DNA of 64,000 bases from positions 373,350 through 437,349 of the forward strand of contig NIVC01000608.1 in the NCBI GenBank assembly GCA_002269645.1, given 5' to 3'. Below, piece after piece: positions 1-64,000 of the stretch. Position numbers and translations under genes: made by a program. This DNA is from Macrostomum lignano (taxonomy: Eukaryota). Numbering within the stretch: position 1 is the first letter of the stretch; every line of letters starts with the position of its first letter. The notes below the pieces were generated by a model that had not been told where the DNA came from, made no database searches, and was given only the letters and a program-made list of their open reading frames with translations.

Positions 1-657
1 AATAAAGCTAAACCCTAGTCAAGCCCTAGGTAGGCCAAGGCCATACTCATGACAAATGTGAAAATTTTGGATATTTTGATTATGAAGTATAGACTAAGCC
101 TATATAGCCTAATATAAGTTTACAAGGCAGTAGGAGGCAAAAATGCACAAAAATCAGTTATATTGTACTCCCAGACTTAGACTCACTTAGCTAATTATAA
201 CCATGTATAGCTAAGCTACAAAGTAAAAACAAAAGCTGATGCAGCACAACGGTTGTAAGTATGTGCAAAAAATGATACGTGCATACTAACTAATTACTAA
301 AAGGCAAGGACCTTAGGTCCTTGCTAAAGGGTTACAAAAGTGTAGTTTCAAAGCTCCGGGCTTTATTTTAATTGTTTTAACAATTTTAACCGAAGAAAGT
401 TATAGAAAATCCTAAATTACTCAGATTCGTACCGCGGTTATAAATTTCTTAAATCTTTCTTGAATATATTTTTATTGTTTTAATATTTTTCACGGAAACA
501 AAATTTGGCAAAATTCGATTTAATAATGCGCGGATAGAAATTTCAGCATGCATCTCGTAGTGCGAATTGCTTCTCTTTTTTCTGCTATTTAAATTGCGTA
601 CAATAGCTTAGTTAAAAAATCTACTAAAACTTTCAATCACAATATATTTCTAATACA

Positions 658-2795
658 ATGCCTACATTTGGTGGCTCACCTACATGCCCAGCCTGCAAGA
701 AGAAAGTGTACTTTGCGGAGGAAGTGAAATGTCTTAGGAATTCGTACCACAAATTTTGTCTGAAATGCTGTAAGTAAATTTCTATAGCATTTCCCTTTTT
801 GGATTAAAAAACAAGTTTATGCTCACGATTTAATTGTAGCAGAGATTGCATATTTACTACTTAAAAGTCGCGAGATCAGGAAATATCAAATGAAGCGATT
901 CTTAATTTTATATCTCTGAAAGACTGTGAGGATTAAATCTTATACTTTATTAGGCCTGTGCAATAAGCTGCTTGACTCATCGACGGTGAACGACCACGAG
1001 GACAGGATTTACTGCCGGGCCTGCTACGCTAAGAACTTCGGTCCTAAAGGATACGGCTTTGCTGGCGGAGCCGCCGGACTGCAATCAGAGGGGCAGCCGT
1101 GAGTGCATAGTTCTCTTTAAATCACGGCCTTAGAAACCAACTATAATCGTTTAATCATTTTTATTAACTTCGTGCATTTCGTTTTTACATGTATTCGGAA
1201 CTGATCAAATATTATTTCAGCTTTTCGGTTCAAAAGTAAGTGATTAAAGCTTGAGACTTAAAAGTGACAGGAAAGGTTCAGCAGTCAAACTAAAACAACA
1301 CACGCCCATAAAATAATTTGCACTTTCTAGTTCTACAATTCGATTTCATCAAACCGAATGTTTCGTTTTTCAATTTGCGTACCTGATTCAATTCGACCTC
1401 TTAAATTTTCTATAAAATATTTTTTGCATCGAAAATAAATGACTTAGAAAAGTGAGCAGTTGCGGAGATAAATGAATTTGGTTGAATTATTCACTAAGCA
1501 TGTATAATGGAATTTGAGGCATTTGATTTCCTGTGCTAATATATTGCAATATAGCTTGGCATACATGTAAAGGCTCCAATTCGTCATATAGCAAGTGAAA
1601 CACGAACTTCCTGCCTTCTCCTTGCATTCAGCTGCTAAAATTGCACAACAGGTCGAGTTCCTCAGACACTGGCAATGCCAATATGCAGAGCCTTGCTTCT
1701 TGTTTACTTAAATACTACTTTGCTAAAGACAAACTGGCAGCAAGTCTTTCTCCGTCTATCTTTTTGATTCTCTCTCCAAATGTGTACCTCATGACTCAAT
1801 GCGGTCACATTGTTAATTTTATTCGCGTTGGGCAAAGAGAACAAGCCTCGCGGGACAAACGCCATGAGTGTTAATTGTGACACACAAGCAACACTTGCTT
1901 GCTTTGGCGGAAACCTGAGAGATTTCTCATTCCATTGGCTTTCTCTGAGAAGCCACCCTGCCGACCCAAGGACTTCTAGAAGTCTAGAAGTCCTTGTGCC
2001 GACCACGGCACGTGACAAATTTCTCTCAAATAACACATTTTCTTTGAACAAATATTTCCTGTGCTGAGCTGAACAAATACTGACTGACTGACTGACTGAC
2101 TGACTGACTGACTGACTGACTGACTGACTGACTGACTGACTGACTGACTGACTGACTGACTGACTGACTGACTGACTGACTGACTGACTGACTGACTGAC
2201 TGACTGACTGACTGACTGACTGACTGACTGACTGACTGACTGACTGACTGACTGACTGACTGACTGACTGACTGACTGACTGACTGACTGACTGACTGAC
2301 TGACTGACTGACTGACTGACTGACTGACTGACTGACTGACTGACTGACTGACTGACTGACTGACTGACTGACTGACTGACTGACTGACTGACTGACTGAC
2401 TGACTGACTGACTGACTGACTGACTGACTGACTGACTGACTGACTGACTGACTGACTGACTGACTGACTGATCCAACTTATTTATTTTCAATCTCGCACT
2501 GGTCAGGAACCACGTTGAAAATGTCGCCACGGCCAGACCTTCGCCAAGCGCCGTCAAGTACGGCGGCGGCGGAGAGAAGTGCTCCCGCTGCTCCGGCTCG
2601 GTGTATTTCAACGAGCGCCTCCAGGCCACTGGACGGGTGTTTCACCGGGCCTGCTTCAAGTGCGAGGACTGCTCCAAGCCGCTGGAACCGGGCGGCGAGT
2701 CCGAGCACAAGGGCCAAGTGTTTTGCCGCGGCTGCTACACGCGGAACCACGGACCGAAAGGTTTCGTGACCGGAAGTTCGATGCACGTTTCTTAA
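658..2795 (+). CDS. CSRP: Cysteine- and glycine-rich two-LIM protein (CSRP/muscle LIM protein family)
   Basis: Exons 658-769, 954-1098, (1221-1235 optional), 2507-2795; GT-AG introns, phases 1 and 2 consistent; 181 aa (186 with microexon). LIM1 CPACKKKVYFAEE..HKFCLKCCLC..IYCRACY followed by GPKGYGF; LIM2 CSRC..HRACFKCEDC..FCRGCY followed by GPKGF. Confidence 0.93.
1221..1235 (+). CDS. Candidate 15-nt symmetric microexon in the inter-LIM linker
   Basis: attatttcAG|cttttcggttcaaaa|GTaagt; phase 2 to phase 2; adds F-S-V-Q-K with no stop. Confidence 0.65.
2079..2471. repeat. (ACTG)n microsatellite, about 98 units, in CSRP intron
   Basis: Uninterrupted tetramer array; ends about 35 nt before the acceptor at 2505-2506. 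Confidence 0.99.
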
Positions 2796-2865
2796 GATTA
2801 TCCGACGCATCAACGAAAATTTTGAATTGATGTCTATTCTAGATCACAGATAATGAAGTTGCTAA

Positions 2866-2871
2866 AATAAA
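2866..2871 (+). terminator. PolyA signal of CSRP gene
   Basis: AATAAA about 70 nt after the stop codon. Confidence 0.55.
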
Positions 2872-2992
2872 CACTAAAAGTTATCAATCGACAATCGCAC
2901 ACGCTACGTTTTCTTTTCAAACACCTACCTTACTCTGTTTGAAATCCCAGCCACCAATTTTAATGGCACCACTTCATGCAATATCTTCCCTT

Positions 2993-3640
2993 CAGCTTCC
3001 AAGCCACCTCACTCCCCCAACCCCTAAACAACCCTCAGCTTCACAGCCACCTCACTCCCCCAACCTCTAAACAACCCTCAGCTTCACAGCCACCTCACTC
3101 CCCCAACCTCTAAACAACCCTCAGCTTCCCAGCCACCTCACTCCCCAACCCCTAAACAACCCTCAGCTTCCCAGCCACCTCACTCCCCAACCCCTAAACA
3201 ACCCTCAGCTTCCCAGCCACCTCACTCCCCAACCCCTAAACAACCCTTCAGCTTCCCAGCCACCTCACTCCCCCAACCCCTAAACAACCCTCAGCTTCCC
3301 AGCCACCTCACTCCCCCAACCCCTAAACAACCCTCAGCTTCCCAGCCACCTCACTCCCCAACCCCTAAACAACCCTCAGCTTCCCAGCCAACTCACTCCC
3401 CCAACCCCTAAACAACCCTCAGCTTCCCAGCCACCTCATTCCCCCAACCCCTAAACAACCCTCATCAGTTTCACAGCCACCTCACTCTCCCAACCCCTAA
3501 ACAACCCTTCAGCTTCCCAGCCACCTCATTCCCCCAACCCCTAAACAACCCTCATCAGTTTCACAGCCACCTCACTCTCCCCACCCTACCCTTACCTCAG
3601 TTTCCCAGCCGCCCCACTTCCCAACCCCTACCCTCCCCTC
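2993..3640. repeat. 42-43 bp C-rich minisatellite, about 14 copies
   Basis: Unit cagcttcccagccacctcactcccccaacccctaaacaaccct; degenerates at the right end. Confidence 0.95.
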
Positions 3641-4338
3641 AGTGTTACACAGCCAGATTGAACACGATTGCAGGCATCTGAGAATCTCCTTAACCGTGAA
3701 TCAGCTTGGCAGCAGAAGTCTACAGTGTATAAACTCGTACTTTGCTTCGAATCTTGTATAAACATTTATTTAGCAACACAAGACATTAAATGTTACACAC
3801 GCAAAAGTTTTGATACTACTATAATATGCACATAAAAATACATTGCTAATTAGCACGGTTATAGCTCTCATAACATTCCCTTCTGCAAATATCGAAATAT
3901 AATAGATATTTATGACAACTGATTTCTGTTGAAAGCACTTCTCGTACTCAACAATTCTACTCAATGAAAATACTTTTTTTAACAATCTTTGTTCATTTCT
4001 TACCTGATTTTTTACTATATAGCTAATTCAAATTTTATACAATTAAATAAACAGTTCCGCAGAAACCTATGAAATAAAATAGCAATAAATGCAGGCAATA
4101 TTTACATGCGATTTCGCTGCCTTTTTGCTTACATATAAAAAATTCGCAGACGGTACTACTTACAATACAAGTAGTCTAGTATCTGATATAGTAGATTTAT
4201 TCTACTTTAAATTAGAAATACGGATTTTTTTTAGAAAGCTAACTAACAATCAGCCCCCGTTGGGGAGACAACAAAGAAAGGAATTAAACAGGGGTATTAT
4301 TTACGTTCTCCGGGATTTTATTTTGTTAATATCCAATA

Positions 4339-4370
4339 TACGAGGGGTGTCCCAAAAGTTCCCGGAATGT
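4339..4370 (+). mobile_element. Mariner-like terminal inverted repeat (one end only)
   Basis: TA|CGAGGGGTGTCCCAAAAGTTCCCGGAA resembles mariner-family TIR starts after a TA target; no matching right TIR found. Confidence 0.45.
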
Positions 4371-5887
4371 CTAACGTAGCTCTTCAACGGAGCCATGATG
4401 TTTCACGCCCTTGGTGTCAAATGAAAGGAAGTTTTGTCACGAAGAAAATGAAGTTAAAAGCATGTTGATATCTGTTTTTATTCAGGAGCTGCAGCAAGAA
4501 ACGTGCGCAAAGGTCAGGGGTACTGTTACACAACCTCACATATCACTGAAAATAATTTTTCATCTTCGTTTTTGGATATTTTCATTTTGAATTCGTGCTA
4601 CTAACGTCTCAGAAAGACGTGGTAGTGTCTATGGAAAAAAGCAGAAATGCTCATTAAGCTAATCTGAGCTTTTGCGCGAGTGCAGATAATTCTTACCAAG
4701 CGCTTGCTTTCAACTTGAAATCTCTTTGCCAAATTGGGTTCTCTTCAGAGCCTCGAAAGTCAGCGAAGTCAAGTTTTTGTCCTTTGGTCAGTAGGATGGA
4801 GTGGAGCCAAGATTTCTGACCACTTATTCTCCATCCACGGTGAGAACAGCCTGAAAAAAACTGCCATTTACGAATTTACGAGTTATGATAATTCAAGTTA
4901 TAAGATTTAAGTTTCACAATTCAGTAAAAACTACAAAAAAAATCTTACTACTTATTACTAGTATAGGCAAACACCAGACTTTATACAGAAACTATAATAA
5001 AGAAGTAAAACTATCATGGTACTAAAAATTTTAAGCTAAAACTGCATTGTTACTACCTGAGAGACACAGCGAGAGGCGAGAGCTAATGTGCTTCTAAAGA
5101 AGGCCTATAGCTCTGTTATAAAATATTTGTCTCTGTTGTCTAGGAAACTAAGAGTAAAGAGTAGGGGGAGAAGGCTGTACGTTGACTAGTAAGTTCCTCT
5201 ACTCACCCCTCTTTTCCAATACTTGCTTCCCTATCCCTACTAGAATTCACCTACATAAGCTGCCTGTGAAACACTGGACTCCCAGCTCCCGTGCTTGCAT
5301 AAAATAGAGAATGAATTGCACTGTTTTTCCCACTGTCATTACATGAGCCAATGAGATGGGGGATCTCAGAAAGACCAGAGAGAGAGGGAGAGGGCTGAGA
5401 AGTACAAAAGGACGCAAGTGTGATGGTTAAGAATAGGCTTGCATGGGCTTTATACCGCCATTTCGCCATCTCTCATGAGTTTGATTCTCCCCTGAATAGC
5501 AGGTGGCTGTACAATCAGTTGGTGGTACAGCTGGGCGGGAAGGCATACAGTGCGAGGGGAGCGAAGTGGGCGAGGGAGAAATGGAGAGGAGAGGAAGCGG
5601 GGGGGGAAGGGAATTTCTAGAGCGTGTTTGGCCGGGCCCAGCTGGTGTGACAGGGGGAGCCTGAGTTTGATGCGGACTCGCTGGGCAGCCAGCAAGCAGC
5701 AAAAGCAGCTTCGGCATTGGCTTGCAAGAACAATAAAATTTGGAGCAAACCATTTTCTGGTCAAGCGGCCTCTTCAGCGAAGCCAATGTTTTCAGATTCA
5801 ACGACGTCAATTTGTAGTCACTTTTAAGCACAGTGAGTTCAGTCAGTATACAGTGGATTCCCAAAGCTGACCAGAGAACGCTTAAAA

Positions 5888-6937
5888 ATGGATCGGCATT
5901 TTGATAAGCTGTCAATCTCCGCTAGCGGCCTTCTTGGCGACAGACGCGGCCAGCCACATCACTATCAGACTCAGCAGCCGCAGCCGCAGCTCCAGCAGCA
6001 GCAGCAGCTGCCGCACCATCCAGTCAGGCGTTCGCAGCAGCCAACCAGCGTCTACGACGGCTTCCGCGAGCAGTCCGAGGAGTCGCCGCGCGAGCCCGCG
6101 CGCCAGCGCACTGGCCGGGTTCGACAGTCGCGGAGCAGCACCTGGGGCGGCGGCGACGCTGCCAACGGTCAGCAGCTGCCGTCGGCGATGCCAGCCGAGC
6201 TGGACGAAACTGTCGATCTCCGGCGCCGGGCCCCGTCGCAGGCGGAGAGTCCGAGGACGCCGAGGACGCCGAGGACGCCAGCAGGTGGCGGCAGTCCGCG
6301 CTACGCCGCCTCAGGCGGACACGACGATCAGCACCATCTGGCAGCCATCTCGCCGAGGGGCGCGGCCGGTGCCAGTGCCGTGCCGCATTCGTATCAACGG
6401 CGAGACCGGCATCCCAGCAGTAGCAGCGGCGGCGGCGGCGGCGGCCTGATGTTCACGGAGGACGACTTCCAGCACGCCAGAGAGGGCGGCAGCAATCACT
6501 CGTCGTCGGTTCAAAGCGACGCCGTTTCAGGCTGGCAGCCGCACTCTCGCGGTCCGGAGGACGTCTCAACGCGGCTGTTGCAAAAGTACAAAACGGACTC
6601 AGTTCGGGTGGAAGTTACGGACACAGACAGGCAAAGGCAGCAGCAGCAGCAGCAGCCGCATCATCCAACCACGGGACTGTCGAAGTCGCACGAAGGTTTC
6701 ATCGTGCCGCGTCGGCTGCCACCGCTAGGCCGGGCGAAGCCGGCGGCTGCTCATCAACCTGGCGAAGAGGACAGCGACGAGGATGGCATCGAATGCGACG
6801 GCGGCAGCGATGTTGACGAAGATTCCGTCGAGGAGCATCGGCAGCGGAAGCAGCAGCAACAGCGAAGGCAACATCACCAACGACGGCATCAGGAGGAAGA
6901 TCAGGTGCCTCACAAGGGCCGGACGAGAACCAACTAA
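5888..6937 (+). CDS. Uncharacterised 349-aa low-complexity (Q/H/S/G/D-rich) protein or large exon
   Basis: 1050-nt GC-rich ORF in AT-rich surroundings, codon style like neighbouring genes; frame also open upstream to an AG at 5852-5853; no recognisable domain. Confidence 0.55.
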   Translation: MDRHFDKLSISASGLLGDRRGQPHHYQTQQPQPQLQQQQQLPHHPVRRSQQPTSVYDGFREQSEESPREPARQRTGRVRQSRSSTWGGGDAANGQQLPSAMPAELDETVDLRRRAPSQAESPRTPRTPRTPAGGGSPRYAASGGHDDQHHLAAISPRGAAGASAVPHSYQRRDRHPSSSSGGGGGGLMFTEDDFQHAREGGSNHSSSVQSDAVSGWQPHSRGPEDVSTRLLQKYKTDSVRVEVTDTDRQRQQQQQQPHHPTTGLSKSHEGFIVPRRLPPLGRAKPAAAHQPGEEDSDEDGIECDGGSDVDEDSVEEHRQRKQQQQRRQHHQRRHQEEDQVPHKGRTRTN

Positions 6938-9900
6938 AGGTTTCGATTGAGTTTCAAGCTCCAGGTGGTGCCCCTGGGAACTCCTATTGTGCGAAATCTT
7001 CATTTATGGATAACTACGAGCTATCAAAGTAGGACGATACAATTGCAAATCATGAAAACAAGTTCCCTGTATATATTGACCGGTTTTTGCTTCAAAATGC
7101 ATTAGCGAGAAAGAAACAGTATCTCGCTTTCATAAATTTCGAATTTTAAATGAAGCAAATAGAAGCCGTGGGTTTTGTCCAAGGTTTGGTTCACGTATTT
7201 TTCAAGCTAATATTTGTCTATTGTCTATTGGTAAAATTATAGTTAAAGTTATATAAACGTTTACATTTTTGTTAAATTACTCTAAGGTTAAATAGTCTAT
7301 GGTCATAGTCTATGGTCATATACTCGTATTGTTAAAAAGTTTATGGTCATACTCTATGGTCATAATCTATAAGTCCTTGCTTCGCTTGCCTCTAGACTAT
7401 TAAGTACAGCCTCGGACCTTCTAACCATAGAATGTGAATTATTTTATACTTATTGTATACTCGAACAGCGGGACATTCTATTTAGAAACAATTAGAAGCA
7501 ACGATTTGCAAGTGTTAGTGCCCTTCTACTTTATGCTGTGCAGGTGAATTGCCCCTTCTAGAGGCAACAGAAAATCCTTAACATATGATGCCACTCTGTA
7601 CAGGTGCCACTAAATCTGCTTATAATATTAGAAATAAAAAATGAGCCAAAAGCATCGGCAAACAACAATATGCTGTTTTATCGATCTGTTCCCTTTTCTA
7701 AATTCACCTTTAGTAGTTTATAATTTAAACTTTAGTATCGCTCTGTTTGGCCAATCAGCCAAAGAATGGGTTGTGTCTGTTTCACCCTATTGTTGGACGT
7801 ATAAAGCTTTTTGTTTTAGGACTTTTAGAAGATTGATATTATATATATATTCGACAATAAATTTCACTCTATCTCATAGCAATCAGTTGTTGTCGAAAAT
7901 TGAGTCATCGATGAGAATTTTATTTTTGCACTAAATTTTGCATGTTGCCAAGGTTTCAAATACACATTATAGCCATGGTGAATAATGTCAGTTCCTAAAC
8001 TTATACATGTAGATTAACTTCGTACTTCCAAAACGGCACTGCTACAAGCTCTGCTATTTACACTAGCTGGTTGAGAATTATCTAATGCAAACTTGACTTT
8101 GTTGACATAAATTGTGCGCGTACTGCCATAAGCATGTAAAGCTATAGGGCTAAAGTTGGGATTTGAATTTTTCCTGAGCTGGTTGCAGCGTATCGGAATA
8201 TATGATGGGATCAGGCGTTGTTTTATATTTACTTAGCTACCGTCCATTCTGGAGAGTAGACTGCAGCCCACAATTATAGTTATGTATACCGCGCGCGGCA
8301 ACAAAGATGTATATTATAAAAGCGTTGAACCTCCAATTACAGTGTATTACCTGCAGTTCGTTTTCATCTTAATTTAAAGAACCATTAGTTAAAAGTACGG
8401 GTATAATTTTACCAGTGAAGGCTGGTCATATACATGTCATTTAGACACACTTTTGCATAGTTGCATTGCTAAAATCCGATGAAGCAACTTTTTCGAAGCT
8501 CTCCTCACTCCTCACTGTTGATCGAAGCAGTCGATCAACTTTTTGCATATGGTTCAAAATCATGTAGGGCATGATATAATAACCCAGTAAAACTCTATCT
8601 ACCATAAAAGAATCGCATACATGTAGAGAGAGGATCTTTTATCAAAAGGAAATGGGAAATTTATTGCAGAAAATGATAGAGCTAGCTTAATTTGGTTCAG
8701 CTGCTATCATTGCATGATTTTTAAATTTACAGGCTCTAATAAAAAACTGTCTTTAATTGAATCTACCTCATCATCAGGTCAACCAAAAATGTGTTCTATA
8801 ATAATCCTTAATTCCATAGCAATTTGAGGTAATTAATTGTCCGGCATATGTGCAATATGAATTTTGCAGCAAAATGCGACCAATAATCCCCTTTTCACGA
8901 GTTCCACCAGTGTATACACGATTTTATAATTGAAAAGCAATTGATAGAAACAATTATTAATAAGGAAAGAGAAAATAAAGAGCACAGAAGGGTGATGAAA
9001 TAAATTTGGATGCAACATGCACAAGAGAAACCTGCAAAAAACGAGATTTATCAGCCGACTACACAGATTTCCATGCATACATGTACATGTATACTTGTAT
9101 AACCAAGAAGACTACAACACACTTTACAACATACAGTATAGTACGTAGGACTATTATATTAAGTGCGACTTTAGCTGGGGGTTGGGGGCAAAAATCAGAG
9201 CTGAATTATGGGCGTGAGAGAAAGGGGGGAAGACTTCTAACCGCGGCCTCCGCGCCGAGACTTTGGGCTAGGCCAAACGAGAGAGATCTAGCTAGAGAGC
9301 TTGACGCCAAGACGCGAAAATGAAAACGAGAAAAATAAAATAAAGAATGGCAGCTTAAGATGGAGGCCGACCAGAATGAACCAGCGGCAGGGAGAGGAGA
9401 GGCGGAGCAGGGTCAAGGGACATCGTGATCGGCGCAGCTCACAATACACGCGGAGATGATTTACTAGTATCTACTAGTAAAATCAGTACACAAAGCTTTT
9501 ACTCGGCTCATTATCGTATAAAAACTAGTAAAAAAATATATTTAAAAACGCTTTAACTGTCTCGCACATCTTTCTGTGCCCCCAGATGGATAACCCAAAG
9601 TATGCATCCGGTAGAGTTCAATCTTTAAGCGAAACTCTTAGAATTTTTTACCTCAAAAAGTAAATTTAAACAACTTCCTAAATTCTTTCTGTCTTTTTTT
9701 GGCCTTAGAGCATCTTTTTAAAAGCTCTCTGGTATTTGAATTGTTATACTCAGTGCACATATAATGTTCAATTTTCTTTTGCGTTTAATTTAATTTTAAG
9801 TTATGCCTCACAATTTTAATTTTTTTCGTCGCTGAATGACAGCTGACGGAACGTATGCTAGGGCCTATGCCAAAGTTTAGAACGAAGGGTATGTGATAAG

Positions 9901-11404
9901 TAAATTGAGATTTGGTATAGGTTATAAAATTTTACATTAGGGCCTAAATGATTCCCCTTGTTCTTGCCTTTGGTCTCGACACTCCAGGTCTTTGCGAACT
10001 GTCACAGACTGCCCAAAGATGGCGTCCAAGTATTCTTTGTACTTGGACTTGCTACCTGCTTCTTTCTCTTGCTCATCAGTCATCACGTTGCTCAAGATTC
10101 ATGGAACGAAAGAGCCAAGTTGTGGCCTCTGCACCCCTTATCATTCTCGTTTATGGCTTCTTGAACAAAGTGCAACTGTGCAAGATGCTTTAGAGAAAGA
10201 GCAGGGTAGCACTCCATTATGTTTCGCATTGGGTGGCTGCTGCTGCTTCTTTCAATGGGCCAGGTTTAGGTGTTGATAACAGAAACAGGTCCAAGACCAG
10301 GCATTGCAGGTTTGTATTTAGCATTTTAGAACTTTCAAATTCAACAGAAATACTAAGATTTGGGGGTAAAAAATAATATGACTCTGAAAATAATTAAACA
10401 AACAAAACTGAAGGATAGCCTAAGATTTTTATTATGGCATATTTCAGGCTAGTTGAATTTAAAAAGTTTGTTGTTTGAAACTTGAAGGGGTGTAAGACCA
10501 AGATAGACACACACCAAGATGGCCAAAACATTGAATCTCTAGGCCCTATTATATTGATCTCTTTCAACCATTTAATTAGCAACTTAATAATACTAAAAGC
10601 CTAATAGGCCTAGCTATGGTTATTTTAATTATCATGTTTAATCAATCATAGGCCTATTCATAAATAATGATGCAATAATAATGGATTTGAAACTAAATAC
10701 CCATGTAGTAAAAAACTTTAATCTTTTTCTATAGTTGTGCCAATTTATTCTCTATCATTATATCTATTGAATCTATCACTATCAGTTTAATCAAAAAACC
10801 ATTGCTAGTAGGCCTAGTGCTTAATGATAATAATAGTTGTGCTTAATCCTAGGCCTACTACTAATGGTCACCATGTACGCCTGCCTCTCTTTCCCAATCC
10901 CAATCTGGGCCTAGATGTGTAAAAGGGTTTCAAAATCGACTAACTTTTAGCTGCCATAAGTTTGCTCCACATTAAGTGATCAACTTTAAACTTGATACAA
11001 TTCTTCATTGACTTATATTCTGTCAAAATGTAAAGGTTCAACTCTGTAACTCAACCGAAAAAGAAACTATATGCATGTGAAGTTTGTCTGCTTTTTATGT
11101 TTGTGCCACTCACTCACTCATTCCCCTAGAGCCAGACCAAGGGTCAGGCGATAGGACTGAATGTACATAGCAAATGTATAGTGTTTTGGAGTAACTTTAT
11201 TTATAGCCTTCTCTGCACCCTGAGAATGGAGAGGCTATGTTTAGCCATAACAGTTTAGTGAGAAATTCCAACCACTGCCCTCTGTATTGGCAAACTCTGC
11301 AGCAGTTTAACAGTGGATAGCAATTGGCAAATCAAGGGAATCCAGCATGGTTTGTAAAAGCAAAAAGAGTCTTTCTTTGCTTTTAATTTTTTAATTGTCT
11401 TTCT

Positions 11405-11730
11405 TTTGTAAAAAGAGAAAAAGAGAAGAGAAAGAAAAGAAGAGAGAAAAGAAGAGGAAAGAGATAAGATAAGAGATATGAAAGAGAAGAGAGATGAGGG
11501 AAGATACAAGAAAAGATGGGAGAGAGGAGAGAGAAAATGAAAGAGTAGAGAGGAGAGAGAAAACAAAAAAGTAGAGAGGAGAGAGAAGAAGAGAAAGAAA
11601 AAAAGAGACAAGGGATGAGATAAGAGAGATAAAAGAGAAGAGAGATGAGGGAAGATACGAGAGAAGAGAGGAGAGATAAGGGATGAGAGAGAAGAAAGGA
11701 AACAGAAAAGACAATAGAAATTTTAAAGGA
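11405..11730. repeat. Purine-rich (GA) low-complexity tract
   Basis: Almost pure A/G on the + strand, with internal duplications such as gagaagagatgagggaagatac. Confidence 0.85.
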
Positions 11731-12134
11731 TCCAAGGGATGTAGGGAGAGTCAAGGAGAGACCAGAGTTTGCCAATTAAGTTAGACAGACATTGCCTGAC
11801 ATTCTGCGCAGTACCCCAGCCAACAATATCAATGTTTGCCTCAGATCCTAACTTTACACAAATGTGCTCCATTTTATGTCTACCTCTATCCTACTAACTA
11901 TTAACAAGTTTTTGTTTGTATATGGCCTTAGATTTCAGAATATATGCTAAAGTAGTTCCGGGGATTAGAATTCCCTGGGTTCAAAATCTGTGGGTTTCAA
12001 TAGCTTGTTTTATCTAAAGTAACTTTATTTAATCCCAACATATACATAGGTATACTATAGATGTAAGCTAAAAAAATTCTACTATCATATGCATTAGGAT
12101 GTATGCTAATTATACACTAAAATGGTAGTACCCT

Positions 12135-12490
12135 TGTTGTATGCCAGAAAATCCTGGTATACATGTTGCTTTCTAAACTATGGGTAGTAAAATATATGTC
12201 CAACACCTGTCCAACCTATCCTAACTAGACAGGTGAAATGGCCATGGGCCAAGGTAAGTTGCAAAATTGAAAACACAAAAAACAAAAATTGGGGGAAGAA
12301 AGAAAGGAGAAAAAGAGAAAAGGAAAAGAAAAGAGAAAGAAACAGAAACAGAAGAAAGGAGAAAAAGGCAAAAAAAGTCAAATACAAAGTGAAAATTAAG
12401 TCCTAATTGAGGCAACTAAGTTGCAAATCTGGACAAAACAAAGTTGCTTTGGATAGGTGAAACTTTGAGGTTGGGCATGTATGGGTAGTA
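12135..12490 (+). repeat. Dispersed repeat, copy A (inverted homolog at 31560-31935)
   Basis: agttgctttggataggtgaaactttgaggttgggcatgtatgg is near-identical to the reverse complement of ccatacatgcccaacctcaaaatttcacctatccagtgcaact at about 31568; homology continues through the purine tract and the caggtgaaatggcc block. Confidence 0.85.
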
Positions 12491-12794
12491 TAAGCTTGGT
12501 AATTTTTTCTCAACTTTGCTTAGCATTATAAGTACTATTAGCATTTGCATTATGGCATCTATTCCCTTGTGATCTTTGTTTGCAACTTTTTCTTAGACCT
12601 CTTTGACCTTTTCTATGCTTTATCCTTTTCCATAGTCCTATGTATAATAGGAAAGCAAAAACTTACTAGAGTCATTGTCCTTTGGGGCCTTAGCTATAGT
12701 CATAGCATCTAGTATCTTTTGTAGAAAGCTATTGTAGGAGGCCATCTAGAAGATGATTGCAAATGTCACCCTTAACAAACACAAGCATGTAGAT

Positions 12795-13475
12795 CAGGGG
12801 TTGGCAACCTTTTTCCACCTGAGGGCTAGATAAGGTTTTCCGTTCAAGACCACAGGCCACAGGTCACCCCCATTATTCTGCCCTCCCCCCCCCCTGGGTC
12901 TTTACTCTCCAGAATTTGCCCCCCCCCTTGAGTCTACCCTCCAGAATCTACCCCTTGGGTCTACCCTCCAAAATCTGCCCCCTCAACAAATTTCTAATTG
13001 TGCCACTGATAGGCTAAATATATGATACTGAAGAAACAGAATTAAAACACAAGTTTATCATATTTTGATGCATTCTTAGAAAGTCTGATTCTGCTCAATC
13101 TGCTGCACAGTCAGCCCTATCAATGTACTACATTTGTACCCCCATGTTAGCACACCACTACCTCACTTTCCTTTTCCACCAGTTCCCCTATTTCTATTTT
13201 ATTTGTAAGTTTGAACTGATGTGCTGTCTGTCTAGACCTTGTAAACAGTCACTCACACTCAGTTTGTCTCATTACTAATTTGTCATTTATAAAATTGACA
13301 ATTGAGGAAAGAAATTCCCCATTTTCAGTGCACAAAACTTTAATGGGCCAAACAATGAAGTTATTACAAAGGTGCGGGCCAGATTATAATAATGAAGATA
13401 AAGGAAGTTTGTGGGCCACATAGAAAGTCTTTGCAGGCCAGATGTGGCCTGCGGGCTTGAGGTTGCCAACCGTCC
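12795..13475. mobile_element. hAT/Charlie-like non-autonomous element (degenerate)
   Basis: Left end CAGGGGTTGGCAACC; right end gcaggccagatgtggcctgcgggcttgaGGTTGCCAACC, resembling hAT-Charlie MITE termini; 11-bp inverted match; matching TSD not recovered. Confidence 0.55.
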
Positions 13476-14015
13476 AATAATTAAATTAATGAAAAATATT
13501 AATTTTTTTCGATGCAATGCTTAGCCATTGAACATTTGAAAAATATATGTTTTATATTATCATCTTATTGTCTATGAAAATCCTCAATTGCATTTTTACT
13601 AATAATCTAATTTGTTCCAATCTGAACTATTTTTAAGTCTAGATATAAATCTAAATTGTCTAAATAATAATTCATCATTTTAAACTGTTTTAAGATAAAC
13701 TTTTATCAATACTGTAGATTAGACATTAGCTACATTAACAATAAAAAGAATCCAACTTAATTAGTTTTAAAAATAAAAGTTCAATGCATATATAGGTATA
13801 TGTATGTGTTCAGACAGATTCCAAAAAAGTAAAAAAAAAATAAACTGGGCATCCTTTATATGGCAGATACCAGGTAATAAAATATGCACAGCATTAGAGT
13901 AACTATTGGAATCACTCAGCCATTTCTACTATTAATAATTTCCACAAGTTACTGAAAACAATCGATACAATCTGCTGCAAGAATTCGTTGTATCCAAACA
14001 AAAACTTTCAGGGCC

Positions 14016-15552
14016 ATGGGCTACATCAAGATCACCAAGACCACCGCTTATTTCAAGCGGTATCAGGTCAAGTTTAAGAGGCGTCGCCAGGGTAAAACCG
14101 ACTATTACGCCAGGAAGAGGCTGATCTGGCAGGATAAGAACAAGTACAACACGCCCAAGTACCGAATGGTTGTCCGATTCACTAACAAGGACATCATCTG
14201 CCAGATTGTCTATGCTAGAATCGAAGGTGATCACGTGATCTGCTCGGCCTACGCGCACGAGCTGCCCCGCTACGGCGTGAAGGTCGGCCTGAAGAACTAC
14301 GCCTCGGCCTACGCCACCGGCCTGCTGCTGGCCAGGCGAATGATTAAGAAGCTCAAGCTGGACTCGATCTACGTTGGCAAAGAGAAAGCCGACGGCGAAG
14401 AGTTCATCGTTGAAAGCCCGGATGGTCAGCCTGGCGCGTTCCGCTGCTACTTGGACGTCGGCCTGGTGCGCACCACCACCGGGGCGCGCGTGTTCGGCGC
14501 GCTCAAGGGCGCCGTCGACGGTGGATTGGACATCCCGCACTCGAATAAGCGCTTCCCCGGCTATAGCGCCGCGACCAAGCAGTACAGGTGAGCAGTTTTG
14601 AGTAGATTCTATTGCATACTAGTAATTTTTCCTTTTTACCATCCACAGACCACAGTAAAGGCTGGTTCGCCGGTCAAACTTTTTCACACTGTGACTTGTG
14701 TGCAAATTAATTTGGCCGCTCGCGGAATCGAACTCAGGTCCTTCACCGGGATACCCCGGCCCCCGGTAGCCAGCCACATACAAAAAATCCTCATGTGCGC
14801 ACTTTCATACACTTCGTTTTACCTCAACGCAGAAAAGCACCAACACTTACTCCACCTGCATGTAATTGGAGCTGTTTGTACATGTGATAGGGTCTTACAA
14901 AAGCGTAATATCCTTGCATTGACTAATATAAAGGCTATATATAGGCTAGGCCAAAGCTGGGCGCATTCTTGTAGCCTATACTCGTAGAGCCGTTTACCGC
15001 CATCGAATGAAGCATCAAATCCAACGACATGATGTACAACTCATCTTTGATGTGCGACTCATCTTTGATGTGCGACTCATCTTTGATGTGCGACTCATCT
15101 TTGATGTGCGACTCATCTTTGATGTGGTGAAAACTTGGCCCCAATCTATTACTATTAGCAACAAACAATACATAAAACTAAATTTGCTCCACAGCGCCGA
15201 GGAGCACCGCAAGAAGATCCTCGGCCTGCACGTGGCCGAGTACATGCGCTCGTTGAAGTCCGACGACGAGGAGGCCTATCAGCGCCAGTTCTCCGACTAT
15301 CTGAAGAAGGGCGTCGACGAGAACAGCATCGAACAGATGTACACCAAGGCTCACGCCGCTATCCGCGCCAAGCCGGAGCCGGAGGCGCCAAAAAAGAAGG
15401 CGCCAGCAGCCGATGGCGCCAAGCCGAAGCGCTACGGCCGGAAGAAGATGTCCCGGGAGCAGAAGCGCAACCGGGTGCAGCAAAAGAAGGCCACCTTCTT
15501 GGCCAAACTGCAGGGCAACCTGGCTGGCGGCGATGCGGCTGAGGACGATTGA
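14016..15552 (+). CDS. RPL5: 60S ribosomal protein L5 (uL18)
   Basis: Exons 14016-14587 and 15195-15552, phase-2 GT-AG intron. [53 protein letters not shown] and KAHAAIR are diagnostic. Confidence 0.99.
14714..14778 (-). mobile_element. tRNA-like SINE head in RPL5 intron (antisense)
   Basis: Minus strand gtggctggctaccgg..cctgaGTTCGATTCCgcgagcggcc: B-box-like element, weak A box, no clean cloverleaf. Confidence 0.4.
15039..15126. repeat. 18-bp tandem repeat, 5 copies, in RPL5 intron
   Basis: Unit actcatctttgatgtgcg. Confidence 0.95.
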
Positions 15553-15662
15553 AGTGCAGCTATAGACTTACTGGCGAACCTAACTGGTCTATTGTCCGCA
15601 TGGCCTGAGGCAATCGTGTTGAACTATAAAACCAGATTGCGAAGCTGATGATAACTCGCTTT

Positions 15663-15668
15663 AATAAA
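15663..15668 (+). terminator. PolyA signal of RPL5
   Basis: AATAAA about 110 nt after the stop codon. Confidence 0.6.
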
Positions 15669-16366
15669 TCGTTGGTCTGGATGAAAAAAAACTACCTGGG
15701 AATTGAAGGATCCTTGACTTCACTGACTTCGTTTTTTCAGGCCAGTCGTCTCTATGACGATTGCTAACAGAAGTTTTCTACATCCGTATGGGGTCGCCAT
15801 CGTAAACCCAAAATATAATAAACCCCAAATATTAAAAACTCGAAAGATAATAACTCCTGAAAAACACAATAGCGTTAGGTGTCACTAGTTATGATAATTC
15901 AGGTTTTTGATATTTCAGGTTTGTGATATTTTGGATATCTGACATTTCGGGTTTTTGATATTAGATATTATCTATTATTATCTATTATTGATATTATCTT
16001 ATTTCGGGTTTATGATATTTCAGGTTTGTAATATTTTGGGTATCTGATAATTCGGGTTTGATTTGTGATTTTTTTCAGGTCGACCCGAAAGCCACTGATC
16101 AATGTTGGATAAAGTCGGGTGTGTTGCTAATTCTCTAGCTGTAATAATTGTGCTCCCGTTGCAAACATCCTGCTAGCAAACATTGGGGCACCACAAAACC
16201 GACCGAGTATTTGAAAGTCAGCATGCCAGGGCGCACGGACGTCAGCAGCAGTATACGACTCGGTACGTGTTTACTACAATTCCGAATCGAATTCACTACA
16301 TGTAGTTGATCAGGTCAATCATATTACATAGAAAAAACGTCTTTTTGTATACCGGTACAAATACAA

Positions 16367-16500
16367 AAGGAGGTTGTAGTCCAGACTCGCGACTAAAAGG
16401 TCGGGGGTTCGATTCTCGAACCAGTCGAAACAATTTGGGTCCAGTGAGCAAAACACTCAACTCTGCATTGGTGATCCCCCAATCATTGGACTGAACAGCC
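16367..16500 (+). mobile_element. 5'-degenerate tRNA-derived SINE
   Basis: gactcgcgactaaaaggtcgggGGTTCGATTCTCg (B box), followed by gtgagcaaaacactcaactctgcattg, similar to the central box of many metazoan tRNA-SINEs. Confidence 0.5.
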
Positions 16501-17084
16501 GTACGCAGCCTTCAGATGCGTTGCGTTGAGCTGTCGGTTGCACATCAATTATTAATTATGTATCTTAAAAATACAAAACGATTTTAAAATACCCATTCTT
16601 TGTCAATTTAATTTTTTGCCTTCACTAGTTAATTTTGAGAAGACTGCATTGAGTCTGGTAATGGCAACCGTGTGGCACATTTATTAGATGTGTTGTGTTG
16701 CAAAACAATAGTTTATTGCATTTACCACAGTAAAGAGAGATTAAGCAGACCATCACAGTCTCAAGCCTTGCAGCTATCACCACTCTATAAAATCAATGTT
16801 AATATACCTACTACTAAAATAATTCATGCATAACAAACGATCGGTGAGTAATAAAAGCAGCAACAACAGAGGGCAAATAACAGAAAAGCAACTCAGAATG
16901 TAGAATTATTATGTGGATGGCGTGATGTTTAGGATTTTTGTTTTACTACTGCAAGTAATATTTTTGGTCGAGTCATGTAAAAACAGTAAGACGGCAACAT
17001 CTGCTATAAAATAAGCAGGTGTGGATCGAACGAGCAGGTAATCTCTGTAGACTATAAGAAGCTATGGCCCTTCGAGGGACCAGG

Positions 17085-17945
17085 GAATCAGAGGATCAGG
17101 AAGGGCGCGGCGCCGTTAAAGAGGATCAGGAAGTGGGTGGCGCGGAACCGTTCAAGAGGATCAGGAAGGGGGCGGCGCCATCAAAGAGGATCAGGAAGGG
17201 CGAGGCGCCATCAAAGAGGATCAGGAAGGGGAAGGCGCCATCAAAGAGGATCAGGAAGGGGGCGGCACCATCAAAGAGGATCAGGAAGGGGGCGGCGCCA
17301 TCAAAGAGGATCAGGAAGGGCGAGGCGCCATCAAAGAGGATCAGGAAGGGGAAGGCGCCATCAAAGAGGATCAGGAAGGGGAAGGCGCCATCAAAGAGGA
17401 TCAGGAAGGGCGAGGCTCCATCAAAGAGGATCAGGAAGGGGGCGGCGCCATCAAAGAGGATCAGGAAGGGGAAGGCGCCATCAAAGAGGATCAGGAAGGG
17501 GAAGGCGCCATCAAAGAGGATCAGGAAGGGCGAGGCTCCATCAAAGAGGATCAGGAAGTGGGTGGCGCGGAACCGTTCAAGAGGATCAGGAAGGGGGCGG
17601 CGCCATCAAAGAGGATCAGGAAGGGCGAGGCGCCATCAAAGAGGATCAGGAAGGGGAAGGCGCCATCAAAGAGGATCAGGAAGGGGAAGGCGCCATCAAA
17701 GAGGATCAGGAAGGGCGAGGCTCCATCAAAGAGGATCAGGAAGGGGGCGGCGCCATCAAAGAGGATCAGGAAGGGGGCGGCGCCATCAAAGAGGATCAGG
17801 AAGGGGGCGGCACCATCAAAGAGGATCAGGAAGGGGGCGGCACCATCAAAGAGGATCAGGAAGGGGGCGGCGCCATCAAAGAGGATCAGGAAGGGGGCGG
17901 CGCCATCAAAGAGGATCGGGAAGAGAGCGGCGCCATCAAAGAGGA
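17085..17945. repeat. 30-bp minisatellite, about 28 copies, with 425-bp higher-order duplication
   Basis: Unit tcaggaaggg(ggc/cga/gaa)ggcgccatcaaagagga; a 35-bp variant unit recurs at 17131 and 17556. Confidence 0.97.
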
Positions 17946-18061
17946 TGAGTGGAACGTGGGGGGTGGGGGGCTCTCGTCACATCTGGATCCGGCACTGTAT
18001 ACAAGTGATATACAACAGACTAAAATTGCAGAGATTTTCAGTAGTCAAAAATCGGACAAAA

Positions 18062-21000
18062 TCAGTTTGTGGTGGCTGGCCCGCTGCTATTGTTGGCATG
18101 GTTATAAAACACGTCGAATACGGCGCCAAGCGCCCAGCTTAGTTCCACATTGCGAATCTTTTTACGCATCACAAACTTCGAACTGGGCGCAAAGCCGTAG
18201 CCTTCGGTTAATAGAGCGGCCTGGTAGCACAGGTCCAGGCAGTGGAACGGCTGCTTGCTGTCGCTGTTGCGTCGATTGCAAGCGGCCTTTGCAGCGTTGG
18301 CGATGTCGGCCAGGGTCACCTCGCCGCCCTCCTTGGCGCCGATCAAGCCCGCATCGGCTGCCCGATCGTAGAAATAGCTGAAGGCGTAGAAACGGCCGGT
18401 GGCCAGCCCGGTCAGTTGATGGACGCCAGCCGAGCGAACAACGCCAATGGCGAGACGGCGACAGGCGGCGTAGGGATCGGGAGAGGCGCTGCCTGCGGTT
18501 TTTGAAGGAGAAAAAGGATTGGACAACATGATCATCCTTCAGTTCCCGCACCTCAATGATCCTTCAGTTCACGCACCCTCATGATCCTTCAGTTTTCGCA
18601 CCTCAATGATCCTTCAGTTCCCGCGCCCCAATGACAATGATCCTCCTTCAGTTCCCGCACCCCAATGATCCTTCAGTTCCCGCACCCCAATGATCCTTCA
18701 GTTCCCGCACCCCAATGATCCTTCAGTTCCCGCACCCCAATGATGCTTCATTTCCCGCACCCCAATGATGCATCAGTTCCCGCACCCCAATGATCCTTCA
18801 GTTCCCGCACCCCAATGATGCATCAGTTCCCGCACCCCAATGATCCTTCAGTTCCCGCACCCAATGATCCCTTAGTTCCCGCACCCCAATGATCCCTTAG
18901 TTCCCGCACCCCAATGATCCCTTAGTTCCCGCACCCCAATGATGCATCAGTTCCCGCACCCCAATGATCCTTCAGTTCCCGCACCCCAATGATGCATCAG
19001 TTCCCGCACCCCAATGATCCTTCAGTTCCCGCACCCCAATGATCCTTCAGTTCCCGCACCCTAATGATCCTTCAGTTCCCGCACCCCAATGATCCTTCAG
19101 TTCCCGCACCCCAATGATCCTTCAGTTCCCGCACCCTAATGATCCTTCAGTTCCCGCACCCCAATGTTGCATCAGTTCCCGCACCCCAATGATGCATCAG
19201 TTCCCGCACCCCAATGATCCTTCAGTTCCCGCACCCCAATGATCCTTCAGTTCCCGCACCCCAATGATCCTTCAGTTCCCGCACCCCAATGATCCTTCAG
19301 TTCCCGCACCCCAATGATCCCTTAGTTCCCGCACCCCAATGATCCCTTAGTTCCCGCACCCCAATGATCCTTCAGTTCCCGCACCCCAATGATCCCTTAG
19401 TTCCCGCACCCAATGATCCCTTAGTTCCCGCACCCCAATGATCCCTTAGTTCCCGCACCCCAATGATCCTTCAGTTCCCGCACCCCAATGATCCTTCAGT
19501 TCCCGCACCCCAATGATCCTTCAGTTCCCGCACCCCAATGATCCCTTAGTTCCCGCACCCCAATGATCCTTCAGTTCCCGCACCCCAATGATCCTTCAGT
19601 TCCCGCACCCCAATGATCCTTCAGTTCCCGCACCCCAATGATCCTTCAGTTCTCGCACCCCAATGATCATTCAACCGTAATTAGCTTCATCAATCAGCAA
19701 GTCCTTTCCCAAGCGGGCCACCTCACCAGTAACATTATAGAGAATGCCTCCGTGCTCCCACTGGCCAGTGTAGTTGCTAGGCAGACACGCCGTCACAAAC
19801 TGTTTAGAGCCCCCGGCTCCGCTAGAGGGCAATTTTCCCTGGCTGCTCAGCTGCAGAATGGCCAGACGGGCGGACATGAGGCCCAGGCCCAGGTAGCTGT
19901 GAGAGTACAGTCTGGCATCCGCACCTCCAAGACTCAGCCGCTTCACAAACCCGGCCGGCACCGCGGAAGCGACGTTAGCCGAGGGCAGAGCAAATGTCAC
20001 CTGGTTTGGAATTGATTGATTTATCATTCATTAAAATGAGAACATCACGCTAAATCACACGTGTAAAAGGCGGCTACACTCTCAGATCGTGAAAATTTCG
20101 CAGACTACCCTGAGCAGGCGCACAAGCGCGCGGATACGTACGCAGTCATACGCACAGGCACACACTCGCACAGGAGTGTACAGCGGCCCTTATATAACTT
20201 TAGGCATGTACACTTCACCAAAACTACCACTAAACCTTTTTACTTTCTATTTTGAAAAATCTGCACTCAATATTGACATCTTTGCATTCAATTTTGACAG
20301 TCTGTGGTATCCTGGACCTGGGATCAGCGAACACCCGCCGGGGCGATTGACCAGGGCGAACTCTCACCGGATTAGTCAGGACGCGTAGGCCCGGCTAGGG
20401 TTGGGATCTGAGCTATAATTGTCACTATTGGATGCAATCTGTCAAAAATGGAGGCACATATGCAAGTTTTGTTCCATAGACGGCGAGACAAAGGCACTGT
20501 TTTGTAACCCAGTGTCAAAATTGCTTGCAAATTGTTAAAAAAGGTTGGAGTTTGTCAATTTCAGTTGAAATTCGTCACTATTGCATTCGGGTTTGTCAAA
20601 ACAGGTTGAACCAAAGAGTATTGAGGTCGCCTAGTATAGAGTGCCAATAAGGATGAAAATCTGAGGCCGATTTTCAGAATCCACCCACCCCTCCGGTCAC
20701 CAAGCTTTTTAGTCTATGGCACAAGTTGTGGCTAGAATGGTGTACAAAGCCGATGCTCAGAAATATAAGACATTTCACACTTAGAAAATGCATGTATCAA
20801 ATAAGCAAGACAACATCGCTCAGTCACCACAATCAGCTGCCGTCGTCGATACACAACTTGTGCCATAGACTAAACAGCTTGGTGACCGGAGGGGGTGGGT
20901 GGATTCTGAAAATCGGCCTCAGATTTTCATCCTTATTGGCACTCTATACTAGGCGACCTCAATACTCTTTGGGTTGAACATTTCAACAAGCGATGCCACA

Positions 21001-22615
21001 GACTGTCAAAATTGAATACAAAGATGTCAATATTGAGTGCAGATTTTTCAAAATTAGAAAGTAAAAAGGTGTAGGCTACGCCCCCCCCCTATTTTCGAGA
21101 TAGAAAGTGCAATTGAACAATTATGGGTTTCCTCTTTTGATCGATTTTGATTTTGTGTGAGTGCACACAGACACGATAAAAAGTACATTTAGTCCCTACA
21201 AACCTGTGTACTGCCGCCACCCAAGTCCAATGCACCGTAGGAATCCTCAGGCTTCGCCAATTGGCCGTTGAGAAAGTTCAGCGTCACCCAACTGAAAATG
21301 CCTTCGTCAAGGCCGTCCATGATGGCGACCGAGTCTCTGTCCATCGCGAATGGCGACTTGGCTAGCAGCTGGCGAACCTGTGTTGGAGTAGAGGCGGGCA
21401 GACGGATAGAGGAGGCTGCAGGGATGGTGGGGGGCCTCAGACTGAAGAATCGGGGGCTGGTGGGGGGGGAGGCCTCAGACTGAAGAATCGGGGGCTGGTG
21501 GGGGGGGAGGCCTCAGACTGAAGGATCGGGGGCTGGTGGGGGGGGAGGCCTCAGACTGAAGGATCGGGGCTGGTGGGGGGGGGGGGAGGCCTCAGACTGA
21601 AGAATCGGGGGCTGGTGGGGGGGGAGGCCTCAGACTGAAGGATCGGGGGCTGGTGGGGGGGGGAGGCCTCAGACTGAAGGATCGGGGGCTGGTGGGGGGG
21701 GAGGCCTCAGACTGAAGAATCGGGGGCTGGTGGGGGGGGGGGAGGCCTCAGACTGAAGAATCGGGGGCTGGTGGGGGGGGAGGCCTCAGACTGAAGAATC
21801 GGGGGCTGGTGGGGGGGGCCCAGACTGAAGGATCAGGGGCTGGTGGGGGGGGCTCAGGCTTAAGAAGGCCTCAGACTGAAGGATCGGGGGCTGGTGGGGG
21901 GGAGGCCTCAGACTGAAGGATCGGGGGCTGGTGGGGGGGGAGGCCTCAGACTGAAGAATCGGGGGCTGGTGGGGGGGGGAGGCCTCAGACTGAAGAATCG
22001 GGGGCTGGTGGGGGGGGAGGCCTCAGACTGAAGAATCGGGGGCTGGTGGGGGGGCCCAGACTGAAGGATCAGGGGCTGGTGGGGGGGGGGGGCTCAGGCT
22101 TAAGAAGGCTTCAGACTGAAGAATTGGTAGGGGTCAAAGAACCTGACCTCAGACAGAATGCGGGCGGAAGTCTCAGGCTTGAGCAGTCTCAATCCAGCTG
22201 TAGCCTTCAGCGCCAGCGGAGTGCTAGTCCAGTAGTGTGCCGGTATGCGCCTCTTGCAGGCGTCAATTAAATCGGCCAGGCTGGCTGCGGCCCGGCGCGG
22301 ATCGCGGGCGAAGGCGGACAGGCCTGGCCGGACCTGCTGGAACAGCTCGTTGATCAGCACGTAGGGCTGCTTGCGGCCGCGTTGGTAGCGAAATTCGAAC
22401 ACGTGCACCCGCGACCCAGTGCTGCCAGCGTCCAAGATGATGCCGTAGCGCGGCTCGCCCGGATACTGTTCATTAAGCGGATGCGTTAGGCCGCCATTTG
22501 TTAAGTTATATAGGCATAGCAACAGCATGACAACCGTTGCCAAGGCGCCGGCGTAGCATAGTAAACGCCTACTGCGTATTGATTGAAGCCTAGGCGTTAG
22601 ACTAAAAGTGTACAT
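18062..22615 (-). CDS. ENTPD6: Ectonucleoside diphosphatase, ENTPD5/6-like (GDA1/CD39 family), type II membrane
   Basis: Exons 22615-22148 (frame open to 22696), 21377-21204, 20000-19727, 18492-18062; phases 0, 0, 1 consistent; about 448 aa. Apyrase regions DAGSTGSR, PGLS, KATAGLR, MDGLDEGIFSW, DLGGGSTQ, SWALGA; single N-terminal hydrophobic helix. ENTPD5 versus ENTPD6 is not resolvable by eye. Confidence 0.93.
18528..19668. repeat. 25-bp minisatellite, about 45 copies, filling ENTPD intron 3
   Basis: Unit atgatccttcagttcccgcacccca; intron spans 18493-19726. Confidence 0.97.
20231..21073. mobile_element. Foldback/MITE-like element with nested inverted repeats, ENTPD intron 2
   Basis: Outer arms of about 75 bp (about 20233-20308 vs 20993-21071) flanked by TA; inner arms of about 120 bp (20609-20730 vs 20852-20972); both pairs near-perfect. 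Confidence 0.85.
21425..22125. repeat. 38-41 bp G-rich minisatellite, about 18 copies, ENTPD intron 1
   Basis: Unit ggcctcagactgaagaatcgggggctggtggggggg(g)a with variable G-run length. Confidence 0.96.
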
Positions 22616-23291
22616 AGCCTGTCGCATTGTGCCGAAGGAAAACAATGTCAATTCGCTGCTGTCTGTCGACTCATGATCGGTACGGTTGCCAGGCATGAAT
22701 AATGGGGATCTTCCTTATATAACGCTACGAGTTTGTCCCTTATAGGTCAGGGCTCCCCCTATTACATTTATTTGCCCGCCGTGCAAGCTTTCTGTGCCAA
22801 CACTATACTTTCTACTTATCAGTAGACTAACTCAGAAACTAATTAGCTTGAACGGTAGTTATCAGTTGCTGTTTAACTAATATATTATGCTAATTAGCTA
22901 AAGGGAGCAGTTGCTTTTTATCTCATATATTTATTAGGAAGCAGTTGTTTAATCAATAAAAGCTAGGGAAGAATTGTATGATTTTCCGAAATCGCAGTCT
23001 TTAGTTAACAAACAACATTTTATTGCACATTACATGTTTTACAAGCAAAACTGCATTACTGAATAGCTTTCAATCTTGTTTAATACAACATGAATTGCCG
23101 AAATGCATGCGGAAAACTAGCAGTTTTTGGAACTGTGACAACTAACTAATTAATTAAGCAAGCAATCAATGAAGATGGTTTGTACGACGGTTAAAAACTA
23201 TGCATTTTTTTAATTTGCCTACTAGCAGTAGCAATAGCAGAAAAAATCGCGTAAAATGTTTGAGATTTTTTAAACAGCTCTTTTTAATCAG

Positions 23292-26200
23292 CTAATCGTC
23301 TGATTCCAAAGCCGAGTTGATTGCCGAACGCCAGGCCTCGGACAGTCGGCCGGCCAAAAGGCCGCCAGCGCAGGCGGCCAACTGGCGGCACTCGGCGTCC
23401 GGCTCGTTGTCGATTGAGTTGAAAAAATTGCCAGCCTCACTGCTACTGGCAACGGTCAACAACTCCTGGGTGAGGGCGGCCGGAGTGGCCAAGCCTAGGC
23501 AGGCGTAGCAGAACAGGGCGCCTCGGCGAACCGGCGCTTCCGGGTGGCGAACTACTACTGGAAGTAGTTCGGCTAGAGCGGACAGCATTCGGGCCTGTAA
23601 GTTATTGGTGTTTGGTAAATCTATTGATTTAAATGTGCAGTGCAGCAATGCACTGGATGGGCGAGAGGCTGGCAAAGCGGCAACGCGCCCCACTCCCGAA
23701 TCGAAGTCCCCGGGTTCGAATCCATCGAGCAGACCCACTTATTTAAGTGTTAAGATAAGGAATTTCGACTTTCTAAACATTATCAAACAATAGCCAGTTT
23801 ACGAAGAAAGAATGTGTACGAATAGAAGTCAGTAAAAAGAAATGAATCGAAAGCCGATATGTATCGTTAATAACTTTACACAATATTATAAGTGTGCGCA
23901 TAGATCTGTAAAGGTTGTAACTTAGTGTCAATAAAATATGCTGGATCATAATATTCCAGGTTTTCTGGAGAAAACCTACGCGCTTATTATGGGTAAAAGG
24001 CTGTTTTCTAATAAGCTAGTGCCTCGGCATCCAAATTAGCTATTTCTGTGTACGCTTTGTTTCCTTTTTAATCCGCATGCATGACATTAAATCCTATTTT
24101 AAACACAATTTTATTATACCTGTCCTGGCGAGTTCTCGGCGCAAAAGTACACTACGCCGAGTGTGTACAGCAGCCTGCACAGTACCGGATAATCCGGCCC
24201 AATCAGATCCAGATGTCTGGCCTGCGTGTCGAATCCGCGCGCCAGGCCGAAGAAAAACTCGCCGGCGTGTTGGCTGAAGGCGTTGACTGAGGAATCCTGC
24301 TGATGGACTGGACGGCCCCAGCGACGCGTCACCCGGCCGACGGTGGGCATCGGCGGTGATGCCACAGCGGTCACAGGCGGACTCTTCGCCCGGCTTAGAG
24401 ACAAGGCGGCAGTCTGCAGGGCTAGCAGGGCGTCCAGCCGCTGACTGGTGCAGTACTCGGGCAGGAACACCTGGCTAGCCAGGTAGGGAGCCACTGAGCC
24501 GGGATCCGAGCAGACTAGCTCAGTCAGGGCGGCCATTCGCTTTTCGGCAAAGCCTTCAACAATAGCATCGTCGCTGTCGGAGTTCAGGTTGAGCAGGGCG
24601 CTAGCCAGGTCGAGACTGAGCTCGCGAACTGCGCCCGGATGTTCGGCGATGAGCTGGCGAGCTGCGATGAGGCTGGCCCGAAGCTGGTCCCTCTCCTCCG
24701 GCGCTGTTGCTCTCAGGCCGTCCAACAGTTGACGAATGTAGCGCGGCCGATTAGCGTCAGGCGCTGGCCCGTCCGTTGCTAGGGACGCTTGAATTGGTCG
24801 AAGCTTTTCGTCGCTGTCATCGTCAGATTCGTCGTCATCAGAGTCCAATGGTTCAATGGGCGCCAATGACGCTTGCTTTTTGTCGCTTGAGTCCCCTAGC
24901 AACGGATTCTTAGAATCTTCTAGCCTTCCTGGCAACGGATTCTTAGAACCATCTGGCGTCCCTGGCAACGGATTCTTTGTACCATCTGGCGTCCCTGGCA
25001 ACGGATTCTTAGTACCACCTGGCGTCCCTGACAACAGATTCTTAGAATCATCTGGCGTCCCTAGCAACGCTTTATCAACCGGCTTGTCGATGTCATCAAC
25101 AAAGTCCAGATCGCCGTAGGCAAGCCGTTTAATCAGATTCGAGTCCGGACAGGCCGGCTGGTCAAATTTAAGCCGACGCTCGTCATCGGAGCCGCCGCCG
25201 ACGCTGCCAAGTCGCAACAAATCTGTGACCACTTCGCCAGTAGCCATGCCGATCCAGCGAAAATTGTCGGCATTGTGCTCAAAGTGAGCAGCGATGCCCG
25301 GCACCAGTATGGCTACTAGTTGATCGCGCGCCGATTTCACTTCACTGGAGTTGGTGTCGTCGGCAGACAGCAGCCTGGCGCCGACAACTAGGAACCAGGT
25401 GATGTGCCGGTGCTGCTCGATACCGTTGGAGCGGACCACTACAGGCTGAGACCAGATGCGGCCGGCCTCTAGAAGTGCCCGGCAGAATAGAGACCAGTCG
25501 GCCCAGTGCAGGTACCTTAATTTAATGTTTACAAGATTGTCTCAATAGACGGTTATAATAAAATGGTACTAGGGGTTAGGGCTGGGCAGGAAGCTCTCAG
25601 AACGGGGATAGGGTGGAGTGGGAGGGGCTCGCAGAACGGGTATAGGGTGGAGTGGGAGAGGCTCACAGAATTTGAGGAGGCTCACAGGGTGGGTATAGGG
25701 TGGAGTGGGAGAGGCTCACAGAATCTGAGGAGGCTCACAGGGTGGGTATAGGGTGGAGTGGGAGAGGCTCACAGGGTGGGTATAGGGTGGAGTGGGAGAG
25801 GCTCAGAATTTGAGGAGGCTCACAAGGTCAGTATAGGGTGGAGTGGGAGGGGCTCAGAATTTGAGGAGGCTCACAAGGTCAGTATAGGGTGGAGTGGGAG
25901 GGGCTCACAGGGTGGGTATAGGGTGGAGTGGGAGGGGCTCACAGGGTGGGTATAGGGTGGAGTGGGAGAGGCTCACAGAATCTGAGGAAGCTCACAGGAG
26001 AACACAGGTACACAATAGCTATGATGCATTATATTTAAGGTCAGCTTAAAAAATCCATAATCTAAATCTCAGCCCTAAGCTTACCTGGCAATATTCCTGG
26101 CCGGCAAACTGCGATTGAATCGCCTCACAAACAGCAACTTGTCGGTTAGCAACAAACGAGCCGTTGCGGCGGCTTCCTTAGCAACCAGATTTCGACCGAA

Positions 26201-26941
26201 ATAATGGCACAGACTATTAAAATTGGTGCAACTAGCGATAGGCCAAGTTAGCAGATTCTCCAGATGCGCCGGGTCCGCCTTGGACAGCAGGTTGGCGACT
26301 GCGCCTTCGGCCAGCGAGCCGTTCTCTACCGCCGTCCAAAATTCTGCCTGCCGGCCGTTCAAGCAGAGCAAGCCGGCCAGGCGGGCGCAGCGTCCGGCGT
26401 CGGCGCGCCTAGCCAGACAGTCGACCAGCCGGTGGCACAGCAGGCGGCTCAGCGACGGCTCGGTCAGCAGGTCAGGCGCCGGCTCCATCGAGGCGGCGAC
26501 GGTGGCCAAGCGGTTCGACACCACGGTGGACAGGTTAGCCAGCCAGCGCGACACGGCCTCGTCTTCGGCCGGGTCAGCGCCGCCGCCGCCTCCGAGGAGA
26601 AATTCGGCCGGCCGGTCGCCAGTCAAATAGCGAATCGTCAGGCGGATGACGGCGGCCAATGGCCGGCCAGACCGACAGGCTCGCCAGCGGGACAGCAGAG
26701 CCGCCAGCGACACGGCCGGGGGCAGCACGTCGATAAGGCGATCGGCAGCGTCGGACAAGCCGGACAGGCGACCGGCAGCTTCCGGACAGGCGAGCGAATC
26801 TACGATAGCTTGGAGCAGCGAGCCGCCAGCGTGGCTTAGCAGCGTTGGCCGGACGGCCGGATCGGCTAGCAGGGACTCCAGCTCGGACAGTGGGCCGGCA
26901 GGTGACGATGAATCGAGCACGCGACGGAATAGTGGATCCAT
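23292..26941 (-). CDS. TELO2: Telomere length regulation protein TEL2 homolog (TTT complex)
   Basis: Exons 26941-26085, 25515-24120, 23594-23292; phases 2, 0; 851 aa. Matches TELO2 landmarks: LDSDDDESDDD acidic CK2 motif, P.YIRQLLDGL, RELSLDLASALLNL, YLASQVF..YCTSQRLDAL, NAFSQHAGEFFFGL, EPDAECRQLA. Confidence 0.92.
23661..23733 (+). mobile_element. tRNA(Arg)-like SINE head with intact A and B boxes, TELO2 intron 2
   Basis: A box TGGCAAAGCGG, B box GGTTCGAATCC, spacing colinear with the tRNA-Arg at 40562; stems do not pair. Confidence 0.6.
24891..25070 (-). repeat. Coding 33-bp minisatellite (11-aa unit), about 5.5 copies, in TELO2 exon 2
   Basis: gcaacggattc recurs at 24899, 24932, 24965, 24998, 25031 (variant) and 25064; encodes KNPLPGTPDG(S/T). 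Confidence 0.95.
25600..25997. repeat. G-rich minisatellite (34-bp core, 50-53 bp variants), TELO2 intron 1
   Basis: Core gggtatagggtggagtgggagaggctcacagggt, with optional gaatttgaggaggctcaca insert. Confidence 0.93.
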
Positions 26942-26984
26942 GGGCTGGCGGGCTTCGGCTTTTGGACACGAGATTGGGGTGTGT

Positions 26985-27352
26985 GGCTAGGCGGAGGTTG
27001 GGATTGGTTGGTAGGCGGAGATTGAGGTGGGTGGCTAGACTGAGGTTGGGGTTACTTGGTAGGCGGAGGATGAGGTGGGTGGCTAGACGGAGGTTGGGGT
27101 TGGTTGGTAGGCGGAGGTTGAGGTGGGTGGCTAGGCGGTGGCTGGGGTTGGTGGCTAGGCAGAAGTTGAGGTGGGTGGCTAGGTGGAGGTTGGGTGGGTT
27201 GGTAGGCGGAGGCTGAGATGGGTGGCTAGGCGGAGGCTGGGGTTGGTGGCTAGGCGGAGATTGAGGTGGGTGGCTACGCGGAGGCTGGGGTTGGTGGCTA
27301 GGCGGAAGTTGAGGTGGGTGGCTAGGCGGAGGTTGGGGTGGGTTGCTTGGCG
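26985..27352. repeat. 24-bp monomer / 48-bp dimer minisatellite filling the TMEM170-TELO2 spacer
   Basis: Alternating ggctaggcggaggttggggttggt and ggtaggcggagattgaggtgggt units; about 15 monomers. Confidence 0.93.
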
Positions 27353-27390
27353 GTGGTTTAGGGCCAGAAGATGCTTCTTTTTGAAGATGG

Positions 27391-27816
27391 TCAAAGTACG
27401 GAGGTGAGCCCAGAGAAAGGCAGCACAGCCGAGACCAAATTAAGCAGGACGCCCCAGCCTGCGGCGTGATAATAAGTGAAGAAGCTGTGCCCAAGCAGGC
27501 CGGCTGAATAATAGACAAAAGCAACGCAGAGGCTGCTAACGGCGTGACCGGGGAGACTGTAGATCAGGCCGCCGGTGAATACGACAGGCGCCAGTCGGCC
27601 AACTGGGTGACCGCGCAATCGGACAGCTGCAACTGCCAGACCGATGAGGTGCAAAGCAATGGAGAGCAGGCCGGTCCACAGGAACACCGCCCACCAGATG
27701 CCAGCGTAGCTGCTGCCGCTTGTGCCAATGATGTCGTTAATTGGATCGTCTGACGGCGAAACTGCGCTATCTCCAGCAGTTAAATTCAACGCCTGAAATT
27801 GGGAAGACAAATTCAT
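27391..27816 (-). CDS. TMEM170: Transmembrane protein 170 homolog
   Basis: 141-aa ORF with three hydrophobic helices; IWWAVFLW, LRGHPVGR and SSLCVAFVYYSAG align by eye to TMEM170A MWYGVFLW, LRHHKYGR and TSAAIAGVYRAAG. Confidence 0.85.
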   Translation of the reverse strand: MNLSSQFQALNLTAGDSAVSPSDDPINDIIGTSGSSYAGIWWAVFLWTGLLSIALHLIGLAVAAVRLRGHPVGRLAPVVFTGGLIYSLPGHAVSSLCVAFVYYSAGLLGHSFFTYYHAAGWGVLLNLVSAVLPFSGLTSVL

Positions 27817-27954
27817 TTAGTTTCAAAGCCCAAATAAAAGCGAATCCCACAACAATAGATCCCTGCTTTTGTCTTAAAGGTATCGAAATTGCACTGGACA
27901 AGACTTTATAGGAACCACAACTCCTGGTTGCTATGGTACGAGTAGTCTTCCTGG

Positions 27955-29055
27955 GCCATCTTAGCAACGGCTTCTCGATGTGTTCTGGGCTGCCTTACAA
28001 ACGGTTTCTCTGTGCGTTCTGGGCTGCCTTAGCAACGGCTTCTCGATGTGCTCTGGGCTGCCTTAGAAACGGTTTCTCTGTGCGTTCTGGGCTGCCTTAG
28101 CAACGGCTTCTCGATGTGCTCTGGGCTGCCTTAGAAACGGTTTCTCTGTGCGTTCTGGGCTGCCTTAGCAACGGCTTCTCGATGTGCTCTGGGCTGCCTT
28201 AGCAACGGCTTTTCGATGTGTTCTGGGCTGCCTTAGCAACGGCTTCTCGATGTGTTCTGGGCTGCCTTAGCAACGGCTTCTCGATGTGCTCTGGGCTGCC
28301 TTAGCAACGGCTTTTCGATGTGTTCTGGGCTGCCTTAGCAACGGCTTCTCGATGTGTTCTGGGCTGCCTTAGAAACGGTTTCTCTGTGCGTTTTAGGCTG
28401 CCTTAGCAACGGCTTTTCGATGTGTTCTGGGCTGCCTTAGCAACGGCTTCTCGATGTGCTCTGGGCTGCCTTAGCAACGGCTTCTCGATGTGTTCTGGGC
28501 TGCCTTAGCAACGGCTTCTCGATGTGTTCTGGGCTGCCTTAGAAACGGTTTCTCTGTGCGTTTTAGGCTGCCTTAGCAACGGCTTTTCGATGTGTTCTGG
28601 GCTGCCTTAGCAACGGCTTCTCGATGTGTTCTGGGCTGCCTTAGAAACGGTTTCTCTGTGCGTTTTAGGCTGCCTTAGCAACGGCTTTTCGATGTGTTCT
28701 GGGCTGCCTTAGCAACGGCTTCTCGATGTGCTCTGGGCTGCCTTAGCAACGGCTTCTCGATGTGTTCTGGGCTGCCTTAGCAACGGCTTCTCGATGTGTT
28801 CTGGGCTGCCTTAGCAACGGCTTCTCGATGTGTTCTGGGCTGCCTTAGCAACGGCTTCTCGATGTGTTCTGGGCTGCCTTATTAACGGCTTCTCGATGTG
28901 TTCTGAGCTGCCTTAGCAACGGCTTCTCGATGTGTTCTGGGCTGCCTTATTAACGGCTTCTCGATGTGTTCTGGGCTGCCTTAGCAACGGCTTCTCGATG
29001 TGTTCTGGGCTGCCTTATTAACGGCTTCTCGATGTGTTCTGAGCTGCCTTAACAA
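27955..29055. repeat. 34-bp minisatellite, about 32 copies, between HINT3 and TMEM170
   Basis: Unit ctgggctgccttagcaacggcttctcgatgtgtt; a 35-bp variant (agaaacggtttctctgtgcg) recurs. Confidence 0.97.
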
Positions 29056-29396
29056 GTTCTGTGAGGTATCTGAGCAACCCTAGCAACGGCTGCTTTGAGA
29101 AATCATAGCGTCTCTACAAACACCTTTTTTCTTTATCAAAACTTCTACTCTTGTAAGACGCATATAGGGCGATTCTTAAATGGGTTTAAAATGCAACTTT
29201 CTAATCTAGTAAAAAGGTACCTCTTAAAAAAAAAAAGTCAAGACCACGAAATAAATTTAAAATACTTTATAATTTATTAGTCTATCACAGATGATAATTA
29301 ATCGATGTGCATAACTATAGACAAGAAAAGTACACAGCATGTATAACGTCACAATAATGACTGAAGACAAAATATTACAAATGTTTATCAAATATT

Positions 29397-29402
29397 TTTA
29401 TT
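29397..29402 (-). terminator. PolyA signal of HINT3
   Basis: AATAAA on the minus strand about 22 nt after the stop codon. Confidence 0.6.
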
Positions 29403-29423
29403 CACTATTATCGCCATAAATAA

Positions 29424-32400
29424 TTAGTCCGGTAGATTATTTAGATACTCCATCAGACTCGGCACCTGTGTAAAATCAATGGACAGTATTATAATTATTA
29501 ACAAACACGGCTTATTGAGGCCATATTGTCTTAACAGTTAACACTGATCGTATTTCACAAACTCACCGTGCAGAACCAATATGAATTGGGGCGAAAAATT
29601 AATCGCGACAGCCAAGTCAGTTCGGATTCTGGCCAAATCAAATGCACGTGAAAGTGCTTTACTAGACAGAAAGGCGGCCAGTGCAAACCCACCCTGCGTT
29701 GAACAGAGACAGGAGGATGCGTTCGTCATTGCATTCACATGGCTGAGGGCGATTCTCACTGCATTCACATGGCTGAGGGCGATTCTTTTTGCATTCACAT
29801 GGCTGAGGGCGATTCTCACTGCATTCACATGGCTGAGGGCGATTCTTTTTGCATTCACATGGCTGAGGGCGATTCTTACTGCATTCACATGGCTGAGGGC
29901 GATTCTTACTGCATTCACATGGCTGAGGGCGATTCTTACTGCATTCACATGGCTGAGGGCGATTCTTATTGCATTCACATGGCTGAGGGCGATTCTGATT
30001 GCATTCACATGGCAGAGGGCGATTCTTACTGCATTCACATGGCTGAGGGCGATTCTTACTGCATTCACATGGCTGAGGGCGATTCTTACTGCATTCACAT
30101 GGCTGAGGGCGATTCTTACTGCATTCACATGGCTGAGGGCGATTCTTACTGTACTCACATGGCTGAGGGCGATTCTGATTGCATTCACATGGCTGAGGGC
30201 GATTCTTATTGCATTCACATGGCTGAGGGCAATTCTTACTGCATTCACATGGCTGAGGGCGATTCTTACTGCATTCACATGGCTGAGAGTGATTCTTATT
30301 GCATTCACATGGCTGAGGGCGATTCTTATTGCATTCACATGGCTGAGGGCGATTCTTACTGCATTCACATGGCTGAGGGCGATTCTTATTGCATTCACAT
30401 GGCTGAGGGCGATTCTTACTGCATTCACATGGCTGAGGGCGATTCTTATAGCATTCACATGGCTGAGGGCGATTCTTACTGCATTCACATGGCTGATGGC
30501 GATTCTTACTGCATTCACATGGCTGAGGGCGATTCTTACTGCATTCACATGGCTGAGGGCGATTCTTATTGCATTCACATGGCTGAGGGCGATTCTTACT
30601 GCATTCACATGGCTGAGGGCGATTCTTACTGCATTCACATGGCTGAGGGCGATTCTTACTGCATTCACATGGCTGAGGGCGATTCTTACTGCATTCACAT
30701 GGCTGAGGGCGATTCTTACTGCATTCGCATGGCTGAGGGCGATTCTTACTGCATTCACATGGCTGAGGGCGATTCTTACTGCATTCACATGGCTGAGGGC
30801 GATTCTTATTGCATTCACATGGCTGAGGGCGATTCTTACTGCATTCACATGGCTGAGGGCGATTCTTATTGCATTCACATGGCTGAGGGCGATTCCTTTT
30901 GCATCGGTGTGATTGGATGTTCCTTATTATATTCAAATGCTCGGAAGTATTTTAGCTACTCAAACTTAAATGCTTAAATGCAGGAAAGACTTGAGTAAAT
31001 TTGAAATAATATAATTGGCACACCTGGTCTCTAGCCTGTTGCCACCCAGTTTCTCAATCGCTCCAAGTCCTGCCTCAACAAGTGACTCCACCAATGCAAT
31101 ATCAGATTTGGTCAGATGCTTGGCATCAGGGATGTGTTGGGCTGGACAGGCTAATAGGTGATGTTGGCTAGCTGGACGAATGTCACGAAATACCACAAGC
31201 TCATCTGTCTAAAAATTGCAATAGGATTAATAGGATTATTTTAAATTTCTAACTATGACTGATTGACTGTCCTTATAATATGCACATTGTTCTAGAGTTT
31301 CTTAGGGCTATAGCTAAAATATTTAATACAAGAGCTGTTTGCTAGGACATTTATTATCTCCATATAAATTTTTACTACCACATTGAAACTGCTCAAATTA
31401 AATTAAAAATTAAAATTCTGCTTGAAGAGCCACATTTAATGCTTCAATTGTTTTGAATAGCTTTTGGGTTATGACTCAATAAATGATGAGTTCCAAGAAA
31501 GTGTACTGCATTGATTATAAATACTATTTATATTAATCAAGTTCTATAACATTACCATTTGTACCATACCATACATGCCCAACCTCAAAATTTCACCTAT
31601 CCAGTGCAACTCAGTTTTGTTCTGATTTACGACTTAGTTTTTCCTGATTGCAGCTTAGTTTCTCCCAATAGTGACTTAGTTCCTTTTGATTGTGACTTAA
31701 ATTTCACTTTGTTATGACTTTTCTTGCCTTTTACTATTTTCTTCTCTTTCTCTCTCTCTTCTTTCTCCTTTCTTTTCCTTTTCTCTTTCTCTCCTTTCTT
31801 TCTTCCTCAAATTTTTTGTTTTTCACATTTTTTATTTTGCGACTTACCCTGGCCAGCGGCCATTTCACCCATCTGGTTTGGATGGGTGTTAGGCATGTAT
31901 GATTTGTACACTAGAAATTTCTGGCATACAAACAAAATAATCTCCTTTAAAGTTGGCACACACATTTTGGCATACCAATTCATGTCAATATTTGGGATAC
32001 AAATTTTAGAGCACAAAAAAATATTTTTTATGTCCTTTTGGCATATACAATTTTGGCATAAATTTTCCCATACATCTTGGGATGAGTAAACTATGCAATA
32101 TTATCTAACTATGCAATTATAATTATGCAATTATATAATAAATAAAAGTTTGTATAATATAAAAGTTAAATATTTCAATGATAAAATGTTTATTTCTTAA
32201 AATTTGTTGTAAAAACTAATTAAAATATGCTAAAAACTTTTAATTTAATATTGTTTTTTTATAAAGAAAATTTGGCATTTTTTGGAATTTTTTCAAAGGT
32301 TAGATAAGATATTTATCTAACAATTGATATTTGTCATTTTAGATTTTGACTTTTTCTAATTCTTTTTCAAATCTTAATTGAATCTTGATTTAAAAAGGCT

Positions 32401-32844
32401 AAGAATCTGAGATGTAAATAAAGTAGAAAATAAAGAGCCTTTTATTGGGTACTTTGCCTTTTTGACTTATTTGAATTTAATAGGCCTATCTAAATCACTT
32501 TAGTCACTTTTGTTAATCTAATAGTAGTTTCAAAATTGACAATGCAATGGAAAGTATGTAAAATCTTTAACTCATATTAGACATCAGCTTTCACAAAAAA
32601 TATAATAAATTAGTTTTTTTTCTAAGATACATACAGGATATAGAGTCCTCTAAACTATTGCTGGGAAAAATAATAAAATAGTGTTTAACTGATATGTTTA
32701 AAAAATATATGTAATAGAAAATACATATAGAAAAAATATCTATTTTAAATATCAATTTAATGACTTATACATACCGACCTTTAGTACAATTGACTGACTA
32801 TTTGGGGACTCTCCTGAAGCATATTCACAGAAAACACATGCCAT
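29424..32844 (-). CDS. HINT3: Histidine triad nucleotide-binding protein 3 (not captured by the ORF track)
   Basis: Exons 32844-32779, 31208-31024, 29693-29567, 29465-29424; phases 0, 2, 0; 139 aa: MACVFC..VFRDIRPASQHHLL..HI..VGLHWPPFCLVKHFHVHLI..IFRPNSYWFCT. HxHxHxx triad; GxHxPPF and NSYWF are HINT3-type. Confidence 0.92.
29728..30903. repeat. 30-bp minisatellite, about 39 copies, HINT3 intron 2
   Basis: Unit gcattcacatggctgagggcgattcttact; very homogeneous. Confidence 0.99.
31560..31935 (-). repeat. Dispersed repeat, copy B, in HINT3 intron 1
   Basis: Inverted homolog of 12135-12490. Confidence 0.85.
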
Positions 32845-34719
32845 TTTGTCTCGATGCGCTTATTGGCTCTTTTAGTGCTTTTATTAGGACCTATGCACAA
32901 CTCAACAGAACAGCTTCACTATTACTGTATTTTATAATAACCCAGATAAATGTTCACCATTAGCAAAAGCCTAAGCCCATATCGCAGTATACACTGTAAG
33001 CCCGAGTTGTATTTCTGGATGTTGATATGGTAGAAAGATACTTTTGACGTTTAGCTTAGCTTAGCTTAGCACTGTTTATAATATATAATATACCTACTTA
33101 TACTTAAATGCGAAAAAATCTAATTTACGCTATTATCACCTAACACGCTCACAGGCAGGCCACCAGTAAGTTACAGATGAAAAATTGTTTCTTATAAAAA
33201 TTGAAATCAATTTTTGTACTGGAATACTTATCTCGTAACGAAACAAACTTAATATCAAAATTTTTTTATAAAAATATAAGAAACTAAATAGTGTCATATA
33301 AGACTTTAATTCTGGTTATTGCATTGCCAGCCAAACAAAAAAGTTTTTATTTAGATTTTCATTTTGCGTTACATGTCAGAAGACAATGCTGGAGTAAAAC
33401 ATTATGGCTTTGGCATCGTAAAAACAGTTTAGCTTTAACAATGAAAAGGAAATACAGCTTCTGATTCTGAAGGTTCCTACACAAGCTGACCGACATATAC
33501 TATACTCCACCTTACTTAGAGAGAGATCTATAGAGCGCGATTACATGTACATGTACATCGATTTCATAGCTGCATACACACTGCAGTGTGACTGTACACC
33601 TATAACTGTATAGTCTGAGACTGAAATGCAAATGTAATTTATTATTTAATGGAAATACACGTTAAAGTAAATGTAGAGAGCCAGGAAAAGTCGGTTCCAT
33701 ATTTTTACTGCATGGATATATGTACTGCATGAAAAAATATCAGAGGGACTAAAGAGTATTTGTACATGTACATGTAGTCCCTATGAATGGTGAGGAAAAC
33801 CTATACATATGCGGTTCAGATGCTGAACCCGCCGAGATTCGGAAAATACATGTAGAAGCAGAAACCATGCTCGTAGTTCTCGGCCGATTATTACACAACC
33901 TAAATCAAAAAACAAAACAATTCACATTTGTGCTCAGACAATAGTTTATTACTGTATTTACAGCACAGAGTACTAGATCCAATTGTATATGTTCTTTCTG
34001 TACATGTTTTCGCGTGCTAATGTCTTAAGATTTAAAAAAATCCAATTGTGTAAATTTTTAAATAATAACTAGCTATTTTCTCGTTTATGGTATTATACAT
34101 GTATATGGTGTACAAAGTACATATTAACTCCATAGTAAATTTTGTTAAACTAAATTTATCTTGACACAATTAGCAAAGGCGCTGATTTAAAAGATATCGC
34201 GTGCACTTCTGCAGATAACTAATATTTATCGAGAAAAAATAAGTTGGTATTATAGTGTATGATAAGAAGCGAGGCGTATAAAAATTACAAGTTCAGATTC
34301 ATAATTCCATCAAGGCTTGCAAGAACTACAAAAGCATGTATGTTTATGTAATTTTTGGATTTGCTTTAATTCCATTATCAGGCTTTTATACTATAAGCGA
34401 TTCTAAAAATTTTAAGATGCTTTTATTTAACAATTCTGACCAGCGGGGGTTCTATAGTTTTTATTGATTGGTTAATTATCAATAATTTACGAAAATACTT
34501 TCTTACTTTCACTTTTTTGTCATTGACGAGAGCTACATGTTGCAAATTCAAAGTGACATATTCGATCTGTCTGAAGTTCGAAGAGTGACTCAATCTAGGA
34601 CAGAGTGACCCACCCAGTTCACCACATAAAGCGACCCAGTTCAGGAAATACTGACCCAGTCCACTTCGAGTAACCCACGAGTAACTCACGAGTAACCCAA
34701 TTCTTCACAAAAGACTGAC

Positions 34720-36090
34720 CCAGTTCACGAGTGACCCAATTCAGGACAGACTGACCCAGTTCACGAATGACCCAATTCAGGACAGACTGACCCATGCAGT
34801 TCACGAGTGACCCAATTCAGGACAGACTGACCCATGCAGTTCACGAGTGACCCAATTCAGGACAGACTGACCCATGCAGTTCACGAGTGACCCAATTCAG
34901 GACAGACTGACCCATGCAGTTTACGAGTGACCCAATTCAGGACAGACTGACCCATGCAGTTCACGAGTGACCCAATTCAGGACAGACTGACCCATGCAGT
35001 TCACGAGTGACCCAATTCAGGACAGACTGACCCATGCAGTTCACGAATGACCCAATTCAGGATAGACTGACCCATGCAGTTTACGAGTGACCCAATTCAG
35101 GACAGACTGACCCATGCAGTTCACGAGTGACCCAATTCAGGACAGACTGACCCATGCAGTTCACGAGTGACCCAATTCAGGACAGACTGACCCATGCAGT
35201 TCACGAGTGACCCAATTCAGGACAGACTGACCCATGAAGTTCACGAGTGACCCAATTCAGGACAGACTGACCCATGCAGTTCACGAGTGACCCAATTCAG
35301 GACAGACTGACCCATGCAGTTTACGAGTGACCCAATTCAGGACAGACTGACCCATGCAGTTCACGAGTGACCCAATTCAGGACAGACTGACCCATGCAGT
35401 TCACGAGTGACCCAATTCAGGACAGACTGACCCATGCAGTTCACGAGTGACCCAATTCAGGACAGACTGACCCATGCAGTTTACGAGTGACCCAATTCAG
35501 GACAGACTGACCCATGCAGTTCACGAGTGACCCAATTCAGGACAGACTGACCCATGCAGTTCACGAGTGACCCAATTCAGGACAGACTGACCCATGCAGT
35601 TTACGAGTGACCCAATTCAGGACAGACTGACCCATGCAGTTTACGAGTGACCCAATTCAGGACAGACTGACCCATGCAGTTCACGAGTGACCCAATTCAG
35701 GACAGACTGACCCATGCAGTTCACGAGTGACCCAATTCAGGACAGACTGACCCATGCAGTTCACGAGTGACCCAATTCAGGACAGACTGACCCATGCAGT
35801 TCACGAGTGACCCAATTCAGGACAGACTGACCCATGCAGTTCACGAGTGACCCAATTCAGGACAGACTGACCCAGTTCACGAGTGACCCAATTCAGGACA
35901 GAATGACCCATGCAGTTTACGAGTGACCCAATTCAGGACAGACTGACCCATGCAGTTCACGAGTGACCCAATTCAGGACAGACTGACCCATGCAGTTCAC
36001 GAGTGACCCAATTCAGGACAGACTGACCCAGTTCACGAGTGACCCAATTCAGGACAGAATGACCCAGTTCACGAGTGACCCAATTCACTA
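34720..36090. repeat. 40-bp minisatellite, about 34 copies
   Basis: Unit gttcacgagtgacccaattcaggacagactgacccatgca; degenerate lead-in from about 34600. Confidence 0.98.
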
Positions 36091-36727
36091 TACGCTCGTA
36101 GAGTGACCTAGATCACGAGTTGTCTTCATTTACTGCTGGCTGCTGCATGCGAATAATTTCAGTAATTGGAACACCGAAAAATGGACGAAATATTCTCACA
36201 ATTCCAAAGTTGCGCAAATAAAAAATCATTGTGTCCTACGCCAGCAATGATTTGATTTGCCTGAGCATTACCTTTAAATTGTGTAAACATTTGCGCAGCT
36301 AGGTACGGCACACGTCGTCGTGTTTTAGATGCTTTTTTGCTTTCTCTTTTTTATTAGAAATGCTTTTATTTTCGTTTTGCGTTGTCTGGCTGCAAGGTCC
36401 GTTTGTGTGAGCATGCACAGAGCAGCGAAGTGTCTTGACTAACGAAAATGTAGACTTGTATCAGTTAAATTAATTTCATCTATAAGTTATAGTTCGATCT
36501 ATAATTTGTTGAACTGTAGTTGCGGGTGTAGAAAGAAATAGTTGAACTATCCATAAAGGTTAAAGGGACGGCTGCCGACTCTTGCCTTAATTGCGACAAT
36601 TACTCAGAAGTCCCCCTGCTCTGCAGTAACTTGGCAAGCCTATAAGATCAAGCGTCATGAGCGTCAAGCGTAGTACGTGCTGCCTCTGTCGCTTGCGTTG
36701 GAGTCAGGGTCTGTCTGACATTTCTGT

Positions 36728-36915
36728 CTAGGGTCCTGCGCCAGGGCGGCCTTGTGTCTATAGGGTCCTGCGCCAGGGCGGCCTTGTGTCTATAGGGTCC
36801 TGCGCCAGGGCGGCCTTGTGTCTATAGGGTCCTGCGCCAGGGCGGCCTTGTGTCTATAGGGTCCTGCGCCAGGGCGGCCTTGTGTTTAGGGTCCTGCGCC
36901 AGGGCGGCCTTGTGA
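36728..36915. repeat. 32-bp tandem repeat, about 6 copies
   Basis: Unit tagggtcctgcgccagggcggccttgtgtcta. Confidence 0.95.
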
Positions 36916-37211
36916 CTAGGCTCCTATGTCAGGTGATCCAGTTCTTGAAAGCGAGACCTACTCGCCCAATGGCCCTGTGTCTAAAGGTTTTGTGTTCGAT
37001 AGGCATAAAGTCCTGTGTCTAGGGTTCTAAGCCTAAGGTAACGTTCTTTGCCTACACTACACTACATCTATAAGGGTTCTGGTTCTAGGGTCTTGTGTCT
37101 ATGGAGTCCTCAGTCCTACCGGGTCCAGGGCCTTAGCTGTAACGATAGGCAGTAACAATGAAATGCAGCCGTTCCGCGCAATAATCTTACAGGGAGCAGC
37201 AGAGCTCAGCA

Positions 37212-39910
37212 ATGAAATCTTCCCCAGCCGTCACTGCGCAAGCAACTCCGCTGCGTTTCGATGCGGTCCAGCGGCGCTGGCTACCGTTGATTGGCGGCTT
37301 GCCAACAGCCGCAGTCTGTCGCGTGCAGGCGGTACTAGCTGGCCAGCACCAGCAGTATCATCAGCATCAGCTGCGAGTCCAAGCCCGCAAGCTGCAGAGC
37401 AACGAGCTGGTGCTGGATTGTCCAGTAGATGGAGCGGATCAGCGGAAAACTCGACCGTCGCTGCCTGACGGTATTTTCTGGCGGGCCGAGCCGGATCTAC
37501 TTTGTTGGCGCAGCGAAAGCGTCGAACACGGGCTTAGGTTCGGCAGTGCGGAACTGGCGAACAAGTTCGAGACAACCACCCGACAGTTCATGGCTGATGG
37601 CAGGGCTGATGCCACTATTGCTGCGTCTACAACTGCCTTAGCTAGGTGAGTCATGGGCTTCTGCATCTAGCACTGAATGGGTCGAGCTAGCATTGCACCT
37701 GCTATCTATGGGACCCACACAGCCTTGCAATTAGTATGTCACATAAAGTGATAATAACACACATAAAGAAAATAACAAAATAAGTAAAATCGAACGAATT
37801 AACACCTTGCAATAAGTTGGATCAAATTTACACCTTGCAATCAGTTGGATCAAACTAGCACCTTTGCAATCAGTTGGATCAAATTGACACCTTGCAATCA
37901 GTTGGATCAAACTATAACACCTTTGCAATCAGTTGGATCAAACTATAACACCTTTGCAATCAGTTGGATCAAACTAGCACCTTTGCAATCAGTTGGATCA
38001 AATTGACACCTTTGCAATCAGTTGGACCAAATTGACACCTTTGCAATCAGTTGGATCAAACTAGCACCTTTGCAATCAGTTGGATCAAATTGACACCTTT
38101 GCAATCAGTTGGATCAAATTGACACCTTTGCAATCAGTTGGATCAAACTATAACACCTTTGCAATCAGTTGGATCAAACTAGCACCTTTGCAATCAGTTG
38201 GACCAAATTGACACCTTTGCAATCAGTTGGATCAAACTAGCACCTTTGCAATCAGTTGGATCAAATTGACACCTTTGCAATCAGTTGGATCAAATTGACA
38301 CCTTTGCAATCAGTTGGATCAAATTGACACCTTTGCAATCAGTTGGATCAAATTGACACCTTGCAATCAGTTGGATCAAACTAACACCTTTGCAATCAGT
38401 TGGATCAAACTATAACACCTTTGCAATCACTTGGATCAAACTAGCACTTTGCAATCAGTTGGATCAAACTATAACACCTTTGCAATCACTTGGATCAAGC
38501 TAGCACTTTGCAATCAGTTGGATCAAACTAGCACTTTGCAATCAGTTGGATCAAACTAGCACTTTGCAATCAGTTGGATCAAGCTAGCACTTTGCAATCA
38601 GTTGGATCAAACTAGCACTTTGCAATCAGTTGGATCAAACTAGCACTTTGCAATCAGTTGGATCAAGCTAGCACTTTGCAATCAGTTGGTTTATTCTGAG
38701 TTCACAATAAATCAATATTTCAGATTTCCGTTCGGCTCGCAGCATCGTTTAAGCGAGCCGCAGATTAGCGGATTGCCGAATGACATCGCGAACCATGAAC
38801 TGTCAATGAAACGGTCAATGAAACGGAGGCCAACAAATGCTGTTAGTATAGTGCGGGTTGGTGCATGGACTCGCAATTTAAGATAATTCTGATAGCGAAA
38901 TAGGTTCGACGTCTTTTTCAAACTCACATGCAGTGTACATGTAACTCACATGTTCTATTTCGTTAAGAGTTGCACTATTCGCCTGTAGTTACGAGTAAGA
39001 TCTAATTACCCGACTAATTATTGTCAACAAAGTTTAAGTTCAAGTATTTTTTCGTTTCGAGCGCGATCCATCTGATGAAATATAAGTTTAGTAATTGAAA
39101 TACGAGCTAAGATCAAAATCCATTTACCTACTACAAGTAGACAAAAAGGATTTTCTCCCATATTTGGTTTGAGTATAACTCAATAGCAATTGTCATTTAC
39201 AAACTCAAGCCCGTGTGGCCTAATGGATAAGGCGTCTGCCTCCTAAGTAGAAGATTGCGGGTTCGAGTCCCGTCACGGGTAGAGCATTATTTTTGTATCC
39301 TTCATTTACGGCACCCATTAAAATAAATTTTAGCCAATGACCGCCAGAGCTCAAGCAATTGAGGAGATGCTGCAGCGAAGAGACAATCCAAGTAGCACAA
39401 GTAGTTTCGATACTAACAGCTTGCCTAGGGCGAAGAACGCACTGAAGAGTGCAGCTTCCAGAACTGCTGCTGTTGGCTGTTCGCCGTTGAATGAGAGCGG
39501 CAGGAAGTCGAATTCAAAGCGCCCGCCTTTGAATCAGCAGGTGGCGGCAGCGGCGGCGCCCAGACCAGGTATTGAGGGTCAACTGCAGTTATTTAAATGT
39601 GAGCTAATCGCGGAGATTAGGCGCGAAATAGAGGACGCTACTCGCGATATAGTCATTGGTGAGCAATTTATTTGTTATCTGGCTATATAAAATTAAAATT
39701 ACAAGTAAACAAATTCGAGGTTAGGAAGTTGCTCAAATCTCAAGCGTAGTTGTGTCCGCTAATAATAAGTTGATCGACTGCCGATATGTAGCGAAAGCAG
39801 CATAACATATTGCAAACAAGATTTGATTTTAGCATTGACCTACTATCGTTACCTATCGATAACTTTCAGCTCTCAAGGAGGAGATGGCTTCTTCAAAAAA
39901 GCATGCCTAA
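37212..39910 (+). CDS. Divergent compact Ena/VASP-like protein (EVH1 plus tetramerisation coiled coil)
   Basis: Exons 37212-37645, 38724-38856, 39334-39658, 39870-39910; phases 2, 0, 1; 310 aa. EVH1-like AQATPLRFDAVQRRWLPLIGG..RVQARKLQSNELVLDC..CWRSESVEHGLRFGSAELANKF; C-terminal LQLFKCELIAEIRREIEDATRDIVIALKEEM resembles the VASP tetramer helix. True 5' end may lie upstream (acceptor at 37191-37192). Confidence 0.78.
37795..38690. repeat. 27-31 bp minisatellite, about 31 copies, Ena/VASP-like intron 1
   Basis: Unit ctttgcaatcagttggatcaaa(ttgacac/ctagcac/ctataacac). Confidence 0.97.
39209..39281 (+). tRNA. tRNA-Arg-CCT: tRNA-Arg (anticodon CCT)
   Basis: 73-nt cloverleaf: GCCCGTG/CACGGGT acceptor, TCTGC-CTCCTAA-GTAGA anticodon arm, GCGGG-TTCGAGT-CCCGT T arm; T5 terminator at 39290-39294. 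Confidence 0.96.
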
Positions 39911-40561
39911 CAGTCCGCCTGTAATACGAGTGTTTATTTTAGACATTATCAGTAATTCTGCAAGCTAAGCTGCTTTAAAGTTTCTTGTTGCGCGATAATT
40001 GGTACCAGCGCGTGTCGGATATAGCTTATTCGTAACTAAACCATAGAATTCCAGATAATAATCTGTGTAAGCTACGAGTAAATCCAAGTATGAAATATCG
40101 GCAAACAAAATGGCTAATAAAGGCTAATGAACAGTAACATTCCCGCGCTCTCACTGGCTCTCGGTGTCATTTAAAAATCCTGATTCTTAATCTTTTTTAT
40201 CAACGAATTATTATCAATTGTTTTAAATGCTGTTTTTTCTTTTGGTTTTGATTTAACTTATTCTTCTGTTGGATGGTTGCTATATTTTCTTGCTTTTTTG
40301 TTTTTGTTCTATTTTTTGCTAGTGGTCCGGTACCTCAATCAAATGCAATGCAATATATTAATTATAAAGCTTTAAGTAATTACCGGACAAGTGTGATGTG
40401 AATCGATCCACCTTTGGTTGCCTTGATCTATCTCACAGATACTATAATGAATTTTAGTGTCTGGTGCCCTAATATATCAGATTCATAATTCGGGTGTTAA
40501 AGTAAGGATTTAAAGCCTTAAGTGAGCTATATAGGTCGCTCCGAGTTCCATATTTGATAGC

Positions 40562-40634
40562 GGCCGCGTGGCGCAATGGATAACGCGTCTGACTACGGAT
40601 CAGAAGATTCCAGGTTCGAGTCCTGGCGTGGTCG
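40562..40634 (+). tRNA. tRNA-Arg-ACG: tRNA-Arg (anticodon ACG)
   Basis: 73-nt cloverleaf: GGCCGCG/CGTGGTC acceptor, TCTGA-CTACGGA-TCAGA anticodon arm, CCAGG-TTCGAGT-CCTGG T arm; T4 at 40643-40646. Confidence 0.97.
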
Positions 40635-42078
40635 TGGAATAATTTTGCTGCGATTCCATTTTCTTTTCATAAACTGTCGAAATTTATATTTGAAATTTAC
40701 TTTGATCATAATTATTCGTTGTCATTGTTTTATCGGTAGACACATCCAATCAGTAAAAAATTATTTTTGATTAGATGCAGTGACGCAGCGCTTGTTTTAT
40801 TTCAACTACTCTGTATATTATTAACTACACAACATATCGGCCAGTTCAACAACCTATCAAATCAAATAAATTAGTCACGACTCACATATCGCAGAAATTC
40901 CTGAAAGCATTCTTTCTTGACTTGAGTATTTCAGACACAAACCTCTTAGTCTAAGTAATCTAGTAACCTAGAACTGGCCATTTTACGTTTTGGTACTACA
41001 ATTCAGGTTATTCAGCTCAGGCTTCAATCATCAGAGTTGCTCATTTTCATCGCCGTGCGCCATTAAATTTGCGCCATACATCATATGGCTAATATAAAAA
41101 GGACATAAAAATTGATGAAAAAGTTTTTAGCTCATATGAAATTTTAGTCTCATGTGTGGTGGTTTGTGTGAAGCCATTGTGACGAGTTGACGACTATTGG
41201 CTAATTTTATACTTTCTTAAATAAAAATTGAATAAAAATAGGAATTCTACTACTAGCAGTAGAATTACTAGCATTTTTGTTTATAAATGTAGAAATTCGT
41301 GCACAGTGGTACAGAATGGCTGGCCTGGGGTCTACAGATATATAGCTCGTATTTTGTTTGTGTTTTGACCTGGACTAAGTCACGCGCGCGAGTTCAAAAC
41401 AATTTCCTTAAAACGTAGATTAGAGAGATTCGATTTCACTTAAGTGTATTTGCAGGCAGTTCATTATCAATTGCTTCCATTATGGAGAAAACGACGTTAA
41501 TTTAGACACGGTAATTTTTGCGGGTTTTGCTACTCAATTGGTTTATTATTATTAATTTGCATCTGAAAGAAAGGCGGGATAGCAATTTTTAACAAGTGAT
41601 CAATGAATAAAGAAAAGAAAAAAATGTGGACTACATGGTTTATGAAATAACAATTATGGTGTTAAGTTTCTAACCATTTTGACAGCTCAGATCTTGTGGA
41701 TGAAAATTAATAAGCTCTGAATAAAATACAATGCTAAACCAAGTTTTCAATGAAACTAGGATGCCTAATTGTTAACTGTGACTTGAAGCAACAACATAAT
41801 CAAAACTGCATCAGAAGAAAAATTAAAACTATTCGATTCTAAAATCTCCGCTTTGTATTAACGTTGATTAAGACCGACAAAAATGACACTAAACTGGCTG
41901 TGAACAGCTTAAATCCTCTTAATTCACTAATTGCTCATGCTCTCGGTGTACTAACCACAGCCCACTCTGCTTAACTTGCAGCGACTCCTCGTAAAATCCA
42001 TAGAAGTAATACGAAAATAGAAAAACAACAACAAAAAATCAAATCGCGACAAACGACAAAAAAATTCTATCGACTTTT

Positions 42079-48117
<6,039 letters not shown>

Positions 48118-50089
48118 GATTTTCTATTCTAAATTTATAATTGTATTCAAGTTATTATTATACAAATAGGCGCAGCAATAGAATGCGAAACTAACGGGTT
48201 TATATTCTATACTAGAGAAGCACTGATATTGCGAACTAGGGTGGCTAGGGGTCTGTCGAAGGTAGCTAGCCAGCTTCTGGATGGAGAGGAGGAGGAGGTC
48301 GGCTTTGATGTCGGAGGCTGGCCAGCGAGGGCGAGTAAAAATCGAAGAGATCGCGAAACGGAGAGCGGAGGATCCGGGATGGAGAGACGCCACTGTAGGC
48401 TCGGGGTGAGGGAGGGATTTCTTGGGGACAGTTGCTAGCCGAGTCTAAGAAATTATTTTTTTAACTCGCTTAGCTCGAGCATAGCCGGGGAGAGATGCCG
48501 TGGGCAAGTCGAGGCAGAGAGGGAGACGGACAGACAGAGCTGGAAGAGCAGGGTCGCTCGGTGGGGGGAACACACGGTGAGACGAGGAGCGAGTAGAAGG
48601 GGAGGGGTAAGAAGGGGTCTGGTCGAGAGAAAAAGAACAGAGCCAAGAGATCTCGGAAAGGCCGAAGTAAAGAGAGGCAGGGGAGGAGAACGGGATTTGA
48701 GATCTGCATGGGGAAGAGCAATTTTTCTGGTACAGTATTGGCGCAGCTGTTGGGAAGTACACTCAAAAAAGGGATTTAAGGGGATTGGATCGAGAAGGGG
48801 AGAAAATGCTAGCGGGAGAGATGTGGGGGCGGCGGCGGCGCGGACGGGGAGGGGGAGAGACGGCGAAGAAGTGCACGCACAGGAGGCTCAGCTGCTGGCT
48901 GATAGACCCAGAATTATAATGAAGGGTGCTCCCATGCATACAGATAGATAGAGATAGAAAGAGGCAACTCAAGCAGAAGAGATGAAGCTATAGACGCTGG
49001 AGCCTGCATTTATGTACGCGTAAGAATCAGTGCTCTCTGCAATAGATGTAAAGAGGATGTGACAGCTATTGGCTGATTATTCGGTTGGCAAACTGATTTT
49101 AGCTTCCTTCATTCCAATTAACTCCATTCCAGCATTAATCCAAATAATTCTGCAGCACGTCGATCTCTCCCTTGTGCAGTTAATCCTCATAATCTCCGCT
49201 TGATCCCCCATCAGCAAACTTTCCAGCTCATGCAGATCAAATTCCAGATGCAGATCCGCGAGAGCGGCCTCTACTACAAAGCAAATCGAATGTTGTAGTT
49301 TCTTTTTTTATACCCACAGGTAAATGCATTAAGTGCGTATATCTACGTAATATTAGATACATGTAGTTCATATATGTGTACTTCAACGGTAGAACGTCAG
49401 TACAGTACAAAACCGACTTCGATGTTGCGACTCGCGAAATACATCGCGGTAGCATATGTGTCGACACAAAGTCAATTTCTGCTGCGCACTGCACCTTGTT
49501 TTACGCAAATTGATTAAAGAAAAGTAGGCTGTAACTAAGCGGCTGTTCTTTCATAGAATTATCATTATATATTTCAGTTTAGCACGAACGCGATATTCAT
49601 GCAACCGCGAATACAAATCGTTTGAGTTTACAAATATTGAGGTCACAAACTTAAAAACCAAATTGCAATGTTTTCGAGTCTCGAAATTACCCGAAATAAA
49701 ATGTGGTTGACGAACTTTGTAAAAAAAGACTGCAGATTTTTCGCGAGTAAGTCAAATTTTATATAATGCAAAAACAATTGCGTAGAAATGCTTGACAATT
49801 AAAGTTTTTTGTGCTTGAGTAGAACTACTCGTCGCTTGCTATCAGACTTTTAGCTATGCCGACAATTGATACAGTGTACATTCACATGCACATGTGCATG
49901 AACGTAGAGTACTTCACCATTACGAAATCGAAGAGTTGTGTCGCATTTTCCAGCTATATTTTACAGTACATCATTTCAATTACGTGTATAACATGTATGT
50001 TCGATCTAATGCATCGAGTTCTAATCAAAATAAAAAAATAAAAAAATTGACTCACAGAGATCGAAAAGGTCCGTATTACTTCAAGTTTT

Positions 50090-50670
50090 AGAAGATACAA
50101 TGAGTACGCTGTACATGTACCGATGTTGTACACGTCGGCGGTTTTGTGCCAAGAATCACAGACGACATGGCACGGCGCAAGTTGCTTGCCTGGGGCGCAT
50201 TCCGCACTATGCGGACTGTCCTGCAGTGCCCCGCGCTGCCGGATCGGCTGAGAGGGCGGCTGTTCCAGGCCGTCATAGAAACCGTCCTCCTTCACAATGC
50301 TGAAACGTGAACACTGACCGGCCCGCAGGAGCGGCAACTCGATGTCACTCACGCAGTCACGCTGGACTCGTGTGAGAGCCGCCTTCGGTGTCCACTACTC
50401 GCCGACCGCCACCATGCACCAACAAGTTGGCCACGTCATCCGGGCCTGAGCCTGAGCCCTAAGCCGCTTCACGACGTGCTGTTGCTATCCCCTCAAGGGC
50501 CGCGGCAGGCGAGAAGTCTGCGTCTCGTCGACCTGCTTTTAAGAGACGCTTAAATCTCTGACCCTCGCGGACTCGCTATTCTGCGCAACTGCGCTTGCGC
50601 GCTCCTTTTGATGGCAACCCAACTTGGGTTGCCCAGGGTTGCTGTAGTTTGGTGTTGTTGTTGTTATGTG
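50090..50670 (+). mobile_element. Decayed 3' fragment of an RTE-like LINE
   Basis: DMARRKLLAWGAFRTM..LRGRLFQAVIETVLLHNAET*TLT matches the RTE-clade post-RT motif (LLYGxETWTL), with W changed to a stop at 50308-50310; then PLHDVLLLSPQGPRQ; (TGT)n tail at 50653-50665. Confidence 0.75.
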
Positions 50671-51264
50671 CCTATTTATTCAAGGACCTTATTATAATAA
50701 GTCGATCCTATACTGTTCATGTACATATGAGGCTTTTCATCATATCACTGCAATTTTCATACGCTCACTACGAGCAACACAACCGATTCGACAACCGGAT
50801 TCGGTTTAAAAGTTTTTTATTTCGTTGGTTCCCTTTCCAAATAGGTTCCAAATCGGTTTATCCGCGGTTCCTAACGGTTGGTCTGGCCTTGGATTATTCT
50901 GTGTTTCTATGGAAGCTGCAGCAAATTAAGTCGTTATTTATATTTGGTGCTCATTTTCACCCGAAATATCATTGAAAATGAGACATTGGTGGAAGATATT
51001 CATTCGAAAAAGATGGGAAAGATTTCTACATTTGTGCGAGGCTTTTTAGATTCTATAGTAATTTATTGTTACAAAAGTTCAAAATAATTTTCAGCGCCAT
51101 TTTTCATGAATTTAAAGTAACTTTAATTAAGTGCCTGCAATACATTTTCCGATTAATCATATCATATCCTGAACAGAAACAATGTAAACTTTGCTTTACT
51201 TGAATAAATCGCGAGTGGTTTCATAGAAACAAAATGATTTGGCACTCCACTTGATTATACCAGT

Positions 51265-51495
51265 ATAACTTCGCCGGCACATTTTCAGGCACATCTTCCG
51301 ACACTTTTTACGACACTTAAAATGTTGCAAAAAGTGTTGGAAGTGTCGGCAAAAGTTAAACGTACGACACTTTTCAGACACTTTTGCAGCATTTTAAGTA
51401 TCGGAAGATTTTGTCTGAAAATGTGTTGGCAAACGCCAAACGGCAAAAGTTAACTGTTACGACACTTGAAGTCGCACTTCCGACACAGTTCTAAA
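51265..51495. repeat. Imperfect palindromic element built from CGACACTT/AAGTGTCG motifs
   Basis: ttccgacacttttt pairs with aaaaagtgttggaa; tttcagaca pairs with tgtctgaaa; the motif recurs in both orientations. Confidence 0.6.
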
Positions 51496-54009
51496 ACATC
51501 ATTTAGAAGAAAAGATGTGAATTTTAGCAGTATCCCTATAACATGGTCTGATAGTCATGCTTAGTTATATAAAATATGAAAATAATTATTAGGGCCTAGG
51601 CCTACTTTGAGCAATATTTAACAAGTTATTGTATAGTATATGTCTCCACTTATTGTGATTCAAAGATTTAGTTCACAGCCACAGCATAACTTATTGAATA
51701 GTTTTGCTCTGACATCTAATTGATTACACAATCAGTGTTCAGTCCATGTTAGCCAGCTATTAAGCGATGTACATTTTGCATTTGCATGAATCAATTTAAG
51801 TGAGACTGGCATCTCTAACTTGACCAAATCAATCCTTAAACACAACATTAAAATCAAGCAATGAATTTTTATGAATTTAAAGTAACTTTAACTACATTAA
51901 CTTACAAAATTAAGAAATGGTAGGGCCTAACAACAGTCAGTTGGAAATGCAGGTCAACCTAATTAGGGCCTAATAGATATATAAAAGTTCATGCCATAAG
52001 GGCATAGTTTCTTAATTTCAATTACTACTTTCACTAAAGTATGGTTAGCTTTGTGATTCTTTATTACATAGATGATGTCAATTCTTTTAATCTTGTTAAA
52101 TGACCTCTATTAGCATCTTCACAATATAGTTAAAGCAAAGTATAGTCATAGAGATATACATTATAATTTATTATACCATATTATGCCTATTTATATAGTG
52201 AGTCCTATAAAAATAATTTTAGAATTGTTTTTTTATCTTAGGTCTATCACAAGATAAAAACTTCTAGGTCCTATTGGTTTATAAAAAGAAATTGTCCTTT
52301 AGACTTACTGTGCTTTAGACTTTGAGTTCTAAAAACACTAGCTAGGCCCTAGCAAAAGATACTTACTAGAAAATATATTTTTATAGTCAAAAAAGACATC
52401 TTCTATCAATAGCAACCAAGAAGCTGAATGCAGCCTTTGCCTGCTTTATAATGGGAGTATTATAAAACTCACACTTCTTTGTATATAGTAATAGTAATCA
52501 GAAGCCCTTGATACTAATATATAAGTAGCTAATAGGCCAAGCTATGCAAATCACTTTTGTCTAGAAAGCAATCAAATACCACCTTGCTATAAATTTGATC
52601 TTGTTGCTAAAGGTCTTCTTTGTTGAACTATTCTTATTCTATAGCACTAGTTCTATATTAGTGATAATAATAATAGAGTATTTCAATAAAGAAACAGCTT
52701 TGTTTTTCCTATTGCTTTTAGATAGCTGACATATAAAGTATAGCTGCTAAAACAAAGCTGCTGAATCTAGATGAAGTATTTTTGATATTGTTTGATTGGA
52801 ATTTTTGTAACTGAACATGGTTGAAGCTATAGCAGTTGAAAAGATATTTATTTGGATAAGGCTGACATTCTCTAGCAGGTATGTTCACAGTCTGTGTGGC
52901 ATTCAACAAAGGCATTTTGCTTTAATACAAATAAAGATTAGGTGCAAAAAAGCAGGGAACTTTAAATCATGAAAAGCATATGCCTCATTGCCTCAGCTTT
53001 GTCTTTTGTGTGCACAAAGATAGCTTTAGATTTAGTTACAATGAGTAACTGAAAATACAATGTTCATTTATACCAATATGTTATTTGTATTATAAAAGAC
53101 AATGTATGTGATTTTTCATAGATCCCTATATTCTCTCCTCTTCCCCATTTTTCTCTTACCTTCTTGCTTATACTTTTCAGTCTAGCAAAGGAGCCTTAGC
53201 AGGCCTGGTCTATTGTCTGTTATTGGTCTACGCCTGCCCTAGTCCTACATAGAGTTCCATTTTTCTCTATCCTTGTGCCAGCTTACTAGGGTCCAAGTCT
53301 GAGCACTTCCAATCGAGAGTTGGTATTCTAGCTACTAGATTTAGCTTTCCTTGGCCTATTATACAGTGGCAGATTTTGGTGGAGAAGCCACCCCCCCTTG
53401 TGGTTGGCAATAATGGCACTCTCTTTTGCCCTAAAAAGATCCTTGCTGCCTTTATTTTGCTTAGTATGGCACCCTTCTAGTGTATTATATAGTACCTCTA
53501 GTGTATTATGTATATTAAGGTGCCCGTGTCCTCTATAGGCCTAGTATATATTATGATACCCCCACAGCCTATTATGGAGGTAGGATCTGGAATAGTCCAG
53601 GCTCAGAAAGGCAATGCAAGGTCTGGCTAGTGATACATAAGTCAACATGTGACAGCATACTTGATGTACATTGTAGGACAAAGGTCATCTGCTGTACAGT
53701 CACATGGAAATGTCAAAGTGGCACCTCAACATGGTGAAGCTCTATCATTCAAGCTTCTTTTATTGTCATCTAGAAGACTGTAGTGGATGACAATAGCAGA
53801 TAGCACTAGTGATCTATTGTGAACAGTGCTCACAACCCTTCTGTGAATAATTCAATGTAGTGGGAGCATGGTGTAAAGACATCTGTTAAGACAATCTTCC
53901 ATAAGTCGATATCAGAAAATGTATATTCAGTAGAGCAAGAAATTGTTATGGTTTCTTTCAATGCTTGAGTTATTACTAAATACTACTAACTGGCTCCCAC
54001 AGCGCAGTC

Positions 54010-56352
54010 ATGGTCAGAGAAATCTCTAGCGAAGATGAATTTCGCGCCCTACTTGAGTCAGCCGGGGCTAAACCAGTTCTTGTAGACTTCTACGCCAATT
54101 GGTGCGGCCCGTGCAAAGCCATGGCGCCCAAGGTGAACGATCTGGCTAGCCGGAATCCGGATGTAGTCTTCGCCAAAGTGAATGTAGACAAAGTTGAGGC
54201 TGTTTCCTCAGCGTATGGCGTCACATCTTTGCCAACGTTTGCCCTGTTTTTGCGCGGCCAACGCATAGAGTCGTTGGTTGGCGCCGATCCGGACAAGCTC
54301 GAGGCTCTGGTGAAGAAATACGCCAAGTCGGCCGAGAGTGTGGACAAGTTTGGTCACGTGAGACGCAGTTATTAGTGCATTTGGGGGGGGGGTTGGAACT
54401 GGTAATCCTGTGATCAGCTTGGGTATTCACTGTAATCAAAAAGAGCATTCACTGTGATCGGATTGGGTATTCACTGTAATCAAAAAGAGCATTCACTGTG
54501 ATCGGATTGGGTATTCACTGTAATCAAAAAGAGCATTCACTGTGATCGGATTGGGTATTCGCTGTAATCAAAAAGAGCATTCACTGTGATCGGATTGGGT
54601 ATTCACTGTAATCAAAAAGAGTATTCACTGTGATCGGATTGGGTATTCACTGTAATCAAAAAGAGCATTCACTGTGATCGGATTGGGTATTAAACTGTGA
54701 TCGGAATGAGTATTAAACTGTGATTGGAATGAGTATTAAACTGTGATCGGAATGAGTATTAAACTGTGATCGGAATGAGTATTAAACTGTGATCGGAATG
54801 AGTATTAAACTGTGATCGGAATGAGTATTAAACTGTGATCGGAATGAGTATTAAACTGTGATCGGAATGAGTATTAAACTGTGATCAGAATAAGTATTAC
54901 ACTGTGATCGGAATGAGTATTCACAGTGATAAGAATAAGTATATCACAGTGAACGGAATGGATATTCACTGTGATCGGAATGAGCAATCACTGTGATCGG
55001 AATGGGTATTCCCTGTGATCGGATTGGGTATTCCCTGTGATCGGATTGGATAATCACTGTGATTGAATTGGTTATTCACTGTTATCGGATCGAGCATTCA
55101 CTCTGATCGGATTGAGCATTCACTGGAATCGGAATGAGTATTCACTGTGATCGGAATGAGTATATTCACTGTGATCGGAGTTGGTATTATTGATAACTAT
55201 TCGAGAATCGATATCGTACTACCTGGGTTTCGCAATCCCATTAGTGTAATGCATGCCATGCATAAAACTATTTGTATTTCCTGTTCTATTAATCCCCAGA
55301 TGGACATGCTGTCGCTAATCTCCATGGCCGAGACTGAGTGCCTGAACGAGAGCGACGCCCACCCGTTAAAATCAATCATGTCCGCCCCTGGCGCTGGCGA
55401 TTCCTCAGCCTATTTGGAGTCGGACGCTGACGAACAGTTGGTCATCTTTATCACCTTTAGTCAGAGCGTGAAAATTCACTCACTACGCCTGGTGGCGCCG
55501 TACGAGAATGCCCCTAAAACTGTCAAATTGTTCATTAACCAGCCCTCGCCTATTGACTTCTCGGCTGCCGAGTCTGCCGAAGGTGTTCAGGTTAGTGCTG
55601 GTCATTTGTGTGTCTTATTCAGGGCATTCTTTCACTGATTCTTGGATACCTGTTCACCAGGTATACCTGTGCTATGCCTGTTCACCAGGTATGGTTTATT
55701 TAGTAAACTCTTAGTATACCTGTTCACCAGGTATGATTCATTTAGCAAACTCTTTTGTATACCTGTTCACCAGGTATGATTCACTAACTCTTTAGTATAT
55801 CTGTTTACCAGGCTTGATTTATTTAGTAAACTCCTTGGTATGCCTGTTCACCAGGAATGGTTCATTTAGTAAACTCTTCAGTATACCTGTTCACCAGGTA
55901 TGGTTTTCCAGCTAAATTTTTTCTCCAGCTATCATACTACGAGTAGTATACATGTGTTTAGTAATCCCCAACCCCAAGCATACCTGTTCCTCCAGTATCA
56001 TCAATTCAGTAATTCCCTGGTATACCTGTATTCCATCTATCATTTAGCCCTGGGTATCCTTATTCATTAGTCACAATAATCCGGACTGCACTCTTATTTT
56101 ACATGCCTCCTCGCCTTTCCGCAGGCCTTCCAGCTGACTTCAGCGGACGTGCAGCCGGACGCCGAGCCGTTGCAATTAAAATTTGTCAAATTCCAAAACG
56201 TTCGCACCCTGACCGTGTTTGTCCAGGATAATCAGGCCGACTCCGAGGTCACCAGATTAAGCCGTTTAATTCCTATCGGCTGTCCGGTGGCCACCACCAA
56301 CATGACCGATTTCAAGCGGGTGGCCGGCAAAGCTGGCGAAGGTCACGAATGA
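54010..56352 (+). CDS. TXNL1: Thioredoxin-like protein 1 (Trx plus PITH domain)
   Basis: Exons 54010-54357, 55300-55590, 56125-56352; all phase 0; 288 aa. WCGPC; ECLNESDAH, LESDADEQL, VKFQNV, TNMTDFKRVAGKAGEGH. Confidence 0.97.
54410..55185. repeat. Composite 44-bp / 23-bp / about 22-bp minisatellite, TXNL1 intron 1
   Basis: gggtattcactgtaatcaaaaagagcattcactgtgatcggatt, then gagtattaaactgtgatcggaat, then diverged monomers. Confidence 0.95.
55645..55905. repeat. Diverged approximately 45-bp repeat with hairpin core, TXNL1 intron 2
   Basis: Core atacctg-ttcac-caggtat, about 7 copies, separated by related linkers. Confidence 0.85.
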
Positions 56353-56479
56353 ACTTTATTAACCGGCCGAGTTTGACTTTAGCATTGATGAAAGTTAATT
56401 TGGCTAATTATCTATGTAGCGGTTAAGTTGTTTTGCTAAAGCTAACCTTTGATTGTGTAGGGGCTCTCTTGCACGAGTT

Positions 56480-57270
56480 AGCTTCTCAGATCCCTCGGAT
56501 TGGGGTGCTCAGATGCCTCAGACCTGGGGTGCTCAGATGCCTCATATTGGGGTGCTCAGATTCCTTAGACCTGGGGTGCTCAGATGCCTCATATTGGGGT
56601 GCTCAGATTCCTTAGACCTGGGGTGCTCAGATCCCTCAGACCTGGGGTGCTCAGATCCCTCAGATCTGGTGTGCTCAGATCCCTCAGATTGGGGTGCTCA
56701 GATCCCTCAGACCTGGAGTGCTCAGATCCCTCAGATTGGGGTGCTCAGATCCCTCAGACCTGGAGTGCTCAGATCCCTCAGATCTGGTGTGCTCAGATCC
56801 CTCAGATCTGGAGTGCTCAGATCCCTCAGATCTGGTGTGCTCAGATCCCTCAGATCTGGAGTGCTCAGATCCCTCAGATTGGGGTGCTCAGATCCCTCAG
56901 ATTGGGGTGCTCAGATCCCTCAGACCTGGAGTGCTCAGATCCCTCAGATCTGGAGTGCTCAGATCCCTCAGATTGGGGTGCTCAGATTCCTCAGATTGGG
57001 GTGCTCAGATCCCTCAGATCTGGAGTGCTCAGATCCCTCAGATTGGGGTGCTCAGATCCCTCAGATCTGGAGTGCTCAGATCCCTCAGATTGGGGTGCTC
57101 AGATCCCTCAGATTGGGGTGCTCAGATTCCTCAGATTGGGGTGCTCAGATCCCTCAGATTGGGGTGCTCAGATCCCTCATATTGGGGTGCTCAGATCCCT
57201 CAGATTGGGGTGCTCAGATCCCTCAGATTGGGGTGCTCAGATCCCTCAGATTGGGGTGCTCAGATCCCTC
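56480..57270. repeat. 23/25-bp minisatellite downstream of TXNL1
   Basis: Units tgctcagatccctcagattgggg and tgctcagatccctcagatctggag; about 33 copies. Confidence 0.97.
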
Positions 57271-59254
57271 AACTCAACTCGAATAATTTACAAACAATTG
57301 TACCGTAGTAGGCATAGTTAACTGGTAAATTTGCTGTTGGCTTGTTTCCAACTTATCTATATACAGAGACTCCATTAAGAAGATAAATAACAGTTGCTAG
57401 GTGTGTCGCCAATTCCTCAGCCTTGTATCTCTGGTGTAGTTTTACTCTGTGAGTAATTCTTCTACATTGTAATGAATGGAAGAAATGTTAAATCCTTAAT
57501 CCCGACTCATCACGCAATTATTTGGGGTGACAATAAATATGCGCATTATTCTACTGCTCAACGCCTATCAGTAGGGTCTTCTGTGCATTAACGATATTCT
57601 CAGTGGATAAATTAATGCAACTACGGTGGCCATCCTTTTTTATTTCTTACGTCTCAATTACCTGTTCTGCTCCCTGTTAAACCTGTTTGCATATTCCCTG
57701 GCCCCGGGTTCGAAGATCAGTGGGTTTGTACAAGTAGTATATATTAATATTAATAGCTAAATAAATACACATAACGATAACAGAACACGTCGTAACAGTT
57801 TCAAAACTGTGCCATAACTTTATTTTCTAAAACTCGGCTTGTAATCTATAATAAAACTGATTAATATTTTTATATTGTTTTCACTTTTCATATACAATTC
57901 GTGTAATGCTTAGAAGCGAAAGTTAAACATATTTACATGTAGTAAAACCGAAGTTTTTTTAATATCACAGTAGTTTCCTAGAAAATCCTTTAGGTCTTTT
58001 AAATTTCCACGCTTTCTATTTCTTAGAAAATCGCAGATACTAAAACGTAGTTTCTTAGAAAATTGCATACATCTTAAATCCTTCGATTTTTTACTTTTTT
58101 GCAAATTTTTGTATTTAGCATAGATACCTAAAATAACTAGATGGGCCACTTAGGCTTATATACTTAGTAAAGCAGCTTTCTACTTTCAGTTCAGTAGCAA
58201 AGAAGAATGCATTAGCTATTTTATAAAACTACGAGATATAAGAAAGGCAGCTGAAATGACTTTGATAAGTTTAGAAGCCCAATTTTGCAGGCGTTAAACA
58301 GCTTGTTAATTGGTCCAGCAATAATGTACATTAGCCAGTCCACTGAATGTACATGGCCGCTTTAGGCTGGAATTCCGAGAAAGGCGGGGCGTGGTTGGAT
58401 GGTTTAAGGTTTAAGCTGGGGTAGGAGCCAATTACTCGTAATGATCCTTGGCTTTAAAAATACATTAAAATGCTTCAGATTAACTTACTACTGAACTGAA
58501 AGTAGCTTGCACGCAAATGTTCTGAATGGCCCATCTAGTTATTCTAGCTGGTGGCTCCGGATGCCTAGCAATGACCTTGAAATGAACGTTGACAGGGATT
58601 CAAGCTGAGACACCCGCGAACGCACTCAAACTCAGCTTAATTTCAATAGAATCAGACACGTTTCCCAGAAAATATTCTAAATATAAGGGGCTGATAAACA
58701 ACAAACTAGAAACGCTTTTAGATTGAAAGTCAATGCAAAGATTTGGCAGCAGAGGCCACCCAAGCTCTAGGGACAAGTTCGGGACTCGGCTGTGAGCAAC
58801 GTCTTGGCGGGTAAGAGAGGGAAAATTAATAAAATAGCGGCCCAGAATCTTCGATCCTTCATCAAAGCCGCCTCTCCCCAAGCGAACGGAGCCGAAAGAG
58901 GCGGCGGCTGGCTAATTAATCATCGATTTCTGACGTCTCGCGTATGGAGGAAACTCAATAGGGGGGTGGGGGCTCAAAACAAAGGGCATCCAGTGCGGAG
59001 GGAGCCTCGCTGAATATGCTTAGCTGTCTATCTGACCGACACACGAGTCCGGCCTAGCTTTTATTTAACGAGAGGAAGCTCAGTAGAGGATCGCGAATCT
59101 GGGGACTCGAGCTCTGCCATGAAATTAGGCGTCAAATTTCCCGGCTTTGATTTCCTGATATTAAAAGCAAGTATTAAGCCAGCAGCATTTTATTTATCTC
59201 GCGGCTGCAGGGCTTCGGGCACTGTTGTAGTTCAAGGCGGCAGTAGGCCCGTTT

Positions 59255-60355
59255 TATTTGAGTATAGGGCCATTTCATTTGAGTGTAGGGCCATTTCATT
59301 TGAGTATAGGGCCATTTCATTTGAGTATAGGGCCATTTCATTTTGAGTATAGGGCCATTTCATTTGAGTGTAGGGCCATTTCATTTGAGTGTAGGGCCAT
59401 TTCATTTGAGTGTAGGGCCATTTCATTTGAGTATAGGGCCATTTCATTTGAGTGTAGGGCCATTTCATTTGAGTGTAGGGCCATTTCATTTGAGTATAGG
59501 GCCATTTCATTTGAGTGTAGGGCCATTTCATTTGAGTGTAGGGCCATTTCATTTGAGTGTAGGGCCATTTCATTTGAGTGTAGGGCCATTTCATTTGAGT
59601 ATAGGGCCATTTCATTTGAGTGTAGGGCCATTTCATTTGAGTATAAGGCCATTTCATTTGAGTATAGGACCATTTCATTTGAGTATAGGGCCATTTTATT
59701 TGAGCATAGGGCCATTTCATTTGAGTGTAGGGCCATTTCATTTGAGTGTAGGGCCATTTCATTTGAGTGTAGGGCCATTTCATTTGAGTGTAGGGCCATT
59801 TCATTTGAGTGTAGGGCCATTTCATTTGAGTATAGGGCCATTTCATTTGAGTATAGGGCCATTTCATTTGAGTGTAGGGCCATTTCATTTGAGTGTAGGG
59901 CCATTTCATTTGAGTGTAGGGCCATTTCATTTGAGTATAAGGCCATTTCATTTGAGTATAGGACCATTTCATTTGAGTATAGGGCCATTTTATTTGAGCA
60001 TAGGGCCATTTCATTTGAGTGTAGGGCCATTTCATTTGAGTGTAGGGCCATTTCATTTGAGTGTAGGGCCATTTCATTTGAGTGTAGGGCCATTTCATTT
60101 GAGTGTAGGGCCATTTCATTTGAGTATAGGGCCATTTCATTTGAGTATAGGGCCATTTCATTTGAGTGTAGGGCCATTTCATTTGAGTGTAGGGCCATTT
60201 CATTTGAGTGTAGGGCCATTTCATTTGAGTGTAGGGCCATTTCATTTGAGTATAGGGCCATTTCATTTGAGTGTAGGGCCATTTCATTTGAGTGTAGGGC
60301 CATTTCATTTGAGTATAGGGCCATTTCATTTGAGTGTAGGGCCATTTCATTTGAG
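59255..60355. repeat. 21-bp minisatellite, about 52 copies, with 294-bp higher-order duplication
   Basis: Unit gagt(g/a)tagggccatttcattt; a variant block recurs at 59641 and 59935. Confidence 0.98.
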
Positions 60356-60749
60356 GGGCGCCAGAGATTTTTTCCCATATGGCTGCACCTGTATATGACC
60401 GATTTGCTCAACGACACACGAGGCAGATGAGGCACTGAAGCTGCACACTGTTTGCCGGGGTTCTTATCTTATCAGTGTCGCTGCGCCTTTAACAGTATTG
60501 CCTGCGAGCGTCTTAGCTATAATAATAGGCTTCAATGCTGGTGTTTCATGTCTGCATTGTTGATGAAGCTCTATTGACTTGAATATACCTTAGATACAGT
60601 TTGCTATTTATAGTAAATCTGTGTGTGCTTTGCAGATAGATTTTATTACAGGCATATAGAGAAGAAATGCTGTAGCGCTTTTAATACAGAACTTTATGTA
60701 ATTCTGAAGCATCAAAATGACCTTAATGATCTGAAATCTAAATAGCCAT

Positions 60750-61030
60750 ATGACAATCATATGACTCAATCACTTTTTATCATAAACTGTCCTATGACCA
60801 TCGTATGACTCAATCATTTTTTATCATAAACTGTTCTATGACCATCGTATGACTCATTCACTTTTTATCATAAACTGTCCTATGACCATCGTATGACTCA
60901 ATCACTTTTTATCATAAACTGTCCTATGACCATCGTATGACTCAATCACTTTTTATCATAAACTGTCCTATGACCATCGTATGACTCAATCACTTTTCAT
61001 CATAAAATATCCTATGACCATGGTTTGACT
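60750..61030. repeat. 44-bp tandem repeat, about 6 copies
   Basis: Unit atgactcaatcactttttatcataaactgtcctatgaccatcgt. Confidence 0.95.
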
Positions 61031-61258
61031 CAATCACTTTTTTCGTGTACTGTTCATAACTCAAATTACAACAGTACCAACTCTTGGCTATAACGATCTC
61101 ATTATAGTTCACCAAATTCACATAATTATAGGTCTTAAGAGCACCGAATACTCAATTATCTACCGAATGCAATTAGCAAATCCCATCAAAGCCGCGAGTT
61201 TCTTCCGTTATTAACTCTTTGAGCAAAAAATGACTTCCAAATCCTTTTATTTCATCTT

Positions 61259-62495
61259 TTAATTAGTCAAAGAATTGATTGGGCCCTGCGACTCAAATAG
61301 CTGTTCATCAATTTCTAAAATAATTTTTTCACTCAAAGGCGATTTTTGCTGTCGACCTGTCCGAGAACTGGTTTGGACTGTCTGCCTCTAGAAGCAAAGC
61401 AGGCAAATAAAGCAGTTGTTTCTTGCCCCGTGTTTCTATTTTCCCGCCTTGCGTTTCCGCTTCTAGAGGAAATTTTCCCTCACATTTCTGCTGTGTAACA
61501 AATGGCTCGTATATATTACAGGGAGAGGGGGCAGCTGCCCTTCTCTGCTTAACTACAGTCTAGGAGATCCATCTACACTGTAAGTGAGGTCAATGGGGTC
61601 AGCTGCTCCCCCCTCCCCCTTAGTGAAAATGGTGGGGGTCATTTCAATATGGCTTTCAAGTCCCCATTGTAGCATCAAAATGGCGCTAAAGTCCCCCAGT
61701 AGCGTCAAAATCGCGCTAAAGTCTCCCCCTGTAGCATCGAAAGCCTAAAAAACAAAAAGTCAAAGTTTCAATTCGTTTGAGTCCATATCATACTTCTGAA
61801 TCTTTATACAAGAGGCGCTGTTATCATCCGACAAAATAATATTGACAAATTCACTGTGTTGTTTGACATAGCTGGGTTGTCAGCTTAACTCAATTAACAT
61901 CGATCTGAAGAGCCAAAACAGATATGAGTACAGTTTAAATAGAGGGAATTAATACACAGAACCGGGGCATTCTGGACTGTTGGATGACGAGGTTGGCCAA
62001 ATGAAAGCTTATCTGTCATCTGATTTAGCTTAACTGCCATCTGATATAGCTTAACTGCCATCTGATTTAGCTTAACTGCCATCTGATATAGTTTACCTGA
62101 CATCTGATATAGTTTACCTGCCATCTGATATAGCTTAACTGCCAGCATGTATAGCTTAACTGCCATCCGATATAGCTTAACTGCCATCCGATATAGCTTA
62201 ACTGCCAGCATGTATAGCTTAACTGCCATATGATATAGCTTAACTGCCATCTGATATAGTTTACCTGCCATCTGATATAATTTACCTGCCATCTGATATA
62301 GCTTAACTGCCATCTGCTATAGCTTAGCTGCCATCTGGTGTAGCTTAACTGCCATCTTGTATAGCTTAACTGCCATCTTGTATAGCTTAACTGCCATCTT
62401 GTATAGCTTAACTGCCATCTGGTAGCGGTAAACCAACTTACCCAAATGAAACTATTGACTTCCAAATCAAGCAAAATATTCCGAAAAGGGCGATG
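61259..62495 (-). CDS. Possible 3' exons of an unidentified minus-strand gene
   Basis: 54-nt exon candidate 62495-62442 (tttcttttttAG..GTaagt); terminal exon candidate 61387-61259 (tttgcttctAG, open 43 codons, AATAAA at 61246-61251). Joining frame and homology unresolved. Confidence 0.3.
62015..62425. repeat. 21-bp minisatellite, about 19 copies
   Basis: Unit ctgatatagcttaactgccat. Confidence 0.96.
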
Positions 62496-62907
62496 CTAAA
62501 AAAGAAACATTCAATCAGTATTCACTGCAACAACAAAGTGGCTTCTTCAAGCAGAAAAAAGTGAGTACCAGTATTTCATTAGCGCTCAGAATCCAAAATT
62601 AGATGCATATTTCAACGTAAAACAAAGGAGAACAATTCAGATTTAGAATCGGGTGCAGTGAAAATTTTTCGATTTAAAAATTTCAACACAAAGCAAAGCT
62701 GAGTGGGCTGGCTTGATGATTTTTTCAGATAATAAAATTAGCTTTGTATTAATCATATTGACAAGCTGGTGTGAGTACATGACTTCAGCCCATGGATTTT
62801 GTCTGTAGATCCCCGTAGCTGCTTTATTCACTAGATATCCATAGAGTACGGATATAAAATACAGATCTCTAGCTCATGATCTGTAACTTCTACGCTCTTA
62901 GACGTGA

Positions 62908-63736
62908 AGTCTATAGATCTGTAGTCTATAGATCTGTAGTCTATAGATCTGTAGTTTATAGATCTGTAGTCTATAGATCTGTAGTCTATAGATCTGTAGT
63001 CTATAGATATGTAGCTTATAGATTTGTAGTCTATAGATCTGTAGTTTATAGATATGTAGCTTATAGATTTGTAGTCTATAGATTTGTAGTCTATAGATCT
63101 GTAGTTTATAGATCTGTAGTCTATAGATCTGTAGTCTATAGATTTGTAGTCTATAGATCTGTAGTTTATAGATCTGTAGTCTATAGATCTGTAGTCTATA
63201 GATATGTAGCTTATAGATTTGTAGTCTATAGATCTGTAGTTTATAGATCTGTAGCTTATAGATCTGTAGTTTATAGATATGTAGCTTATAGATTTGTAGT
63301 CTATAGATCTGTAGTTTATAGATCTGTAGTCTATAGATCTGTAGTTTATAGATCTGTAGCTTATAGATCTGTAGTTTATAGATATGTAGCTTATAGATTT
63401 GTAGTCTATAGATCTGTAGTTTATAGATCTGTAGCTTATAGATCTGTAGTTTATAGATCTGTAGTCTATAGATATGTAGCTTATAGATTTGTAGTCTATA
63501 GATCTGTAGTTTATAGATCTGTAGCTTATAGATCTGTAGTTTATAGATATGTAGCTTATAGATTTGTAGTCTATAGATTTGTAGTCTATAGATCTGTAGT
63601 CTATAGATCTGTAGTTTATAGATCTGTAGTCTATAGATCTGTAGTTTATAGATCTGTAGTCTATAGATATGTAGCTTATAGATTTGTAGTCTATAGATCT
63701 GTAGTCTATAGATCTGTAGTCTACAGATCTGTAGAT
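62908..63736. repeat. 15-bp quasi-palindromic minisatellite, about 55 copies
   Basis: Unit ctatagatctgtagt; the last unit ctacagatctgtag (63721-63734) is a perfect palindrome. Confidence 0.98.
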
Positions 63737-64000
63737 AATTCCTGGGCAGTTTGGGTAGAAAATGATAAACAATCTAAAAGTTGCCCACGACCATGCGCGA
63801 ACGATGCAACACAGACATTTGCACAACAGATTTTTCTAAACAAAAACACAAAGAATTTTCACGGACACAAAGCACACAAAGAATTTTTCACGGACACAAA
63901 GCAATGCGCCTTTGCCAACAACTCATCAAGAAGAATCCATATTCAATCGTATCTGCTCCTTTTTAAGTACAATCGAACTTCAGTTTCATTTGTTTAATCA

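What the first reader, a model, noticed from the sequence alone, without database searches (positions are those of the whole stretch)
18062..32844. Candidate four-gene operon HINT3 > TMEM170 > TELO2 > ENTPD5/6 with satellite-inflated spacers
Seen: four conserved genes head-to-tail on the minus strand. Stop-to-start gaps are about 1610, 450 and 680 bp, but only about 500, 85 and 680 bp once arrays are removed. An AATAAA (22767-22772) sits about 150 nt upstream of a polypyrimidine CAG acceptor (22619-22620) 3 nt before the ENTPD ATG. Known: SL trans-splicing resolves polycistronic pre-mRNA in nematodes, tunicates and flatworms. Inference: one promoter upstream of HINT3 drives a PIKK chaperone, two ER/Golgi proteins and a HIT hydrolase; this specific linkage is not one I recognise.
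Basis: partly seen in the sequence, partly recalled or inferred. Interest (0 to 1): 0.7.

Follow-up and report, generated by a model that had tools for sequence, protein, structure and literature searches.

The report
Possible flatworm operon with minisatellite spacers
Four intact housekeeping genes lie head-to-tail in the flatworm Macrostomum lignano, a species already known for spliced-leader operons with repeat-swollen spacers. The middle pair probably shares a transcript, but a single four-gene operon is not shown.

Summary
The window is Macrostomum lignano scaffold NIVC01000608.1. HINT3, TMEM170, TELO2 and an ENTPD5/6-like gene are intact and tandem on the minus strand. The gaps are 1607, 449 and 676 bp, or 511, 56 and 676 bp without the arrays.

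M. lignano operons resolved by one spliced leader (SL), with repeats inflating their spacers, were published in 2021, so the kind is known.

- **TMEM170>TELO2:** this is the best-supported polycistronic pair. It has a 56-bp array-free spacer and no AATAAA/ATTAAA hexamer. TMEM170 has no deposited coding sequence in any of three paralogous copies. TELO2's deposited transcript must reach into the array.
- **TMEM170 acceptor:** it has a consensus acceptor TTTCAG|G, in frame with the SL's AUG.
- **ENTPD:** the deposited coding sequence is 5'-partial and starts at 22693. There is no AG there, and a TATATAA lies 26-28 nt upstream. This points to its own start site, or to a cut at the TELO2 poly(A) site.
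- **HINT3>TMEM170:** linkage is open.
- **Arrays:** they are ordinary for this genome. They make up 25% of the window, all have unrelated units, and copy number varies from 3 to 32 between paralogues.

No SL-read data could be reached.

The parts
32845..34400 (-). AT-rich region (33% GC) upstream of HINT3, the only candidate promoter for a polycistron. TATAAAA lies at 32936-32930, 92 nt before the ATG. There is no acceptor-like CAG within 30 nt of the ATG.
   Evidence: The nearest upstream same-strand gene (Pins/GPSM, stop near 42082) is 9 kb away, with two plus-strand tRNA-Arg genes in between.
29424..32844 (-). HINT3 gene, 139 aa with HIT motif HFHVHLI. Exons are 32844-32779, 31208-31024, 29693-29567 and 29465-29424.
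   Evidence: Pfam DcpS_C/HIT. The model has GT-AG introns and is an exact match to UniRef A0A1I8IHU0 'HINT3'.
29730..30895 (.). 30-bp minisatellite, 38.9 copies, inside HINT3 intron 2.
   Evidence: This intron is 1330, 2276 and 1000 bp in the three copies.
27817..29423 (-). Spacer 1 (HINT3>TMEM170), 1607 bp. AATAAA lies at 29402-29397 and 29278-29273. The 34-bp array at 27960-29055 has 32.2 copies. TATAAAG lies at 27910-27904.
   Evidence: The spacer is 1607, 851 and 579 bp in the three copies, with 32.2, 11.2 and 3.2 array units.
27793..27798 (-). TTTCAG, the candidate SL trans-splice acceptor of TMEM170. The first exon base, 27792, is in frame with the SL's 3' AUG.
   Evidence: It is the only [T/C]TNCAG near the gene start. 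It matches the published acceptor motif (PMC8629364) and is conserved in copy B.
27391..27816 (-). TMEM170 ORF, a single exon of 141 aa. It would be 134 aa if started by the SL AUG. It has no Met after residue 1.
   Evidence: Pfam Tmemb_170, E = 9e-13. Exons are 99.5% identical and the protein is the same in copy B. It is not deposited as a coding sequence in any copy.
26942..27390 (-). Spacer 2 (TMEM170>TELO2), 449 bp, 62% GC. The 24-bp pyrimidine-rich array at 26970-27362 has 16.2 copies. There is no AATAAA/ATTAAA, no TATA-like motif and no [T/C]TNCAG. It holds 16 C/T-rich YAG sites.
   Evidence: The spacer is 305 bp with 10.4 units in copies B and C.
23292..26941 (-). TELO2 gene, 851 aa. 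Exons are 26941-26085, 25515-24120 and 23594-23292.
   Evidence: Pfam Telomere_reg-2. It aligns to human TELO2 332-824. The model is an exact match to PAA79936.1.
24894..25069 (-). In-frame 33-bp (11-codon) minisatellite, 5.3 copies, inside TELO2 exon 2.
22697..23291 (-). Spacer 3 (TELO2>ENTPD), array-free and 36% GC. AATAAA lies at 23024-23019, 22935-22930 and 22772-22767. It has a single TATATAA at 22721-22715.
22693..22695 (-). 5' end of the deposited ENTPD transcript, inferred from the partial coding sequence that starts at CCT 22693. It follows 'TTCATG' with no AG, and lies 26-28 nt downstream of the first T of TATATAA.
   Evidence: PAA79935.1, 'partial', 474 aa, starts PGNRT.
22619..22621 (-). 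It is in frame with the SL AUG but does not match [T/C]TNCAG. It is not the deposited 5' end.
18062..22696 (-). ENTPD5/6-like gene. Exons are (22696/22627/22615)-22148, 21377-21204, 20000-19727 and 18492-18062. Arrays at 21425-22106 and 18534-19673 lie in introns 1 and 3.
   Evidence: Pfam GDA1_CD39 on all exons, tblastn of homologues, and the model.
14012..15552 (+). RPL5, convergent with ENTPD, which closes the cluster. It also serves as a control. The acceptor tttcag lies at 14006-14011, and the deposited coding sequence starts at GCC 14013.

Best explanation
This is a compact tandem cluster of four intact, conserved housekeeping genes in Macrostomum lignano, present in three paralogous copies. 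It is of the kind that this species' literature classes operationally as an SL trans-spliced operon.

The most likely reading is a mixed arrangement, not one clean four-gene operon.

- **TMEM170 and TELO2 are transcribed together (inferred).** TELO2 has no room or sequence for its own promoter. TMEM170 has no canonical poly(A) hexamer before TELO2.
- **TMEM170 is probably trans-spliced at TTTCAG|G (27793/27792).** The SL's own AUG would then act as initiator (inferred from motif and frame).
- **HINT3 may or may not feed into that transcript.** It has its own AATAAA signals, and a TATA-like element follows them.
- **ENTPD has a separately annotated transcript.** Its 5' end lies 26-28 nt after the only TATA box in the spacer, which suggests its own start site.
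- **The minisatellites are neutral passengers.** They are everywhere in this genome, carry no AATAAA/ATTAAA on the transcribed strand, and change copy number quickly. They inflate spacers without breaking the units.
For: **Organism and known biology.**
- ENTPD exon 1 is 100% identical to a M. lignano UniRef entry, and the window is an exact substring of NIVC01000608.1.
- PMC8629364 reports 30% of genes SL-spliced and 15% in operons. Its repeat-adjusted threshold is under 1 kb, and it shows repeats inflating operon spacers.

**Geometry.** Gaps are 511, 56 and 676 bp without arrays. No opposite-strand gene lies inside the cluster.

**TMEM170>TELO2.**
- There is no AATAAA/ATTAAA, TATA-like motif or AT-rich sequence in 449 bp.
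- TMEM170 is conserved: 2 differences in 426 bp and an identical protein in copy B.
- It has no deposited coding sequence in any copy, and the accessions PAA73339, PAA73340 and PAA73341 are consecutive.
- TELO2's coding sequence is deposited as complete. Its transcript must therefore start above the in-frame TAG at 26989-26987, that is, within or above the array.

**TMEM170 acceptor.** It is the only [T/C]TNCAG near the start. It is in frame, and no other Met exists in the ORF.

**Control.** RPL5's deposited coding sequence (310 aa) starts one base after tttcag|. SL sites therefore do appear as 5'-partial coding sequences in this annotation.

**ENTPD.** The partial coding sequence starts at 22693, with no AG there. 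The single TATATAA in the 692-bp spacer 3 scan (23291-22600) sits at -26 to -28. By my own estimate this would happen by chance about 1.6% of the time.

**Arrays.** They make up 25% of the window and their units are unrelated. Copy numbers are 32/11/3 and 16/10/10 across the paralogues. None contains AATAAA or ATTAAA on the transcribed strand.
Against: - No SL-containing reads, poly(A)-site data, cap data or pre-mRNA reads could be reached. Every statement about transcription is indirect.
- The missing TMEM170 coding sequence could be an ORF-calling failure rather than a shared transcript.
- HINT3 is also undeposited in copies A and C but deposited in copy B. This could mean a longer polycistronic annotated transcript, which would favour a bigger operon. 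It could equally be annotation noise among near-identical copies.
- The ENTPD 5' end at 22695-22693 follows a CA and lies 19 nt after an A/T-rich hexamer. It could instead be the point where the annotators' pipeline cut a TELO2-ENTPD transcript at TELO2's poly(A) site. That would favour co-transcription.
- TATA-like heptamers are expected about once per 600 bp in AT-rich sequence.
- Spacers diverge between paralogues about as much as introns do, so there is no conservation signal either way.
Confidence: 0.5

Rival explanations
1. A single promoter upstream of HINT3 makes one pre-mRNA covering all four genes. SL trans-splicing and polyadenylation then resolve it into four mRNAs.
For: - All three gaps pass the published repeat-adjusted threshold of under 1 kb (PMC8629364).
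- Four-gene operons exist in this species.
- Acceptor-like CAGs lie 0-3 nt from the start of each downstream ORF, and all three are in frame with the SL AUG.
- AATAAA at 22772-22767 lies about 150 nt before CAG 22621-22619, close to the roughly 100-nt modal spacing.
- No array carries a poly(A) hexamer on the transcribed strand.
- HINT3 and TMEM170 coding sequences are missing from copies A and C, as expected if one long annotated transcript yields only its longest ORF.
- ENTPD's annotated 5' end could be a poly(A)-site cut of a joint transcript.
Against: - The TELO2 and ENTPD acceptors do not match [T/C]TNCAG.
- Neither one is the deposited 5' end, while RPL5's SL site is.
- The ENTPD transcript starts at a non-AG position 26-28 nt after a TATA box.
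- Spacers 1 and 3 (about 510 and 600-680 bp) are AT-rich. They hold canonical AATAAA signals followed by TATA-like motifs, and are several times the roughly 100-bp mode.
- HINT3 is deposited as a separate gene in copy B.
Confidence: 0.22
2. Four ordinary, independently transcribed genes packed in a gene-dense island. Each has its own promoter, some may be SL trans-spliced as monocistronic units, and no polycistronic pre-mRNA matters functionally.
For: - 60% of SL-spliced genes in M. lignano are not in operons.
- TATA-like motifs lie 92-94 nt upstream of an ATG for HINT3 (32936), TMEM170 (27910) and ENTPD (22721 relative to ATG 22627).
- Canonical AATAAA signals follow HINT3 and TELO2.
- ENTPD and HINT3 (in copy B) are deposited as separate genes.
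- Four genes on the same strand has a chance probability of about 1/8.
Against: - TELO2 would need a promoter inside TMEM170 or inside a 62% GC pyrimidine-rich minisatellite.
- There is no poly(A) hexamer for TMEM170.
- TMEM170 has no separate deposited coding sequence in three copies.
- TELO2's deposited transcript reaches into the array.
Confidence: 0.2
3. TMEM170-TELO2 is exported as a true bicistronic mature mRNA that trans-splicing does not resolve. TELO2 is then translated by reinitiation or leaky scanning.
For: There is no poly(A) hexamer and no consensus acceptor in spacer 2. TELO2's coding sequence is complete and TMEM170 is undeposited, which is consistent with one annotated mRNA.
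Against: - Efficient translation of an 851-codon ORF after a 141-codon ORF and a 449-nt spacer is unlikely for a conserved co-chaperone.
- 16 pyrimidine-rich YAG sites in the array and CAG 26947-26945 offer possible acceptors.
- SL sites of weakly expressed genes can be missed by the annotation.
Confidence: 0.08

Closest known systems
Macrostomum lignano SL operons and 'transcriptional units' (Wudarski et al. 2017, PMC5730564; Ustyantsev & Berezikov 2021, PMC8629364)
   Same: - Same species and same single 35-nt SL ending in AUG.
- Same-strand conserved genes with repeat-adjusted gaps under 1 kb.
- Simple repeats inflating the intergenic distances.
- The first gene may be non-trans-spliced.
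- Operons of four genes are reported.
   Different: - SL reads at the downstream genes, the criterion that defines membership there, could not be checked.
- The deposited annotation does not show SL-type 5' ends for TELO2 or ENTPD, and lacks TMEM170 altogether.
- Two of the three array-free gaps (about 510 and about 600-680 bp) are well above the roughly 100-bp mode.
Caenorhabditis elegans SL2-type operons (Blumenthal & Gleason 2003; Allen et al. 2011; both taken from the reference list of PMC8629364)
   Same: Head-to-tail housekeeping genes with unrelated functions under one upstream promoter. 3'-end formation is coupled to downstream trans-splicing, and operons have 2-8 genes.
   Different: C. 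elegans uses a dedicated SL2 and roughly 100-nt intercistronic regions with a U-rich element. Here there is one SL, no specialised leader, kilobase-scale spacers holding minisatellites, and possibly internal promoters, as in nematode 'hybrid operons'.
Polycistrons of parasitic flatworms (Protasio 2012; Calvelo et al. 2025, PMC12582326)
   Same: The flatworm SL ends in AUG. Candidate operons are defined by strand, distance and SL evidence at the downstream gene. Chimeric or merged gene models betray polycistronic pre-mRNAs.
   Different: Those studies use thresholds of 300 bp or less, and no such gene quartet is reported. TELO2 does not occur in the main text of PMC12582326, and the other three names were not searched there. 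M. lignano spacers are repeat-rich.
SL 3'-terminal AUG used as initiator methionine in flatworms (Cheng et al. 2006, cited in PMC12582326)
   Same: The TMEM170 acceptor places the SL AUG in frame directly before codon GCG, and the remaining ORF has no Met. The ENTPD and TELO2 candidate sites are also in frame.
   Different: This is not demonstrated here. A genomic ATG (27816) 24 nt upstream could serve instead if the gene is not trans-spliced. RPL5 in this window has its SL AUG out of frame.

Membership tests
SL trans-spliced operon (M. lignano operational definition, PMC8629364) | Adjacent genes on the same strand with no opposite-strand gene between them | tested here: met
   Four genes lie on the minus strand. 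No Pfam hit was found on plus-strand ORFs. No deposited gene lies between them.
SL trans-spliced operon (M. lignano operational definition, PMC8629364) | Repeat-adjusted intergenic distance under 1000 bp | tested here: met
   Stop-to-start gaps are 511, 56 and 676 bp after removing the arrays. Copy C has only 579 and 305 bp in total for spacers 1 and 2.
SL trans-spliced operon (M. lignano operational definition, PMC8629364) | The downstream gene carries the SL at its mRNA 5' end (SL reads at an AG acceptor) | tested here: inconclusive
   - No reads were available.
- TMEM170 has a consensus TTTCAG|G acceptor.
- TELO2's deposited coding sequence is complete, not 5'-partial at 26944.
- ENTPD's deposited coding sequence is 5'-partial from 22693, where there is no AG.
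- The RPL5 control behaves as an SL-spliced gene.
SL trans-spliced operon (mechanistic definition) | A single promoter and a continuous polycistronic pre-mRNA, with no independent capped start sites in front of downstream genes | not testable with these tools
   This needs CAGE or 5'-specific libraries, nascent or long-read RNA, or promoter deletion. Indirect signs go both ways. Spacer 2 has no promoter-like sequence. Spacer 3 has a TATA box 26-28 nt before the deposited ENTPD 5' end.
SL trans-spliced operon (mechanistic definition) | 3'-end formation signal of the upstream gene located in the intercistronic region | tested here: inconclusive
   AATAAA is present after HINT3 (two copies) and TELO2 (three copies). 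No AATAAA or ATTAAA lies between TMEM170 and TELO2.
HINT3 / TMEM170 / TELO2 / ENTPD5-6 gene identities | Family domain present and reading frame intact | tested here: met
   Pfam hits, the HIT motif HFHVHLI, alignment to human TELO2 332-824, source names 'HINT3' and 'ENTPD6', and exact matches to deposited proteins.

The most novel reading that the evidence does not exclude
The pyrimidine-rich 24-bp minisatellite between TMEM170 and TELO2 has the unit ...CCTCCGCCTAG on the transcribed strand, giving 16 tandem (Y)n-YAG sites. It may not be a passive filler. It could serve as the intercistronic processing element, acting as a battery of 3' splice acceptors for SL addition to TELO2, in a spacer that has no conventional poly(A) signal or consensus acceptor. 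A satellite expansion would then create or tune trans-splice sites. Alternatively, the pair may be a mature bicistronic mRNA.
Probability: 0.1. Interest if true: 0.55.

Novelty: new member of a known kind. Interest (0 to 1): 0.2.

Why it matters
This changes little for the field. SL operons with repeat-inflated spacers are already described genome-wide in M. lignano. At best this locus is one more, partly supported example.

Its practical value is for annotation.
- A conserved TMEM170 gene has no deposited coding sequence in all three copies of the deposited genome, perhaps because its start codon comes from the spliced leader or because it shares a transcript with TELO2.
- HINT3 has no deposited coding sequence in two of the three copies.
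- ENTPD is deposited with an artificial 5'-partial coding sequence.

The three paralogous copies have 3, 11 and 32 spacer repeats. They form a natural series for asking whether spacer length affects expression of the downstream gene. This could be tested in a species that has transgenesis.

Tried and rejected
- **Exact and homology look-ups of TMEM170 and of TELO2 exon 1** found nothing.
- **Searches of supplementary tables** of PMC5816591, PMC5173321 and PMC5730564 for TELO2, HINT3, TMEM170 and ENTPD, plus a full-text search, gave no hits. PMC8629364 has no supplements held.
- **Locus-tag numbers as a guide to transcriptional units.** Rejected, because the methods say the prefix marks clusters of transcripts at 95% identity or more, not operon membership.
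- **An SL relic upstream of ENTPD.** By eye the sequence before 22693 resembled the SL 3' end (15 of 23 positions). A Smith-Waterman scan of the whole window put this site below many background hits, so I rejected it.
- **The arrays as one dispersed satellite family.** Rejected, because all 25 consensus units are unrelated.
- **Conservation of spacers versus introns among the three paralogues**. Divergence is similar (spacers 4-5%, introns 2-5%), and copies B and C are nearly identical, so the test has no power.
- **Rfam and tRNA scans of the cluster**. There is no SL RNA gene or other ncRNA. A sub-threshold IRES_Bip hit (21.6 bits against a gathering score of 40) inside TELO2 exon 1 is taken as chance.
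- **SL sequence search in the window** gave no match.

Full report
**What the window is.**
- ENTPD exon 1 is 100% identical to a UniRef protein of Macrostomum lignano.
- Exact-sequence look-ups then placed my gene models in the deposited Mlig_3_7 genome.
- The locus returned for TELO2 (L002, NIVC01000608.1:386641-410290, reversed) is an exact substring of the window's minus strand, 36941..13292.
- The window is therefore the last 64 kb of that scaffold (window x = record x + 373349).
- M. lignano is a free-living flatworm with one 35-nt spliced leader (SL) ending in AUG.
- Ustyantsev & Berezikov 2021 (PMC8629364) showed that simple repeats and transposons inflate operon spacers.
- After subtracting repeats, distances between trans-spliced genes peak near 100 bp. 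The authors call an operon when the adjusted distance is under 1 kb and the downstream gene is SL-spliced.
- The general idea in the finding is thus already published for this organism.

**The observation.**
- Pfam confirms HINT3 (DcpS_C/HIT), TMEM170, TELO2 (Telomere_reg-2) and a GDA1_CD39 apyrase on the minus strand.
- I built exon models with GT-AG boundaries:
  - HINT3: 32844-32779, 31208-31024, 29693-29567, 29465-29424 (139 aa).
  - TMEM170: 27816-27391 (141 aa).
  - TELO2: 26941-26085, 25515-24120, 23594-23292 (851 aa).
  - ENTPD: ...-22148, 21377-21204, 20000-19727, 18492-18062.
- The HINT3, TELO2 and ENTPD models equal deposited proteins residue for residue.
- The gaps are 1607, 449 and 676 bp. 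The arrays at 27960-29055 and 26970-27362 leave 511 and 56 bp.
- The AATAAA at 22772-22767 and the CAG at 22621-22619 are as described.
- The cluster is closed downstream by a convergent RPL5 gene.
- Upstream lie 9 kb of AT-rich and array sequence with two plus-strand tRNA-Arg genes, before the next minus-strand gene, a Pins/GPSM homologue.
- No plus-strand ORF inside the cluster hits Pfam.

**The arrays are not special.**
- Twenty-five arrays of at least 100 bp occupy 25% of the window. Their units are mutually unrelated.
- In the cluster they lie in spacers, in four introns, in the ENTPD 3' region and in frame inside TELO2 exon 2.
- None carries AATAAA or ATTAAA on the transcribed strand.

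**Three paralogous copies.**
- The assembly holds two further copies of the whole locus. Copy B is on NIVC01001018.1. Copy C is about 84 kb away on the window's own scaffold, in inverted orientation.
- All four ORFs are intact in each copy. Exons are 95-100% identical and non-coding sequence differs by about 2.5-5% from copy A. Copies B and C are nearly identical.
- The arrays sit at the same places but differ in length:

| Feature | Copy A | Copy B | Copy C |
|---|---|---|---|
| Spacer 1 length | 1607 bp | 851 bp | 579 bp |
| Spacer 1 array copies | 32.2 | 11.2 | 3.2 |
| Spacer 2 length | 449 bp | 305 bp | 305 bp |
| Spacer 2 array copies | 16.2 | 10.4 | 10.4 |
| Spacer 3 length (to ATG 22696) | 595 bp | 600 bp | 600 bp |

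- Spacer inflation is therefore real, recent and copy-specific.
- Spacers diverge about as fast as introns, so conservation says nothing about function.

**Signals.**
- Spacer 2 stands out. It is 62% GC and has no AATAAA/ATTAAA, no TATA-like motif and no [T/C]TNCAG. Only 56 bp of it is non-array. TELO2 therefore has no visible promoter, and TMEM170 has no visible poly(A) signal.
- TMEM170 has the one consensus acceptor in the region, TTTCAG|G at 27798-27793. It lies 24 nt inside the ORF and in frame with the SL AUG. The rest of the ORF has no Met. This fits the known use of the flatworm SL AUG as initiator (Cheng 2006, via PMC12582326).
- Spacers 1 and 3 are AT-rich. They carry canonical AATAAA signals soon after the upstream stop codon, followed by TATA-like motifs at 27910-27904 and 22721-22715. 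HINT3 has a similar motif at 32936-32930.

**What the deposited annotation implies.**
- The annotators cut assembled transcripts at SL and poly(A) peaks and then called ORFs (PMC5730564).
- RPL5 gives a positive control. The only splice combination that yields the deposited 310 aa starts at GCC 14013, one base after tttcag| at 14006-14011. SL sites therefore appear as 5'-partial coding sequences starting right after the acceptor.
- ENTPD fails this test. It is deposited as 'partial', 474 aa, starting PGNRT at 22693.
- That point lies 26-28 nt after the only TATAWAW motif in the 692-bp scan of spacer 3 (23291-22600). By my own estimate the chance probability is about 1.6%.
- The same point also follows a CA, so it might be a cut at the TELO2 poly(A) site. 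I cannot separate these two readings, and they pull in opposite directions for the operon claim.
- TELO2 also fails this test. It is deposited as complete. A transcript starting at 26944 would have given a 5'-partial ORF. The deposited transcript must therefore begin above the in-frame TAG at 26989-26987, inside or beyond the array.
- TMEM170 has no deposited coding sequence in any copy, and the neighbouring accessions are consecutive.
- HINT3 is deposited only in copy B.
- The simplest reading is that TMEM170 lies on the same annotated transcript as TELO2, and in copies A and C perhaps HINT3 does too, with only the longest ORF submitted. This is inference, not observation.

**Verdict.**
- The mixed arrangement is my best explanation overall (confidence about 0.5).
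- My separate estimates for each link are:
  - TMEM170>TELO2 co-transcription: about 0.7-0.75.
  - HINT3>TMEM170 linkage: about 0.4-0.5.
  - ENTPD depending on the upstream promoter: about 0.35.
  - The full four-gene operon from one promoter: about 0.2.
- Membership in the published M. lignano operon class is met on geometry. It is untested on the defining criterion, SL reads at the downstream genes.
- The functional mix of a PIKK co-chaperone, a HIT hydrolase and two ER/Golgi proteins is typical of the unrelated housekeeping genes found in SL operons. It needs no special explanation.
- Novelty is low. At best this is a new, partly supported member of a known kind, plus some annotation corrections.

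Noticed in passing
window 24894-25069 (minus strand, TELO2 exon 2): An in-frame 33-bp (11-codon) minisatellite, 5.3 copies, encodes GTP(D/G)(D/G)(S/T)KN(L/P)L(S/P) repeats. It lies in the linker just before the acidic DSDDDESDDDSDE stretch that aligns to human TELO2 485-495. The repeat is identical in the deposited 850-aa TELO2 protein of copies B and C.
   Followed up: partly
window 27391-27816 (minus); L003 9270-9695; L004 9270-9695: The conserved TMEM170 gene has no deposited coding sequence in any of the three copies of the deposited Mlig_3_7 annotation. The intact HINT3 gene is likewise undeposited in copies A and C. ENTPD is deposited with an artificial 5'-partial coding sequence.
   Followed up: partly
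window 13292-36941 versus L003 (NIVC01001018.1:179311-202804) and L004 (NIVC01000608.1:299228-322719): The locus is triplicated. One copy lies about 84 kb away on the same scaffold in inverted orientation. Copies B and C are 0-1% apart in the centre, yet their spacer-1 array has 11.2 versus 3.2 units. This could be very fast array turnover, assembly collapse or a scaffolding artefact.
   Followed up: partly
window 25515-25516 (minus): TELO2 intron 1 ends in a rare AAG|G acceptor. The model that uses it matches the deposited 851-aa protein exactly.
   Followed up: yes
window 14006-14018 (plus) and 53997-54013 (plus): RPL5 (tttcag|GGCCATG) and TXNL1 (cccacag|CGCAGTCATG) have acceptor-like sites 4 and 7 nt before their ATGs, out of frame with the SL AUG. 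For RPL5 the deposited coding sequence starts right after the acceptor. The deposited TXNL1 annotation was not looked up.
   Followed up: partly
window 39209-39281 and 40561-40635 (plus): Two tRNA-Arg genes (anticodons CCT and ACG) lie in the gene-poor stretch between Pins/GPSM and HINT3.
   Followed up: no
window about 16380-16450 and about 23700-23740: Fragments resembling tRNA T-arms (GGTTCGAATC-type, read on the plus strand) lie downstream of ENTPD and in TELO2 intron 2. They may be tRNA-derived SINE remnants. ARAGORN and Rfam did not call them.
   Followed up: partly
window 26970-27362 (minus strand): On the transcribed strand the 24-bp array is 67% pyrimidine and each unit ends in CCTAG. 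This gives 16 YAG sites preceded by tracts that are 56-78% pyrimidine, all directly upstream of TELO2.
   Followed up: partly
whole window: 25 tandem arrays of at least 100 bp (periods 4-49 bp) cover 25% of the 64 kb. All have unrelated consensus units.
   Followed up: yes
window 42082-43488 (minus), 53980-55635 (plus), 5837-6934 (plus): Other genes in the window: a Pins/GPSM homologue (TPR + GoLoco), TXNL1 (thioredoxin + PITH) with a 22-bp array between its thioredoxin and PITH ORFs, probably intronic, and a 366-aa ORF with no Pfam hit.
   Followed up: no
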